Source: Candidatus Enterousia sp.
Lineage (GTDB): Bacteria; Pseudomonadota; Alphaproteobacteria; Rs-D84
Length of the DNA stretch: 64,000 nucleotides
Direction of reading: 5' to 3'
Assembly (NCBI GenBank): GCA_045613785.1
Contig: JAZLBQ010000007.1
Coordinates: 1 to 64,000 of the forward strand
Positions within the stretch are counted from its first letter, which is position 1, and every line of letters starts with the position of its first letter. Shown here piece after piece: positions 1 to 64,000 of this stretch. The notes under the pieces were generated by a model. The model was not told where the DNA came from. It did no database searches and saw nothing but the letters and a program-made list of their open reading frames with translations. The position numbers were made by a program, and so were the translations under genes.

Positions 1-104
1 CGCCCCGCATGAACCTAGCACCAAGCACAAAATTCAAAAGAGCAGGGAAATCCAACAAAAAAACGCACCGTTTGGTGCGTTTTTAAACGGGTAGCCTTTG
101 TCGG
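1..104. repeat. Imperfect direct repeat of 1942-2045 (terminator hairpin plus degenerate tRNA-Thr 3' remnant)
   Basis: Ungapped alignment at offset 1941; 61-104 vs 2002-2045 match at 41/44 nt and include the AACGCACC-GTTT-GGTGCGTT hairpin. Confidence 0.85.
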
Positions 105-291
105 GATGCCAAGGCGAGTCCAAAGTCCAAGATTTCCAATACTTTCAGACAGTTGATTTGGTCCGCCTGCATCACACATCGCCTCACAGTTTTTTTATGT
201 GATATTATTGAATCAATTTTTATATGAACTTAGTCATTAAGAAGTGATTTTTTTGTTATGTTCTGAAAAAGCATAACTTGTTGTAAATACG

Positions 292-353
292 TTTTTTTTT
301 TTTTTTTTTTGCATATTTTTTGTTTGACAGAACTCTAGATAGTTTCCTACAAT
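292..353 (+). promoter_or_regulatory. Sigma70-type promoter with an upstream T19 homopolymer
   Basis: T19 at 292-310; TTGACA 324-329, 18-nt spacer, TACAAT 348-353. Confidence 0.7.
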
Positions 354-383
354 AGACTCAAACTAAAATGGTTTTAATAAAGT

Positions 384-608
384 GTGTCGCCGGAGAGGGG
401 TGTGTGTAGCAAAAGCTTATTTGTATTTTTTTGTTGCTTATTTATGGCATCTGTATGCAACGCTGACCTGGCGTCCACCTCTTATGTTCAAAAAGGGTTA
501 GATACAAAACTAGAGATTAGTAGTGGGGCACAACAACAAATGGCTGGTGATTATGTTGTAACAGGGAGTTTAAAGGTTCCGACACAACCGTTGCCGGAAG
601 CTCAGTAA
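384..608 (+). CDS. Small putative secreted protein (start uncertain)
   Basis: Hydrophobic signal-like segment ending CNA-D; stop lies 1 nt before the next ATG. Confidence 0.6.
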   Translation: MSPERGVCSKSLFVFFCCLFMASVCNADLASTSYVQKGLDTKLEISSGAQQQMAGDYVVTGSLKVPTQPLPEAQ

Positions 609-609
609 C

Positions 610-1848
610 ATGAAAAAAATACTTGTTTCCTTGTTTTTATGTGTTTGTACGATGGTTGCTGGTGCCGTCGGTGTGGATACGGTCGAATATGCACCTGTGG
701 CAAACTTGGAATATATACATAGTGCAATTGCCAGTAAATACGATATTACGGTTCCATACAATTCTGCAGCAGACATATATTCAATTGCGAATATGAAGTA
801 TCTGTTAACGACCATAGATGTTGCCAATCAAATGCAGGGTAATCAAACAAACTATGGGACCGGTGAATTTGCAACAGAATATGCTGCTAACACAATTACC
901 GTGGATACTGCCATTGATACATTAATAAAAATTATGGATACACCACCCGCAGATTCAGATGAACCGGAACCGGGGGACGAAATACTGGTGCCACCATATG
1001 TGTTTGCAATAAAAACAAGTGCAACAAATTCTTTTACAATTAATATTGCCGCCAAGGGCTCGTTTACCATTGACTGGGGCGACGGCACGGTTGAAACATT
1101 CAATCAAACATCAGCTTATACAAAATCCTATCAACATAACTATGGCAGCAGCCAGTCACAAACAATACGACTCGCCGGCCAGGCAACAGAATACTACAGC
1201 TCTTATGACCCGGCAACAATCAGCTTTTCGTCCAAAGGTTCAATCAGTGAAATCATCGGCAGCTTGGGAAAAATATTCCCAACACTGGACGACGGCAGTC
1301 AGCCAAGTTTCTATCAAACCTTTTCCTATGCCAGCAATGTCACACGTCTGCCTAAAAAATTATTTTCGGGCATTACCGGAAAACCAATCAGTTATATGTT
1401 TTATCAGACGTTCTATAATATGTCTAGTTTGACAGAGATACCCGAAAACCTGTTTGGCGGATTGGACGGCACCCCCGGAAGTAGTATGTTCTATCAAACA
1501 TTCTATAATTGCAGTTCTGTAAAATCACTGCCAAATAAACTGTTCGGCAATCTGCATGGCGCACCTGCAATGTACATGTTCTATGGAACATTTTACAATT
1601 GCACCGGGTTGACTGGGGAAATACCATTGGGGTTCTTTGGGGATTTTGAAAACAATATAAAGAGTTATATGTTTGGATACGCGTTCTATAATTGTAATGG
1701 TCTGACTGGTCCGTCCGCCAGAATGCCAGATGGAACATATATCTACAACTACTTTACAAAAGGTACTGGTTATTACCCAACGTCCAAGATGTATTATAAC
1801 TGCACAGGTTTGTCGGATTATTCCAGTATACCATCAAGTGCCAAGTAA
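610..1848 (+). CDS. Secreted surface protein with a PKD-like domain and BspA-like leucine-rich repeats
   Basis: Signal peptide MKKILVSLFL; IDWGDG motif; repeated MFYxTFYNCxxLxxIPxxLF units. Confidence 0.75.
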   Translation: MKKILVSLFLCVCTMVAGAVGVDTVEYAPVANLEYIHSAIASKYDITVPYNSAADIYSIANMKYLLTTIDVANQMQGNQTNYGTGEFATEYAANTITVDTAIDTLIKIMDTPPADSDEPEPGDEILVPPYVFAIKTSATNSFTINIAAKGSFTIDWGDGTVETFNQTSAYTKSYQHNYGSSQSQTIRLAGQATEYYSSYDPATISFSSKGSISEIIGSLGKIFPTLDDGSQPSFYQTFSYASNVTRLPKKLFSGITGKPISYMFYQTFYNMSSLTEIPENLFGGLDGTPGSSMFYQTFYNCSSVKSLPNKLFGNLHGAPAMYMFYGTFYNCTGLTGEIPLGFFGDFENNIKSYMFGYAFYNCNGLTGPSARMPDGTYIYNYFTKGTGYYPTSKMYYNCTGLSDYSSIPSSAK

Positions 1849-2038
1849 ACTAATAGCCTTTGCATCACAGTTTTTGGTGTTTTGGGGACGTGGGGCAGAG
1901 TTGGGTTGGAATTGCAGACTTTGGTTAAACTAAAAACAGCCCGTCCCGCATGGGTGATGTGCCCAATCCAAAAATCAAAAAAGCAAAGAAAACCAAACAA
2001 AAAACGCACCGTTTGGTGCGTTTTAAAACGAGTAGCCA

Positions 2039-2074
2039 TTGTCGGACTTGAACCAACGACCTACTGATTACAAA
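2039..2074 (-). repeat. att site: duplicated 3' part of tRNA-Thr
   Basis: TTGTCGGACTTGAACCAACGACCTACTGATTACAAA identical to 10266-10301. Confidence 0.95.
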
Positions 2075-2174
2075 CCGCCCAAACGAGTGTTGAATAACGT
2101 TTGTCAACGTTGAATTTTGCTTAGTATTCTGGGCTTTACAGCGGATTTTAAATTTATTATACTTAAATAAAAAT

Positions 2175-2229
2175 CGGTAGCAAAAACTAAAATTTCATAC
2201 CTGCGGTAGCAAATACGTAGCAAAAAAAT
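2175..2229. promoter_or_regulatory. Putative integrase arm-type binding sites (GTAGCA repeats)
   Basis: CGGTAGCAAATACGTAGCAAAAAAAT at 2204-2229 matches 10168-10193 at 25/26; an extra CGGTAGCAAAAA starts at 2175. Confidence 0.7.
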
Positions 2230-2253
2230 GGATGAAAAAGGCATCTGAAAAAA

Positions 2254-2535
2254 ATGAAATCGAACCGCTTTAATTTTACTGAACGTGCACTGGCCGAAGA
2301 GTTGGGGATAGATGCGCAAGTTGGCGACCTGATTACAATTGCAAAACACGCAACAGATTCAGGCAAAGTTATCGAACTGCACACATACGAAATCAAATCC
2401 TGCACCGGCGAAATTCAACTGCGCGTCCACGACGATATGCATTGGGTACCAGTCGCAGACCTGTCATCCCATCCACAACTGCCAGCCGATTTAATTGTAT
2501 CCGAAACAATCGCTTTAATACAAAAAGATGTTTAG
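2254..2535 (+). pseudogene. Truncated NUDIX copy (C-terminal half) fused to a short foreign N-terminus, possibly an integrase remnant
   Basis: From EELG onward nearly identical to 3658-4047; lacks the first half of the Nudix box; begins MKSNRFNFTERAL. Confidence 0.7.
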
Positions 2536-2616
2536 TAGTATAGATTGATTTTACATGCTGGCTATGTTAGGATTTTAATGAAGGGTTTTATAAAATCTTA
2601 AGGTAAGGATAATGTA

Positions 2617-3561
2617 ATGGAAGAAGATATCAAAACCAAGTCAGATCTTTTGAATAAAGTATCGGCGATTATATGCGGTATTATGGTCACAATCTGTATG
2701 TTGTGTTTTTGTGGTTATGTAGCGTGTGGTGCAGTAGGTCTGTTAATGATATGTGGTTTTGGCGTAAAGGTAGAACAACAAAATGGTAAGGACAATTATT
2801 TGTTCAGGCCTTTATGGGTTTGTATGGGACTGCTATTAGTAGTTGTTGCGCTATTTAGAATGGATGCAGAAAAGCCGTTGACTGCTAGGGGTAATAATAT
2901 TGATGACCAGTCACGTAATTATAATAATATAGAAGGTTTGTACATTGTGAAAGCCGATTCCTACTATGGTTATAAGTATGTTGATTTTATTGCTTGCAAG
3001 ACGAGTGAGGCAATGAAAAAATATACGGACAGCATCCTTGGTGATAGTGAATATAATAGCGTCCCAGAACTTATGGCATCCGGACAGTGTATGCTACTAA
3101 ACAACAGCTACGAAAGCCGTTATTCAATGAGAGTAAATAAGGTGGATAATGCTATTATTAAGGAAATAATATTTGTTCCTGTTAATGGTGTAGAAAATAA
3201 ATTATACACTAATACACAGATTACAGTAGATTATACATTTAATCAAAATGCCTATGGAGAAGAGGCGAGGTTGCAACAAGAACAAAGAATTAAAGATTTT
3301 TTTGTTAAGGAAATAAATAGTACAGAAACAACAGAGGTTGCTGGTTATTTTTGTGTGACTTCAAATGATTTTAACAATTTCTTTTATGCGCATTTGAATT
3401 TTGATAAAGGTATGCCCAATGCTGTTATGAATGGAAAATGTTTAAAGGTTAAAAGTAGTACACAAATAAAAAAAGTGGATATTGATAAAGAATATTTATG
3501 GGTTAAATATGAAATATTGAATGGAGAACATTCTGGTAAACTGCTATGGGGGGCACCATAA
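2617..3561 (+). CDS. Hypothetical membrane-anchored protein
   Basis: 314-aa ORF with N-terminal hydrophobic segments; AAGGA RBS. Confidence 0.7.
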   Translation: MEEDIKTKSDLLNKVSAIICGIMVTICMLCFCGYVACGAVGLLMICGFGVKVEQQNGKDNYLFRPLWVCMGLLLVVVALFRMDAEKPLTARGNNIDDQSRNYNNIEGLYIVKADSYYGYKYVDFIACKTSEAMKKYTDSILGDSEYNSVPELMASGQCMLLNNSYESRYSMRVNKVDNAIIKEIIFVPVNGVENKLYTNTQITVDYTFNQNAYGEEARLQQEQRIKDFFVKEINSTETTEVAGYFCVTSNDFNNFFYAHLNFDKGMPNAVMNGKCLKVKSSTQIKKVDIDKEYLWVKYEILNGEHSGKLLWGAP

Positions 3562-3657
3562 TACTGTAAACGGACGCTATAGATATAGGTCGATATCCAT
3601 AAAATTCAAGTCAATTTCATTGAAATATATGCTAGATTGGTTTAATCTTATATAGAT

Positions 3658-4047
3658 ATGAAAGTAACCGCAGCAATTTTTAGGGATGGCGACAAAGTCT
3701 TGTTGATGCGACGCGCGGCTGACCAGCCGTTGGCGGGCGAATGGGAATACCCCGGTGGCAAGTTTGAAGATTGCGAAGACGGCCCAACATGCCTGTGCAG
3801 GGAACTGTTTGAAGAACTTGGCATTGATGCACAAATTGGTGACCTGATTACAATCGCAAAACACACAACAGATTCTGGCAAGGTTATCGAACTGCACACG
3901 TACGAAATCAAATCCTTCACCGGCGAATTTCAACTGCGCGTCCATGACGATATGCACTGGGTGTCAATTCCAGACCTGCCAGCGCATCCACAATTACCAG
4001 CAGACTTAATCGTGTCGAGCGAACTTATGCAACTTAGTCTTGAATAA
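3658..4047 (+). CDS. NUDIX hydrolase, MutT-like
   Basis: Nudix box GGKFEDCEDGPTCLCRELFEELG preceded by WEYPGG. Confidence 0.9.
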   Translation: MKVTAAIFRDGDKVLLMRRAADQPLAGEWEYPGGKFEDCEDGPTCLCRELFEELGIDAQIGDLITIAKHTTDSGKVIELHTYEIKSFTGEFQLRVHDDMHWVSIPDLPAHPQLPADLIVSSELMQLSLE

Positions 4048-5197
4048 TTTCTTTTATTTTTACCATCGTATTCACAAATGATTTGCGATTTGTAGTCATA
4101 ATGTTGGTGTTCAATTTATAGAATTTTCTCATTTCGACATATGGGGTTTGGCCTGAAGTTAAGAATGGTTTCATGGATTCCAAGAAATATGACAGTTTGG
4201 CAGATTTGTTCGTGCCTTTTAGTCGTTTGCTGATTGCGGATGGGACGAACCATATGTTGTCGTCTGAAATTTCAAATAACGAAATAACTTTTGGGATGCC
4301 AACGCCAACATGCTTTGTTGCTGTCGTAACTGACATACCTATATTACGCAGGTCGTTAAAGAAATCGTAGATAGATGCCTCGGGTATATTAGAGTTTTTG
4401 GCAACAAATTTATTTACAAACTCTTCCTCGGAAATGTAATCGTTTGTACGTTTGGCACTTGGTTCGGTATCAGCACCAGGGGCTGAGCAAACTATATTGT
4501 CATTTTTGATAGTAATAACAGCTCGTTCAATATGCTTGGTGTTCATGGTAAGCTGTGGAATAACCAAGAATTTGTCACCTAGTGCATATGTTTTTATTTC
4601 GCATAGCGCCAATTTATACTTCATGTCTATGGGGCTGTTTACAAACGTGGCTATGTTTTCAACTGTTGGGCGGATAGTGTCGCCAACAATCAGCATCAAA
4701 AATTCTGCATGACGAATGTGGCGTTGTACGGCATCTATGAAGGTTTCTTTGTCTGGCAAATCTTTGAATTTCTTTTTCATGTCTGTGTATAAATCAGATT
4801 TGCCATATAAGTCATTTAATGTTGAATAATCCCAGCCAGATGCACGGATATTGGCTGCATAGTCTAATATTTGTCCCAAAACCTCACGACAAGACTCAGG
4901 ATTGCGATGCAGTTTTGTTTCTACTAACACCAATCGACCCGATTTGCTGATAAATATTATATCTACATGTCCAGTTCCTTTTTTGCTGGTTTTCGTGGAC
5001 GCTTCGCTACACACGTACATTAAATCCGCATAATTTGAGTCAATGTCAGATACAGGTAGTATATCAGGACAGGTTGGCAAAAATTTTTGTAACCATTTTT
5101 CTGATTCAATTCGTTTAATTTCTGGGCTGGTTGTCTTACCATGCTTATCTACAAAGACTGGTGATTTTACAGCACGTTCTGACATGACTCTCTCCAT
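4034..5197 (-). CDS. PD-(D/E)XK-family nuclease-domain protein (NucS-C-like)
   Basis: VDIIFI...VLVETK...EVLGQILDYA pattern. Confidence 0.65.
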   Translation of the reverse strand: MERVMSERAVKSPVFVDKHGKTTSPEIKRIESEKWLQKFLPTCPDILPVSDIDSNYADLMYVCSEASTKTSKKGTGHVDIIFISKSGRLVLVETKLHRNPESCREVLGQILDYAANIRASGWDYSTLNDLYGKSDLYTDMKKKFKDLPDKETFIDAVQRHIRHAEFLMLIVGDTIRPTVENIATFVNSPIDMKYKLALCEIKTYALGDKFLVIPQLTMNTKHIERAVITIKNDNIVCSAPGADTEPSAKRTNDYISEEEFVNKFVAKNSNIPEASIYDFFNDLRNIGMSVTTATKHVGVGIPKVISLFEISDDNIWFVPSAISKRLKGTNKSAKLSYFLESMKPFLTSGQTPYVEMRKFYKLNTNIMTTNRKSFVNTMVKIKEIIQD

Positions 5198-5380
5198 AGT
5201 TTTTATTACTTGTATTGTACATTAAAATTGGCATGTTTTCAAGATGTCGCTTAGTTCATTTTGTATCGCATGTGTCAACAGAAGATGCATTAATACATAG
5301 AAAACGAATTGATTTTACATACTTTTGCACTATCTATATAGTGTGAGCATGGTGCTTGCACGGAACCAAAAGGATGTGAA

Positions 5381-5578
5381 GTGAAGAAGATAATAAGTTG
5401 TTTGGTTGTGGTGTTGTCGCTGTGTGTGTTTAATGTACCAGCTCAGGCCAGTTATTATGGTGGCTCGGGGTATGTGCATGTTAATGGTTATACAAAAAGC
5501 AATGGCACATATGTGCAGTCGCATTACAGAACACGCCCAGACGGTATCAAATCTAATAATTTGAGCTATCGTTTTTAA
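5381..5578 (+). CDS. Small secreted protein (VxGYxKSNGTYVxxHYRTxPD type)
   Basis: Signal peptide ending AQA; AAGGA RBS; followed by hairpin 5587-5606. Confidence 0.75.
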   Translation: MKKIISCLVVVLSLCVFNVPAQASYYGGSGYVHVNGYTKSNGTYVQSHYRTRPDGIKSNNLSYRF

Positions 5579-5667
5579 TAAGAATTCCCGCCCCCATGTG
5601 GGCGGGTTCCTTTATCCATACAATCCTTTTTGACATCTGGTGAATTCGGTTTATACTGATTCACGGA

Positions 5668-6930
5668 ATGGCGGAAAGGTTTTATCTTTGCATTGATTTA
5701 AAGAGTTTCTTTGCCTCGGTCGAAGCGGTTGACCGTGGATTGGACCCATTTACAACAAACCTGGTGGTGGCAGACCCGTCACGGGGGCGGGGTTCGGTCT
5801 GTCTGGCGATAACGCCGGCGATGAAGGCGTTGGGGATTCGCAACCGATGCCGGGTCTTTGAAATTCCGCGTGGGGTCGAATACATCACCGCCATGCCCCG
5901 CATGAAAAAGTATATGGAGGTATCCGCCCAAATTTACGGGATTTACCTGCGCTATATTTCGCCCGAAGACATCCATGTCTATTCCATTGACGAATGCTTT
6001 ATCGATATCACGCCTTACTTGAAAATGTATAAACGGTCGCCTAAAGAAATGGCGATAATGCTGATGGATGCAGTGCGGGACGAGACGGGCATATGCGCCA
6101 CCGCCGGCATTGGTACGAACCTGTTCCTGGCCAAGGTTGCACTGGACATCACGGCCAAGAAAGTTCCCGACCATATCGGATACCTGGATGCGGAATCATT
6201 CCGGGAACACCTGTGGCATCATCGGCCAATAACAGACATCTGGAACATCGGGGCGGGCATTGCACGGCGACTGGAAAAGTACGGTGTTTATGACCTGTAT
6301 GGTGTGACGCAGTTGCCGGCCGAAACCCTGTATAAAGAGTTCGGCACAAATGCAGAATACCTGATTGACCATGCGAACGGCATCGAGCCATGCACGATTG
6401 CCGATATTCACAATTATCAGGCGAAATCACATTCCCTGTCCAACGGCCAGATTCTGTTCGAAGATTATAACTTTGAAGACGCACAGATTGTGATGCAGGA
6501 AATGGTGGATAACCTGGTCTTGGAATTGGTGGAAAAGAATCTGGTGGCGGATGAGATATCGCTGGCCGTGGGGTATTCACGTGATGTTCGTCGCCCAACT
6601 GGGGGCAGTCGTAAATTGCCAGCGCACACATCGTCCTATAAATCATTGGTGGCGGAATTTGTGCACCTGTATCGGGAAACGACCGACAAACGCACGCCGA
6701 TACATAAATTGACGGTTGGACTGGGGAATCTGGTCGATGCGGATACGGTGCATCTGCAACTGGATTTATTTGCGGACACAACGGCGGACGAACGCGAAAG
6801 CAAACTGCAACACGCACTGCTGGATATCAAGGGAAAGTTTGGCAAGAACGCCGTCCTGCGTGGCATAAATTATCACGAGAAGTCCACTGGTCGCAAACGT
6901 AATACTTTGGTTGGGGGACACAATGGCTGA
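5668..6930 (+). CDS. Y-family error-prone DNA polymerase (ImpB/MucB/SamB, UmuC-like)
   Basis: CIDLKSFFASVE, YSIDECFID, GIGTNLFLAKVA motifs; clamp-binding QLDLF. Confidence 0.93.
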   Translation: MAERFYLCIDLKSFFASVEAVDRGLDPFTTNLVVADPSRGRGSVCLAITPAMKALGIRNRCRVFEIPRGVEYITAMPRMKKYMEVSAQIYGIYLRYISPEDIHVYSIDECFIDITPYLKMYKRSPKEMAIMLMDAVRDETGICATAGIGTNLFLAKVALDITAKKVPDHIGYLDAESFREHLWHHRPITDIWNIGAGIARRLEKYGVYDLYGVTQLPAETLYKEFGTNAEYLIDHANGIEPCTIADIHNYQAKSHSLSNGQILFEDYNFEDAQIVMQEMVDNLVLELVEKNLVADEISLAVGYSRDVRRPTGGSRKLPAHTSSYKSLVAEFVHLYRETTDKRTPIHKLTVGLGNLVDADTVHLQLDLFADTTADERESKLQHALLDIKGKFGKNAVLRGINYHEKSTGRKRNTLVGGHNG

Positions 6931-7252
6931 CAATACCGCACGTGCAAAACAGTTTATGCCGTTCGCAGCCCTGCGTGGGTACTATGCGATGGTGCTGGCG
7001 AAAAATCGGGTGGTTGAGCCACGTCGGGAATTGATTGGCGATGCCGCAGAACGGTTGTCACGGAAACTTGCACTGGTTAGAAAGGGCATGATGATAACGG
7101 TGCGATTTTACCAGACTGATGCCTATGACACCATAACGGGCCTGGTCACCCGCATAGACCCCGAATACCGATACATCACCATAGTCAAAACCAAAATCCC
7201 ATTTGATGACATCACCGAAGTAGCCAGCCCCGAAATCCCAGATGGGGAATAG
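6923..7252 (+). CDS. YolD-like accessory protein
   Basis: RAKQFMPFAALRGY motif; overlaps the polymerase stop codon. Confidence 0.85.
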   Translation: MADNTARAKQFMPFAALRGYYAMVLAKNRVVEPRRELIGDAAERLSRKLALVRKGMMITVRFYQTDAYDTITGLVTRIDPEYRYITIVKTKIPFDDITEVASPEIPDGE

Positions 7253-7314
7253 AGATTGTTATAAAAAACTTTGAGTGCTTTTTTGGTTTAATAAACAACC
7301 TGTTATGTTGTATC

Positions 7315-8307
7315 TTATTGCGGTTGTGCGCTAAAGAAGCTGTTGACTCTATAATGATGAGGTATGTCGCTTTTAAATATATTTCTTGTTAGCTGTATGT
7401 CTTCCACTCTTCTCGCTCTGGACAATGCAGTGTATGTTTGACCGGGAATCCATGCACCACTATCTAGGTCGACCCTAACAGAATCTAATGTTTTTCCTTG
7501 TGCCTTATGTATTGTTATGGCATATCCCAGTGTCAGTGGTAATTGGACGTATGTTCCCAGAAGGCACTCTTCAATTTCCTTTGTCTCTGGGTTTTTCTTA
7601 TATGTGATATTTTCCCATTTTGCTTTGGGTACGACCACATTGGTTTTGCTTGAAAAAAGATATACAACAGCATAATCATCTTCAAGCTCTACGACTTTGC
7701 CCATGGAGCCATTGCACCAAGATGCTTTATCATCGCCACCATTTTTACAGAATACAACTAAGGCACCAGGTTTTAGGGTGATGGATGTTGGGACGGGTAA
7801 ATTTTTTATAGGCACATCCCCCACAATTTTTCCTATGTATGTTTTTTGGGGAGTGTCAAGCCTGTCCAAAAAGCATTTGTTTATCGCATCTGCCTTTACT
7901 TTTCTTGGCGTAATTGTAATAACATCATCTGAGTCTGTGAAATTTGATTTCTTTTGACGATTGAAATAGCTCAGACAATCAGGATTTCCGTTTCTCAATT
8001 TATCATCTGTGGCCATTTGCTGCAGTTCTGTTGGCATTTCCCCGATGAATTTCATAATCATTTCGAACGCTTTAACATCACCACCCAGCGCACGATTAAT
8101 CAAAGCCACGGCAATTGCCTCTTTTCTGGTTTCTTGGTCTTCGTGCGGCAACAGTAATGCTTCTGTTAAAATCTGACGCATCTTGTTCTTTTTACGTCTT
8201 GCGACACCGCTGGCCAGACCACCCAACGATTGTATCTTTGTTCTTTCGTTGTTCGTTCTGTCTGCCAGTGATACCAAACCTGATGTATCTGGATTGCGAT
8301 TAGCCAT
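7315..8307 (-). CDS. Chimeric ORF: phage terminase-small-subunit-like N-terminus plus PIF1/RecD-like helicase C-terminal half
   Basis: GGLASGVARRKK...AIAVALINRALGGDVKAFE; C-terminal QLPLTLGYAITIHKAQGKTLD and GQTYTALSRAR (SF1B motifs V/VI); no Walker A. Confidence 0.7.
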   Translation of the reverse strand: MANRNPDTSGLVSLADRTNNERTKIQSLGGLASGVARRKKNKMRQILTEALLLPHEDQETRKEAIAVALINRALGGDVKAFEMIMKFIGEMPTELQQMATDDKLRNGNPDCLSYFNRQKKSNFTDSDDVITITPRKVKADAINKCFLDRLDTPQKTYIGKIVGDVPIKNLPVPTSITLKPGALVVFCKNGGDDKASWCNGSMGKVVELEDDYAVVYLFSSKTNVVVPKAKWENITYKKNPETKEIEECLLGTYVQLPLTLGYAITIHKAQGKTLDSVRVDLDSGAWIPGQTYTALSRARRVEDIQLTRNIFKSDIPHHYRVNSFFSAQPQ

Positions 8308-8823
8308 TTTTAATTTACCTCCATATCTCTGTTAATCACCATTACCAAGGATAAATGCTCTGGGAAGTAGTAGGTTTAAGTTTCCCCAAGCACATAGTGC
8401 CCTTTAACCGTTTAAAAAACAGTTGTGATGTTTAGTTCGATAAAAGACCCTGTCTAGCTGTTTTTGTGTGCCCTTGGGCGAGCAGTTAGGAATCGTCTAA
8501 CCCCACAAGATTCTTGAGACCAAACACTGCGGTTCTTTTATGTTTGGAAGTTGCGGGCTTGCGTCCCAACAATTATACTCTTTTTCACCATTTTTGGTCA
8601 GTCGGACGCAGTTAAAACTAAATCTTGAAAGTCATTTTAACTGCGCGTTGCTTTTTGGCGGCGCACAAATACCAGGCGTAGGCCTCACAACATCGCTCAG
8701 GTCAACCAGTAGCACGCATAGGGAATTGATAGTGGCAAAAAATAGAACCGCCACCCTGGTTACCTAACTGTATATCGCTCCGATATGCGTTGTTTGTCGC
8801 AGGGACAACTTGTAATCCAATTT

Positions 8824-9036
8824 TTATGCGATTGGGCGCATGTTTTTTAAATGTTCAACAATCCATGTGTCCAAATCCTCTTGGCGATATCTGATGCGGT
8901 TGCCCCATTGCAGAAATGGAATGGTCAATTTGCCCTGATAACGCCAAGAGTTTAAAGTACCAATGGTTGTGCCCAGATATTTGGCCGCTTCGCGTTGATT
9001 CAATAAATGTGATTGTTTTGGAAATTGGTATTGCAC
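8824..9036 (-). CDS. Excisionase-like HTH DNA-binding protein
   Basis: LLNQREAAKYLG...TLNSWRYQG...IRYRQEDLDTWI; GGAGG RBS. Confidence 0.85.
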   Translation of the reverse strand: MQYQFPKQSHLLNQREAAKYLGTTIGTLNSWRYQGKLTIPFLQWGNRIRYRQEDLDTWIVEHLKNMRPIA

Positions 9037-9114
9037 ATTACCTCCATTTGTTATGGTTGATTAATATGCAATTATGATAAATAAAGTGTGGGGATTTTTA
9101 CAGAACTTGGCTTT

Positions 9115-9927
9115 CTAGCTAGCTAGAATGTCGCGCTTAGGTGCAGAAATCAGTATGTAGTCAAGGGTTTTATCGGCCAGGGGTGAATTCTTGCAATTGT
9201 ATTGTTTGCAATATTCTTGGCGGACTCTTTTGCGCGTTTCCGAAATGTGTTTAGACAGGGTGTCTTTCTGTTGAATACCCATATCATAGATGAGTTTTGC
9301 GTAACGTTCCCTTGGAACACTTCTTTTGTGGGCAGATTTTTTTGCGCCTTCCACGCGGCTTTGACGTACGGAAAATGCACTTAAAAAGTTACTAAGTTCG
9401 CTGGTTTCCTGTATTAGGCGAGATACGTTCGCGAGGCTATATTCCAAACTTCTGTCATCTGGAAACAAACGTGCGATAATCGCAACTCTTCTGAATACAA
9501 TTAGAAACTGCCAAAAGATTAAACCAATGATACAATCATTATCAAATCCGGGTCTTTGTTTCTTCGTATACCATAGTTCTGTGGGGATGATTTTTCCTTG
9601 TTGTTGTTGCTTACGCAGATTTTCTATGAAGCCTGGCTTGGTTTTTGTTCCGGAACAAACCTGTATTTTATTGTCTAGGTAAAAAATCCAGCTGGACCAA
9701 GCCAGGTCCATGTATTCTTTTATTGTGTCAATGGCCTTAGAAATGTCCGCTGATGGCAGATATGTCTTTTCTGGTGCAACAATATTGGTCATATGTAACA
9801 GTTTCATGATTTCATGGCCGTACAGAGGCAAAAACTCTTTTCGGGCGAGAAGAGTATACTGGTCAGCGGTTGGTGCTTTCTTGGTGGGTAAAATAAACGG
9901 CAATAAATCATAAAAATCCTGTGTCAT
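9115..9927 (-). CDS. Hypothetical island protein
   Basis: 270-aa ORF with an AAAGG RBS. Confidence 0.7.
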   Translation of the reverse strand: MTQDFYDLLPFILPTKKAPTADQYTLLARKEFLPLYGHEIMKLLHMTNIVAPEKTYLPSADISKAIDTIKEYMDLAWSSWIFYLDNKIQVCSGTKTKPGFIENLRKQQQQGKIIPTELWYTKKQRPGFDNDCIIGLIFWQFLIVFRRVAIIARLFPDDRSLEYSLANVSRLIQETSELSNFLSAFSVRQSRVEGAKKSAHKRSVPRERYAKLIYDMGIQQKDTLSKHISETRKRVRQEYCKQYNCKNSPLADKTLDYILISAPKRDILAS

Positions 9928-10256
9928 CGTGATACCTTTTCTTATATGTAAATATGTACTTTATGACAGGCGTAAATGCAATGATTTTATGTGCGGAATG
10001 ATTGAATGTTATCTATTGAAAAATACGGATGTTTATCTATATTATGAATGTCCGCTAGGGGTGAATAAAAAACAAGAAAATATCAAAAATGAAAAAAATA
10101 TGCGTTGATGAATTTTTTTCTTGTGGGACACGAATAAAAACGTCTTAGTTTTAGAGTCAATTTTTCACGGTAGCAGATACGTAGCAAAAAAATATTCGTC
10201 AAGTTTTCAAGGGCGGTTAAAACAATAAAAAATCCCCTTGAATCAAGGGGTTGTTC

Positions 10257-10332
10257 TGGTGCCGGTTGTCGGACTTGAACCAACGACCTACTGATTACAA
10301 ATCAGCCGCTCTACCAGCTGAGCTAAACCGGC
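10257..10332 (-). tRNA. tRNA-Thr(TGT)
   Basis: 76-nt cloverleaf GCCGGTTTAGCTCAG...GGTTCAAGTCCGACAACCGGCACCA, anticodon TGT. Confidence 0.97.
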
Positions 10333-10425
10333 AATGCCAACCAATTATACATATCTGTAAAACAAACGCAAGCAAAAAAATCATAAAATACTTGCCTTTA
10401 TATTTATTTGGGGCAAAATATGTCC

Positions 10426-11685
10426 ATGACAAAGATAAAATTACCAGAATTATTGGCACCAGCAGGAACGTTGGATGCCTTTAAAACCGCCATATTGTAT
10501 GGTGCTGATGCTATTTATGCAGGGTTGCCAGGCTTTTCGATGCGTGCTCGTGCCAAGATTGATGTCGAAGGTGTAAAGCAGGGGATAGAACTGGCACATG
10601 CTGCTGGCAAGAAAGTTTATTTGGCTTTCAATCTATTTGCACACGACTTTGAATACGATAATTTACATCGTGTTGCAGATGTTATAAATTATCTGCAGCC
10701 AGACGCATTGATTGTGTCGGATCCTGGGATTATGATGTGGGTGCGTGAGAACTTTTCAGAAATGCCAATTCATATTTCGACCCAGGCAAATATTTGTTCT
10801 GCAAAAACTGTAAAGTTCTGGCAGAACGCCGGTGCAAAACTTTGTGTCCTTGCACGTGAGGTTTCGCATGCCGAGTTTAAAAATATTCGCACCGCATGTC
10901 CTGATATTGGGTTAGAGATTTTTGTTCACGGTGCGATGTGTATGTCGTATTCTGGGCGTTGTCTGTTGTCTAATTTTATTACTGGTCGTCCTGCAAATCG
11001 TGGGGCGTGTGCCCAACTGTGTCGTTGGAAATATGATGTTATTTTGCGTGAGTCTGAAACAGGTATTGAAATGCCAATTACCGAAGATGAGCGTGGTGCT
11101 TATATTATGAATTCCAAAGATTTGTGTTTGATGCCACGATTGGCAGATGTTGTATCCGCCAATCCGGATTCGTTAAAAATCGAAGGGCGTAATCGCAGTG
11201 AATACTATGTAGGTTCTGTTGTTCATGCGTATCGCTGTGCATTGGATGCGTATGCTGCTGATCCTGAAAAATTCGACCCGTCGCCTTTTATGGAAGATTT
11301 GAATCGCTTGGAAAGCCGTGGTTATACAACTGCATTTTTTGATGGGCCACTGGGGCCATCTGCACACAACTATGAATCGACTCGCTCGACATCAGATTGG
11401 CATGCTGCTGGTGTGATTACAGTTGTGGACGAATCGAATATCACATTTGAGTTGCGTAATGAAACACGAATTGGTGACGAGATAACATTTATTTTGCCTG
11501 GCACAATGGATTCTGTAACGGTAAGATTGTCAGAGCTAAGAAATGCAAAAAACGGTGAAGTTGTCGAAAAAATGGCGGCTGGCATGGGAAATTCTATTTT
11601 GATGCCACGCACATGGCTGGGTGCAGAACATAGTGAAAAATTTGTTCCTTATGTGCTGGCGTATAAAAAAAAGATTCGTTTTTAG
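10426..11685 (+). CDS. U32-family peptidase-like tRNA hydroxylation protein (TrhP/YegQ-like)
   Basis: PELLAPAG, HGAMCMSYSGRC, NRGACAQLCRW, SLKIEGR. Confidence 0.9.
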   Translation: MTKIKLPELLAPAGTLDAFKTAILYGADAIYAGLPGFSMRARAKIDVEGVKQGIELAHAAGKKVYLAFNLFAHDFEYDNLHRVADVINYLQPDALIVSDPGIMMWVRENFSEMPIHISTQANICSAKTVKFWQNAGAKLCVLAREVSHAEFKNIRTACPDIGLEIFVHGAMCMSYSGRCLLSNFITGRPANRGACAQLCRWKYDVILRESETGIEMPITEDERGAYIMNSKDLCLMPRLADVVSANPDSLKIEGRNRSEYYVGSVVHAYRCALDAYAADPEKFDPSPFMEDLNRLESRGYTTAFFDGPLGPSAHNYESTRSTSDWHAAGVITVVDESNITFELRNETRIGDEITFILPGTMDSVTVRLSELRNAKNGEVVEKMAAGMGNSILMPRTWLGAEHSEKFVPYVLAYKKKIRF

Positions 11686-11756
11686 TTTTTAAATAGGCCT
11701 AATTTATGGTATAATACACCGACGTCATATTAAAATCACACTAGGGGGGTGGGTGT

Positions 11757-14700
11757 ATGTCACGTGATACACTGTCATTTGCATATAAAAAGCTGATTAA
11801 GAAAATTGCTTTCCTGTTTGTTTCGTTTGCCATGGTTTTTGTGCTTGGTGCGTCCAGCTCGTTCGCTGCGGGTTATTCGTGTCCAACGCCTAATAAGAGA
11901 TATACATCGTGTAACGCTGGGTATTATTTGACCAGCACCAGTAATGGTAATTCGTGTGCTGCATGTCCAAGTGGTTATACATCGGAAGGTGGTTCGACCG
12001 TTGGTCAGGAAAATGCGTGTTATTTCCAGACAACTGCTGGTAAGGTTGTTGAAACGGCGAATAGCGCGACACAAACAAACTGTCCTGCAACCAAATACTG
12101 CCCATCGCACAAGGTTTATTATGGCAAGATCAGTTCGCAGGTTTCTGGGGCGATTTTGGACTGTCCTGCGGCATCGGGGGCAAATGTTGATACGTTTAGC
12201 CAGATGTCAACATGGCCAGCGGCAGCGTTTCCTGATGCAACATCTTCAAATACAACGATTACTGCATCGTTATCCAGTTGGAAAACGGGTATCACAAGTA
12301 AGGCAAACTGTTTGGCGAATTATACCCTTAAGTGGAATAATGGTGGCACAGAGTTGCACAAGGATAGCGTTCCGTATAATGAATCGTTGGGTCGATATGC
12401 AACGGTTGTAAGCGGCACAGTAAAGGGTGATTTGTATATCTCTAAATTGAGTGCGGGATATTATTTAACCGAGGCATACAGTTCAACATACTGTAATACA
12501 ACAACAAATCCAAAGTATTATAAGAAGGCAGTTGCTTGTCCTGCGGGTAGTTACTGTCCAGGTTATACGTCAATGCCGTTGTGTTCAGATACATCACATA
12601 CGTATGGCAATGATATGGGTAATATTTCATGTACAACGGTGGGGGATGGAACGTATAAAAACTCGGCTGCAAAAAGTACAGCGGCATCAAGTTGTTATAA
12701 ATCCTGTACCAAGGCCTGCACACAACAGTCAACGCCAACTGGGGCGTATTCTGTGACGCATGGTAGCAGTTCGACATCTGGAACCCAGTATTATGGTGGT
12801 TCGTGTAATGCGTCTGCATCAACGTGTTCGATAACAGTAAACAGCTGTAAGTCTGGTTATTATAAAAACGGTAATGCATGTTCGTCCTGTAGCGGCCTTG
12901 GCGATGGGACATATACAAACTCAGCAGCGGGTAACTCTAGTGGGGCAAGTGCATGTTATAAATCTTGTTCGCAATACGATTCGGGTGGGTATCGCTATAC
13001 GCCAAAGGCTGCAACCGCATATTATAATAACACATGTCAGTATACATCAGCCTGTATAACACCATGTTCATCTGTTTCAAATACATCAAGCACCCAGTCT
13101 TGTTCCCGAGCTTGTTCCATTGCGAACGGGACATGTTCATACAGCGGTTCGACCCAGACATGTAATGGTAAATACACATCAACGGGTTGTTCGTCTGCTG
13201 GGGTAACTTGTTCTGGTTGTTCGTCGTGGGGAACGTGTTCTGGTGGAACGATTAGTATAACTTGTAATCCTGGCTATCATTTATCCAATGGTGCCTGTGT
13301 TGAAAATGATTATACCGTTGTCTATAATGCAAATGGTGGAACAGGAACAACAGCGTCCAGTTCTCATAAATATGCAACAGCCAAGGCATTGACAACAAAT
13401 GGATTTAGCAGAACAGGTTATACGTTTGCAGGTTGGGCAACATCTGCATCGGGCAGTGTTGTGTATTCAAATGGTCAAAGCGTTTCAAAATTGACAACCA
13501 CAAATAATGGGACGGTGACCCTGTATGCGAAATGGACTGCGAACACATTTACAATTAAATTTGATGCTAATGGTGGCTCTGGTTCCATTGCAGATAAAAC
13601 ATGCACTTATGACCAGGATTGTATCCTGCCAGGGCAAAGTGGACTGACAAAATCTGGTTTTGTTCTGAAAGAGTGGGTCTATCATAACAATTATGATAGT
13701 CCTCATTATAGCATTGGTCATAATATTAAAAATATCGTGACCAGTGGAACAATCACGATGAGTGCTATGTGGTTACGTGAATACACACGAATTATCCTGA
13801 ATGATAACGGTGGTTCAGGGGGCAGTGGAACAGTCTATCTGAAATATGTATCCGGTGGAACATCTATGACGCTGACAAACTCTAGCAAGAATGAAATATC
13901 CAAGGTTGCAATACCAACACGCACAGGATACACATTTGCCGGATATGAATATGATTGGTGTGAATTTGATACATATTGTCCATCAGCACCGGATGGTGTT
14001 CATGATTGGAGAACTATAATCGATAGCAATGGTTCGTATTCAGGTAATATTACGTATCTTGGTAATACTTCCGAATACTGGAATGCACGTGCAAAGTGGA
14101 CGGTAAATTCATATACATGTGCAGCAGGTAAGTATCTAAATGGAGCCACTTGTTCTACTTGCGAGGCAGGATATGCTTGCCCGGGTGGCACGTGGACATA
14201 TAATGGATCTGTTCAGGGACGCAGTTTGTGTTCGGGGACTGCGTATTCCGGTTCTGGTCAGGCGTCTTGCACATCGTGTCCAAACAGTGCAACGGGTTAT
14301 TATTCTTGGGACGGTGACACATTGCACGATTCGGTGTATGAGTGTTATAAAAACGTGACCTATACTGCAACCTATGGTTCTGGAACCCAGAATTGTTATT
14401 ACACCAGTGGTTCTGGAAGTAGTGCCGTTTATTCAGGTAACAGCAATGCAGGCTGTGATACAAAAAAAATAACATCATGTAAAGCAGGATATTATTTGGA
14501 ATCGACATCTAATACAGATTGCACGGCTGTTGGCAAAGGCTATTATTCTGGCGAAGGTTCAACATCCAGAACTGCGTGTTCAAATAAACCAGATAACTCT
14601 GACTATACCAGTGCAACAACAAATACGTCGTCATCATGTCCATGGACTTGTAATGCCGGGTATGTCGGTTCGTCCGCAAACGGTAATACATCATGTTCAA

Positions 14701-17700
14701 ACTGTGGTGCTGGTAATTATTGCACAGGTGGAACCCACAAGGCAGCATGTCCTGCCAAGACATTCGGTTCGTCTGCGAATCTGACGACGTCTGCATGTAG
14801 CGGAACTTGTCCATCTGCGTATCCAAATTCTGATGCAGGAACGACCAGTGAAAATAACTGCTACACCACGTGTCCTGCCAAGACAGGGTACACACTAAAC
14901 AGTGGACGTGATTACAAGGGGATAACCGATACATGTTCATATTCGGCAAATACATATACAATTACACTGAATGACAATAATGGTTCGGGTGGTTCTGGCA
15001 CTGTCAAGGAAGTTTATAATACAAAATGGACCAACAGTAGTGGGACAACAATTACGTCTGTGACAGTTCCAACACGCAGTGGCTATGTATTTAATGGTTA
15101 TTATACTGCAACCAGTGGTGGTACACGTCATATCACAGCTGCTGGTGCCTTGCCTGCGAACACAACCTTTACGGCAAACACAACATTGTATGCCCAGTGG
15201 TCCCAGGCAACATGTAGTAAGGGCACGGGTGTTAGCACTGCGACAGCATCGGTCAGCGGTAATGCCGTGACCTGTGCGGTTACCTGTTCAACAGGCTATA
15301 GTAAAAGTGGTGGCTCTGATACAACATCGACATTTAATGTGTCTGGTTCTGCTGGCACAGCGACGGTATCAACGGCATGTAAGGTTCGTTCGTATTCCAT
15401 TACCATCAGCAAGAATGGTGGTTCGGGGACCTTGACAGTAAATGGCACGACCCAGACAGGGACAACGAATGTTACATTTACGTGTAATCATGGTTCGACA
15501 TTTACATTGCCGGCCTGGGCCAGTGGCAGCAGCAGTGCCAACAATATGACCAAGTCTGGTGCGGTATTTACCGGTTGGAATACCACATCGCCGGTGACGT
15601 GTAATGCTGCAAAAACAATTACAGCGAACTGGGGCACTGCAACCTGCACCAAGGGCACAGGGGTGTCGACGGCGACTGCCTCGGTTATCAGTAATAAGGT
15701 GACGTGTGAGTATAATTGTTTGAATGGCTATGATGATACAGAGGGGGCAACCAGAAAACCAAACGAAGGTTATACTAATGGTCATAATATAACAGGTTCG
15801 GCAGGTGTTGCAACCGTTGCAACTGTATGTTATCCAGCGTGTATCCAGATAAGTTTAGATGAGATACATGGTGGTACTGGTGGAACACAGGCGATATTTA
15901 AATTCCCGGATTCTACAACGTTTTATAGCGATGATACTTGTTCGACGGTGATAACCAGTGTGACAAAGCCAACAAAGACTAATGCGACATATTTGGGGGC
16001 ATATATATATCCTGATTGTATGTTAACTGGCGGTTGTTCTTTTGTCTTTGGGAATGAACCAGGTTGGGATGATTATCAGTTGATTGACGCAAATGGTAAA
16101 ATTAGCACAAATTCTGTGTTTGCAAATATTGGTCTGAACACACCTACTGCTGCGTATGCGTGGTATGATTGTAATTCCACATGGGAGGGCTCGGGTAATG
16201 TTATTACAGGGGCTTGCACACGAAGCACATATAAACTGGCGTATAATATGAATTGCCCCAGTGGTGCGACGTGTTCCAGTGCGCCAGGCAATACGAATTG
16301 CACGTATGGTTCGACCTGTTCGTTTAGTTCGATAACATCCACGTCATTATATGCCGGTGGTTATAAATTGACGGGTTGGGCAACGACGGCGACTGGCACG
16401 GCGGCAACCAGTGGTTCAAATATGACCACAACTCAGGGTGGGACGGTGAATTTATATGCGATTTGGTCGAAATGTGGTTCTGGGACATATCACCCGGCGG
16501 CAACAGGAACCGCAGCAAATGCGTGTTCGACCTGTCCTGCGACGGCATCGGGATCTGATGGTGCCCGCACCAGTGCATCAAACTGCTATATCTCGTGCAG
16601 TGCCAAGACAATCAGCAACGGAACAACGACTGTTGTAAATGCCAAGGAATATTATAATGGCAGTGCATATCCTGCATGCACATTCAATGTAAACTGTAAT
16701 GCAAAGCATGGTGCGTCTGGGAACAAGACAGCGAATCCTGCCTGCACGGCCTGTTCAACAGGGCAATACAGTGCCGGCGGCACAGCGACTTGCAGCACAT
16801 GCCCAAATAATTATCAGTCGGGTGCGGCAGCCAGTGCACAGGGTGGTTGTCAGGCGAAATGTTCTGCTGGAACTCAGGTCGCCAGTGCAAATGTAGCATG
16901 TTCTACGCCATCGAACACTACGTATGGTGCAAGTTGGTATACCGCTGAACACTATGTGACCTATGGCAGCACATCCAAGGGGCTAAGCAAGGTAAGTGCA
17001 TGTCCATCAAGTTATGCAACACCTGATACAACAACCGCCTCAAACCACGATGCCAAGGCAGATTGCACAATAACTTGTGCAGCAGGTAAGGTGGTTGCCA
17101 GCAATGATGCTACATGCTCAACCCCAAGTGGCAGTTGGTATAGTTCATCACACACAGTATCTGCAGGTTCGACATCTGGTTCAAACAAGAAAAGTTGTAA
17201 CAGTGGCTATGCAACACCTGATACAACGACCCAGACAGATCATGATAACTCAACAGATTGTTCTACATCATGTTCAGCAGGTCAGGTTGTGGCATCTGCG
17301 GGTTCTGCGTGTTCAACCCCAAGTGGCAGTTGGTATAGTTCAAAACATACAGTTAGCCAAGGTTCAACATCTGGTTCAAACAAAAAGAGTTGTGTATCTG
17401 GCTATGCAACAGCTAATACAACGACCCAGACTGACCACGATGCCGCAACAGATTGCAAAATCACGTGTTCTGGTGGGACATATGTGGCCGAAGCAAATGC
17501 AACATGCAGCGACGTTGGCAGTGGACATTATCGCAGTGGCAATGAAACAGTAAGTCAGGGCAGTGTGGGCAGTCGCAACACATGTCCATCAGGATACAGT
17601 GGTTCTGACAGTGGTCGTGATACCAACAAGGACTGTTATGTATCATGCAGTGCCAAGACTATCAACAACGGAACAACAACTGTTGTAAATGCCAAAGAAT

Positions 17701-18158
17701 ATTATAATGGCAGTGCATATCCAGCCTGCACATTCAATGTAAACTGTAATGCAAAGCATGGTGCGTCTGGGAACAAGACAGCGAATCCTGCCTGCACGGC
17801 CTGTTCAACAGGGCAATACAGTGCCGGCGGCACAGCGACTTGCACCGCCTGCACAAATGGACCTGCGAATTCTGAATACACGAATTCTGCATCGTCGAAC
17901 TCTTGTTCATGGAAGTGCAGCAGTGGCTATAACCAGACAGATGATAACCAGTGTGGGCAGTTCTGCACATCGGGTATAACACATCTTAAAACAGGAAGTG
18001 GGGTATCTGTGCCATTATACACATCTGCACGCACCACACCTGCATTAAATGTCAAGGTTGGCAGCAACTCGACCTGTTATGGCAGTCTGGCAACCGGAAA
18101 ATCAACAGGTGCATTAAATGTCCAGGTTGGTTCAACGACATACCACGCAATAAAATAA
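11757..18158 (+). CDS. Giant Cys/Ser/Thr-rich secreted surface protein with Listeria-Bacteroides (InlB B-type) repeats and GCC2/GCC3-like Cys repeats
   Basis: 2133 aa; signal peptide; YNANGG...RTGYTFAGW...LYAKW repeats; CPAGxYCPG units; internal duplications. Confidence 0.85.
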   Translation: MSRDTLSFAYKKLIKKIAFLFVSFAMVFVLGASSSFAAGYSCPTPNKRYTSCNAGYYLTSTSNGNSCAACPSGYTSEGGSTVGQENACYFQTTAGKVVETANSATQTNCPATKYCPSHKVYYGKISSQVSGAILDCPAASGANVDTFSQMSTWPAAAFPDATSSNTTITASLSSWKTGITSKANCLANYTLKWNNGGTELHKDSVPYNESLGRYATVVSGTVKGDLYISKLSAGYYLTEAYSSTYCNTTTNPKYYKKAVACPAGSYCPGYTSMPLCSDTSHTYGNDMGNISCTTVGDGTYKNSAAKSTAASSCYKSCTKACTQQSTPTGAYSVTHGSSSTSGTQYYGGSCNASASTCSITVNSCKSGYYKNGNACSSCSGLGDGTYTNSAAGNSSGASACYKSCSQYDSGGYRYTPKAATAYYNNTCQYTSACITPCSSVSNTSSTQSCSRACSIANGTCSYSGSTQTCNGKYTSTGCSSAGVTCSGCSSWGTCSGGTISITCNPGYHLSNGACVENDYTVVYNANGGTGTTASSSHKYATAKALTTNGFSRTGYTFAGWATSASGSVVYSNGQSVSKLTTTNNGTVTLYAKWTANTFTIKFDANGGSGSIADKTCTYDQDCILPGQSGLTKSGFVLKEWVYHNNYDSPHYSIGHNIKNIVTSGTITMSAMWLREYTRIILNDNGGSGGSGTVYLKYVSGGTSMTLTNSSKNEISKVAIPTRTGYTFAGYEYDWCEFDTYCPSAPDGVHDWRTIIDSNGSYSGNITYLGNTSEYWNARAKWTVNSYTCAAGKYLNGATCSTCEAGYACPGGTWTYNGSVQGRSLCSGTAYSGSGQASCTSCPNSATGYYSWDGDTLHDSVYECYKNVTYTATYGSGTQNCYYTSGSGSSAVYSGNSNAGCDTKKITSCKAGYYLESTSNTDCTAVGKGYYSGEGSTSRTACSNKPDNSDYTSATTNTSSSCPWTCNAGYVGSSANGNTSCSNCGAGNYCTGGTHKAACPAKTFGSSANLTTSACSGTCPSAYPNSDAGTTSENNCYTTCPAKTGYTLNSGRDYKGITDTCSYSANTYTITLNDNNGSGGSGTVKEVYNTKWTNSSGTTITSVTVPTRSGYVFNGYYTATSGGTRHITAAGALPANTTFTANTTLYAQWSQATCSKGTGVSTATASVSGNAVTCAVTCSTGYSKSGGSDTTSTFNVSGSAGTATVSTACKVRSYSITISKNGGSGTLTVNGTTQTGTTNVTFTCNHGSTFTLPAWASGSSSANNMTKSGAVFTGWNTTSPVTCNAAKTITANWGTATCTKGTGVSTATASVISNKVTCEYNCLNGYDDTEGATRKPNEGYTNGHNITGSAGVATVATVCYPACIQISLDEIHGGTGGTQAIFKFPDSTTFYSDDTCSTVITSVTKPTKTNATYLGAYIYPDCMLTGGCSFVFGNEPGWDDYQLIDANGKISTNSVFANIGLNTPTAAYAWYDCNSTWEGSGNVITGACTRSTYKLAYNMNCPSGATCSSAPGNTNCTYGSTCSFSSITSTSLYAGGYKLTGWATTATGTAATSGSNMTTTQGGTVNLYAIWSKCGSGTYHPAATGTAANACSTCPATASGSDGARTSASNCYISCSAKTISNGTTTVVNAKEYYNGSAYPACTFNVNCNAKHGASGNKTANPACTACSTGQYSAGGTATCSTCPNNYQSGAAASAQGGCQAKCSAGTQVASANVACSTPSNTTYGASWYTAEHYVTYGSTSKGLSKVSACPSSYATPDTTTASNHDAKADCTITCAAGKVVASNDATCSTPSGSWYSSSHTVSAGSTSGSNKKSCNSGYATPDTTTQTDHDNSTDCSTSCSAGQVVASAGSACSTPSGSWYSSKHTVSQGSTSGSNKKSCVSGYATANTTTQTDHDAATDCKITCSGGTYVAEANATCSDVGSGHYRSGNETVSQGSVGSRNTCPSGYSGSDSGRDTNKDCYVSCSAKTINNGTTTVVNAKEYYNGSAYPACTFNVNCNAKHGASGNKTANPACTACSTGQYSAGGTATCTACTNGPANSEYTNSASSNSCSWKCSSGYNQTDDNQCGQFCTSGITHLKTGSGVSVPLYTSARTTPALNVKVGSNSTCYGSLATGKSTGALNVQVGSTTYHAIK
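16591..17844 (+). repeat. Intragenic ~200-bp duplication (offset 1050) flanking tandem ~60-aa repeats
   Basis: 16677-16794 identical to 17727-17844 (118 bp); CSTPSGSWYSS repeats between them. Confidence 0.9.
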
Positions 18159-18185
18159 AAAGTCCCCCAAACGGGGGATTTTTTT
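18156..18185. terminator. Intrinsic terminator
   Basis: TCCCCC-AAAC-GGGGGA flanked by A and T tracts. Confidence 0.85.
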
Positions 18186-18247
18186 ATTGAGAACAGTTTT
18201 TATCCTTTTTATAATCTCCTTGCTTTTTACAAAGAAAGGGGATTTAT

Positions 18248-20863
18248 ATGAATTGTAATGGTTTAACCGCCGCCCAGGTAATCGCCAGTCGTGAGAAATA
18301 TGGCACAAATGAAATGCCACGACCACGCTTAAAAACTGCTTGGCAATTCTTTCTGGAAGTATTCCAAGATAAATTAAACATCATTCTGTTGGTTATGATG
18401 TGTATGTTTATCGCTTTGTCCGCATTTGGATATGGCAGTATTTATGAAGCAATCGGTATAGGTGTCGTTTTATTCGTTGTTGCTGCGACAACTGTTGCCA
18501 CCAAGTTAAAAGGTCAACGCAGTGCCGAAGAACTGCGTATAAAATCATCGCTGTCATACGCTGATGTTATTCGTGAAGGCACTATTCAGCACATAAACAG
18601 CACAGAGGTTGTCGTAGGTGATATTGTTATACTACACGCAGGCGAAACGGTTTGTGCAGATGGCTATATTATCGATGGTTCTGTGTCGGTAAATAATGCA
18701 ATCTTGAACGGAGAAAGTGATCCGTCTGAAAAAACACCTGTCGCCTCAGATTATAAATACAATCGTTCAGCACCGATTACAGCTGATGATTATACGGATG
18801 CACACAGTGTGTTTGGTGGCACAACTGTCCTGGCTGGTCAGGCAAAAATGTGCGTTGCTCGTGTTGGTTCTGATACCCAGAATGCACACATAATGTCAAC
18901 GCTGAATTCGATTCAAGAAGTAAAAACTACACTTCAAATTCAGCTAGATAACCTGGCGGCTTTTATCAGCAAGGTTGGTTCAATTTGTGCCACAGTTATT
19001 TTTATTGTCTTGTTGTTTGTAAATCTGAACACCAGTGGTCTATCTGCTGATGCGTCAATGCTTTACATTGTGTTCAGTGCCTTGACTGTTGCACTGACAA
19101 TCTTTGTTGCTGCTGTCCCCGAAGGATTGCCGTTTATCATTGGCATTATTACCAGTCAAAACGTTGCGACAATGATAAAAAGTAATATTTTGGCAAAAAA
19201 TCCAAACAAGATTCCGGAATCTGGCAATATTCAGATTTTATGCACAGACAAAACAGGAACTTTGACACGTGGTTTCTTGGAACCTGTGCATAATTTTACA
19301 GGTGATGGCCAAGATATTGGTTTTGATGCCACCTTAGGCGACAAGGCCAAAGATAAATTTTTGAAAATTGTTGCCCTTGCTACTGGCACAACATATGGGG
19401 CAGATGGAGAAATCATTGGTGGGAATTTGACCAGCCGTGCGTTATTTTTGGCAACCAAGGATTTGTCTGAACAAATAACCCAGATTCAATCTGAAAACGA
19501 TATTGTCAACACTATTTTATTTAACAGTGCGAATAAATTTGCGGCAACTCAGGTATCAGGTGGCAATACATATTACATGGGGGCACCAGAGGTTATTTTG
19601 TCCCACGCTAAATATTATCTTTCATCTGATGGGGGTGTCTTGCCAATCGATGCAAATAAAATCAAAGATTTGATAAAACAAAACGCTGCCCGTGCGATGC
19701 GTCTGGTTGCAATGGCGTATTCGCCAACTTTTGCGAACGATGAACAGATGCCCGATGATTTAGTCTTTGTTTCATTGGTTGCAATGCGAGATCAGGTTCG
19801 TTCTGGTGTTCCATCTGTGGTTGCATCGATGCGAAAATCGGGTATTCAGGTAATGATGATAACGGGTGATATCTTGGACACTGCCCGTGCCATTGCGATA
19901 GATTGTGGGATTATGTCATCGCCTGATGACATTGCGATAACCGCATCAGAACTAGACAATATGTCTGATACTGTTGCCACGGAAAAATTACGCCAGATAA
20001 AGGTTATTGCCCGTGCCACTCCAGACACAAAATTACGCATTGTAAAACTGGCTCAGGCTCAAGACCTTTGTATTGGTATGTGTGGTGATGGAACAAATGA
20101 CGCACCAGCCTTGAAACGTGCAGACGTTGGTTTTGCGATGGGTGATGGCACTGATGTCTGCAAGGAATCCAGCGACATAATCATCACAGACAACAATTTC
20201 ATCTCGATTGCGAACTGTATATTGTTGGGACGAACATTTGTTCATAATGTGATAAACTTTTTGAAATTCCAGTTACCGATAAACTTTTCGCTGGTGGTGC
20301 TAAGTATTCTGTTTCCGATAATGTTTGGATTTGATGCCTTTACCGCAGTTCAGATTTTAATAATAAACATTGTTATGGACAGTTTGAATTCCATTGCGTT
20401 TGGTGGCGAACCTGCACGCAGTGAATATATGACTGAACCTGCCCAGGGCAAAAATGCACCATTGTTGTCCAGACGTGTTCTGGCACAGGTTGCATTTACA
20501 ACTGTTGGATTTGTATGTGTATTCGGTGTTTTAGCGATGCCATCTATTCACAGATTGTTCCCCAGCGACATTGCCTATGCATCTGCACGCTTTGCACTGT
20601 TGGTGATAATGGCGATTGTAAACGGCTTCTGTGTTCGCACGGACGGATTTAACATATTCCGTCGCATTAGTCGCAATCCAATGTTTATTGCGGTTGCATT
20701 TGGTGTTATTGCAGCGACAGTCTTGTGTGTGTCGTTTGGTGGTGCAGTTTTACAGTTGACACCATTGAACATGACCCAGTGGCTGGTTGTCTTTGGATTA
20801 TCACTTTTGATTATTCCAATAAACTATGTCCGATTGATTTTGGTGCGGGCAGGGCAGCATTAA
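18248..20863 (+). CDS. Cation (Ca2+-type) transporting P-type ATPase
   Basis: NGES, VPEGLP, DKTGTLT, MITGD, GDGTNDAPAL. Confidence 0.93.
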   Translation: MNCNGLTAAQVIASREKYGTNEMPRPRLKTAWQFFLEVFQDKLNIILLVMMCMFIALSAFGYGSIYEAIGIGVVLFVVAATTVATKLKGQRSAEELRIKSSLSYADVIREGTIQHINSTEVVVGDIVILHAGETVCADGYIIDGSVSVNNAILNGESDPSEKTPVASDYKYNRSAPITADDYTDAHSVFGGTTVLAGQAKMCVARVGSDTQNAHIMSTLNSIQEVKTTLQIQLDNLAAFISKVGSICATVIFIVLLFVNLNTSGLSADASMLYIVFSALTVALTIFVAAVPEGLPFIIGIITSQNVATMIKSNILAKNPNKIPESGNIQILCTDKTGTLTRGFLEPVHNFTGDGQDIGFDATLGDKAKDKFLKIVALATGTTYGADGEIIGGNLTSRALFLATKDLSEQITQIQSENDIVNTILFNSANKFAATQVSGGNTYYMGAPEVILSHAKYYLSSDGGVLPIDANKIKDLIKQNAARAMRLVAMAYSPTFANDEQMPDDLVFVSLVAMRDQVRSGVPSVVASMRKSGIQVMMITGDILDTARAIAIDCGIMSSPDDIAITASELDNMSDTVATEKLRQIKVIARATPDTKLRIVKLAQAQDLCIGMCGDGTNDAPALKRADVGFAMGDGTDVCKESSDIIITDNNFISIANCILLGRTFVHNVINFLKFQLPINFSLVVLSILFPIMFGFDAFTAVQILIINIVMDSLNSIAFGGEPARSEYMTEPAQGKNAPLLSRRVLAQVAFTTVGFVCVFGVLAMPSIHRLFPSDIAYASARFALLVIMAIVNGFCVRTDGFNIFRRISRNPMFIAVAFGVIAATVLCVSFGGAVLQLTPLNMTQWLVVFGLSLLIIPINYVRLILVRAGQH

Positions 20864-20887
20864 AAAATCCCCCAACTGGGGGATTTT

Positions 20888-21454
20888 TTATTTTTCCAAT
20901 TCTTTGATTTGACGCATAACGTCACGCCATTTTTCTACCTCTACCGCATAATCACGTTGATATTTTTCCATATCAACTTGTGCTTGCTGTGCAACCTCAT
21001 CTGAATAAACGCCAACAGCCATATTTAGTTCGCAAATATCAATTCCGTGTTCTATTTTTCCGATATTCCATTCGATGTCAGCCAGTTGCTGATTCAGTTC
21101 ATGAATTTTTGGGTGGTTCAAAACAACCCTATAAGTTGAATTAAACTTGTCAACCCATTGCAAATCATTTTGCTGTTTTATTGCTTTTGCACGCACAATC
21201 TTCCCACGAATTGCGGTCGCTTGCTGTTCATAGTCAACTAAATCTGCTTCTGCTTCTCTTACTTCTGTAGGATCGTATCGATTATTCGAAATAAATTGAC
21301 GCAATGACGCAATTTGCGAACAGATTAAAATCTCTTCTTCTTTTGCACGTTCGCCAGCAGATATTGTTTCTTTTATCTTTTTTGCCTTGTAATCAACAAC
21401 CGATTTCAAGACATCAAACAGTGCCTTTGATGCTTTTTTCTTTTGGATTGACAT
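20888..21454 (-). CDS. Hypothetical coiled-coil protein
   Basis: 188-aa helical ORF; TTGACA-17-TATATA promoter upstream. Confidence 0.7.
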   Translation of the reverse strand: MSIQKKKASKALFDVLKSVVDYKAKKIKETISAGERAKEEEILICSQIASLRQFISNNRYDPTEVREAEADLVDYEQQATAIRGKIVRAKAIKQQNDLQWVDKFNSTYRVVLNHPKIHELNQQLADIEWNIGKIEHGIDICELNMAVGVYSDEVAQQAQVDMEKYQRDYAVEVEKWRDVMRQIKELEK

Positions 21455-21561
21455 AAACTTGCCTTTTTATTTGTTATCTAATATATAGGACAGAAATCGC
21501 AGTTTGTCAATATTAAACCCCCAGAAAAATCTGAGGGTTGGTTTTTATTATTTTTTTGCCT

Positions 21562-23148
21562 TTATTCTGCCCGGGTAAAAGCCCCTTTGTCCAGCATATC
21601 ACGAACAGCGAAATGCTTTACTTTTTTTGCAGATGTCGATGGCAATTCTTCTTCGGTAATTGCAAAATGCTTTACCCATTTATACTGGGCGATTTGCATA
21701 TTTGATTTCTTCAGCAAGAACGCAACTCGTTCAACAGTTGTTCCTGGCTTTACTTGGAATACTGCAAAAGGAACAGTTTTATCTTTGATTATATACTCGA
21801 ATACGGCGGCATTCAGTATTTCATCGTTTTGCAGGTATAAATCTTCCAGTTCATCAGGGTAAACGTTTTTTCCGCTGTCCAGAACGATGACCTGTTTCTG
21901 GCGACCTTTGACAGTCAGGCGACCGAATTTATCCAGGCATCCAATATCGCCTGTCTTGAACCAGCCTTGTTCAAAAGCCTCTGCATTTGCGGAATCATTT
22001 TCCAGATATCCTGGCATAACCATATTTCCACGAACCCAAATTTCACCTACACCATTTTTATCAGGGTTGTGAATTTGAATTTCGTTGCCCAACAGTGGCC
22101 CGGCATAATACATAGAACCGTTTGAACGGCGGAATGCAAAGTTAAAGTTTGCGGGTCCTGTTGTTTCAGTCAGTCCATAACAGTCGCCAACTACAAATCC
22201 CATACTTTCATAGAATTTACGAATAGATGGTTTCAGTGTAGCCCCTGCAGATACCAGAACCTTGGTATTTCCACCGAAAGCATCATGCACAGGCTTGGTA
22301 ACCTTGTCCACCAGTTTGCCCAAACCGATTGCACGCAAAACTTTACGCAGTGATATAACGACTCGCATCAATGTCCAGGCGTGTTTATCCTTGGCAGAAT
22401 CGACGATTTTCTTATAAAAGACTTCCCAGATTCTTGGCACTGCTGGGATAACTTCTGGTTTGTATTGTTTAAAGTCTTTGATGAATTCTTGTGGTTTTAA
22501 AACGGGCTGCAGCAGCAATTTACCTTGTAAAGCCACAGGAACGATAATATTTATTACCACTCCATAAATATGATACAACGGTAAAAATCCATAAAAAGTA
22601 TAACCAGGTAAAATCACATCTTTATAGAACTGTGCCCCATCGGCCAGTGATAACAGGTTTTCATGTGTCAGTCCTACGACCTTTGGGTTTCCTGTTGAAC
22701 CTGACGTAAAAGACAATTGTGCAATATCTGCCCGTTCTGTTTCTGCCATTACGAAATCGTTTTCATCTGTATCGTCGATATTTTCGATATCGAACATTTC
22801 GCAAGGTGCGTTTTCAAAGAACAAAGATTTCTGTGCCATTACTAATTTGCAGTCTGTTCGTTTCATCATATTGATGTGTTCAGTTGTATTCAATCCTGTA
22901 TCCAACATCAATGCCCGTGCACCCTGTGACGTGATTGCAAAGTATGTCCGCAAGAAATCAGGTGTATTTCCTGACAGAATCGCAACAGTATCACCTTTTT
23001 TAATACCAAAGCGTTTTGCCAACAAAACAGCACGTTGTTTTACTTTTCTCAACAAATCTGCATAGGTCTCACTTTGACGAACTAAAAAGATACTGTCTTT
23101 ATTTCGCAAACAGACATCTTGCAGCATTTCATAGATGTTTTTCATCAT
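21562..23148 (-). CDS. AMP-binding enzyme, long-chain acyl-CoA synthetase-like
   Basis: FTSGSTGNPK, YGLTET, GWFKTGDIG. Confidence 0.9.
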   Translation of the reverse strand: MMKNIYEMLQDVCLRNKDSIFLVRQSETYADLLRKVKQRAVLLAKRFGIKKGDTVAILSGNTPDFLRTYFAITSQGARALMLDTGLNTTEHINMMKRTDCKLVMAQKSLFFENAPCEMFDIENIDDTDENDFVMAETERADIAQLSFTSGSTGNPKVVGLTHENLLSLADGAQFYKDVILPGYTFYGFLPLYHIYGVVINIIVPVALQGKLLLQPVLKPQEFIKDFKQYKPEVIPAVPRIWEVFYKKIVDSAKDKHAWTLMRVVISLRKVLRAIGLGKLVDKVTKPVHDAFGGNTKVLVSAGATLKPSIRKFYESMGFVVGDCYGLTETTGPANFNFAFRRSNGSMYYAGPLLGNEIQIHNPDKNGVGEIWVRGNMVMPGYLENDSANAEAFEQGWFKTGDIGCLDKFGRLTVKGRQKQVIVLDSGKNVYPDELEDLYLQNDEILNAAVFEYIIKDKTVPFAVFQVKPGTTVERVAFLLKKSNMQIAQYKWVKHFAITEEELPSTSAKKVKHFAVRDMLDKGAFTRAE

Positions 23149-23232
23149 AATAAATACTCTTGTTATTTAACATATTACCGATATCACCATAATACCGTTA
23201 TACTGAATATAGCCATTTTAAACAGGAAAAAC

Positions 23233-23556
23233 AACCTATATATTGTCAGCAATGGGATAAGGTATCGATTCTGGGTTGGCACAATATATAGATAAAGATT
23301 CGGTTTTTTAATACTATATTTTGTGAAAAACGAAAAAAACCGAATCAGTTCCCAGTAAAAAAACATAAAAAAACCACACCAAAAGGCAAAAGGTCATAAA
23401 AATCCGATTCTGTTTTCGTTCTGTAATATGCAGAAAATCCGCATTTTCAAAAGTCCAGTAAAAAATAAATTTTTTTGTGCTTTTTATTGGTTGCGAGTCT
23501 ATATATAAAACTATATATTGTTATCGAACAAAACAAATAACCACTATATGTTGTGT
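23233..23556. promoter_or_regulatory. NrdR-box cluster upstream of nrdD
   Basis: Matches to acaCwAtATaTwGtgt at 23233-23248, 23279-23294, 23311-23326, 23508-23523 and 23541-23556. Confidence 0.7.
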
Positions 23557-23581
23557 TTTTACAAGGATTGGAGTTTTTAAG

Positions 23582-25618
23582 ATGTCAGAAACACAAAATG
23601 AAATTAAAATTCAAATAACACCAACGTTGACAACACGTTTGGTCGCTGTTCAAAAACGCAGCGGTGAAACCGTTCCATTTGATTCGAAAAAGATATATGA
23701 AGCGATTAAAAAGGCTGTTGCTGTCACAACTGAATTATCTGATGTAGAAGTTGTAAAGACGACTCAAGACGTTTTGAAACGCCTGGACGACAAGTTTGCG
23801 GACAGAACGCCAACTGTCGAAGCGATTCAAGATGTAGTAATTCAAACCTTGATGGACAATCGTGCGTATAAGACAGCCGAAGCATACATAATCTATCGTC
23901 AGAAACGCACAGAAATTCGTGAATCAATGGTTGATGCGGTTGATATTATCGAGGGCTATGTTGGTGGTTCCAACTGGCGTATCAAAGAGAATGCAAATGT
24001 TGGCTATTCCATCGGTGGCCTAATTTTGCGAACCAGCGAACGTGTCACTGCGGAATATTGGTTAAACCTGTATCCGCGTGCAGTCGCTGAGGCACACAAG
24101 ACAGCGGCAATCCACGTTCATGATTTGGGTTGGTTGACAGGCTATTGTGCTGGCTGGTCATTGCGTGAATTGTTATACGAAGGTTTCAATGGTGTCGAAG
24201 GCTATCTGCAATGTGAACCTGCACGTCATATGGCAACTGCGATTTCACACATGGTAAATTTCCTTGGCACATTACAGAATGAATTTGCTGGTGCTCAGGC
24301 GTTTTCATCAGTTGACACATACTTGGCACCATATGTTCGCATTGACAACTTGACTTATGCAGATGTTAAAAATGCGATGCAAACATTGATATTTAATTGT
24401 GCTGTGCCATGTCGTTGGGGAACACAAACACCATTTATCAATTTTACATTTGACTGGACATGTCCAGAAGATTTGAAAAAACAGCGTCCATTTATTGGCC
24501 GTCAACAGGTTGATTTCACATACGGCGATCTTCAGGCAGAAATGGACTTGATAAATCGTGCCTTCTTGGAAGTCATGACCGAAGGCGATGCATTGGGTCG
24601 TCCATTTACATTCCCAATTCCTACATACAACATCACACCAGATTTTCCATGGGAACATCCAAATGTGAAACCACTGTTTGATTTAGCGGCAAAATATGGG
24701 ATTCCAAATTTCCAGAACTTCTTAAATTCTGACCTGAATCCAACAGACGTTCGTTCTATGTGCTGTCGCTTGCGTTTGGATGTTCGTGAATTATTAAAGC
24801 GTGGTGGCGGTCTGTTTGGTTCAGCGGAAAAGACAGGTTCAATCGGTGTTATCACAATCAATCTGGCACGTCTGGGATATATCCACCGTGGCAACCGTGA
24901 AGGCCTGTTCACAGAATTGAAACGCCTGCTGGACTTGGGACGTGATGCCCTAGAAATCAAGCGTGACATTATTTCCAAGAATATGGAACGTGGTTTGTAT
25001 CCATTTACCAAGCGTTATTTAGGCGATTGGAATCATCACTTTTCGACCATTGGTGTAAATGGAGCAAACGAAATGGTTCGCAACTTCACAGGCGACCGCG
25101 AGAGTATTGCCACTCCAATGGGCAAGAAATTAGTCTTGGACGTTATGGATTTCATTCGTGAAAACCTGGCAACATTCCAGGAACAGACTGGCAATTTGTA
25201 TAATTTAGAAGCGACCCCAGCCGAAGGCTGTTCATATCGGTTTGCTAAAACAGACGTCAAGAATTTCCCAGACATTATCACTGCGGGAACCAAAGACGCT
25301 CCATACTACACAAATTCGACCCAGTTGCCTGTAAACTTCACGGACGACCCATTTGTCGCTCTGGAACACCAAGAAGAATTACAGCGTAAATATACGGGTG
25401 GCACAATGTTGCACTTGTATATGGGTGAGCCGGTATCCAGTGGTGATGCAGCCCAGAAAATTGTGCGGACAATATTCGAAAATTACAAGGTTCCATATAT
25501 GACCTTGACACCAACATTCTCGATTTGTCCAAAGCACGGTTATCTGCCTGGCAAGCACGAGTTTTGTCCAAAATGCGATGCAGAAAATGCCGCAAATCAG
25601 GACGCAAACAAACAATAA
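23582..25618 (+). CDS. nrdD: Anaerobic ribonucleoside-triphosphate reductase, large part (ATP cone plus catalytic barrel, no glycyl-radical loop)
   Basis: N-terminal ATP cone VQKRSG; RSMCCRL; NLEATPAEG; ends after CPKHG...CPKC. Confidence 0.93.
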   Translation: MSETQNEIKIQITPTLTTRLVAVQKRSGETVPFDSKKIYEAIKKAVAVTTELSDVEVVKTTQDVLKRLDDKFADRTPTVEAIQDVVIQTLMDNRAYKTAEAYIIYRQKRTEIRESMVDAVDIIEGYVGGSNWRIKENANVGYSIGGLILRTSERVTAEYWLNLYPRAVAEAHKTAAIHVHDLGWLTGYCAGWSLRELLYEGFNGVEGYLQCEPARHMATAISHMVNFLGTLQNEFAGAQAFSSVDTYLAPYVRIDNLTYADVKNAMQTLIFNCAVPCRWGTQTPFINFTFDWTCPEDLKKQRPFIGRQQVDFTYGDLQAEMDLINRAFLEVMTEGDALGRPFTFPIPTYNITPDFPWEHPNVKPLFDLAAKYGIPNFQNFLNSDLNPTDVRSMCCRLRLDVRELLKRGGGLFGSAEKTGSIGVITINLARLGYIHRGNREGLFTELKRLLDLGRDALEIKRDIISKNMERGLYPFTKRYLGDWNHHFSTIGVNGANEMVRNFTGDRESIATPMGKKLVLDVMDFIRENLATFQEQTGNLYNLEATPAEGCSYRFAKTDVKNFPDIITAGTKDAPYYTNSTQLPVNFTDDPFVALEHQEELQRKYTGGTMLHLYMGEPVSSGDAAQKIVRTIFENYKVPYMTLTPTFSICPKHGYLPGKHEFCPKCDAENAANQDANKQ

Positions 25619-25662
25619 TCAAATAAATGTCATAACAAACATCAGAAAGGGAGGATATAATT

Positions 25663-25845
25663 ATGACCACAAACTGCAACAGAACACCATGCGAAATCTT
25701 TTCACGTTCAATGGGCTTCATTCGTCCTGTCAAGAATTTCAACATTGGTAAGTATTCTGAATTCTGTGAACGCAAAACATTTACCGAAGAAAACAGTTTG
25801 TCAGCTGGTGCCCGTCATTCTGAATTGTTAAAACGTGCGGCATAA
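25663..25845 (+). CDS. Separately encoded NrdD C-terminal glycyl-radical peptide
   Basis: CEIFSRSMGFIRPV (RxxGY/F radical motif); own GGAGG RBS. Confidence 0.88.
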   Translation: MTTNCNRTPCEIFSRSMGFIRPVKNFNIGKYSEFCERKTFTEENSLSAGARHSELLKRAA

Positions 25846-25849
25846 CGTT

Positions 25850-26551
25850 ATGCGTGAAGTTCAAATAGGGGGCTTGGTTTCATTCACCACAATCGACTAT
25901 CCTGGGAAATTAGCATGTGTGCTGTTCTTGGTTGGTTGTCCGTTGCGGTGTGCATATTGTTCCAACCCCCATTTATTATGTCCAGGGGACGGCGAATACG
26001 ACCCAGAACGAGTGTTCGAATGGCTGACCCAGCGTGTTGGCAAATTAGAGGCGGTTGTCTTTTCTGGTGGCGAAGCATTGATGCAGGGCGACCCAGCGAT
26101 TGAGTATATGCACCGTATTCGCAATCTGGGGTTCAAGATTGGTCTGCATACAAATGGCTTCTATCCTGAAACATTGGCACGTGCTGCGGACGTTATCGAC
26201 TGGATAGGGCTGGATTTCAAGGCAACGTCTGCCAGATATCCGGATCTGACGGGGCAAAATATCGCCTATCAGCATATGCTACGCAGTCTGGACGTATGGC
26301 AAAAGACGGGCAAAGACTTTGAAGTGCGTATTACATGCGACCCACGCTTTATATCGAAATCTGATTTGCTTGAAATTGCACAGATTTTGGCACAGCGTCA
26401 GGTAAAAAACATTGCGATACAAAAATATATTCCGCATTTCGAAGATGACGCCCACAAAACGGATGCTGTATCTCGGAATCAGTTTTTTGAAGACGTCACA
26501 TTGCGTTCTAAAATCGACGCAATGTTTACATCTGTTATTTGGCGTGAATAA
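25850..26551 (+). CDS. nrdG: Anaerobic RNR activating radical-SAM protein
   Basis: GCPLRCAYCSN, FSGGE, LHTNG; follows nrdD. Confidence 0.92.
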   Translation: MREVQIGGLVSFTTIDYPGKLACVLFLVGCPLRCAYCSNPHLLCPGDGEYDPERVFEWLTQRVGKLEAVVFSGGEALMQGDPAIEYMHRIRNLGFKIGLHTNGFYPETLARAADVIDWIGLDFKATSARYPDLTGQNIAYQHMLRSLDVWQKTGKDFEVRITCDPRFISKSDLLEIAQILAQRQVKNIAIQKYIPHFEDDAHKTDAVSRNQFFEDVTLRSKIDAMFTSVIWRE

Positions 26552-26659
26552 ACGATCTCTGTTTTTCAACAGGGATTTTTTGTTTACATATTGAAATCGA
26601 TTTAGAAATCCCTTATATAAACAAGGACATAAATTTTTTTTAATCAAAAGGATTTAAGA

Positions 26660-27556
26660 ATGCAGGATAAAAACAAATTGTTATTTGATGCTGTAGCGAA
26701 GGGCGATATGGATGCATTGCATCAACTTATTGCTGAGGGTGCTGACGTCAACGCCCGTGATGAAGACGAAAAGACCCCGTTGTATCGGGCAAAAGATGCT
26801 GAAATTGCCAAATTGCTAATCACCGCAGGTGCCGATGTTAACGCCCGTGACACAGCTGGTAGAACCCCGTTGCATTGGGCAGAAAATGCCGAAATTGCCA
26901 AGGTTCTAATCACCCACGGTGCCGACGTCAACGCCCGTAATGTTTTTGATGAAACCCCACTGGATCCACTGGTTCTGGCAAAAAATGCAGAGGTTGCCAA
27001 GGTTCTAATCGCCCATGGTGCCGACGTCAACGTCCGTAATGTTTTTAATTACACCCCGTTGCATCAGGCAAAAGATGCTGAATTTGCCAAGGTTCTAATC
27101 ACTGCTGGTGCCGACGTCAACGCCCGTGATGAAGATGGTTCCACCCCGTTGCATTTGGCAAAAGATGCTGAAATTGCCAAGGTTCTAATCACCGCAGGTG
27201 CCGACGTCAATGCCCGTGATGAATACGAAAACACTCCGTTGCATTTGGCAACAGATGCTGAAATTGCCAAGGTTCTAATCTCTGCTGGTGCCGACGTCAA
27301 TGCCCGTAAGACAGGTGGTTACACCCCACTGCATTGGGCAAAAAATGCCGAAATTGCCAATGTTCTAATCACCGCTGGTGCCGACGTCAACGCCCGTAAT
27401 GTTTTTGGTGCAACCCCACTGGGTCTGGCAAAAAATGCAGAGGTTGCCAAGGTTCTAATCGCCCATGGTGCCGACGTCAACGCCCGTGACACAGGTGGTA
27501 GAACCCCGGCGATACCAGACAAATTAAAAGGACTAAAATCGGACGATAATGAATAA
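26660..27556 (+). CDS. Ankyrin-repeat protein (nine GADVN units, ~30-aa period)
   Basis: TPLH...AEIAKVLITAGADVNARD tandem repeats, also conserved at the DNA level. Confidence 0.95.
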   Translation: MQDKNKLLFDAVAKGDMDALHQLIAEGADVNARDEDEKTPLYRAKDAEIAKLLITAGADVNARDTAGRTPLHWAENAEIAKVLITHGADVNARNVFDETPLDPLVLAKNAEVAKVLIAHGADVNVRNVFNYTPLHQAKDAEFAKVLITAGADVNARDEDGSTPLHLAKDAEIAKVLITAGADVNARDEYENTPLHLATDAEIAKVLISAGADVNARKTGGYTPLHWAKNAEIANVLITAGADVNARNVFGATPLGLAKNAEVAKVLIAHGADVNARDTGGRTPAIPDKLKGLKSDDNE

Positions 27557-28154
27557 AATTGAAAAAAAAGTTTTGGACGCAATACCACCCCCAGACAGCA
27601 ATATCGATACAGCATTGTTGGATCAGGTAAAGCGTCCAAACGCCGATACAACATTGATTAAAATGCTGATTGATTCTGGTGCGAATGTCAATGCACATGA
27701 TGATGTTAGTTGGGCACCACTTCATTGGGCGTGGACTGCGGATGTTGCCCGTATTTTGATTGAAAACGGTGCCAACGTTGCTGTTCGTGATATGTTCCGC
27801 CAGACCCCACTGCATATGGCACGTCGTCCTGAAATCGCCAGCGTTTTGATTACATCTGGTGCTGATGTCAACGCCCGTGATGTATGTGGTCATACGCCAT
27901 TGTTTACCAGCGTTCGCCCTGATGTTCTTGGGGTGCTGTTGGATAATGGTGCAAACATAAATCATCGCAACCACGATGGCGATACAGCGTTGCACTATGC
28001 GGTAAAGGGCAAATATATCGATGTTATAAATTTCTTGATTTCACGTGGTGCAAAATTGAACCTTAGAAACAAGGCTGGCAAACGTCCGCTGGATTTGGCC
28101 AGAACAAAAAAGATTCAACAGATATTGATTGCGGCTGGTGCAAAAAAATCATAA
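27549..28154 (+). CDS. Ankyrin-repeat protein
   Basis: PLHWA, TPLHMA, TALHYA, GANVN motifs. Confidence 0.92.
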   Translation: MNKIEKKVLDAIPPPDSNIDTALLDQVKRPNADTTLIKMLIDSGANVNAHDDVSWAPLHWAWTADVARILIENGANVAVRDMFRQTPLHMARRPEIASVLITSGADVNARDVCGHTPLFTSVRPDVLGVLLDNGANINHRNHDGDTALHYAVKGKYIDVINFLISRGAKLNLRNKAGKRPLDLARTKKIQQILIAAGAKKS

Positions 28155-28202
28155 AAACAAACGGTGCAAAAACGCACCGTTTATTATTTTGTCCGGATAT
28201 TA

Positions 28203-30245
28203 TCAGAATCCAATTTTGTTTGTTTTTTTTGCGTCTTTTTTTACGTTCATTTCTGCACGCAGTAAATCCACAATTGGTGCCAGTTCACTTATCCCCAAGA
28301 TTTCTGCCTTGCGTTTAGCAACGACAAAATCCCCTGGTGTCAGATGCGATAAATTCCGTATATCAGAATCATCAGGGCAAAGTCCGAAAAAGTGTCTGAA
28401 TGCCCGTTGCACTTGGTTTGGTGTCATATAGTCATATTTAATCTTGAACAAGAAGCGTCGCAATGATGCACTGTCCATATCGTTCATCAGATTTGTTGTG
28501 CAAACAAAAGGCACTGTTGCACTTTCCATCTGGGTCAGCATTTCATTTACGCCTGATATTTCCCAACTGGCATTTGCTTTGGATCTATCACGCAGGAATG
28601 AATCTGCCTCGTCAAATATCAGCATTGCTTTTTCGCTGGCGGCCTGGGCGAATGCGGCAGCGATATTTTTTTCTGTTTCACCGACCCACATACTTTTCAG
28701 GTCGCTGGCTCGTTTGAATATCACTTTCATACCCATTTTTTCTGCCAGATATCGTGCATACGCAGATTTACCTGTTCCACTTGCACCATACAGGCACAGT
28801 GAAAAGTTTTTACACTTGCCCCCCAGAATCTGCTGGGTAAGTTTCATCATATCGACATCTGTGTTCAGCAATTCGGCATCAAATTCCACGTCTGCTTTTT
28901 GTGCTTCGATTTGTTTTTTTCCTGTGATTGCCACACACAGTGAATCGATAGTTTTTTCAATGGCATCCTGATTTTTTGTCAGCTTGGCAGATTTTACCGC
29001 AGTATCAATCAGACCAGGTGCAACATCGTATTTTTTTGCGTATTTTTTTATATCTGTGGCAGACATTTTGTATTTATGCTGTTTGCAGATATTTTGCCAG
29101 ATTTGAATTTTCTGGTTTTCTTCTGGTTTTTTCAATTCCAGGCAATACGTAAATCTACGCAGATATGCACGATCCATTGAATTTATGTCATTAGTTGTCC
29201 ATATTACGGGTCGCTTGTTTCGTTCCAAAAGTTGATTCAAAGACAATTTTGAAACAGCATTTGGATTGAATTTATTATATGTAAAAAGATCTTCGGCTTC
29301 GTCCAGCAATACCACAGAACTTGTATCCTTGCCCAGGATTCTTTGTGCGTGCATCAGATAAGACAGATTTACATTTTTTTCTTGTCTGGTTTTATTTGAT
29401 GTGTGCAATCCATACAAATCATACCCCAGTTCACTGACAATCTGTTTTGTCATTTCTGTTTTGCCGGTTCCTGTCTGTCCATAGATTAGGATATTTATTC
29501 CGGTTGATTTATGTTTAACGGCATTATCGACCAGCGACTTGATATAGTCATATTCGTTTTGGACGTGTGAAAAATCCAGACCTTTGTTTCCATGGTGCAC
29601 ATCACCCAACAAAATCTTTTTCAGTTTTTCCACACTTTGCGGGCCGTTGGCAATACTGCGTTGAATAAATCTGTTCATTGCCAAATCGCCGTCTTCATCG
29701 ATAATCAACAGACCTGCATTTACCAGTGTTCCATCGTCGTCCAAGGCTTTACGAATTTTGCTTTCAGACAAATCACAAAATGCCGCAATCAAGCCAATGT
29801 TATTCAAGTTAAAACCGCTGTTAAATCGGTGCGAATCAATGATTTCATTGACCAGCGTCCGCATAGTCCGAAATCGGGTCAGATTCACGAACAACTGCAA
29901 AATCTGACGCTCGGTTTTTGAGATGTCAAACAGTTCAGCCAAACAATCAGTGCATTTGTCGCTACCTGGCACAGATATATCTACAATCTTTTGATTTCCC
30001 AGAACATAACGTAACGTTTGAACATTTCGCTGGTATTCTGGCTGTATGTCATCGTCATTTTCATCTGGCACCCTGTGACGCAGACGCATTCTGCCTGTTC
30101 TGCCCCATTTGTCGCAAATGTCAAACCCCAGAATATCCTTGGAAACATCTTCGAAATATTCCAACAGACTTTCAGTGGTCTTGCTGGGCAACTTGCATTT
30201 AATCAAGTTATTCAGATAATATTTTACAACATCTTTTTTATTCAT
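28203..30245 (-). CDS. Tandem AAA+ ATPase (SpoVK/Ycf46/Vps4-like)
   Basis: Two Walker A (GQTGTGKT, GASGTGKS) and two Walker B (LLDEAE, IFDEAD); ends IGF. Confidence 0.9.
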   Translation of the reverse strand: MNKKDVVKYYLNNLIKCKLPSKTTESLLEYFEDVSKDILGFDICDKWGRTGRMRLRHRVPDENDDDIQPEYQRNVQTLRYVLGNQKIVDISVPGSDKCTDCLAELFDISKTERQILQLFVNLTRFRTMRTLVNEIIDSHRFNSGFNLNNIGLIAAFCDLSESKIRKALDDDGTLVNAGLLIIDEDGDLAMNRFIQRSIANGPQSVEKLKKILLGDVHHGNKGLDFSHVQNEYDYIKSLVDNAVKHKSTGINILIYGQTGTGKTEMTKQIVSELGYDLYGLHTSNKTRQEKNVNLSYLMHAQRILGKDTSSVVLLDEAEDLFTYNKFNPNAVSKLSLNQLLERNKRPVIWTTNDINSMDRAYLRRFTYCLELKKPEENQKIQIWQNICKQHKYKMSATDIKKYAKKYDVAPGLIDTAVKSAKLTKNQDAIEKTIDSLCVAITGKKQIEAQKADVEFDAELLNTDVDMMKLTQQILGGKCKNFSLCLYGASGTGKSAYARYLAEKMGMKVIFKRASDLKSMWVGETEKNIAAAFAQAASEKAMLIFDEADSFLRDRSKANASWEISGVNEMLTQMESATVPFVCTTNLMNDMDSASLRRFLFKIKYDYMTPNQVQRAFRHFFGLCPDDSDIRNLSHLTPGDFVVAKRKAEILGISELAPIVDLLRAEMNVKKDAKKTNKIGF

Positions 30246-30283
30246 ACGTATTCCTGTGTTTTGTTTATATATATTATTATAGT

Positions 30284-30646
30284 TTATTCACCGGACGTTT
30301 CTGGACCGTCCAAGAACACATCGATACAATTTTCTGTTTCTGAGGGTGCATTTTTGGTCAATTCGACAGCGATATTTTTTTTCGACATCATTGCATATGA
30401 TTCCCAGTTTTGAACAGCCACCTTGACCCAGCACGCACAGAAAGCATCTTGTTTGCTGGCCAAGAAATTGATGATTTCATCATTTGTGGACATATCTGAC
30501 ATCATATCGTCATATTGCACCGCACAGGCAATTTCTGCGGCCTGTCTGACCCGGATTTGCACCCCATGTGCCAGCCCCAGCAATCCAGCAACCAGAACAG
30601 ACAGCCCAATCAAGATATATTTACAGTTGTTTTTTAGCCATTGCAT
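30284..30646 (-). CDS. Hypothetical membrane-anchored protein
   Basis: N-terminal TM helix; CAC motif; overlaps the upstream gene. Confidence 0.7.
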   Translation of the reverse strand: MQWLKNNCKYILIGLSVLVAGLLGLAHGVQIRVRQAAEIACAVQYDDMMSDMSTNDEIINFLASKQDAFCACWVKVAVQNWESYAMMSKKNIAVELTKNAPSETENCIDVFLDGPETSGE

Positions 30647-31038
30647 TTGCGATTCCTTTCTTCATTGCGTTTATTTTGTTTTTTCATCATTTTCCAAACT
30701 TCGTTTTTTGCAATTTGTTTCAGATAAAAATCAGAAGCAAAAGGCATTTCATTTTCCAGTTCGTCCTGTCTTTCACGGATAAATCGTTTTTGATTTTTCT
30801 TTTTGTATAAATTCACCCCGTTTATAATATCCCGACATTCTGTATGAAATTCATCATATTCTATAATGTTATTTTTCCATTTGCCACTGACAGTGTTTAT
30901 TTTTTTTCTGTGTCTGGGCAGATTGTTGAAAAAGACATCAAACTTATCATAGTGTGTTTCTGTATGTCTGATACGTGCCAGTTCTCGGTTGCTGGCATAG
31001 TCATATTTATATCCATCAAATCTTACTGTTCTTGACAT
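30634..31038 (-). CDS. Hypothetical basic protein
   Basis: 134-aa ORF with an AAGGAG RBS. Confidence 0.7.
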   Translation of the reverse strand: MSRTVRFDGYKYDYASNRELARIRHTETHYDKFDVFFNNLPRHRKKINTVSGKWKNNIIEYDEFHTECRDIINGVNLYKKKNQKRFIRERQDELENEMPFASDFYLKQIAKNEVWKMMKKQNKRNEERNRKCNG

Positions 31039-31177
31039 TTTATACTCCTTTGGTTGGTTTATATATTATGAATATAAACCGCACAACGGACAGATGTGGA
31101 CCGGTGTAAAAGCAGTGTATAATTTTTTGTGGTTGGGACAGGGTAGGGAATAAAAAAACGCCCGTCTGGGCGAATTT

Positions 31178-32758
31178 TTATCTGTGGTTTGTGATTAAAT
31201 CACGAAAGACTTGAATTACTTCGTCCTGTTTTTGTTTTGGGACGGTTCCGTCTTCGAATTTATTTATGATATTGATTGCAGGATTTCCCGCTTTTTTGAT
31301 GCCACAGAAAGTTTCAATATCTTTTGGCCAACAGTAAGACCATTCTGTCAAATTTGAGAATTCATTTTGGACATCTTTGTTATCTTGTCTGTTTGGATCG
31401 CCGTCTTGGTCAAACAATACGGCATGACGGATATTATAGTTGTTTAACACCTTCAAGAAATATGGCATAGACCATTTTCCGACAGTTTCAACCAGTGTAA
31501 TATTTTGAGTCAGGCTGTTTGGCAAATCTCCCCGACGACACAGATAGTTATACAGCATATATTCAGTTGGTCCTTCGACTAAAATGACCTTTTTAGCAAA
31601 GAAAATATCACTGCGAGGTCTGTCAAAATACACCATATTTTTTGCCAACTGTAATTCAGAATCAGGAATTTTGTTTTGGTGAATTTTTGTTTGACCACCA
31701 TCACGTTCTGTTCTGATAATTCCTTTCAGATCCATAATATCCTGAGAAACCAACTGTGGCGAGTGTGTTGTCACGATAACCTGCTGATTTGGAATTGATG
31801 AAAATTGTTTAATATCGTATGCCAAATCATTTACAGCAGCAGGGTGCAGTGATACTTCTGGTTCTTCGAACAACAATAAATTCATCTGTGGCAAGAACAC
31901 ATCGGGTTCTTTTTTTGTCTGTTGTAATAACCAGTCAACAGAAGCGGTGGAAATTTCATCTTGTCTTTGTTTGAAATTTGCTTCGGCTGCATACTTTGCA
32001 CTCAATTTAATAAGAGCCGCAATAATTCTGCGTTGGACACCTGTTCCCATTTGTTCCAGGTTCATCATTCCCGCACTATCTTCGATATTCATAGATATGA
32101 TGAATTTTAACATTTCTTCGGGTGTAATACGTCTTGGGCTAAGGTTTACACGCACACCTGCCGATAAAATTTCATTGCTGACTTCATGTCCAACTTTTTC
32201 GATATATGGCATTGCAAAGTTCATCATAGGCAGAATTTTTTCTTCAAATTCCTTTTGGAATTTTGGGTTTCTGCAAATCATGCTGACCAGTCCGTTCAAT
32301 GCAGAAGTTCCGGACATTTTTGTGTTTTCTTTGACATCAACAACCGCTGGCACATAAATTAAATTGCCCAAGAAGTCAGTTTTTGATCCACGTCTGCCAC
32401 GAAATCCGCCACGTTCCAGTCCCTTGGCTGTGTATGCCTGAAAAGGTTTTGAGGGGGACAGACTTTTACGAATTTTTAGTTTCTTATAATCTGTCCGGTA
32501 TTTTTTATCCAGGGTATAAAATTCGCTGTCTGTTAAATCATATTCAACTTCTATCCAGGCATTTTTATCATCGATATGTGCAGCATTATGCAAATCAGTT
32601 GCCTCGAAACGGATATCGCCGTAAAAGCAACGAATAGCATCGACTATATTGCTTTTACCAACATTGTTTTCGCCAACAATAATTGTATAGTCCTGTAAAT
32701 ATACAACTGCGTCCTGTATAGAACGAAAGTTATGAATATGAATATTGTTTATTTTCAT
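31178..32758 (-). CDS. OLD-family ATP-dependent nuclease (ABC ATPase plus TOPRIM)
   Basis: NFRSI, GENNVGKS, MGTGVQR, FEEPEVSLHP, TTHSP, ILVEGPTE, DQD. Confidence 0.9.
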   Translation of the reverse strand: MKINNIHIHNFRSIQDAVVYLQDYTIIVGENNVGKSNIVDAIRCFYGDIRFEATDLHNAAHIDDKNAWIEVEYDLTDSEFYTLDKKYRTDYKKLKIRKSLSPSKPFQAYTAKGLERGGFRGRRGSKTDFLGNLIYVPAVVDVKENTKMSGTSALNGLVSMICRNPKFQKEFEEKILPMMNFAMPYIEKVGHEVSNEILSAGVRVNLSPRRITPEEMLKFIISMNIEDSAGMMNLEQMGTGVQRRIIAALIKLSAKYAAEANFKQRQDEISTASVDWLLQQTKKEPDVFLPQMNLLLFEEPEVSLHPAAVNDLAYDIKQFSSIPNQQVIVTTHSPQLVSQDIMDLKGIIRTERDGGQTKIHQNKIPDSELQLAKNMVYFDRPRSDIFFAKKVILVEGPTEYMLYNYLCRRGDLPNSLTQNITLVETVGKWSMPYFLKVLNNYNIRHAVLFDQDGDPNRQDNKDVQNEFSNLTEWSYCWPKDIETFCGIKKAGNPAINIINKFEDGTVPKQKQDEVIQVFRDLITNHR

Positions 32759-32759
32759 T

Positions 32760-33317
32760 TTACTTTTTTTTGTATCTGATGTGAGTTTCTTCGATAATCA
32801 GCATTCTTATCTGGACATGCTTTTCAAAATCACGACGAGCCTGTTCCTGTGTTAGCAGGTTTTTACGATTTTTATTATTTTTTCTATTATCGTATTTTCT
32901 GTCGTAACGTTTGTGAGCCTGGTATTTCAACAGTCCTTGGATATAATGATTTTCTTCCCATAAAACAGAATACAGGTATTTTTTTGCCTGATTACGTGTC
33001 ATATTTGGAGCACGCATAAAGTAAGCCGACAAATAATCCGCAACCATTTTTACAAAAGCACCCAAGAAATTTGGATCTGTTGATTTTGCATCTCTGGAAT
33101 CCAGAGTTCTGATATATGTTTTTGTTTGCAAGATGATGAAATTTTCAATTTCTTTATCCCATCTAAAATCATAACGCCATTTGTTTCTGATGTTTTCAGA
33201 TATTGCATATGAATATCCGATTTTATCGTGACCGATTACTTCGCCCTGGATAAAACGAATATAGTTATGAAATAACTTTTCAGACGCACTGTTTTTTTGA
33301 GCTTGTTTTGCTGACAT
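32760..33317 (-). CDS. Hypothetical protein coupled to the OLD gene
   Basis: 185-aa ORF, stop 1 nt from the OLD start; TTGACA promoter upstream. Confidence 0.7.
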   Translation of the reverse strand: MSAKQAQKNSASEKLFHNYIRFIQGEVIGHDKIGYSYAISENIRNKWRYDFRWDKEIENFIILQTKTYIRTLDSRDAKSTDPNFLGAFVKMVADYLSAYFMRAPNMTRNQAKKYLYSVLWEENHYIQGLLKYQAHKRYDRKYDNRKNNKNRKNLLTQEQARRDFEKHVQIRMLIIEETHIRYKKK

Positions 33318-33417
33318 AATTTATAACCCTTGGTTCGTGTATTTACACTAATAATATAGAACAAAAAATAAATTTGTCAACTGTTAAAGAGGCGAATTAA
33401 ATGAAAAACACAGGTTT

Positions 33418-34143
33418 TTACGCCTGTGCCTTATTTTTAAGAATGTGGTATTCAATTTGAATCGCTGTTCCAATTCCTGATTCACGCATTTTTTTGGAAA
33501 AAGCGGTGCAATTATGAAATTCTGTTTCCAGTGTTCCCCATCCAGAATATTCCCAATCAATCAGCCCAACAATATCCATTGTCTTCATGTCCACAATAAT
33601 ATTATTGCAGATATCATTGTGGTTCCAACCGTCCCCTTCACCTGTTTTCAGATCTGCAATCTCTGCTGGATCTGCATTATGCATTGCGGCAATAAACTCT
33701 GCCAACTGGCGTCCCCACTTCCAACCATTCTTTGAAATCGCCTTCAATGACATACGGTTCAAATTTTTCCCTGGAATAAAATTATACTTATAGAACGTAA
33801 AACCACGTGATTCAATAATATCAATCCGAGGAATTTTCAGCGGAACGATTTTACCAAATGCATCAGTAATACGCTTTTCACGCATAATTTTTTCAATTGG
33901 GATTTGCTTGTCATAAAACTTTCGTATTTTGCACACATACTTGTTATTGACGATAAAGCCGATATTCCAGCCACCTTTGATAACACGCACACGCTTAAAT
34001 TCCGCACGGGGCAGGGCAGACCGTAATGCATTATATTTTTTTCTGTAATCATACAGGTCAACCCGTCTAATTTTTTCACGCAACTTGCGACTGGGGATAA
34101 AGCCTGCTAAAAAATCCAAAATTTCAAAATATAAACGCCACAT
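33418..34143 (-). CDS. APH/choline-kinase-like phosphotransferase
   Basis: HNDICNNIIVD and GLIDWE motifs. Confidence 0.8.
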   Translation of the reverse strand: MWRLYFEILDFLAGFIPSRKLREKIRRVDLYDYRKKYNALRSALPRAEFKRVRVIKGGWNIGFIVNNKYVCKIRKFYDKQIPIEKIMREKRITDAFGKIVPLKIPRIDIIESRGFTFYKYNFIPGKNLNRMSLKAISKNGWKWGRQLAEFIAAMHNADPAEIADLKTGEGDGWNHNDICNNIIVDMKTMDIVGLIDWEYSGWGTLETEFHNCTAFSKKMRESGIGTAIQIEYHILKNKAQA

Positions 34144-34218
34144 CTTCAGAATAATCCTTGGTAAAAAGATAGTATAAATGGTATTGAAAAACAAGAAAAA
34201 AACAAGTATTTTATAGAT

Positions 34219-36411
34219 ATGTTTAATTCCGGCACAATTGTAAAGGTTCTTGTATCAAATATTCCAAACAGTGGCTATGACTATCGCCTGACTGTGCCTG
34301 CGGATATTGGAACATTTGTATCTGTCCGTGTTATGAACCGCCCATGTGTTGGGGTTATTTGGGGGCTAGGGGACAGTAAATTACCGCCTGAAAAAATCAA
34401 GGACATATCGGCTGTCTATCCAAATCGCCTGAATATCACAGACCTGCAATGGATTCAACGAATGTCCCAGTGGACATTGATGCCACTTGGTATGATATTG
34501 CGTTTAATTGTAAATATTCCAGACGCTTTTTCCCCGCCTGCAATGGAACAAATGTATTCTTTTAATGAGGGAACGTCTGTGCGTATGACAGACAATCGTC
34601 TGGCTGTTATGGACGCATTTGCATCAAATGACAACGAGCCAATGACAATATCTGATATACAAAATATATCAGGGGTATCGTCATCTGTTGTTCGCACAAT
34701 GATAAAGAACCAGTCCTTGTTGCCAGTGGCCAGTCGGCCAAAGAATCCCGACCAGTATGTTTATCAATACAGAGACATTGGTAATATTACCCTAAATCCG
34801 CAACAGTCAGCGGCTGCCGATACGATTGGTAAAGCGATAACCAAGGGTGGTTTTTCTGTGCATTTGCTGGACGGAATCACAGGCAGTGGTAAAACCCAGG
34901 TGTATTTTGATTCTGCTTGGCGTGCATACAGTGCTGGGAAATCTGTATTGTTGATGATGCCTGAAATTGCATTGACGGCACAGTTTATTACACGTTTTGA
35001 ATCACGCTTTGGTGCACCGCCGGTTGTCTGGCACAGTAATTTAACGGCTGCTCGTCGTCGTGAAATATGGCGTGGTGTTTTACAAGGCAAAATAAAAATG
35101 GTTGTTGGCACACGCAGTGCATTGTTTTTACCATGGCAAGATATTGGCTTGATTGTTATTGACGAAGAACACGATTCTTCATACAAGCAGGACGACATGG
35201 GCAACTATCACGCTCGTGATATGGCGATTTTGCGTGCAAAAATTGCGGGGTTCCCTGTTGTTTTGGCCAGTGCAACCCCTGCTGCTGAAACATTAGAAAA
35301 TGTATCTGTTGGAAAATATACACAATTGCGGCTTACATCACGATTTGGTGGTGCACAATTACCTAAAATAACAACGATTGATTTACGTGAACACCGTCCT
35401 GTTCCATACTTGGTTGACGGGGTCGAGCAAACAGGTTTTATCTCGCAGCCATTGTGTAAAGCACTAACAGAAACTTTACAAGCCGGCCATCAGGCAATGT
35501 TGTTTATCAATCGTCGTGGTTTTGCACCAATTGTTCAGTGTAAAAAATGTGGCTGGACAGCAACATGTCCTGATTGCAGTGTGGGTATGACTTATCATAA
35601 ACGCCTGGGAAAATTACTGTGCCATATGTGTGGTCGCACGGCTCCGTTAAATACCACATGTCCTGATTGTGGGCTAGATGTATCAATGCGTGGGGTTGGT
35701 TTGGAAAAGATTGAACAAGAAGTAAATATTCGATTTCCAACTGCACGCACTGCATTGGTTTCCAGTGATATCATCACCTCACGCCAGTCGTTAGAGCGTC
35801 TGGTAAATAAAATGGAATCAGGCGAAATAGATATTGTAATCGGCACACAAATCTTGGCCAAGGGGCATCATTTTCCAAACCTGACCTTGGTTGGTGTTGT
35901 TGACAGTGATATGGGCTTGTTTGGTACTGATTTTCGTGCTGCGGAACATACATTCCAACAACTGTTCCAGGTGGCAGGTCGTGCTGGTCGTGGCGAACAC
36001 CCAGGCCAAGTTCTATTACAATCTTATCAGCCAGACCATCCAGTGTTGACTGCAATCTGTGCAGGCGACCGTGATACATTTATGGCGACCGACATGGCAG
36101 GTCGTCGTGCGGCACAAATGCCACCGTATGGACAGTTGATTGCGATAATTGTCGAAGGCGAGCGAGAACCCATCCTGCAACGTTTTTGCAATGAATTGGC
36201 AATGGCTGCACCGAATTTAACAGGTGGTAAAATAATGGGGCCAATCACCGCCCAGATATACCAAATACGCAACTGGTATCGGATGAGATTTTTGGTTGCA
36301 GGTCCTGCAAATGCTGCACTGCAACCGATTGTTTCGCATTGGCTGGCCAAGGTAAAGCAGCCGGCGAATATTCGTGTAAAAATCGACGTAAATCCAATGA
36401 ATTTTATGTAG
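34219..36411 (+). CDS. priA: Primosomal protein N'
   Basis: GITGSGKT, MPEIALT, DEEHD, NRRGF, Cys-rich region, QVAGRAGR. Confidence 0.96.
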   Translation: MFNSGTIVKVLVSNIPNSGYDYRLTVPADIGTFVSVRVMNRPCVGVIWGLGDSKLPPEKIKDISAVYPNRLNITDLQWIQRMSQWTLMPLGMILRLIVNIPDAFSPPAMEQMYSFNEGTSVRMTDNRLAVMDAFASNDNEPMTISDIQNISGVSSSVVRTMIKNQSLLPVASRPKNPDQYVYQYRDIGNITLNPQQSAAADTIGKAITKGGFSVHLLDGITGSGKTQVYFDSAWRAYSAGKSVLLMMPEIALTAQFITRFESRFGAPPVVWHSNLTAARRREIWRGVLQGKIKMVVGTRSALFLPWQDIGLIVIDEEHDSSYKQDDMGNYHARDMAILRAKIAGFPVVLASATPAAETLENVSVGKYTQLRLTSRFGGAQLPKITTIDLREHRPVPYLVDGVEQTGFISQPLCKALTETLQAGHQAMLFINRRGFAPIVQCKKCGWTATCPDCSVGMTYHKRLGKLLCHMCGRTAPLNTTCPDCGLDVSMRGVGLEKIEQEVNIRFPTARTALVSSDIITSRQSLERLVNKMESGEIDIVIGTQILAKGHHFPNLTLVGVVDSDMGLFGTDFRAAEHTFQQLFQVAGRAGRGEHPGQVLLQSYQPDHPVLTAICAGDRDTFMATDMAGRRAAQMPPYGQLIAIIVEGEREPILQRFCNELAMAAPNLTGGKIMGPITAQIYQIRNWYRMRFLVAGPANAALQPIVSHWLAKVKQPANIRVKIDVNPMNFM

Positions 36412-36425
36412 AGTTAAAATTGCAG

Positions 36426-37052
36426 TTATCGAACTTTTTGTGCGATTTCTTCTGCTAACTTAGACGTATTCAATACTTGCTTTTGAATTTTGTCTTGCCC
36501 CAGTGCGGCGATAAATACTGTCACCATCATCGCAGGATAAACGACCGTGCCTGCACCTGTTTTTTCATATCCGAAAATCAAATTGTATGCAATCATACAC
36601 AGCATCGCAATCATATTGCCCAGATAAATACGACAGACATATACTTTCATTTTATGTATTGTCTGGTAAAGTTGTTTTAACTGTTCAATTTTTTTCTGTG
36701 TTTCTGCATCAACATTATTTTTAAAATCATTTTCCAGAATTTGAATAAATGCCCAGATTGCTCTGACAGAACCACGTTTAATTTCTGCAATTGCCAATTT
36801 TATCATCATATCACGGATATCACGGATAAAATCTGCTTGTGCATTTTGCCAATTAGTTGAATTTGTCTTGCTAGGTTCAGTTAAAAACTGGTGAGCCTCA
36901 TTTATCTGTTTAAATTTAGCCTCTGCATTTTTGTTGCCTGGATTTTTATCGGGATGATATTGAATTGCCAGCCGTCGCCAAGCCTTGCGAATATCATCAG
37001 GTGTTGCGTTTGGCTGTAAATTTAATAGTGAAAATGCTTCATCTTTCGTCAT
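36426..37052 (-). CDS. J-domain protein with two C-terminal TM helices
   Basis: YHPDKN...FKQINEA; ends QKVR. Confidence 0.85.
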
Positions 37053-37170
37053 AAGCGGATAAATTAAAGTATAAAAAGGCATATGTCAAATAAATTCCCA
37101 GTTGCAAAAACGGAAAATCGGTATAGAATACAAAACTTAAAGTTTAATAATTTTTTGGGGGTAACAGGCT

Positions 37171-38532
37171 ATGCCAGCAAAAACAGTTCAAGATATAGTA
37201 GCATTATGTAAACGTCGTGGATTTATATTCACAGGCTCGGAAATTTATGGTGGATTGGGTGGTGCGTATGATTACGGTCCATACGGTGTTGAATTGATGA
37301 AGAATATCCGCAATGCATGGTGGAATTCTATGATATATTCACGTGATGACATCGAAGGCCTGGATGCTGCCTTGATATCAAACCGCCTGTTGTGGAAATA
37401 TTCTGGACACGAAGCAGGCTTTTCTGACCCGTTGGTAGAGTGCAAAAAGTGCGGCACTCGTATGCGTCAAGACAAGATGAAAGATATGTCAAAATGTGAT
37501 AATTGTGGCAGCACTGATATCACAGAACCACGTGCATACCAGTTGATGATGGGGCTGTCCATTGGTGCGACGGCGGATGGTGCGATAAATGCATACCTGC
37601 GTCCTGAAACAGCGACCACAACATATACAAATTTCAAGAACGTTCTGGACGCACGTCCACATAAATTACCATTTGGTATTGCTCAAATTGGCAAGGCGTT
37701 CCGTAATGAGATTTCTCCACGTGGATTTGTTTTCCGCATGCGTGAATTTGAACAGGCTGAAATGCAATACTTTGTCAATCCTGTGGACGATGAAAAGTTC
37801 CACAAAATGTGGATGGAACAGCGTATGGCCTGGTGGATTGATGTATTGGGAATTCCTGCGGAAAAATTACGTTTTATGCCACACGAAAAATTGGCACATT
37901 ATGCCAAGGCCGCTGTTGACATTGAATACGAATTCCCAGACGGCTTTGACGAAGTCGAAGGAATTCACAACCGTCAGGATTTTGACTTAGGCTCGCATAC
38001 CAAGGCACAGTCAGATTTCCAAATCCATGCAAATGTTTTGGAAAACACAGACAGCACAACCAAACTGTCGTATTCTGACCCACAAAGCGGCGAAAACTTC
38101 CTGCCATATGTAATTGAAACAGCGATGGGTGTAAATCGTGCTATGTTGGCTGTTATGATTCAGGCGTATGAAGAAGAAGACCTGGGCGATGGCAAAACTC
38201 GCACAGTGTTAAAGTTAAAACCAGCTCTGTCGCCAGTCAAGGCAGCGGTTATTCCATTGGCACGCAACGTTCCAGAATTGGTAAACATTTCAAATGATAT
38301 AGTAAAGCGTTTGCGTTCAATGGCAATTGGTCGCATAGAATTGGAAAATTCTGGCAACATTGGTAAAAACTATCGTCGTCATGACGAAATTGGAACGCCA
38401 GTGTGCATAACTGTTGACCATCAAACGCTGGAAGACAATACCGTAACTTTGCGTCATCGTGATACAATGGCTCAAGAACGTATTGCACTGACCGATGTTC
38501 CACAGCGAATTTTGGAAATAGTAAATGGTTAA
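37171..38532 (+). CDS. glyQS: Glycine-tRNA ligase, alpha2 (homodimeric) type
   Basis: KRRGFIF, YLRPETA, GKAFRNEI, REFEQ, IGKNYRRHDEIGTP. Confidence 0.93.
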   Translation: MPAKTVQDIVALCKRRGFIFTGSEIYGGLGGAYDYGPYGVELMKNIRNAWWNSMIYSRDDIEGLDAALISNRLLWKYSGHEAGFSDPLVECKKCGTRMRQDKMKDMSKCDNCGSTDITEPRAYQLMMGLSIGATADGAINAYLRPETATTTYTNFKNVLDARPHKLPFGIAQIGKAFRNEISPRGFVFRMREFEQAEMQYFVNPVDDEKFHKMWMEQRMAWWIDVLGIPAEKLRFMPHEKLAHYAKAAVDIEYEFPDGFDEVEGIHNRQDFDLGSHTKAQSDFQIHANVLENTDSTTKLSYSDPQSGENFLPYVIETAMGVNRAMLAVMIQAYEEEDLGDGKTRTVLKLKPALSPVKAAVIPLARNVPELVNISNDIVKRLRSMAIGRIELENSGNIGKNYRRHDEIGTPVCITVDHQTLEDNTVTLRHRDTMAQERIALTDVPQRILEIVNG

Positions 38533-38713
38533 AAAATCCCCGTTTGGGGATTTTTTTATGCAAAAAAACGCAAAAAACATAAAAAATAGTCAGTTTTGCA
38601 TAAAATTTTCGACAAAACGCTTGACTTTTATATAAAAAAACATAAAATCTGCATAAACTTTTCGCCAAAAGGCGTAAACAGAATAACAAAACACAACGTA
38701 AGAGAGAAAGAAG

Positions 38714-39013
38714 ATGAGCGAATTTGCAATCTTTCAAACCGGCGGCAAACAATATCGTGTTGCACAAGGCGATATTATCAAGGTTGAAAAACTGAATGCC
38801 GAAGGTTCGGTTGAATTTGACCAAGTTTTAATGGTTGGCGACAAAATTGGAACACCATTTGTTGAAGGTGCCAAGATTGTAGCCGAAGTAGTTGAACAGA
38901 AACGTGCTGACAAGATTTTGGTGTTCAAGAAAAAACGTCGCCAAAACTATCGCCGCACTGCGGGCCATCGTCAGTTCATCACTGTTTTGAAAATCAAAGA
39001 AATCAAAGCATAA
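38714..39013 (+). CDS. rplU: 50S ribosomal protein L21
   Basis: [23 protein letters not shown]. Confidence 0.97.
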
Positions 39014-39028
39014 TAAGGGGGCAGAACT

Positions 39029-39298
39029 ATGGCACATAAGAAAGCGGGTTCCGCATCAATGAATGGACGCGACTCTGCAGGACGCAGACTTGGCGTGAAA
39101 AAATCTGGTGGCAGTCGTGTAATCCCAGGTAACATCATCATCCGTCAGCGTGGCACATCTGTCCACCCAGGATTGAATGTTGGTATGGGTAAAGACCACA
39201 CAATCTTTGCAAAGATTGCCGGTATTGTGAAGTTTAAAAAGGGCAACGGCGACCGCAGAACAGTTTCTGTTATCCCAGAAGAAACAGAAGCAAAATAA
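39029..39298 (+). CDS. rpmA: 50S ribosomal protein L27
   Basis: MAHKKAG...NGRDS...RLGVK...RQRGT. Confidence 0.97.
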
Positions 39299-39375
39299 TA
39301 AAATCCCCGATTGGGGATTTTTTTTTGTGCAAAAAAACACCCGAACGGGTGTTTTTTTATAGTGTGATATCTTTT

Positions 39376-39558
39376 TTATTGAACGTCTGGTGCGATTGCT
39401 CCCATTGGACAAACTGCCGCACATGTTCCACAACTGATACATTTGCTGGTGTCGATAACATATTTACCTTCTGCCCCCTGTGAAATTGCGGCAACAGGAC
39501 ACATACCTGCACACGTTCCACAACCAATACATTTACTTGGGTCAATTTTATAAGCCAT
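39376..39558 (-). CDS. 2[4Fe-4S] ferredoxin
   Basis: Two CxxCxxCxxxCP motifs. Confidence 0.95.
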   Translation of the reverse strand: MAYKIDPSKCIGCGTCAGMCPVAAISQGAEGKYVIDTSKCISCGTCAAVCPMGAIAPDVQ

Positions 39559-39592
39559 CTTTTTACTCCTATATATTTTTATGGTTTATTTC

Positions 39593-40300
39593 TTATTCAC
39601 GATTAAACAGACTCAACAAATATTGGAACATTGCGATAAAAGATATATACAAATGCAACGCCCCCAAAACAGCCATCTGATTCTTTTGCATATCATCGCC
39701 AATTACCGCATATGCACGTTTCAGATTTTGCATATCGTATGCGGTAAACAGTGCAAAAATCAAGACACCGATAAAGCATACAATTGTTCCAAATGTTCCG
39801 CCCAACATTGCTGGCCAGATAAAGGATAACAAACCAACCAAAATCAAGCCAATCATACCCATTGTCAAAAACACGCCCATAAAAGACAAGTCTTTGATAG
39901 TTTTATATCCAAACATAGCCATACAGGCAAACATAACCGCCGCCAAGACAAACGCAGTTATAATTGAAACAGGATTTACTGATAACGCAACTGCAATCAA
40001 TGGTGTCATAGTTACACCAATAACAACAGCATACAATGCCAACAACAGTGCTGCTGTCGAAGGTTTCATACTAAAAACACGCACCTGAGCCCAGATTGAC
40101 ACCGCCAATCCGCCAAATAACAGCACATAATACAGTCCTGACATACCGCCTGTCTGAAAATTAAACAAATACTGCAAGCCACCACCCCAAATAGTCAGAT
40201 ATGCGGCAACTGCGGTCAATCCGACTGCACCGAACATCAGTGCAAAAATACGTTTCAAATACAGGTCAATTCCACTTGTAGTTTTTTTTGCTATTTGCAT
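39593..40300 (-). CDS. Bax inhibitor-1/YccA family membrane protein
   Basis: Multiple TM helices; TAYDMQ and ALHLYISF motifs. Confidence 0.88.
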   Translation of the reverse strand: MQIAKKTTSGIDLYLKRIFALMFGAVGLTAVAAYLTIWGGGLQYLFNFQTGGMSGLYYVLLFGGLAVSIWAQVRVFSMKPSTAALLLALYAVVIGVTMTPLIAVALSVNPVSIITAFVLAAVMFACMAMFGYKTIKDLSFMGVFLTMGMIGLILVGLLSFIWPAMLGGTFGTIVCFIGVLIFALFTAYDMQNLKRAYAVIGDDMQKNQMAVLGALHLYISFIAMFQYLLSLFNRE

Positions 40301-40377
40301 CTTTATATTTCTCCTTGTTATTTAACAAATATATAATACAATAGTATGGTATTTTCAAGATTAAAAAGGATTTTAAT

Positions 40378-40608
40378 ATGGGTGGATTAAAAAAATATGA
40401 ACAGGAACGTGCTCAAAAGATCAGAGAACGTGGACCTCGTGAAGATCTTTCTGAAAAACAGAAAAAATCAGCAGTTGCTAAACATTTAACTAAACAGTTA
40501 GAAGCAGCGATAAAAAAATTAGAAGCAACCAAAGATCCAAAAAAAGAAGAGAAGTTAAATACTATTATTGCTGATATTCAAAAGACATTATCAACATTAC
40601 AACATTAA
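40378..40608 (+). CDS. Small basic hypothetical protein
   Basis: 76 aa; AAGGA RBS. Confidence 0.65.
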   Translation: MGGLKKYEQERAQKIRERGPREDLSEKQKKSAVAKHLTKQLEAAIKKLEATKDPKKEEKLNTIIADIQKTLSTLQH

Positions 40609-40623
40609 ACTAAGGATATTATT

Positions 40624-40881
40624 ATGGCATCAACAGCAGCAAGATTTGCCATGCGTTCACGCGGCATAATCAAGGAATTAAAACAAGAAGACGAATGCAG
40701 GGTCAGCCACAATAATCGCAACGGTGTTATTTGTGCAATAAATACTCGGCACGCACAATATACACGTGAAATTGAAATGTTGCGTTCTTTGCCAAACCCA
40801 ACGCCTGCCCAGACAAAACGTTTGGCAACATTGGAACGCATTGTTCAAGATATGAGTAGCACAATTCAACGCACACGATAA
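40624..40881 (+). CDS. Small hypothetical protein ending QRTR
   Basis: 85 aa; AAGGA RBS. Confidence 0.65.
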   Translation: MASTAARFAMRSRGIIKELKQEDECRVSHNNRNGVICAINTRHAQYTREIEMLRSLPNPTPAQTKRLATLERIVQDMSSTIQRTR

Positions 40882-40905
40882 AAAAACATTTGGGCAGGGG
40901 GATTT

Positions 40906-41703
40906 ATGTCGATAACGATTAGCCCAATCTCGCCGGTTGCATTTTCTGTGCTGGGGTTGGATATTCGCTGGTATGCGCTGGCATATATAGCGGCATTTGT
41001 TGTTGGGTATTGGCTGGTGAAGCGTCTGACATCGAAATCCACCAGCGTAATCCACCTGACCAAGAAAGAACTGGACGACCTGTTGACTGCGATAATAATT
41101 GGCGTTATTGCTGGCGGTCGTTTAGGATATGTTCTGTTTTACGATTTTGGATATTTTATTACACATCCACTTCAGATTTTTGCTGTATGGCACGGCGGAA
41201 TGAGCTTTCATGGTGGGCTTATTGGTGTTATTTTGTCAGTTTTGTTATTTGCACGGAAAAATCACAAGAACGCAATGTTTATTCTTGATGTATTAGCTGT
41301 TGCAGCACCTATTGGCTTATTTTTTGGTCGCATTGCAAATTTTATAAATCAAGAGGTTATGGGGCGTCCAACCGACGTTCCTTGGGCGGTTGTTTTTGAT
41401 GGTGGGGTTCCAATTCCACGCCACCCCAGCCCACTATACGAAGCAGCAACCGAAGGCATTTTGTTATTTGTTATAATGTATAGTCTATATCGCTGGACAA
41501 ATTTACGTCGTTATCCTGGTGCGTTAGGCGGGATAATGGGTATGGGGTATGCGGTTTTTCGTATGTTTTGTGAACTATACCGTGCACCTGATGCACACAT
41601 TGGATTTCTGACGACATGGGGGCTAACAATGGGGCAGTTGTTGTCATTTATAATGTTTTTTGCAGGATTTATAATTTTTATGTTTGCAATTCGCAAAAAA
41701 TAA
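40906..41703 (+). CDS. lgt: Prolipoprotein diacylglyceryl transferase
   Basis: IRWYAL, GGRLGYV, GGMSFHGG, GRIANFIN, RHPSPLYE. Confidence 0.96.
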   Translation: MSITISPISPVAFSVLGLDIRWYALAYIAAFVVGYWLVKRLTSKSTSVIHLTKKELDDLLTAIIIGVIAGGRLGYVLFYDFGYFITHPLQIFAVWHGGMSFHGGLIGVILSVLLFARKNHKNAMFILDVLAVAAPIGLFFGRIANFINQEVMGRPTDVPWAVVFDGGVPIPRHPSPLYEAATEGILLFVIMYSLYRWTNLRRYPGALGGIMGMGYAVFRMFCELYRAPDAHIGFLTTWGLTMGQLLSFIMFFAGFIIFMFAIRKK

Positions 41704-41755
41704 TGTAGAATAGTCGCCGTTGACCAGAAAAAAATCGGTTAGCGAAAAAGGTTTA

Positions 41756-41845
41756 GGATGGTTGGCAGAGCGGTCGAATGCGGCGGTCTTGAAAACCGTT
41801 GTGGGGGCAACTCCACCGGGGGTTCGAATCCCTCACCATCCGCCA
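41756..41845 (+). tRNA. tRNA-Ser(TGA)
   Basis: 90-nt cloverleaf with a long variable arm, anticodon TGA, CCA end. Confidence 0.96.
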
Positions 41846-41848
41846 GAA

Positions 41849-42862
41849 ATAAAAAATGTCCCTTGTGGGCATTTTTTTATTTCGGTGTCGGTGGTCGGAT
41901 GAGAACCCCGGGTTCGACAACAAGTAGATTTTGCAAATAAATTTGTATAAAGTATTTGACAAAAATACTTTGTGTGTTGTATGTTGTGGCGAGGTATAAA
42001 ATGAAAGTAGAACACAAGCACATATTGATTAATTCAAATAACATCAGAGAATATCGCAAACAGGGGGCTCTGGTTGGTGGCTCGCATACAAGCGGCTGGG
42101 ATTTCTTTAATAATAAAAAAGTTGCTGACAGCACTGTAACTGTGTATAACTACAGTTTTGAGCCAGAATTATGTATTCATTCTTCTGACAAAGTATATCA
42201 AGCGGCAAAAAAAATAAATTCCGAGCAAGAAAACATTGCTGTTCACGAGATTAAACATGCTAAAAATGCAGACCAAGGACTTCCTTTTCATCTGGCAAGC
42301 GGGGTGTGTTGGACGCATGTAGCATTATACTGTCTTGACGAGTTGTCTGCACGCATTGACGAGGCCTTATATTCAATCAACAACACAAAATTAAAGTCTG
42401 TCTATTCGCAGTTCCTAGATTGTCTTGGTGTTTCACAGCTTGAGCGTGCAGTTAGTATCGCATTAAAGAGATTTGCACCATTGTTCCAAGATTATTGCAT
42501 GAAAGGTGTGTCTAGCTTTGAAAATTCGGTTCAGATGGCAAATTTCTCTGAAAAAGATTTGCAAGCATTTTTACAAAGCCAGCAACGACTATATTCTTGT
42601 TCGTTTAAAATGTCGCGTCCTGTTTTATACTCTATCAGTTTCCATGAAGCTGTGGGGAATTATTTTAGGTTTGATTCGATTCCAGAAAAGAACGTATTTA
42701 GCAGACAGGCAGCACATGAACTACGCAGTTTTTGGACAAAGTGCGAGCCAGAAATTATGCGTCATTCCAAAGACTGTATTAGTCGGATGTTGCAAAAAAC
42801 ACGATAAAAGTTTTTGTACTTTTTATGATAAAAAATGTCCATTGTGGGCATTTTTTTTATTT
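41849..42862. repeat. Duplicated terminator flanking one gene
   Basis: ATAAAAAATGTCC(C/A)TTGTGGGCATTTTTTT at 41849-41882 and 42828-42862. Confidence 0.85.
42001..42807 (+). CDS. Hypothetical protein with an HExxH motif, ends QKTR
   Basis: AVHEIKHA...DELSA; GAGG RBS; TTGACA promoter at 41956. Confidence 0.7.
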   Translation: MKVEHKHILINSNNIREYRKQGALVGGSHTSGWDFFNNKKVADSTVTVYNYSFEPELCIHSSDKVYQAAKKINSEQENIAVHEIKHAKNADQGLPFHLASGVCWTHVALYCLDELSARIDEALYSINNTKLKSVYSQFLDCLGVSQLERAVSIALKRFAPLFQDYCMKGVSSFENSVQMANFSEKDLQAFLQSQQRLYSCSFKMSRPVLYSISFHEAVGNYFRFDSIPEKNVFSRQAAHELRSFWTKCEPEIMRHSKDCISRMLQKTR

Positions 42863-42919
42863 TGCTGGTTGAATTTGAAATCTTTGCACCTACATTATTA
42901 AAAGAACAAGGAGTCCGCA

Positions 42920-43159
42920 ATGGTTTTAATAAGAGATATGTTAGAAATCGGCAAGGAAAGAACAAAAATTCATGAACCCGTCAAGGCAACTTATACCATT
43001 TTTCACGATTGTTCTGGAACAGTCTTTCAAATAGACACATATGGTTCAGCAGACAGGGAATGCACAGGCAAGGTCAGTCAAACCATACAATTCGACAAAA
43101 AGTCCGCTATTATGCTTATCGAGAAATTAAAAAAGACCTTTAACCTGGATCAAGACTAA
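42920..43159 (+). CDS. Small conserved hypothetical protein (FQIDTYGS...KVSQTIQF)
   Basis: 79 aa; AAGGAG RBS; coupled to the next gene. Confidence 0.75.
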   Translation: MVLIRDMLEIGKERTKIHEPVKATYTIFHDCSGTVFQIDTYGSADRECTGKVSQTIQFDKKSAIMLIEKLKKTFNLDQD

Positions 43160-43164
43160 AAACA

Positions 43165-43692
43165 ATGAAATTATCAAAAAGCGATTTTTATAATTGGGCA
43201 TATTCTGATTTGCTGGTAAACGTAAATCGTGGTCGCTTTGCAGAATATATTGTTGCAACCGCACTAGGGATTGCTGACACTGAACGCCAGGAATGGGAGG
43301 CATACGATTTGCAATTTCAAGATATTCGCATAGAAGTAAAAAGTTCAGCATATATCCAGGGCTGGAATCAGCATGGAAAAATATCCAAGTTAGTTTTTGG
43401 TATTCGGCCAACGTTTGCATATGATGACAATATCGCAAGGCGTCAGGACGCATCAATGCGTCAATCTGACGTTTATGTATTTTGTGTGTTAAAGCATACT
43501 GACCACAAAACAATTGCTCCCGAAGATATGACCCAGTGGGAATTTTATATTGTTCCAACCCGTCTGCTGAATGAAAAATGTCCAACGCAAAAGACAATAA
43601 CATTATCAGCACTAAAGCGTCTGTTCAATGTTTCACCTGTTGCATACCAAGATATTAAAAGCGAGATTGTAAAGTCTATGAAGCCTGCATAA
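43165..43692 (+). CDS. Putative PD-(D/E)XK restriction-endonuclease-like protein
   Basis: RGRFAEYIV...YDL...IEVKSS pattern. Confidence 0.65.
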   Translation: MKLSKSDFYNWAYSDLLVNVNRGRFAEYIVATALGIADTERQEWEAYDLQFQDIRIEVKSSAYIQGWNQHGKISKLVFGIRPTFAYDDNIARRQDASMRQSDVYVFCVLKHTDHKTIAPEDMTQWEFYIVPTRLLNEKCPTQKTITLSALKRLFNVSPVAYQDIKSEIVKSMKPA

Positions 43693-43772
43693 AACCGGGC
43701 TTTTTTAATATGACCAAAATTGTCCGTTGTGTTTTATATACTGTATTGTGAAATAACAAAACAGGATAAAAA

Positions 43773-44030
43773 ATGACAACACAGAAATTAAACAAGATTA
43801 CAAAAAAACTACATAACCTGGTTGCATCTGGATTTAGATTTTATAAAAACAAGCATTCCGGTGTATTGTTATCATACCTGGACAACATCTTGTCAAATGG
43901 GGCAGGGGCAACCTTTGCAGTTCGCACAAAGCAGTTATGTCTGAACTTCGAAGAATTTTGCACAGACCCAGAAACAGGCGAATATTATTTGAATCTAGAT
44001 TCTGAAAATTTGTCATTGATAGGGAAATAA
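43773..44030 (+). CDS. Hypothetical protein
   Basis: 85 aa; AGGA RBS. Confidence 0.6.
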   Translation: MTTQKLNKITKKLHNLVASGFRFYKNKHSGVLLSYLDNILSNGAGATFAVRTKQLCLNFEEFCTDPETGEYYLNLDSENLSLIGK

Positions 44031-44149
44031 AAATCTGGACAATTATAACTGTTTTGATATACTAGTAAACGTGCAAAGACATGGTGTTTTTGTGCTGCGG
44101 ATTTAATCCTAACTTGTCCTGCATTAACGGACTAAACAAGGGGTATTTT

Positions 44150-44623
44150 ATGTTAAAAGTTACGGTCAGGCCACCGACCACTGATACAGGGGCAATTCAA
44201 TGTTTGTTTGATAATCTGGAATTTTTAATCGCACGTCGTTCAGATGTTTTATCTGTTCCAGAATATTATAATGTTTTAATTCCAGGCTGTTATATTGCAG
44301 GGCTGTATATTGGCACGCAACAACTTTGTCTGGGTGATTTGCTATCATTATGGCAAGACGTTCCTTGGCATAGTGGCACCAGATATTATTTCAGCATAAT
44401 TGGTTCACCGCTAAGTGGCAGTAATCAGGCACGATATTGGGACGCTGCGACGCAGACAATCAATAACACCTATTATCAAGAGGCTTCACGTGGTTTTGCT
44501 GGGTTGTGGGTTCCGGCAAATAAACATATTCAGGAAAACACCGCACCAAAGGGTCTGCGAACACGCCCGTCTGGTATTGATATCAAAACCTTGCTAGACA
44601 AGTTAAAACAGTATTCCAGATAA
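44150..44623 (+). CDS. Hypothetical protein
   Basis: ORF with a GGGG RBS; IIGSPLSGSN motif; ends QYSR. Confidence 0.65.
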   Translation: MLKVTVRPPTTDTGAIQCLFDNLEFLIARRSDVLSVPEYYNVLIPGCYIAGLYIGTQQLCLGDLLSLWQDVPWHSGTRYYFSIIGSPLSGSNQARYWDAATQTINNTYYQEASRGFAGLWVPANKHIQENTAPKGLRTRPSGIDIKTLLDKLKQYSR

Positions 44624-44628
44624 CTATT

Positions 44629-44868
44629 CTAGGCTTCTTCGGCCGTTGTGCACATTTTTGCAAAATCAACAATAGAAGTTTCTGTTGCTTTTATAATTTT
44701 TGCGATTGTGCTGCACGATGGCCAACGTGGTGTTCCGTCTGGGGAAAACTGTTTACTTTTATTAAAAGTGGTCGCATCCAGTCCACTAAACTTTGCTAGT
44801 CCTGAACAGGTCATTCCTTGTTTCTTTGCTAATTTATCAATTGCATTCCATAACGCTTTGTGGGTCAT
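44629..44868 (-). CDS. Stand-alone HTH regulator resembling the N-domain of alphaproteobacterial HTH-S24 repressors
   Basis: LWNAIDKLA...SGLAKFSGLDATTFNKSK...RWPS. Confidence 0.75.
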   Translation of the reverse strand: MTHKALWNAIDKLAKKQGMTCSGLAKFSGLDATTFNKSKQFSPDGTPRWPSCSTIAKIIKATETSIVDFAKMCTTAEEA

Positions 44869-45016
44869 AACCGTTCCCTCCCTTTTTTAGTGTCGTGTTG
44901 TGGACAAGATTAAAAGAAAACCGGGATGAATTATTCCTAAAAAGTTATCAAAATGCAAGACAAAAAAGTGTTGGTTTATCAAGAAACAACCTGTGGTTGA
45001 AGTTGCTTAAAGGATT

Positions 45017-45895
45017 TTAAGCAATATCGGAAATGTTTTGGTTTGGGTTGTCCAGCACTAAATCCGCCTGAAATTGAGTTCTAAACCAGGTTCTTTGTCG
45101 TTTTGCATACTGGTTTGTTTTTACAATCCAGTTTTCAATACACTGATTTTCATCAATTTCACCACGTATAAATCTGCACAGTTGTGATGCTCCGATTGCA
45201 CGGCTTTCATCCCAGCCTGAAACAATGACGGCCTGTGCTTCGTTCATTGCACCACCGGATAACATTTGTGGGATTCTTGCGGCAATTCGTTCACGTAGTA
45301 TTTCGGTAGGTGGACAGATTAGGATTTTTTTTGCATTTGGGATAACTGCACCACTTCGTGGAGCGTTTTGAAATTCGATTAAATGTTTGCCTGTTTCTAA
45401 AAAGACCTCCAATGCACGTGCAACACGCTGTGGATCTGTTGCTTTAAATTCGTCAGGCAGCATTTTGCGTGCAGTATCGATATCATCTGCAACCATTTTT
45501 CGTGCCTGGTTGCGATTATGCTGTGATATATCTGGCATTGGTGAAATACCGTTTATCAGTGCGTTTATGTAATATCCTGTTCCGCCGACGAAAATAGGTG
45601 TTTTTCCATTTTGTATTGCCCAGTCGTATTCACGTCTGGCCAGATTCAGATAGTCAGCCACTGAAATCTGTTCGGTCAGTGGCAATATAGAAAACAGCCT
45701 GTATGGAACGCCGTCGATTTCATCAGATATTGGACGGCCTGCAAATGGGCTGGCTGAAATATTTTCAATACCACGATAAATCTGAACACTGTCGCAGTTT
45801 ATGATTACCCCATCAATTTGTTGTGCCAAGCGATGGGCAAAATCTGATTTGCCAGATGCGGTTGGTCCAGTAATGATAAAAGCACCTTGTTTCAT
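45017..45895 (-). CDS. miaA: tRNA dimethylallyltransferase
   Basis: GPTASGKS, DSVQIY, VGGTGYY, YAKRQRTWF. Confidence 0.95.
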   Translation of the reverse strand: MKQGAFIITGPTASGKSDFAHRLAQQIDGVIINCDSVQIYRGIENISASPFAGRPISDEIDGVPYRLFSILPLTEQISVADYLNLARREYDWAIQNGKTPIFVGGTGYYINALINGISPMPDISQHNRNQARKMVADDIDTARKMLPDEFKATDPQRVARALEVFLETGKHLIEFQNAPRSGAVIPNAKKILICPPTEILRERIAARIPQMLSGGAMNEAQAVIVSGWDESRAIGASQLCRFIRGEIDENQCIENWIVKTNQYAKRQRTWFRTQFQADLVLDNPNQNISDIA

Positions 45896-46004
45896 ATCGT
45901 GTTGATTATAGTAAACATATCCCAAAAGTAAATAAAATATTGTATTTTTGTAGAATCTGGTGCTAGTATTCACAGTGTCCAATAAAAACGAAAGGAAATA
46001 TATT

Positions 46005-47006
46005 ATGTCAAAATTGAGAGTTGCAATAAACGGTTTTGGTCGCATTGGTCGTTTAGTATTGCGTGCGGCATTGGAATCAGGTCGGGACGATATTGAATTT
46101 GTTGCTGTAAATGATTTAGCACCTGCGGAACAAAACGCTTACTTATTAAAGTATGATTCTGTCCACGGTAATTTGCCAATGGATGTAAAGCTGGACGGTG
46201 ATTACATCGTTGTTGGTAATCAAAGAATTAAATGTTTGGCTGAACGCAATCCTGCTGATTTGCCATGGGGTGAAATGGACATTGATATTGTTATGGAATG
46301 CACAGGCATTTTCACCGCTGCTGACAAGGCACGTGTTCATCTGGAAGCCGGGGCTAAGCGAGTATTGGTTTCTGCACCATCTGCCGGTGCTGACAAGACA
46401 ATTGTTTTTGGTGTAAACCAAGACACTTTGACATCTGATGATTTGATTGTTTCAAATGCATCTTGCACAACGAACTGCCTGGCACCGGTTGTTCAGGTTT
46501 TAAATGACAAGTTTGGTATTGTTTCAGGCTGGATGACAACTGTTCATGCATACACTGGCGACCAACAGTTGTTGGATAAAAATCACAAAGACTTCCGTCG
46601 TGCCCGTGCTGCGAACCTGTCTATGATTCCGACCAGCACCGGTGCTGCCAAGGCGATTGGTCTGGTTTTGCCTGAATTGGCTGGTAAATTAGACGGTATG
46701 GCAATACGTGTTCCAACACCAGATGTTTCTGTGGTTGAATTAGTTGTGAATTTGGAACGCAATGCCACTGTCGAAGAAATCAACAAGGCGATGTGCGATG
46801 CCCAATCTAAAACATTTGGCTATAATGATTTGCCATTGGTATCGATTGATTTTACACACGATGCACACAGTTCAATCTTTGATGCTGCCCAGACCAAGGT
46901 ATTGGGGGATAAATTGGCACATGTAACTGCCTGGTATGACAACGAATGGGGTTTTTCAAATCGTATGTGCGATACCGCAGTTGCAATGGGTCGTTTGATT
47001 AAATAA
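46005..47006 (+). CDS. gap: Glyceraldehyde-3-phosphate dehydrogenase
   Basis: INGFGRIGR, SNASCTTNCL, WYDNEWG. Confidence 0.97.
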   Translation: MSKLRVAINGFGRIGRLVLRAALESGRDDIEFVAVNDLAPAEQNAYLLKYDSVHGNLPMDVKLDGDYIVVGNQRIKCLAERNPADLPWGEMDIDIVMECTGIFTAADKARVHLEAGAKRVLVSAPSAGADKTIVFGVNQDTLTSDDLIVSNASCTTNCLAPVVQVLNDKFGIVSGWMTTVHAYTGDQQLLDKNHKDFRRARAANLSMIPTSTGAAKAIGLVLPELAGKLDGMAIRVPTPDVSVVELVVNLERNATVEEINKAMCDAQSKTFGYNDLPLVSIDFTHDAHSSIFDAAQTKVLGDKLAHVTAWYDNEWGFSNRMCDTAVAMGRLIK

Positions 47007-47047
47007 AAAATCAGATAAAAAAATTCCCCCAAACGGGGGATTTTTTT

Positions 47048-48163
47048 TTAACGCATTTTTTGTTGATTCTGTGCAAATAACAACTGTGGTTGCGTTGTCA
47101 TTGTTGGTTGTTTTGCAAAATTTGGCGAGTCTAACCAAATATTGCGAGTGTCCTTATCCTTGTTAAAATATTTTGCGATTGCCATATTTACCAGCATTTC
47201 ACGTGGATACATACCATAAGGCATAGGTTCACCCAAATATTTTATCAGTTGTTTACTGCTCATTGATTTTATGCGTTCTAATTCTTTTGCATATTCCGTT
47301 CGTGCAATTCTTTTAATATCTGCCGCAAATACATTTGACATATCGTAAGAGCTGAACAGATCTCCAATTTTTTCACGGTTATGTCCAGCATAGATATGAC
47401 GTCCGTTTTTATTTGGAATGAACTTACCGTTTTCGATGCTGCCCCGTCCCAGGTATAAAATTGCATGAAATGTGTTACGGCTGCCATGGTATCTTGGAAC
47501 AATCAAAATAGTTCCAGGATTCAAATTGTCCGCATTAAAATTCTTGCCTTCGAAACGTTTTGTTATCTGTTTTTTTACAGAATCAGGTGTATTTGCCGCA
47601 ACTTTGTTTCTGGCCAAGAATTTATCTTTTGCAGCCTGAAAAGCTGAATCAGATTGATATACAGTGCCTTCGTAAATGCAATCAGCATATTCGTTATTAG
47701 CGTATTTGCTACGCATTTTTTCTTTGAACTGAGAACATGCTGTTCTTGCTCCTTCTGGGATAATGTCCAAAGTGTCGCCTGTTTCCGCCAGTGCACGTGA
47801 CAACTGTGTATATTGCCCCCAAACACAGTGATATCCCACTGGTGCACCAGGCAACTCACGACGCACAGCAGCACTGTATCCACGTTTACCCAACAGTGGG
47901 TTTAACTTAGCCTGCGAACGCAACATATTTTTTACATAAATGTCGCTCAGGTTTTCTGCTTTGTCGTCCAAGCAAGAATCAGTATCGGTCTTTTGAAAAT
48001 TATACATTTTAGACAGTGTGACAGAATTTGCCAATTCTAGCTGGTAATAACTTAGCTTTTCTTCATCATCTGAATTTCTGTCGGGTAAAGTGTTTGCGTT
48101 TGCAGAAAAAGTGCCTGATAATGTTCCGGCCAGCAAATACGGAACAATACTTTTAAATTTCAT
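47048..48163 (-). CDS. Hypothetical exported protein ending QKMR
   Basis: Signal-like N-terminus; HCVWGQ and FHAILY could be papain-like Cys/His (weak). Confidence 0.7.
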   Translation of the reverse strand: MKFKSIVPYLLAGTLSGTFSANANTLPDRNSDDEEKLSYYQLELANSVTLSKMYNFQKTDTDSCLDDKAENLSDIYVKNMLRSQAKLNPLLGKRGYSAAVRRELPGAPVGYHCVWGQYTQLSRALAETGDTLDIIPEGARTACSQFKEKMRSKYANNEYADCIYEGTVYQSDSAFQAAKDKFLARNKVAANTPDSVKKQITKRFEGKNFNADNLNPGTILIVPRYHGSRNTFHAILYLGRGSIENGKFIPNKNGRHIYAGHNREKIGDLFSSYDMSNVFAADIKRIARTEYAKELERIKSMSSKQLIKYLGEPMPYGMYPREMLVNMAIAKYFNKDKDTRNIWLDSPNFAKQPTMTTQPQLLFAQNQQKMR

Positions 48164-48257
48164 TTTTTTTCCTCTTTGCAATCAATTAAACGGCCACACA
48201 ACAGCAGAAATAAAATTTCTGTATGATATGGATTCTTTATTTTTGTTTTTGTTTTGA

Positions 48258-48374
48258 TTGGTTCACCGCAATAAAAATCAATTTGCGATGTACATTCAGA
48301 CGTTTAAAAGAACAAACGCCCCGACTTGCTGTAATTACCGTTACCCGCAGCCCGCCCCGTTTCCAGGGAACCAA
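48258..48374 (-). ncRNA. Candidate structured leader or ncRNA, family unassigned
   Basis: TTGGTTC/GAACCAA closing stem enclosing four hairpins, directly after a TTGACA-18-TATATT promoter. Confidence 0.4.
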
Positions 48375-48501
48375 AGTTTGTATATACAATATATAACAAA
48401 AACCTGTGTTTTGTCAAGGGGTGGGCTAAAAAATATTTGATTATTTGTGTAAATTTTTTTGTGTTGTTATTTTTTTTCAAATGTTTTAAATTTTGATTAC
48501 T

Positions 48502-50733
48502 ATGGCAAAGGAAATTATTGAAAATATTGATTATCAGCAGTTGTCGGATGCATTGTCCGAACGCTATTTGTCTTATGCGGTCAGCACGATTGTATCCCGT
48601 GCGTTGCCTGATGTTCGTGATGGGTTAAAGCCGGTTCATCGCCGTATTTTATATTCGATGTTGCGTCAGAAATTGGCACCGAATGCTGCATTTCGTAAAT
48701 GTGCAACGGTGGTTGGTGACGTGTTAGGTCATTATCATCCACACGGCGACGCGTCTGTTTATGATGCAATGGTTCGCTTGGCTCAGGATTTTTCTGTTCG
48801 TTATCCTTTGGTAAACGGGCAGGGGAATTTTGGTAATATTGACGGCGATCCCCAGGCGGCATATCGATACACTGAATCCAAGATGACCGATGCTGCAATG
48901 TTGATTATGGACGGTCTGGACGAAGACAGTGTTGATATGATGCCTAACTTTGATGGCACAACGGTTGAGCCTGTTGTTATGCCTGGGGCGTTTCCGAATT
49001 TGCTGGCCAACGGTGGCATGGGTATTGCAGTTGGTATGGCGACAAATATTCCGACCCACAACGTGGCAGAGGTTTGCGATGCCTTAAACCTGGTAGTGGA
49101 CAAGCCTGATGCAACAACTGCCCAGATTATGAAAAAGATGGTCGGCCCTGATTTTCCGACAGGTGGGGTCCTGATTGACAGTTTTGATACCATTGTAAAA
49201 AATTATGACACAGGCAAGGGTGCATTTCGTATTCGTGCCCGCTGGGAAATCGAGAATCTGGAACGTGGCGGCTGGCAGGTTGTTATAACTGAAATTCCGT
49301 ATGGAATTGTAAAGTCCAAATTAGTTGAACAAATTGCTACATTAGTAGATGCCAAGAAATTGCCATTGGTTGATGATATTGTAGATGAATCAACGACTGA
49401 TATCCGAATTGTCATTACCCCGAAAAGTCGCAATATCCCTGCGGATAAAATGATGGCACACTTGTTTGCGATGACGGATTTGGAATATCGTTTTAATATG
49501 AATTTCAACGTCATAGATTCCAAGGGTGCACCACGTGTAATGCCGATTGGCGATGTTTTGCGTGAATTTGTTGCACATCAAAAAAATGTGCTACAACGTC
49601 GCACAAAATGGCGTTTGAATAATATTGCACGTCGTCTGGAAATCTTGGGTGGATTGCTGGTTGTATATCTGAATCTAGATCGTGTGATTGAGATTATCCG
49701 CAACGAAGACGATGCAAAATCTGTCTTGATGGCTGAATTTGAGTTGTCCGAAATTCAGGTAGAGGCAATATTGAACACACGCCTGCGTTCATTGCGTAAA
49801 CTAGAAGAAATGGAAATAAAGCGTGAAGACGCAGCCTTGCGTGCCGAGCAAGAAAAATTACAAGCATTATTGGCCAGCGAAGAAATCCAAAACGAACAGT
49901 TAAAGGTCTGGTTCAGTGATGTAAAAAAGCAATACGATAAAAAAACTGCACTGGGTCGTCGTCGCACAACATGGGCTGAACAAACCGAAGAAGTGGTTGT
50001 CAACGCAGACGAATTTATCGAAAAAGAACCTTTGACAATTATCTTGTCAACAATGGGCTGGATTCGTGCCGCCAAGGGACATTTGGATCTGAATTCATTG
50101 GATTTAAAGTTCAAAGAAGGTGATGAATTGCAAACCGCATTCCATGCCCAGTCAACCGATAAAATCAATCTGTTTGTTTCATCGGGAAAAATGTTTACAT
50201 TGTCTGCAAATGAATTACCGTCTGCTCGTGGATTTGGTGAATCTGTTCGAATGATGGCAGATATCGGTGCTGACGAAGAAATTGTTCAGGCATTTGTTCT
50301 GGACACTAATGCAAAATATTTGCTGGTTTCACGTCACGGCAATGGATTTATTATATCTGGTGAAAATTGCCTGGCTCAGACCAAGAACGGCAAACAGGTA
50401 ATGAACACAGAACCGAAAAATCCTGCCCATATGTGTGTTGTGGTGTCTGGGGACAGTATTGCAATGTCTGGTTCGAACGACAAGTTGTTGATATTTGCGA
50501 CCGACGAGATTCCAGAAATGACCCGTGGCAAGGGTGTAATACTGCAAAAATATAACGCAGAACGAACATTTGTCTTGGATATAATGTTCTTTGATGCGGC
50601 CGATGGTTTTGGATGGACGACGGGTCGTGGCACGACCAAGATGGAAGATTGGTCGCCATGGCGTGCCAAGCGTGCGTCCCAGGGTCGGACAGTTCCTGTT
50701 GGTTTTCCACGCAGTGGTAAATTCAGTAAATAA
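48502..50733 (+). CDS. parC: DNA topoisomerase IV subunit A
   Basis: RALPDVRDGLKPVHRR, YHPHGDAS, AAYRYTE; short CTD with no GyrA box. Confidence 0.93.
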   Translation: MAKEIIENIDYQQLSDALSERYLSYAVSTIVSRALPDVRDGLKPVHRRILYSMLRQKLAPNAAFRKCATVVGDVLGHYHPHGDASVYDAMVRLAQDFSVRYPLVNGQGNFGNIDGDPQAAYRYTESKMTDAAMLIMDGLDEDSVDMMPNFDGTTVEPVVMPGAFPNLLANGGMGIAVGMATNIPTHNVAEVCDALNLVVDKPDATTAQIMKKMVGPDFPTGGVLIDSFDTIVKNYDTGKGAFRIRARWEIENLERGGWQVVITEIPYGIVKSKLVEQIATLVDAKKLPLVDDIVDESTTDIRIVITPKSRNIPADKMMAHLFAMTDLEYRFNMNFNVIDSKGAPRVMPIGDVLREFVAHQKNVLQRRTKWRLNNIARRLEILGGLLVVYLNLDRVIEIIRNEDDAKSVLMAEFELSEIQVEAILNTRLRSLRKLEEMEIKREDAALRAEQEKLQALLASEEIQNEQLKVWFSDVKKQYDKKTALGRRRTTWAEQTEEVVVNADEFIEKEPLTIILSTMGWIRAAKGHLDLNSLDLKFKEGDELQTAFHAQSTDKINLFVSSGKMFTLSANELPSARGFGESVRMMADIGADEEIVQAFVLDTNAKYLLVSRHGNGFIISGENCLAQTKNGKQVMNTEPKNPAHMCVVVSGDSIAMSGSNDKLLIFATDEIPEMTRGKGVILQKYNAERTFVLDIMFFDAADGFGWTTGRGTTKMEDWSPWRAKRASQGRTVPVGFPRSGKFSK

Positions 50734-50763
50734 AAAATCCCCCGAAAAGGGGGATAATTTTTT

Positions 50764-50848
50764 TGGTGCGGGTAAGGAGACTCGAACTCCTATGGGTTGC
50801 CCCGCTGGAACCTAAATCCAGTGCGTCTACCAATTTCGCCATACCCGC
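50764..50848 (-). tRNA. tRNA-Leu(TAG)
   Basis: 85-nt cloverleaf GCGGGTATGGCGAAATTGGTAGACGC..., anticodon TAG. Confidence 0.96.
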
Positions 50849-50953
50849 AGCGACTAAAAAAATGATTGTTTTTATATTCTATGATAAATTTTACTTGATT
50901 TCCAGTAAAATTTAACCTAAAATCGGTCGCAGAATAATATAAAGGCGAATAAA

Positions 50954-51133
50954 ATGGCATCTAAAAAAGGTAGCAAAGAAGTAGTTCAGTTAAAAAATGC
51001 AGAAACTGGGGTCTTCTACATCACAACCAAGAATACAAAGTCTGAAAATACTCAGGGCAAAATGAAATTCCGCAAGTATGACAAAAAATTGCGTAAACAC
51101 GTAATTTTCACAGAAGCGAAAATGCCTCACTAA
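50954..51133 (+). CDS. rpmG: 50S ribosomal protein L33, Cys-free form (missing from the ORF track)
   Basis: Hand translation MASKKGSKEVVQLKNAETGVFYITTKN...KMKFRKYDKKLRKHVIFTEAK. Confidence 0.92.
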   Translation: MASKKGSKEVVQLKNAETGVFYITTKNTKSENTQGKMKFRKYDKKLRKHVIFTEAKMPH

Positions 51134-51287
51134 TATTTTCACAGACTTATTGGTGATAAAAAATCCTCCGATTGGGGGATTTTTATTTTTTTATAACCCG
51201 AATAAAAAAAATTTGAATAAAATATAAAAAATTGAAAAAAAAGACTTGCATTTATTCCGACAACAGTATAATATATACAACGCCCAA

Positions 51288-51364
51288 GGGGTTGTAGCTC
51301 AGTTGGTTAGAGCGTCTGCCTGTCACGCAGAAGGTCGCGGGTTCGAGCCCCGTCAATCCCGCCA
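51288..51364 (+). tRNA. tRNA-Asp(GTC)
   Basis: 77-nt cloverleaf, anticodon GTC, CCA end. Confidence 0.97.
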
Positions 51365-51568
51365 GGATTCACACCGTCGTCAGACGGTGTTTTTTTTGTA
51401 AAAAAAACGGGGCGAAGAAGCCGCAGGGTTCGGAACGCCAGTTGGCAAGAACAAGTGCCAACGCCGTTCGAGCCTTACGTAGTGAAAAGGGGCCCACCAC
51501 CAAAGTGGTGGGAATTTACAACCCCGTGGTCCCGCCAGGATTCACACCGTCGTCAGACGGTGTTTTTT
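51357..51568 (+). repeat. tRNA-Asp 3' end plus terminator duplicated around a palindromic insert
   Basis: 39-bp identity, 51357-51395 vs 51530-51568. Confidence 0.92.
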
Positions 51569-51634
51569 CTTGTTTATTATTTGAAAAAATGTTTTATAAT
51601 CTTCTTATCGAATATAGAACCAAAAGGAGAAAAT

Positions 51635-52063
51635 ATGAATTTCAAAGGTTTTGCAATTGGTGCATTAGCGTTGGCCTTGATGGGGTGTAATGATAATACA
51701 CAAAATCCAGAAGTCTTAAAGGGATTAAACTTTGTTTCTGCTCAACCGGGTGCAGATATAACAATCGCATTTGATCCAAATGAAATGCGTGTATATGGTG
51801 GTGTTGTAAATCGTTATAACGGTGGTTATACTGCCGATGGCGATAACATTAAATTCGAAGGCTTTGCATCAACAATGATGATGGGTGCACCCGAAGCGAT
51901 GGAAACCGAACAAGAATACTTTGAATTTATGCCAACTGTTGAACGGTATGAATATTCAGAAGGTAAATTGACATTGATTGCGACTGACGGCAAAGAAATA
52001 ATCTTTACCCAGGTTGAAACATTACCGGGCGAAGTTTCCGAAGAACAGCCTCAGGCACAATAA
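51635..52063 (+). CDS. META-domain (HslJ-like) lipoprotein
   Basis: Lipobox LMGC; VNRYNGGY, FASTMM. Confidence 0.85.
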   Translation: MNFKGFAIGALALALMGCNDNTQNPEVLKGLNFVSAQPGADITIAFDPNEMRVYGGVVNRYNGGYTADGDNIKFEGFASTMMMGAPEAMETEQEYFEFMPTVERYEYSEGKLTLIATDGKEIIFTQVETLPGEVSEEQPQAQ

Positions 52064-52094
52064 AAAAATAAAGGCAACAAAAACAAAACGCCAT

Positions 52095-53294
52095 TTAAAT
52101 GGCGTTTTGTTTTATAACTTCATTGACTATTGGTGCAAAATATATATAAATAGCACAACCAACCACCGCCAGCGTCAATAGGGCACAGATTTTCAGGTAT
52201 TGGTCTAAATGGTTTGTCTTTTGTTTTACCCAGTTGATAATATCTTGAATCCAAACACCAATCAACATACCCATAACAACATAGAATAAACCTGTTACAT
52301 ATATTTGTTTGGGATAAAAGAAATACCAGAAATTATGCCAGAATGCATGTTGGTTAAAATGTAAAAACCATCCGAAAAAAAACTGTCCCAGATAATAGAA
52401 AAAGTTTAACAGTGTGAATCCCAGAAAATGGTTAGCCATAATAGAATAAGTGCTATTAGAAACCTTATAGATTGTTGGGCTATTGCCAATAGCCGGGGTC
52501 AGCAGCCGTGCAATTCGTAACCAAAATGCGATTCCCAGTATTCCGCCCGCAAAAGCGATATAAGAATAAGTCCCCCATGCAACAGAACACGTAAAAGTTT
52601 TCCCCATCATAAGTATTAGTGCGATTTTAGTTCCAACGACAATTGCGAAGTATTTCAGGTTTGATAGATTGTCATATTTTTCTAATACGTTTTTATAGTA
52701 AAAACCTATGGCAAAAAATGGGATAAAATATAACAATCTAGCCAAAACCAAGTGATTTTTTGCGACCCCGATTTCAGACATATATGCACCAAACATCCCG
52801 ATTAAAATGCATAAAATCAAGTATATAAATTCGTGTTTAATCAAGTGTCTAGTTATTCGTCTGAACAAGACATAAAATACTTGGGTCATAAACAGTGGGG
52901 CAACAAACCACGTCGCAAGGTTATAATCAAATTGGTGACCGTTTGTTAGTGGTTCTATAAATAGTTTCGACAAGTCAAAAGCATGAGCATAAGTAAATCC
53001 ATTAACGGACAAGAACTGCAAGAGCAATCCATATGCAATGTTGTATAGGTAAAGAGGAATAATTAGAGTTTTAAATTTTTTCCAAATATACAACAAAGGC
53101 CTATCAACATTTTGTTCTTTAAAGAAATATCCCGAACAGAAAACAAAAAGAGCGATGTTAAAAATAAACAGAGGGAAAATTTCATGAAACAAAGAAATGC
53201 CGACACCGTCTGTTATATGAGAAATAATAACCAGAACGATTCCGATTGCATATAAAATTCTGAATTGTAAATTGTCTTTTTTTGTATTATCCAT
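52095..53294 (-). CDS. Acyltransferase-3 family membrane O-acyltransferase
   Basis: GIVLVIISH, FVFCSGYF, TWFV; about 10 TM helices. Confidence 0.85.
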   Translation of the reverse strand: MDNTKKDNLQFRILYAIGIVLVIISHITDGVGISLFHEIFPLFIFNIALFVFCSGYFFKEQNVDRPLLYIWKKFKTLIIPLYLYNIAYGLLLQFLSVNGFTYAHAFDLSKLFIEPLTNGHQFDYNLATWFVAPLFMTQVFYVLFRRITRHLIKHEFIYLILCILIGMFGAYMSEIGVAKNHLVLARLLYFIPFFAIGFYYKNVLEKYDNLSNLKYFAIVVGTKIALILMMGKTFTCSVAWGTYSYIAFAGGILGIAFWLRIARLLTPAIGNSPTIYKVSNSTYSIMANHFLGFTLLNFFYYLGQFFFGWFLHFNQHAFWHNFWYFFYPKQIYVTGLFYVVMGMLIGVWIQDIINWVKQKTNHLDQYLKICALLTLAVVGCAIYIYFAPIVNEVIKQNAI

Positions 53295-53449
53295 ATCTTT
53301 ATTATGATTATAGAGTTTATTATAATAAGATTTCAATCCTAAAATGATGGGGCAGGGGGTAAAAAAGAATAAAATCACAGATAAATACTTGACAATCAAA
53401 TAAAAACTATGTATAATTTGCCAGCGTTCGATATGAACAAGGCAGTTTT

Positions 53450-53525
53450 GGCCCCATCGTCTAGAGGCCTAGGACACCGCCCTTTCAAGGCGAGAACACC
53501 GGTTCGAATCCGGTTGGGGCTGCCA
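53450..53525 (+). tRNA. tRNA-Glu(TTC)
   Basis: 76-nt cloverleaf, anticodon TTC, CCA end. Confidence 0.96.
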
Positions 53526-54795
53526 AAATAAAATGACCATCCTTGCGGTGGTCTTTTTTATTTTGAATCAGCGGTCCCAACCGGATGCGCCCGAGTGCCG
53601 GCAGAAAACGCAGTTTTCGTGGGCGTCGCCCACAGGCACGCATGGCGAATACGCAGATAGATAATTAGCAAACCCGCAAAAACGGATATGTTTAATAGAG
53701 TTTTTGTGTCTAGGTTTGGTTATTGTATATCAAGGGGCGAAGTTGGGGCTGCCAAAATAGATAAAACCGCATTTTTGCGGTTTTTTTTTATTGGTTTTGC
53801 AATACTTTCAGCAGTTCGTAAGTTAGGTGTTGAAAACACATGCCGTTTTGCTGACTTACGAACTTTTAAAAAGAAAAGGTTAGAAATCTAACCTTTTTCT
53901 TTGTTCAAATTTATTGTGGGCATTATTCGTTTTCTGATTGAAACAATCGATTGGCGATAATCTTATTTGTATATTTTTCTTTGATTTTATTTATACCAGC
54001 ATTAAAACCACCTCGTAAATAAAGGTTTTCCATTTGTTGATATGTTTTTATATTGTCATATTCCGATGGCTCTAAAATGGCACTTATTACATAGTCTTTT
54101 TGATTGTGCCCGACTGCATCAATGTTTTCACCAACCTTACAAATGCCATCTATTTGTGCTTTTTCGTAAGTTTTTCCTTTCCCAGGGTCAATCATATGCA
54201 AACCGTCTGATAATTTTATTGAAACAAGTTGATGACCGTCTATCATTTTGCCTGAATTTTTATTTTTAATATCTTCTTTTTTTGCGGTAGCAATAATACT
54301 AAAATCTTTTAATCCAATTTCTTGTGCGTATTTAGAAAACAATTTAGCGCGCCCAGTGCACCCCGCAGCATTATATGGAATTTTTTGTTCGACAATATCA
54401 TCGCCAGATAATGAAAAATTAAAATTTTTATGGTCTGTTATTTCTGGGTGTTGTTCAAAATATTCATCACGAGATATAGCATTTTTCAAAGATGGTTCTA
54501 TATCATGAAAAAAATCATCGATTTTTTGCAGTACAATATTTACTTTTTCAATAATATCTTTATCTGTATTTGTCATAGATGAATTATAGCACGAAATTAA
54601 CAAATTTGCAAAAATACCTTAACTTCTTTCCCAAACATCAACAATTCGTGTATTATATCTGCTCGCAAATTGCACAGATGGGGCTGCCAGAATAGATAAA
54701 ACCGCATTTTTGCGGTTTTTTTATTTGTTTACTTTGCTTTTCTGTGGTTTGTAAGTCAGGCGGTAAAAACTATATCCGTTTTATCGACTTTTAAT
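53513..54795 (+). repeat. Three copies of the tRNA-Glu 3' end, each followed by a terminator; copies 2 and 3 share ~120 bp
   Basis: GTTGGGGCTGCCAAAATA at 53513 and 53742; 53744-53787 vs 54679-54722 match at 43/44; homologous downstream palindromes. Confidence 0.9.
53923..54576 (-). CDS. Transglutaminase-like (Cys-His-Asp) hypothetical protein
   Basis: GCTGRAKLF, GHQ, MIDP; leaderless promoter. Confidence 0.6.
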   Translation of the reverse strand: MTNTDKDIIEKVNIVLQKIDDFFHDIEPSLKNAISRDEYFEQHPEITDHKNFNFSLSGDDIVEQKIPYNAAGCTGRAKLFSKYAQEIGLKDFSIIATAKKEDIKNKNSGKMIDGHQLVSIKLSDGLHMIDPGKGKTYEKAQIDGICKVGENIDAVGHNQKDYVISAILEPSEYDNIKTYQQMENLYLRGGFNAGINKIKEKYTNKIIANRLFQSENE

Positions 54796-54803
54796 CTTTT
54801 CGA

Positions 54804-56186
54804 TTAAAGATATATTTCTTTATCTGTTTTTATGTTTCTGACAAACATTTCATCATGTGATACTAGTAATATAGCACCAGTATATTGATTCAAAGCTTCT
54901 TCTAATATCCCAATGCTTTTGATTTCAAGATTATTAGTTGGTTCGTCCAAAATCAATAAATCTGGTTGATTGTCACCGCCAAGAATTGTCGCTAATGTTG
55001 CTTTTAATAATTCTCCGCCAGATAATGTTCCAACCTTTTGTTGTGATGCGTTTCCACGAAAACCAAAGTTAGCCGCAATCGCATGAGCGTCGTGCTTAAG
55101 ACAATCTGAGATTTCTACGATATTTTCAATGATGGTTTTATTTTTATCTAAGACAGATAAAACTTGATCGACATATGCTATCTTGCCAGATGTTTTAACA
55201 GTTCCAGATTCTGGTTTTAACTCGCCACGAACGATTTTTAACAGTGTAGATTTTCCAGAGCCATTTTTCCCAACTAGTCTTACCCTTGATTTGCCATACA
55301 TGGTAAAATCAAAATCTTTAAATACAGTTTTATCTCCATATGCAAAGCATAAGTCAGATATATTTATCAATTCTTTACTGTAAAAGGATTTGTTGGGTAA
55401 AGGAATTTTTATCGTTTCATTTCGCATTTGTTCAGACAAAGATTGTTGAATCGATATTTGTTCGTTTAATTTCTTTTGAATAATTGCACGCTTTTTTGCT
55501 TCTGTTTCTTGGCTTTTACCTCGAAGAGCATTTGCGGCTATTCGGCTTCGTTTAGAATTGTCGATTTCTTTATGTTGTTTGAATTCATGGTGTTGTCTTG
55601 TATTTTGGGCAATATTTATTGTATTATTCAATCTAGCAATAGATTTTTGAGCGTTAGTATATTTGGAATATATATTGTCTTGCTCTATTCTTTTTTGTTC
55701 TAGATAGAAATCATAATTACCGCTATAGACTTTTAATTGTCCATTATGTATTTCAATTATTTTTTCCATTTGTTGTAAAAGTTCCCTGTCGTGTGAAACG
55801 ATAGCGACCCCGTGCGGATATGTGTTCAAACGGTCAAAAAATATCTGTTTTGCATCTGTGTCTAAATTATTAGTTGGTTCGTCCAACAGTAAAACATCTG
55901 CGTTAGATTCAAAAGCCCGCATAAGTGCAAACATTTGTTGTTCGCCACCACTTTTGGAATCTGATACATTTATTTGATTCAACAGGTAAACATTTGCATT
56001 TTTGTGAACTGTGCCAGAATCAGGCAATAAATCCCCACTCAACAACCGTAGTAGGGTTGTTTTTCCCGAACCATTATCGCCAATAATTGCCACGTGTTCT
56101 TTGTCATTAAACACGACAGAAATACCGTTCAATAAATTATTATTGTTGTATCCGAAAATACACTTTGATAAAGAAATTAAAGCCAT
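54804..56186 (-). CDS. ABC-F family ATPase, candidate ribosome-protection protein
   Basis: Two NBDs (GDNGSGKT, GKNGSGKS; SGGE; LDEPTNNL; VSHD), helical linker, no TM segments. Confidence 0.88.
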   Translation of the reverse strand: MALISLSKCIFGYNNNNLLNGISVVFNDKEHVAIIGDNGSGKTTLLRLLSGDLLPDSGTVHKNANVYLLNQINVSDSKSGGEQQMFALMRAFESNADVLLLDEPTNNLDTDAKQIFFDRLNTYPHGVAIVSHDRELLQQMEKIIEIHNGQLKVYSGNYDFYLEQKRIEQDNIYSKYTNAQKSIARLNNTINIAQNTRQHHEFKQHKEIDNSKRSRIAANALRGKSQETEAKKRAIIQKKLNEQISIQQSLSEQMRNETIKIPLPNKSFYSKELINISDLCFAYGDKTVFKDFDFTMYGKSRVRLVGKNGSGKSTLLKIVRGELKPESGTVKTSGKIAYVDQVLSVLDKNKTIIENIVEISDCLKHDAHAIAANFGFRGNASQQKVGTLSGGELLKATLATILGGDNQPDLLILDEPTNNLEIKSIGILEEALNQYTGAILLVSHDEMFVRNIKTDKEIYL

Positions 56187-56187
56187 A

Positions 56188-56282
56188 ATAAAACCCTTAT
56201 ATTGCAATCGAGTAGACACATATTTCTATGTGCGATTTATCAAAAATTACAATATTACATACACATCGGGTTTTATCCTTTG
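56188..56282 (-). promoter_or_regulatory. Putative translational attenuator with uORF MCM*
   Basis: AAAGGA...ATG TGT ATG TAA (56266-56255); 9-bp inverted repeat 56188-56196/56268-56276 pairing the two RBS regions. Confidence 0.55.
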
Positions 56283-56384
56283 TTTATATTACACACACAA
56301 ATTGTATTACAAATATTGGTAAAATCAAGCTTTTTCTCTAAAAACACCTTATTGTCTTTTGCAAATAGCAACGAGTTATTTTAT

Positions 56385-57128
56385 CTACTGTATTTCAATT
56401 TGGTCTATATCGACCAGCAGCCGATTTATCTCACGGCAAAGGTGTTCAAACTCTGGCTTTTTCTGATATGTGTATTCGTCCATATACAGGCTACGCTTTA
56501 TTTCAATCATAAATGAAATAACATTGGGATTATTTTTATAATAGCGTCCAGGGACGATTGAGCCTGCAAAAGGTTCGTTTACTCCATATGACCAGCCATT
56601 TCGCACACAGAAATCTGCTATCTTGTCAAAAATTATCTTGTTGTAGTGAGGATGTTCATAACCAATGCAAATATCTGGCTGCTTGTCAGTTTGTAGGCCT
56701 ATGCGATAGCTAGAAGGATAACTGTGCAAATCAATTATGATTGCATGATTATTGCAGGCCAGTGATTTATGTGTAATTGATTCTAATAAATTATGATGTG
56801 GGTAATAAAATTTATCCAGTAATTCCTGTCGTAGTTTTGCATCAGGGCTATGTTTAATAATTTTCCCAGAACAAGAGTGAGTATATATAACCCCCATACC
56901 ATATTGGCTAGCAGGTTCATCTTGGTCATCAACAAATCGTTCTGTATCAACGACTAGTCTGGATATTGGGGCGACCAGTTTGATAAATCTGGGATTGTCA
57001 AAGACCATTTCATCGGTATAAAGATCCGCCAGTTTATAGGCTTCGCTAGTTGCTTCTTCTATATCGCAAATGAACAAGTCTTGAAAATCGAGTTTTACAG
57101 ACGAATGAGGAATATTTACTATAATCAT
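56385..57128 (-). CDS. N-formylglutamate amidohydrolase family protein
   Basis: IPHSS, DLYTD, SRLVVDTER, YYPHH, IDLHSY, NEPFAG, IEIKR. Confidence 0.9.
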   Translation of the reverse strand: MIIVNIPHSSVKLDFQDLFICDIEEATSEAYKLADLYTDEMVFDNPRFIKLVAPISRLVVDTERFVDDQDEPASQYGMGVIYTHSCSGKIIKHSPDAKLRQELLDKFYYPHHNLLESITHKSLACNNHAIIIDLHSYPSSYRIGLQTDKQPDICIGYEHPHYNKIIFDKIADFCVRNGWSYGVNEPFAGSIVPGRYYKNNPNVISFMIEIKRSLYMDEYTYQKKPEFEHLCREINRLLVDIDQIEIQ

Positions 57129-57321
57129 ATGATTGTCCTTGTTTGACTTTACTAGTTTATCATCTCTTTTTACTGTTGCAAGATTTGTTCGTTTAAATAT
57201 TCTTATCTGGTTGATTTTTTTGTGTTTTTCTGGTATAATAGACCATACAAAGCGGACGGTTTTTTGCCGTCTTTTTTATCCCTGCCAAGGCAGGGCTTTT
57301 TTATTACCCAAGGATTTTATA

Positions 57322-57825
57322 ATGATAATAAGCAACAAAGGAATAGAATTGTTAAAGTGCCTAGAGGGAGCGGTCAAAGTCCACGGCCGACACGTTATAT
57401 ACGACGATGCAACAGGTCGTCCAATTTGTCCAGGGGGCATATTGCCACCTGGTGCAACAATCGGTTATGGGCATCTGATAACGCCCGAGCAAGATTTTTC
57501 AGACGGCATAACAGAAGAGGTCGCAACAGAATTGCTGCGTTCAGATATTGCACAAGCAGAGCAAGTGGTTCAAGAAAGTGTCAAAATTCATTTAATGCAA
57601 AATCAGTATGATGCGCTGGTATTACTGGTGTTTAACATTGGTGGTGGAAACTTTCGAAAATCAACTGTTTTGAGATATATAAATAATCCGAAATATCGCA
57701 GTGTAAAATACCCAACGTTGTCTGATGCGTGGCTGGCGTGGAATCGGTGTCGTGGTCAGGTTGTGCCAGGGTTGACCAGACGCAGGCAGTGTGAACTGAA
57801 TATTTATTATGGAAAACAGAACTAA
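57322..57825 (+). CDS. GH24 phage-type lysozyme
   Basis: GIELLKCLEG, TIGYGH, QNQYDALV..VFNIG, GLTRRRQCE. Confidence 0.92.
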   Translation: MIISNKGIELLKCLEGAVKVHGRHVIYDDATGRPICPGGILPPGATIGYGHLITPEQDFSDGITEEVATELLRSDIAQAEQVVQESVKIHLMQNQYDALVLLVFNIGGGNFRKSTVLRYINNPKYRSVKYPTLSDAWLAWNRCRGQVVPGLTRRRQCELNIYYGKQN

Positions 57826-57912
57826 GTTCTTGTGATTTATGGTTGACAAAATTCGGTTATGTCCTATAATGTAAGTGTGTAAATAATCATATAAACTAAC
57901 GGAAAAGGCATA

Positions 57913-58152
57913 ATGAACAACAGAGAAATAAAAGATAAAAGCCAAGAAAAGTTTAAAATAATGGAATCTTTTAACAAAGCCTTTCTTAGTGTTTTGACTG
58001 CAGGTGGTGTTGCTATATCAACGCTGGCGTTGCTGACTCAAAAGCCAAATTCAGATCTGATGTTATTGATTGGCATATGGTTTACGGTTGCTGGTGCGGG
58101 TGGTATTTTATCTGATTGTATAACAAAACAGAAAGACCAAAGAATGCGTTAA
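57913..58152 (+). CDS. Small two-TM protein ending QRMR
   Basis: Two hydrophobic helices; own TTGACA-17-TATAAT promoter. Confidence 0.7.
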   Translation: MNNREIKDKSQEKFKIMESFNKAFLSVLTAGGVAISTLALLTQKPNSDLMLLIGIWFTVAGAGGILSDCITKQKDQRMR

Positions 58153-58172
58153 CTATGATACAGGGGACAAAG

Positions 58173-59195
58173 ATGGCATCAAAAACAGCAACGGATGTTG
58201 AAAAATACTCTATATATCAGCAATTTAAGTCCGAACAAGGGCTTGAAAACGTTTATGCAACGATTGATGATTTGAAAACAATAATCTGCAAATTGCAGGG
58301 GTATCTGAATTTTATAAAAAGTCAGCCTGGGATTTCAGATTCCAAGAAAGAATTATTGTATGGTTTGGCTGTAAATGATTTGCCGCCAATAATTCAGTTT
58401 ATTATGAAAATGTATGAGCCTGAAATGTTTGTCAAGCGTTGTAGTCATGCAATAGCAGTAAACAAATTTAGACCAAAAGACCTATCTTTGCTGGATTTGG
58501 TTGTTCATCCTGATTTATTTCACATTCGTGGTCAATTTTCAACATTTTCCAGGGATCTGACTGATGCCAGAACACAAAGCAAAACACCGGATGAAATTCG
58601 AAGTCTTATAGTCTCGAAGATATCCAATATGACGGAGGTTTCGGAAATACTGACCAAAGAATTTATTAAAGCGATAGAAACACGTTCTGGTTTCCAACGT
58701 CGTCTGATTGCAAGTTCAAAACCAGACCGATTATTATGGGGGCAATTCCTTCAGGAAGTTGCTAGTGAAATAACAAAAAAGCTTGGTGTAAAACAGGAAG
58801 TTTTTGTTTGCTGTGTTCAAGAATGGGGGGCAGGTGCTGGTGTGCCAGAAGATTGTTTAGGGAATTATTTTTTAGCAGGTAACACGAAACTATCAATGAT
58901 TGTATTAAACCTAAATAATTTGTCATGTGTAGCATCTCGCAAAGGGGGCGAGGGCTTCTTTATTCGGTTTAGGATGTTTGTCGAAGTTTGTGTTGCATTT
59001 CTGCATGAGTTTTCTCATTTCTTGGACGACAGGTGTCCAGATTGTTCGGCACTTGGTGCACAGAAAAGCTTTGTTGCAAAACGCTATTATGATTCTAACA
59101 GCAACGTATATTATGACAATCCGACCGAGGTTTCTGCTCATATTGTTGGCAATTTGTTGCGTAAAAAGATGATGGAACGTTGCTTCGGAGATTAA
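58173..59195 (+). CDS. Hypothetical protein with an HExxH metallopeptidase-like motif
   Basis: LHEFSHF...YYDNPTEVSA. Confidence 0.65.
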   Translation: MASKTATDVEKYSIYQQFKSEQGLENVYATIDDLKTIICKLQGYLNFIKSQPGISDSKKELLYGLAVNDLPPIIQFIMKMYEPEMFVKRCSHAIAVNKFRPKDLSLLDLVVHPDLFHIRGQFSTFSRDLTDARTQSKTPDEIRSLIVSKISNMTEVSEILTKEFIKAIETRSGFQRRLIASSKPDRLLWGQFLQEVASEITKKLGVKQEVFVCCVQEWGAGAGVPEDCLGNYFLAGNTKLSMIVLNLNNLSCVASRKGGEGFFIRFRMFVEVCVAFLHEFSHFLDDRCPDCSALGAQKSFVAKRYYDSNSNVYYDNPTEVSAHIVGNLLRKKMMERCFGD

Positions 59196-59220
59196 AAAAA
59201 AACGCCAGTTTTGGCGTTTT

Positions 59221-60417
59221 TTATCGTCCGTGAATATGTTTGCTAAGTTTGCCTGCCATTGCCCCAACGCCTAACACCGAAAGCGTAATCAAAACCAAAT
59301 ACCATCGCAAGGCTGCAAATCCACCAAATACTCCGATATACATCAGTCCTGTAAAACCAATCCAGCGTCCAATGAACAGTGCGAAATCACGGAAAACAAA
59401 GTATTCTATTTTATGGTTTTTTGTCACACATTTCGCATTTGATAAACTGTAGATACAAACCCCGTTGATTAAATCAATCAATATAATTGCTGTTGAATAA
59501 ACGAAATTATAGACCAAGAATGTTGCAGGAATTGTTTCGGACAAGAAAATCGTCATTGCCACAATTGTTGCCAGCATTGCCAGGCTAAGCACATATGGAT
59601 ACGATTTTTTGCGTCCCCATCGTCCAAAAGCCCACGACGTAGCGATTGAAAACATTGCGAACAGTGTTGTAAAAATGCCCAAATTTAAATCTGTCTTGAA
59701 CATATAGACCGTCCACATCGTTATAACCGTTCCCAACAAGCCAATGCCAAATCCACGCATAATTTCCATTGTGAACATTTTACGAATAACCGGAAAACGC
59801 ATCATACACTTAAAGAATCCGACAAAATCCACGGGTGTGCGACTTCTGTGGTGTGAAGGGGATAAAAATAGACTAAGTATAAATTCAACAATGGTCAGCC
59901 CCAATATTGCGTATGCCATTTCCGTATAAGAGCCTGTATCAATAAAGAATCCCAATACAACAGGTGCTAATATTTTAACAATATATACAACTGTATTTTT
60001 TACACCGATAAATTTATTCATAACATTTGGTGTGGCTTTTTCGCCAATCATTGCGTTCATTGGCAGGTGATACATCGCAGCCCCAATTCCAAACAACAAC
60101 CCCAGTGGAATAACATATTCAGCGACATTATTTTTTAATCCGATTATCAGCAACAACAAAATAATTTTAGGAACTAAATTCAGTTTAAAAACGGTTGTCT
60201 TGTCATACTTTTTGCACCAGTGGGCAAATGCAAAGAATCCAGCACAGGTTGCAGCGTATTCGAACAATTTATACATAGACACAGAAACGATTTCATTTGC
60301 AGACAACTGCATAATAAAAGAAACCAAAAAAGTCCCAAAAAATAAATCTGATACATTTCGCAAGCCTGCAAAGGCCGCCAATAACCGTAAGTCTGCTGAT
60401 AATTTTTGATGTTTCAT
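59221..60417 (-). CDS. MFS-like transporter
   Basis: 398 aa with about 12 hydrophobic segments. Confidence 0.8.
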   Translation of the reverse strand: MKHQKLSADLRLLAAFAGLRNVSDLFFGTFLVSFIMQLSANEIVSVSMYKLFEYAATCAGFFAFAHWCKKYDKTTVFKLNLVPKIILLLLIIGLKNNVAEYVIPLGLLFGIGAAMYHLPMNAMIGEKATPNVMNKFIGVKNTVVYIVKILAPVVLGFFIDTGSYTEMAYAILGLTIVEFILSLFLSPSHHRSRTPVDFVGFFKCMMRFPVIRKMFTMEIMRGFGIGLLGTVITMWTVYMFKTDLNLGIFTTLFAMFSIATSWAFGRWGRKKSYPYVLSLAMLATIVAMTIFLSETIPATFLVYNFVYSTAIILIDLINGVCIYSLSNAKCVTKNHKIEYFVFRDFALFIGRWIGFTGLMYIGVFGGFAALRWYLVLITLSVLGVGAMAGKLSKHIHGR

Positions 60418-60526
60418 ATATATACAATCTCTCTCTTGGGGTGAATTTTATCATAAAAAATCATGGAAATAAATCATTATACGAAAAAATTGACTTTCGT
60501 GGCTTGTTTTGGATATAATATCTGGC

Positions 60527-60661
60527 ATGAGAAAGATATTTACAGGATTTTTAATTATTGCAGTTTTATTGATGTCGGTTTTGGCGGTGTCTGGTTGTGG
60601 GGTAAAGTCTGACCTGGCACGTCCTGACTCATCTTTTCCACGTGATTATCCAGTTTATTAA
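60527..60661 (+). CDS. 44-aa lipoprotein, LptM/YifL-like (missing from the ORF track)
   Basis: MRKIFTGFLIIAVLLMSVLAVSG-CGVKSDLARPD...; lipobox VSGC; TTGACT-18-TATAAT promoter; terminator follows. Confidence 0.75.
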   Translation: MRKIFTGFLIIAVLLMSVLAVSGCGVKSDLARPDSSFPRDYPVY

Positions 60662-60687
60662 AAAAAATCCCAAAAAATGGGATTTTT

Positions 60688-60966
60688 TTATTGTGCAATT
60701 TTGTTTTTGATTTCACGAATACGAGCCAATATTTCCTTCAAATCGGCCTCGGTTGCCACTGGCACAGGGCGATTATTGATTTCGTCCGCCAAAACGATAC
60801 ACAGTGTTGCCAGCAAAGAATTCTCAGGCAGTGGTCCAATTTTGTCCAAAATATCACGAGCCCTTGCATCGACCAATCTGCCCAGTTCAATCAATCTGGC
60901 TTCTTGGCCATCTTCACAGCCCATTGGATAATTTTTGTTGACGATAGGAATTGAAACTACACTCAT
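60688..60966 (-). CDS. zapA: Cell division protein ZapA
   Basis: VSIPIVNKNYPMGCEDGQEARL...LADE. Confidence 0.85.
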   Translation of the reverse strand: MSVVSIPIVNKNYPMGCEDGQEARLIELGRLVDARARDILDKIGPLPENSLLATLCIVLADEINNRPVPVATEADLKEILARIREIKNKIAQ

Positions 60967-61175
60967 TTTTTCAACTTCTTTAATATTGACAGTGATTGGT
61001 CTATCATTTCGTTGGCACGTGCATTTTTTTCACGCAGGCCACGGACTTGTTCTGTTAGAATTGCCACTTCCAGGTCTGTTTGTTTGCCAGCATGAATTGC
61101 TGTGCCACGCAGGCGTGCGGCGGCATCTTCCAGTTTAGTTAGTTCTTGAAAAATTTGCTGTTTTAAATCTGCCAT
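60963..61175 (-). CDS. Coiled-coil protein upstream of zapA
   Basis: 70-aa heptad-like ORF overlapping the zapA start (ATGA). Confidence 0.75.
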   Translation of the reverse strand: MADLKQQIFQELTKLEDAAARLRGTAIHAGKQTDLEVAILTEQVRGLREKNARANEMIDQSLSILKKLKK

Positions 61176-61258
61176 ATTTACAGTCTAAGATATTTTTTAT
61201 ATGCGTTCAACCTTAAAATGTGATATAATGTTTGCGTCTATCGTGGGGGAAGTTTTAT

Positions 61259-62494
61259 ATGAAGACCAAAATTATCTATATTTCTGGAAGTGAAGTGTTT
61301 GAAATGTCCGAAATTCGTGCTGCCTTTGACCAGGTTCGTGCGACTTTGGGGCTGGATTCTGAAACTATTTTGTTCGGTGTGCCCGTTGACGCCGAAAACG
61401 CACTGACTGAGGTTGCGTCAGATGACGCCATCGAAACGATGCAGGATACAAATTTGGAAGCGGTTGAAACAGTGCCTGTTGACTGTGCAAGTGCTTGCGA
61501 TGTTATTGTTGATAAAATGGCGGAAATTGTCGAAGAGATTCCAGAACCCATCGAAGATTTGCCAGAATATGTCGAAGAAGTGGTTGTTCCTGAAACGGTA
61601 GTGGCAGAATCAGATAATCCAATAATCGAAGCTCCCCAAGAAGTTGTTGAAACAACTGAAAATATTGAAACCGTTGTTGCAGAGCCAGTTGCTGAATCGG
61701 CTGTTGTCGAAACACCAGATACAGTGATTCCAATTTTGTCTGTTTTATCAGTCAAAGGTTCTGCCGCACAGCCAATAGAAGCACCGGTCGAAAATGTTGC
61801 AGAACCTGTGGTTGATGTGGAATCTGTTGCTGCGGACACTATAACAGAAGAACCGGAAACAATCGTTTCTCAGGATGATGATATTGTTGAATCTGCCTCA
61901 GCAGATGTTGTTGAAGCGGGTATTGATCCTGTTTCAGTTATTGATGAAGCTCCGATTTCAGCAGTTGACTCAACCATTACTGTTGTTGAAAGTGTCAGCG
62001 TTGAAACAACTGACAACGAACCAGAAGCCCAGGCACCAGTCGCCGAAGATACTGAAAATATCGAAAATTTTGCAATTGACGATATGATTGACGAAGAAAT
62101 GCCAGTTGTTCCTGTTGAAAAAACACTGGAACAGTTGCTGGAAAGCATGACACCATTGCGTGAAGATGTCGAAACACACCTGGACAGCAATGTTGCCGAT
62201 CAGATGGCAGAAATGTCAACCTTTGACGAAGAAGACAATGATACAGATGCAACCCTGGCGAAATTGGCATCTGAATTTGCAGAAAAACAAGACACAATTA
62301 CCCCATCACCCAAGGGGACAACCCACGGAAAAATCAGCAAATTAAAAGGCATGATTCCGTTCTCAAAACAACGTCATCATGAAGACAACAGCTTGATGGG
62401 GGATTTGTTCAACTGGGCTGGAATGGCGGCCAATGATGATGAATATTCATTTTCTGGATTCTTTTCACCATTATCCAAGAGAACAGATGAATAA
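61259..62494 (+). CDS. Acidic low-complexity (E/V/P/D-rich) hypothetical protein
   Basis: Long disordered-looking centre with ordered-looking termini. Confidence 0.8.
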   Translation: MKTKIIYISGSEVFEMSEIRAAFDQVRATLGLDSETILFGVPVDAENALTEVASDDAIETMQDTNLEAVETVPVDCASACDVIVDKMAEIVEEIPEPIEDLPEYVEEVVVPETVVAESDNPIIEAPQEVVETTENIETVVAEPVAESAVVETPDTVIPILSVLSVKGSAAQPIEAPVENVAEPVVDVESVAADTITEEPETIVSQDDDIVESASADVVEAGIDPVSVIDEAPISAVDSTITVVESVSVETTDNEPEAQAPVAEDTENIENFAIDDMIDEEMPVVPVEKTLEQLLESMTPLREDVETHLDSNVADQMAEMSTFDEEDNDTDATLAKLASEFAEKQDTITPSPKGTTHGKISKLKGMIPFSKQRHHEDNSLMGDLFNWAGMAANDDEYSFSGFFSPLSKRTDE

Positions 62495-62502
62495 CATAAA
62501 AA

Positions 62503-62943
62503 ATGAATACAGATACGATTGCACGTTTATTAGAAAATTCTGGGTTTCACGGTGTTCACGTGGACCCCGATTTTATTTATGTCGAAGCCCCTTCGTGTAT
62601 TCTTCGCAGTTTTGAAACGTTTATTGACTATGCTTGGGTCGCTATCATTGCAATAACAGGTATGATGTTATTCGGCTGGGCAATTTCAATGATACGTGGT
62701 GCTAAAAATGATTTTTTTATGAATTTGCGAAATTTAATTTTAATTTTTGGCATATTATCAATAGCACATCCGATAATAAACTTTATCTATGGCGATGATT
62801 TATTTGCACGTGGTTGCAAGACTTTTTCTATACCTATGTCGCAGGTTTCTGATATTTTAGAATCACGCAATTCTAAGATTTCGGGGGTAAATGATAATTT
62901 GACTGAAAAATTCAATATTTATGATTCTGGGGCGTTGGATTAA
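62503..62943 (+). CDS. Hypothetical two-TM protein
   Basis: Two hydrophobic helices with a short basic loop. Confidence 0.7.
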   Translation: MNTDTIARLLENSGFHGVHVDPDFIYVEAPSCILRSFETFIDYAWVAIIAITGMMLFGWAISMIRGAKNDFFMNLRNLILIFGILSIAHPIINFIYGDDLFARGCKTFSIPMSQVSDILESRNSKISGVNDNLTEKFNIYDSGALD

Positions 62944-62950
62944 AAATTGC

Positions 62951-63646
62951 CTAGAATCTGCCCTTGCTTAACCAAGGGGAAGTCCTATACGAAAATACAG
63001 TTCCAGACGCAGTAATCAGCAAGTGGTCAATCAACGAAACGTCCAGTGGTTTCAGCACTTGCTCTATGGCCAATGTGATTTCCACATCAGCAGTTGAAAA
63101 ATTATTATTCGACACAGGGTGGTTGTGAACCAAGATAATTCCGGCAGCGTTCAATCTGATTGCATTTTTAGTAATCTCACGAATATAAACAGCAGTTTCG
63201 TTTATTGTTCCACGTGTATGTGTTTCTTCGAACAATAACTTGCAATCGCCGTCTAGATATAAAATATGAAATTCTTCAACTTTTGAACCTGCTACAATAG
63301 TTCTGCAATAATCATATCTGAATTTTTCGTCTGCCAGAAATTTTCCACTCATTGCCCGTTCTGTATGTGAAACTAAATTCAACTCTGCAAACAATTTGAT
63401 TAAAATCGCAGTGCTACGCCCAACGCCAGGCACGGCCATTAAATCATCGATTGGGGCATGCAGAACAAAATAAACGCCACCAAAGACCTCTAATAATTTA
63501 CGTGCCAGTGGTCGAACATCACGTCTGGGGATTGAATACGTCAACAGCAATTCCAATTTTTCATAACTGGTCAATTTGCCATTTAGTAATTTTTCTTTCA
63601 GGCGTTCACGATGTCCGACATGAAATAATTCATCGGTCTTTGGCAT
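62951..63646 (-). CDS. radC: RadC family JAB-domain protein
   Basis: GHRERLK, LELLL, HNHP...S.AD, DHLLI. Confidence 0.92.
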   Translation of the reverse strand: MPKTDELFHVGHRERLKEKLLNGKLTSYEKLELLLTYSIPRRDVRPLARKLLEVFGGVYFVLHAPIDDLMAVPGVGRSTAILIKLFAELNLVSHTERAMSGKFLADEKFRYDYCRTIVAGSKVEEFHILYLDGDCKLLFEETHTRGTINETAVYIREITKNAIRLNAAGIILVHNHPVSNNNFSTADVEITLAIEQVLKPLDVSLIDHLLITASGTVFSYRTSPWLSKGRF

Positions 63647-63650
63647 AATA

Positions 63651-64000
63651 TTATATCATTTTTTCTGTGAATATGACCGCACCATCTTCTGTGATGCCGA
63701 TAGTATGTTCCCACTGTGCAGACAGACCGCCATCAACCGTGCGTGCCGTCCAGCCATCATCGTCAATTTTACAATCTGGTCGTCCTGTATTTATCATTGG
63801 TTCGATTGTAAAGACCAGTCCAGGAACCATTTTTACCTTGTCCCAGCGTTTGTCATAGAAGTGATATATTTGTGGTTCGTCGTGCATTACCTTGCCGATA
63901 CCGTGTCCGACAAAGTCTCGTGAAATTGAAAAGCCGTGTGGTTCAACAACCGCTTCGATTGTTTTGCCGATTTCAGACAAAGGCACCCCAGGTGCACAAA
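63651..64000 (-). CDS. map: Methionine aminopeptidase, 3' part (runs off the window)
   Basis: GHGIG..MH, FTIEPMIN, SAQWEHT. Confidence 0.95.
   Translation of the reverse strand, partial: CAPGVPLSEIGKTIEAVVEPHGFSISRDFVGHGIGKVMHDEPQIYHFYDKRWDKVKMVPGLVFTIEPMINTGRPDCKIDDDGWTARTVDGGLSAQWEHTIGITEDGAVIFTEKMI

Follow-up and report, generated by a model that had tools for sequence, protein, structure and literature searches.

Integrase-less gene cassettes in a probable tRNA-anchored accretion island of Candidatus Enterousia

Introduction

Behind a tRNA-Glu gene of Candidatus Enterousia, copies of the tRNA 3' end recur between blocks of DNA that carry single genes. How do one-gene units come to be stacked at a tRNA, and what moves them? 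We addressed this question in a 64-kb stretch of DNA (hereafter the window) and in the corresponding loci of relatives. A sequence-only reading of the window had proposed a candidate new gene-capture system of integron-like character. The locus is best explained, with a probability that we put at roughly 0.6, as a tRNA-anchored accretion island of integrase-less cassettes on which a large serine recombinase (LSR) acted in trans and which is reshuffled by homologous recombination.

Results

Copies of the tRNA-Glu 3' end bound foreign DNA

The window holds an intact tRNA-Glu(UUC) gene with encoded CCA at 53450..53525 on the plus strand (ARAGORN; Rfam tRNA, 56 bits), preceded by a promoter-like site, TTGACA-17-TATAAT (53389..53417, plus strand), with 12 of 12 consensus matches. 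Its last 11 nt, TGGGGCTGCCA (53515-53525, plus strand), form core copy 1, the putative attachment platform. Core copy 2, a displaced tRNA-Glu 3' end, lies at 53744..53754 and core copy 3 at 54679..54689, both on the plus strand, and the 11-mer occurs exactly three times in the window (53515, 53744 and 54679). With up to one mismatch, the 10-mer GGGGCTGCCA (the core minus its first T) matched 7 times where 2.18 matches are expected, and none of 100 shuffles reached 7. The homology of copies 2 and 3, claimed earlier at 43 of 44 nt, was confirmed and measured at 45 of 47 nt. A 32-nt stretch common to these two core regions occurs only twice in the window (expected 0.00), and a 26-nt pattern of core plus flank (up to 3 mismatches) has only two matches in the 1.04-Mb assembly. 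As the sequence-only reading had described, each of the three tRNA ends is followed by a terminator-like hairpin (53535-53553, 53763-53784 and 54698-54719); a terminator scan gave 9 such sites in 3.2 kb against 1.8 expected. Downstream of the intact tRNA, direct repeats of its 3' end thus delimit blocks of foreign DNA, namely a non-coding element of 229 bp, a cassette of 935 bp that carries the gene for a 217-aa protein, and an ABC-F cassette.

Similar layouts had been claimed at tRNA-Thr, -Ser and -Asp. The claim holds for tRNA-Asp, which has a 3'-end copy at 51522-51537 and an identical 31-nt terminator at 51365 and 51538. At tRNA-Ser only the start of a mini-element is found, without a second tRNA end, and tRNA-Thr has no 3'-end copy within 12 kb (up to 1 mismatch in 12 nt).

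The block next to tRNA-Glu is a GC-rich non-coding mini-element (53526..53743, plus strand), which ends at core copy 2 and contains the first terminator, hairpins and an AT-rich promoter-like tail. Its GC content is 0.49, against about 0.30 in the adjoining stretches. An inverted degenerate copy of the tRNA 3' end lies inside it at 53572-53586, and the predicted RNA fold of 53556-53760 (-77.8 kcal/mol, z = -5.0) is closed by pairing of this inverted copy with core 2. The mini-element matched no Rfam family, and across 53000-57000 (E <= 1) Rfam returned only the tRNA plus two sub-threshold chance matches. Homologous modules come after tRNA-Glu in many relatives.

Cassettes combine one gene with conserved junction modules

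Core copy 2 is followed by a right-hand junction module, unit2 (53755..53920), which consists of the bidirectional terminator at 53763-53784, a palindrome (53806-53871) and a hairpin/terminator (53873-53898) that closes the gene for the 217-aa protein. The palindrome arms (53806-53826 and 53851-53871) have 21 nt each and are 81% complementary, and the predicted DNA fold of 53741-53920 has z = -6.0. A second unit2 (54690..54803) follows core copy 3 with an identical terminator (54698-54719), and then a palindrome, after 54722, that ends the ABC-F gene. The homologous palindromes reported earlier are therefore present, the second in a shorter and degenerate form.

Both cargo genes face back towards the tRNA, as had been stated. 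The first (53923..54576, minus strand) encodes the 217-aa protein, which has no Pfam family and has homologues (33-36% identity) inside the arrays of two relatives; its earlier description as transglutaminase-like corresponds to a language-model look-alike score of 0.93 only, a lead towards a possible papain/transglutaminase-like fold. The second (54804..56186, minus strand) encodes a 460-aa ABC-F ATPase (Pfam ABC_tran twice plus ABC_tran_Xtn), so this part of the earlier annotation stands. With 378.3 bits against a cut-off of 380 for NCBIfam NF000355, it appears close to a ribosomal-protection-like ABC-F family, and its orthologues (74-82% DNA identity) lie at the far end of relatives' arrays. 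Upstream of the ABC-F gene there is neither a core nor the left-hand module PRE3 described below, for which nhmmer found a single copy in 50001-60000. The distal end of the array falls at 56187..56384, and ordinary genes come next (FGase, 56385-57128, and lysozyme, 57133-57825; Pfam).

PRE3, defined by alignment of its copies, is a conserved 84-nt left-hand junction module (54606..54689, minus strand), of which this genome has one copy. Read on the minus strand, it forms a frame of 28 codons, WQPHLCNLRADIIHELLMFGKEVKVFLQ, and the initial four codons overlie core copy 3; the 66 near-full-length copies, all distinct, show codon-like variation. A cassette promoter, TTGCAA-17-TATAAT with TG, is predicted from sequence at 54583..54611 (minus strand), with its -35 box within PRE3 and its -10 box ending 7 nt before the ATG at 54576, a putatively leaderless start. 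An extended -10 motif (TGnTAnAAT) occurs within 45 nt past PRE3 in 36 of 86 copies, compared with 1 of 86 at a control offset. The order in the cassette is upstream terminator, core, PRE3 with predicted promoter, one gene, and palindrome plus terminator; with its predicted promoter and terminators, the cassette is a putative self-contained expression unit.

Arrays are widespread among relatives

The same architecture was found in relatives within Candidatus Enterousia, whose genomes are about 1 Mb. Within the genus, PRE3 was found in 78 of 121 sampled genomes and, in the larger sample, in 150 of 233, with up to 11 copies per genome, so roughly two in every three sampled genomes carry the same array. 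Among 38 sampled genomes from the family's other genera it occurred in 2, which belong to two genera (1 of 8 genomes in one, 1 of 4 in the other), and in none of 29 genomes from other families of the order; viral contigs gave 0 matches to the PRE3-core pattern. In 37 stretches (36 relatives' loci plus the window's own), nhmmer found 90 PRE3 copies in 32. They are always co-oriented (0 of 32 loci with copies on both strands) and spaced by a median of 966 nt (interquartile range 795-1475). In 28 of these loci the array starts from tRNA-Glu; in the other four the stretch ends at a contig end or was fetched without the tRNA. As predicted earlier, cargo differs among relatives and the junction modules are conserved: cargo includes GNAT, HAD, deaminase, His_Phos_1, PNP_UDP_1, adenine deaminase, NERD, OMP_b-brl, ABC-F and others, and blastp among the first 131 ORFs and 6 window ORFs left 73 singletons. 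These observations support cassettes that are mostly single-gene, roughly 1 kb long and integrase-less, stacked at the tRNA end and bounded by repeats.

As relatives' contigs often break within arrays, and a near-identical strain lacks cassette 1 (see below), cassette 1 might be an assembly chimera of this metagenome-assembled genome, joined via the 45-nt repeat. Many genomes, however, carry the same architecture within long contigs (293 kb and 353 kb, for example), and the array biology stands even if cassette 1 came from a co-resident strain; we give the chimera only a very slight chance of being right.

Unrelated modules meet at the core

We typed 200 distinct junctions by what lies to the left (tRNA, PRE3, postB or miniM) and to the right (unit2, mini-element, LSR 3' end, CTATGAG-element or other), and all left/right combinations meet at CTGCCA. 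Unit2 comes directly after tRNA-Glu or a core at 85 of the 200 (23 with tRNA, 53 with PRE3, 7 with postB and 2 with miniM on the left), and the palindrome module follows 53 of 128 PRE3 junctions. In three genomes, a HAD cassette keeps high identity until right after CTGCCA, where three unrelated sequences begin. Most PRE3 cores read TGGCCCTGCCA, a partial palindrome TGGC..GCCA. Co-variation of the core with the host tRNA gave a mixed result: in one relative (L072) the PRE3-linked core is that genome's tRNA-Glu(ctc) end, and in another (L060) two cores fit neither tRNA.

Two cassettes were 95.7% and 94.7% identical between genomes whose anchor flanks are only 69.9% and 74.3% identical (median of 72.5% over 83 pairs). 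Because cassette identity is far above flank identity, these sequence comparisons show that cassettes have evidently been transferred between species. A contig of metagenome run X4 (depth 135), from a near-identical strain, lacks cassette 1 and joins 53781 to 54716, skipping 934 nt, with the joint in the 32-nt identical stretch right of the core. The break thus falls within the repeat, which, together with unrelated modules meeting at the core, bears out the expectation of breakpoints at the repeats. In runs X3 and X6, 53840-54541 is uncovered and no contig bridges the gap, which is hence uninformative. A joint in X3 that goes back 897 nt, from 54770 to 53874 (depth 2.3, side 32, 35 foreign letters between), is too weak to count as a circle or tandem copy and could derive from the array of another organism. 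The runs' assembled contigs, in which rare excision products are invisible, showed no supported circular junction.

Could homologous recombination and unequal crossing-over after uptake of related DNA account for the arrays by themselves? The junction module would then be a portable regulatory and homology block, and the core would simply belong to a tRNA terminator region that was duplicated. Highly similar blocks do end at various places, namely at the core, just past the terminator, near PRE3 position 42 or in the palindrome loop; both this variation and the position of the X4 joint, past the core in identical sequence, fit homologous recombination. PRE3 carries a predicted promoter, PRE3[2-42] stubs are kept before genes, and arrays are present in 16 of 20 genomes without any Resolvase-family match, as well as in many genomes with only two tyrosine recombinases. 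However, unrelated left and right modules share just 6-11 nt at the 200 junctions, which is too short for homologous recombination and points to site-specific joining. Such exchange also offers no route for new genes between the modules, and elements with an LSR use the same core. We therefore regard homologous recombination as an unlikely sole cause. The accretion island retains it as the means of reshuffling: content varies among relatives with breakpoints at the repeats, and some block ends lie elsewhere in the modules.

Recombinases of this genome and of relatives

No recombinase gene was found in the window, in agreement with the earlier claim of none nearby, and the assembly (96.5% complete, 26 contigs) has no Resolvase, PF07508 or Y1_Tnp match and no LSR homologue. 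A search for an orphan tyrosine or HUH recombinase had been suggested; the assembly yields only two tyrosine recombinases, on other contigs, with XerD-like (NF001399, 298.9 bits, above cut-off) and XerC-like best models.

That XerC/XerD-like enzymes are the only recombinases here and in many array-bearing relatives, and that the common core variant TGGCCCTGCCA is a partial palindrome, might suggest that the host Xer system moves the modules, as proposed for pdif modules or Xer-exploiting elements. Informal inspection noticed no dif-like 28-bp site in the modules, however, and the core is a tRNA end used by an LSR, so we hold this very improbable.

An integron-like system, in which a dedicated recombinase reads the folded palindrome as attC and the tRNA end serves as attI, would agree with mostly single-gene, co-oriented cassettes of roughly 1 kb (0 of 32 loci with both strands), with a palindrome after the gene that has strong fold statistics (z = -6.0), and with the lack of an integrase in cis. 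Yet both tyrosine recombinases fall far short of the integron-integrase models (110 bits against a cut-off of 265 for TIGR02249, and 61-66 against 435). The palindrome module follows only 53 of 128 PRE3 junctions, breakpoints lie at the core or terminator instead, the arms are, by eye, unlike the R''/R' attC consensus RYYYAAC/GTTRRRY, and the cassettes have predicted promoters and terminators of their own. Integron membership, as proposed in the sequence-only reading, is thus improbable.

In relatives, by contrast with the present assembly, the core is linked to an LSR. Orthologues (at least 55% identity) occur in 9 of 121 genomes, and in all eight relatives with context the LSR gene reads into the tRNA-Glu 3' end, with which it shares about 38 nt. 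In five elements the LSR frame runs past the distal core as a conserved tail; the protein gives up only the 35-65 residues of its C-terminus and gains about 12 that are read from the tRNA antisense. One such LSR (locus L029, 8848-10410; 521 aa) has the large-serine-recombinase layout of an N-terminal Resolvase domain (PF00239, 4.9e-18) and a zinc-ribbon recombinase domain (PF13408, 4e-09); the PF07508 'Recombinase' domain is absent from its matches at E <= 1e-4. Scores against the Ccr families were low (CcrB 66.7 bits vs 900, CcrA 45.6 vs 700, CcrC 28.5 vs 900). In two relatives (L166 and L168), an older array of mini-element plus PRE3 is separated from tRNA-Glu by the LSR element, so that recombinase-bearing elements on the same core are newest beside the tRNA. 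The last 40-68 nt of the LSR gene adjoin the PRE3-core in four array loci (L021, L055, L056 and L070), and similar LSR-end remnants occur in four more loci, counted here apart from their junction context. Frames of 67 aa extend across PRE3-core-LSR remnants. The sequence-only reading had itself named larger elements with their own recombinase as a point that would tell against it, and relatives do carry such elements at the same core.

Arrays are not enriched with the LSR (PRE3 in 5 of 9 LSR genomes vs 78 of 121 overall), and no association of arrays with the Resolvase family or with extra tyrosine recombinases was seen. The sites that LSRs generally recombine are attP and attB, and neither attL nor attP-like sites serve as partners. 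Given this specificity, stacking and the movement of single cassettes would need relaxed specificity. As a separate observation, 9 of 10 loci of a second LSR family have the gene convergent to the 3' end of a tRNA.

Two further ideas were rejected. PRE3 as the split-off tail of a long gene failed since no long open frame surrounds it: none was found in 301 genomes of the order (maximum 137 aa) or in 76 metagenome-contig occurrences (maximum 67 codons upstream of the core), and a weak search of a 5.8-billion-protein set, with the window's own copy as query, returned no longer PRE3 proteins. Profile comparison of the PRE3 frame with LSR tails gave no similarity (hhalign probability 0.07), and an alignment of the two tails by eye is only a possible lead. 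The core as a primer-binding site for tRNA-primed reverse transcription was dismissed as well, for the product would be colinear with the existing array and create nothing new.

Discussion

An accretion island would account for the locus as follows. The window would show the head of the island, with the tRNA-Glu 3' end TGGGGCTGCCA as attachment core and CTGCCA as the part common to all junctions. Foreign DNA would have been joined at the core at least three times, each joining rebuilding the tRNA end and leaving a core copy and terminator farther downstream; the pieces joined would be the 229-bp structured non-coding mini-element, the 935-bp cassette with the 217-aa gene and the ABC-F cassette. 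We infer that the LSR, carried in by elements of 5-7.5 kb, made or moved the recombinase-less cassettes in trans, a reliance that may be likened to that of ccr-less SCC elements on Ccr. As this genome is now without such an enzyme, the present array would be altered solely through homologous recombination between its junction modules and the acquisition of related DNA. The serial stacking of ~1-kb cassettes at the tRNA end, as proposed in the first reading, is therefore retained, with a recombinase that probably acted in trans; its placement among integrons is not. Nor does a new category of gene capture seem warranted, since LSR elements occupy the same core and serial integration at tRNAs has been described.

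A bolder possibility, which we think rather doubtful, is that Enterousia runs a working functional analogue of the integron, driven by a serine recombinase with the tRNA-Glu end as platform. The ~1-kb single-gene cassettes would carry an attP-like junction of PRE3, core and terminator that doubles as an insulated promoter, so that each captured gene would be expressed alone. The LSR would act in trans, and its tail swap on integration, which follows from a reading frame that crosses the core, might decide which way the reaction runs. PRE3 would in that case stem from a second such enzyme, either as a fossil or as an alternative tail that is still translated.

Under the accretion island, a gut lineage that is uncultured and genome-reduced would have much of its gene flow concentrated at one address and in one-gene units, which include a ribosomal-protection-like ABC-F. 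Owing to the compact conserved junction, the system can readily be found in metagenomes and needs little for a bench test: one recombinase, one tRNA site and one junction. A large serine recombinase with a tRNA target and a frame crossing the attachment site is unusual for the enzyme class, and the combination interests those who mine such enzymes as tools for genome engineering.

Comparison with known systems

SCC elements insert at rlmH (orfX) of staphylococci by Ccr large serine recombinases, and ccr-less pseudo-SCC elements occur in tandem arrays. Enterousia shares with them a large serine recombinase, a core at the 3' end of a conserved gene, arrays parted by short direct repeats and, probably, recombinase-less members that depend on an enzyme in trans. 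In contrast to SCC, the target is a tRNA instead of a protein gene, the cassettes have a tenth of the size, the reading frame of the LSR runs across the attachment core, and the LSR is only remotely Ccr-like, the likeness lying in mode of action only.

Integrons stack cassettes that share one orientation, mostly hold a single gene and have a palindromic element behind it; most cassettes are promoterless and read from the common Pc promoter, and integrase-less attC clusters exist. Co-oriented single-gene stacks, small accessory enzymes such as GNATs and the lack of an integrase in cis recur in Enterousia. Its arrays differ in having no IntI, arms off the attC consensus by eye, a breakpoint at the tRNA-end core, a tRNA gene as platform, and cassettes with their own predicted promoter and insulating terminator.

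The pdif modules of Acinetobacter plasmids are small, recombinase-less and bounded by inverted XerC/XerD sites. Like Enterousia cassettes, they are small gene modules between short recombination sites, exchanged between replicons, whereas the bounds in Enterousia are direct repeats of a tRNA end and chromosomal. SSV-type integrases of archaeal viruses are tyrosine recombinases whose gene is split near the N-terminus by integration. Here too a recombinase gene spans attP and integration separates part of the reading frame, but the enzyme is a serine recombinase and only its C-terminal 35-65 residues are exchanged.

A close setting in the portion of the literature considered is that of the tycheposons of Prochlorococcus, a small-genome host, which integrate at few tRNA genes (10.1101/2020.12.28.424599). 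According to the part of that account used here, neighbours in tycheposon islands are parted only by a partial tRNA copy, newcomers push older elements inwards, and the islands are filled with degenerate remnants and extra partial tRNAs; a tyrosine recombinase is encoded by 910 of 937 tycheposons, and many tycheposons bear replication modules as well as cargo measured in kilobases. Measured against this description, the Enterousia units are about 1 kb, single-gene and without a recombinase, share a common conserved junction module of ~250 bp with its own predicted promoter and terminator, and have as core-linked enzyme a large serine recombinase only. Serial tRNA integration, partial tRNA copies and a small-genome host are common to both, and the general principle, serial integration at tRNAs that leaves partial tRNA copies and decayed elements, is, as far as that part of the account extends, already described.

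A tRNA-Glu end repeated in front of single genes

The tRNA-Glu(ttc) gene (53450-53525), which encodes its own CCA and lies downstream of a perfect TTGACA-17-TATAAT site, ends in the 11 nt TGGGGCTGCCA, and this core recurs exactly at 53744 and 54679. Each core copy is followed by a terminator-like hairpin, which confirms the threefold tRNA end with terminators described in the sequence-only reading; the near-identity of copies 2 and 3 stands as well, with its count of 43/44 revised to 45/47 nt. These two copies have in common a 32-nt stretch that occurs nowhere else in the window, and a search of the whole assembly (1,044,118 bp, 26 contigs, 96.5% complete) with a 26-nt pattern of core plus 15-nt right flank (≤3 mismatches) returned only two occurrences. 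On the 3' side of copy 2 lie a palindrome with 21-nt arms and a further hairpin, at which the gene 53923-54576 terminates; 3' of the copy at 54679 the palindrome module is shortened and degenerate.

Both cassette genes are oriented toward tRNA-Glu, as had been claimed. The second is indeed an ABC-F gene (54804-56186; 378 bits on a ribosomal-protection-like model, cut-off 380), while the first matched no Pfam family and its earlier label, transglutaminase-like, reflects a language-model look-alike only. Likewise, no recombinase gene was found in the window, in line with the earlier reading; one XerD-like and one XerC-like protein are the only recombinases of the assembly, which had no match to Resolvase, PF07508 or Y1_Tnp. 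A phage-type lysozyme gene recurs just past the far array end in the window, where it adjoins an N-formylglutamate amidohydrolase-family gene (56385-57825 for the pair), and in four loci of relatives (L030, L058, L066 and L067).

Comparison with relatives resolved the repeats into modules. The right side of each core is occupied by unit2, in which an A-rich stretch and a bidirectional terminator are followed, after a spacer, by a palindrome and a hairpin. Where a core precedes a gene cassette, its left side carries PRE3 (54606-54689), a highly conserved module of 84 nt that reads on the gene's strand as 28 codons with the consensus WQGHLCNSRTDFIHDLLLFGKEIKVFLK, the core itself forming the first four. 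Judged by column entropy at the three codon positions (0.67, 0.51 and 0.82; 66 near-full-length copies, all distinct) and by stops in these copies (4 in frame 0 versus 69 and 171 in the two alternative frames, partly due to the consensus alone), variation in PRE3 is codon-like. A promoter is predicted for cassette 1 at the PRE3 end (TTGCAA-17-TATAAT, ending 7 nt upstream of the ATG, 54576), and 36 of 86 PRE3 copies were followed within 45 nt by an extended -10 element (at a single fixed distance in 26 of these), compared with 1/86 at a control offset. From this anatomy, a gene cassette opens with a terminator and the core, continues with PRE3 and its promoter and then a single gene, and closes with a palindrome plus terminator.

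The majority of PRE3-linked cores in relatives have TGGCCCTGCCA in place of the tRNA's TGGGGCTGCCA. The variant forms a partial palindrome (TGGC...GCCA) and exceeds the distal core of the recombinase elements described below by one base. At junctions of L064 and L069, a recurrent short form of unit2 is missing ~59 nt that otherwise separate the terminator's left stem from the palindrome loop. Since a short direct repeat (CCCGTTT / CCCATTT) stands at both ends of the missing stretch, the short form may represent a repeated deletion.

Non-coding mini-elements and other tRNA ends

The interval between the tRNA and copy 2 (53526-53743) is a unit of another kind, non-coding, with a GC content of 0.49 against ~0.30, and fits no Rfam family. 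It contains a degenerate tRNA-end copy in inverted orientation (53572-53586), predicted to base-pair with core copy 2 in the folded RNA (-77.8 kcal/mol, z = -5.0).

Duplicated tRNA ends were also found elsewhere in the genome, at tRNA-Asp (51522-51537), tRNA-Arg(cct), tRNA-Pro(tgg) and tRNA-Ala(ggc). Among the similar layouts previously suggested at tRNA-Thr, -Ser and -Asp, that at tRNA-Asp was borne out: in 51288-51568, a GC-rich non-coding element of 173 nt lies 3' of tRNA-Asp(gtc) and closes with the second 3'-end copy, each copy being succeeded by an identical 31-nt terminator (at 51365 and at 51538). Mini-elements 3' of tRNA-Glu in relatives are of the same family. Further duplicated 3' ends lie close downstream of tRNAs on other stretches of the assembly (C12:54429-54504, C3:56530-56606 and C7:85558-85633). 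Two tandem 121-nt units are present at tRNA-Arg(cct), and the copy offsets are +188 at tRNA-Pro(tgg) and +71 at tRNA-Ala(ggc); the mini-elements at these three tRNAs have a common motif, ...CGTAGTGAAAGGGGCCC...GGGAATTTACAA, followed by the host tRNA end.

Cassette arrays across the genus

Candidatus Enterousia is placed in order Rs-D84, with genomes below ~1 Mb (PMC12306168). PRE3 was present in 78/121 and 150/233 sampled genomes of the genus, with up to 11 copies per genome, in 2/38 sampled genomes from other genera of the family and in none of 29 genomes from other families of the order. When 37 stretches (36 loci of relatives and the window's own) were searched with nhmmer, 90 PRE3 copies were found in 32, at a median spacing of 966 nt and never on both strands within one locus. 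The array was headed by tRNA-Glu in constant relative orientation in 28 of these 32 loci, tRNA-Glu(ctc) being the head tRNA in two; in the other four, either the contig end was reached or the fetched stretch did not contain the tRNA. One contig (L053) carries at least nine consecutive cassettes. Inverted cassettes occur in some arrays. In L055 (G118:C16), two tRNA-Glu(ttc) copies 7.6 kb apart (6722-6797 and 14358-14433) each head their own array, with an ABC-transporter operon between them.

As the sequence-only reading had proposed checking, cargo was compared across relatives; it differs between arrays and the junction modules are conserved. Cargo is diverse and mostly amounts to one gene per unit, including enzymes (GNAT acetyltransferases, HAD hydrolases, cytidine/dCMP-type deaminases, histidine phosphatase, PNP_UDP_1 phosphorylase and adenine deaminase), NERD nucleases, beta-barrel outer-membrane proteins, GDSL lipase, protein kinase, MFS transporters and ABC-F. 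Recombinase genes are rare within arrays. A small Mpi-like serine recombinase lies at the far array end in two loci (L018 32-628 and L027 2412-3029; 260.7 bits against the 'master DNA invertase Mpi' model, cut-off 272), and none was found among 147 ORFs scanned (266 called) in 20 further loci. On one relative's contig (G095:C126), a 196-aa frame with a Resolvase-domain match lies ~1.2 kb from PRE3 copies.

Cassette mobility and breakpoints

The same cassette was 94-96% identical between genomes whose tRNA-Glu anchor flanks were only 70-74% identical (median flank identity 72.5% over 83 pairs). Moreover, a contig of metagenome run X4 (depth 135; a few differences per kilobase relative to the window) links 53781 directly to 54716, so exactly cassette 1 is missing from a near-identical strain.

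We typed 200 distinct junctions by the sequence left and right of CTGCCA, the part of the core common to all. On the left stood the tRNA body, PRE3, or the tails of two non-coding mini-elements (postB and miniM); on the right stood unit2, a mini-element beginning with an inverted tRNA end, a recombinase gene 3' end, a 'CTATGAG' element, or other sequence. In that order of right-hand types, the counts were 23, 20, 6, 0 and 4 for the tRNA body, 53, 23, 3, 10 and 39 for PRE3, 7, 3, 0, 1 and 2 for postB, and 2, 2, 0, 1 and 1 for miniM. Mutually dissimilar modules are thus joined at the same 6-11 nt. Likewise, near-identity of a HAD cassette in three genomes ends right after CTGCCA and gives way to three unrelated sequences. 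Because so short a match does not allow homologous recombination to join unrelated DNA, we read the junctions at the core as the footprint of site-specific recombination. The expectation that breakpoints fall at the repeats therefore held for these junctions, but some block ends lie elsewhere in the modules: after the terminator, near PRE3 position 42 and in the palindrome loop. Together with the X4 joint, which falls within 32 identical nt right of the core, these varied ends are evidence for a second layer of shuffling, by homologous recombination.

A large serine recombinase as candidate mobilizer

Some relatives encode a large serine recombinase (LSR) of 521 aa with Resolvase and zinc-ribbon domains; orthologues (≥55% identity) were present in 9/121 genomes. 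In all eight loci with context (the ninth contig stops at the gene), the LSR gene reads into tRNA-Glu(ttc), overlapping its 3' end by ~38 nt, and its last codons double as the terminator hairpin of the tRNA. The elements span 5.3-7.5 kb with a displaced core at the end. In five of them (L029, 8848-10413 and 2854-2991; L166, L167, L168 and L170), the LSR frame runs on past the distal core as a conserved tail, LAA[HQ]..N.N..[IM]..[EQ].I.IAE.L.D.D..[LI]Y, so the gene spans attP. Integration swaps a tail of 35-65 residues for ~12 residues from tRNA antisense, with which the protein ends in the integrated state, whereas the LSR of the excised state would end in the conserved tail, encoded at the element's other end.

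In L166 and L168, tRNA-Glu is followed first by the LSR element and then by an older mini-element plus PRE3 array, as would be expected if each new arrival displaced its predecessors from the tRNA. Four array loci (L021, L055, L056 and L070) carry the final 40-68 nt of the LSR gene directly beside a PRE3-core, and comparable remnants are present in another four loci. A 67-aa open frame with a Met start (M..LYHK..KKSILYF.PP.P.GF.IKNP.K.T.NQIWQG...FGKEIK) is kept in three loci (L055 5733.., L070 4948.. and L159), where it passes from an LSR 3'-end remnant, read in a different frame, through the core and into PRE3. Another LSR family, more frequent than the first, is convergent to a tRNA 3' end in 9/10 fetched loci, eight at tRNA-Ser (~1.0-1.2 kb off) and one at tRNA-Tyr (141 nt off); the duplicated ends at other tRNAs of the present genome fit such families.

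A trans-acting LSR is the best candidate for moving the cassettes. It is only a candidate, since no serine recombinase was found in this assembly, PRE3 arrays are no commoner with the LSR (5/9 LSR genomes versus 78/121) and occur in 16/20 genomes without any Resolvase-family match, and the PRE3 frame has no profile similarity to the LSR tail. Nor was PRE3 ever fused to a long frame in genomes of the order or metagenome contigs. LSRs are not known to act on site pairs other than attP with attB, so stacking would need relaxed specificity or a re-created attB.

Comparison with known systems

The integron-like system first proposed is not supported: whereas an integron has IntI and attC, the locus has no IntI and no attC fit (arms judged by eye), and each cassette has its own predicted promoter. 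The locus is therefore not an integron. Staphylococcal SCC arrays are the closest parallel for a serine recombinase serving recombinase-less neighbours. We found no earlier description in literature searches on Enterousia, tRNA or integron-like cassette arrays, LSRs at tRNA genes, or tandem tRNA islands. The general principle is already known from Prochlorococcus islands where elements integrate at island tRNAs with partial tRNA copies between them, newcomers displace older elements inwards and remnants build up (10.1101/2020.12.28.424599). The novelty lies in the form: gene-sized cassettes without a recombinase, a conserved ~250-bp junction that is a putative attachment site, terminator and promoter at once, the distribution across one genus of gut Alphaproteobacteria with reduced genomes, and the connection to a serine recombinase whose reading frame runs across a tRNA-borne core.
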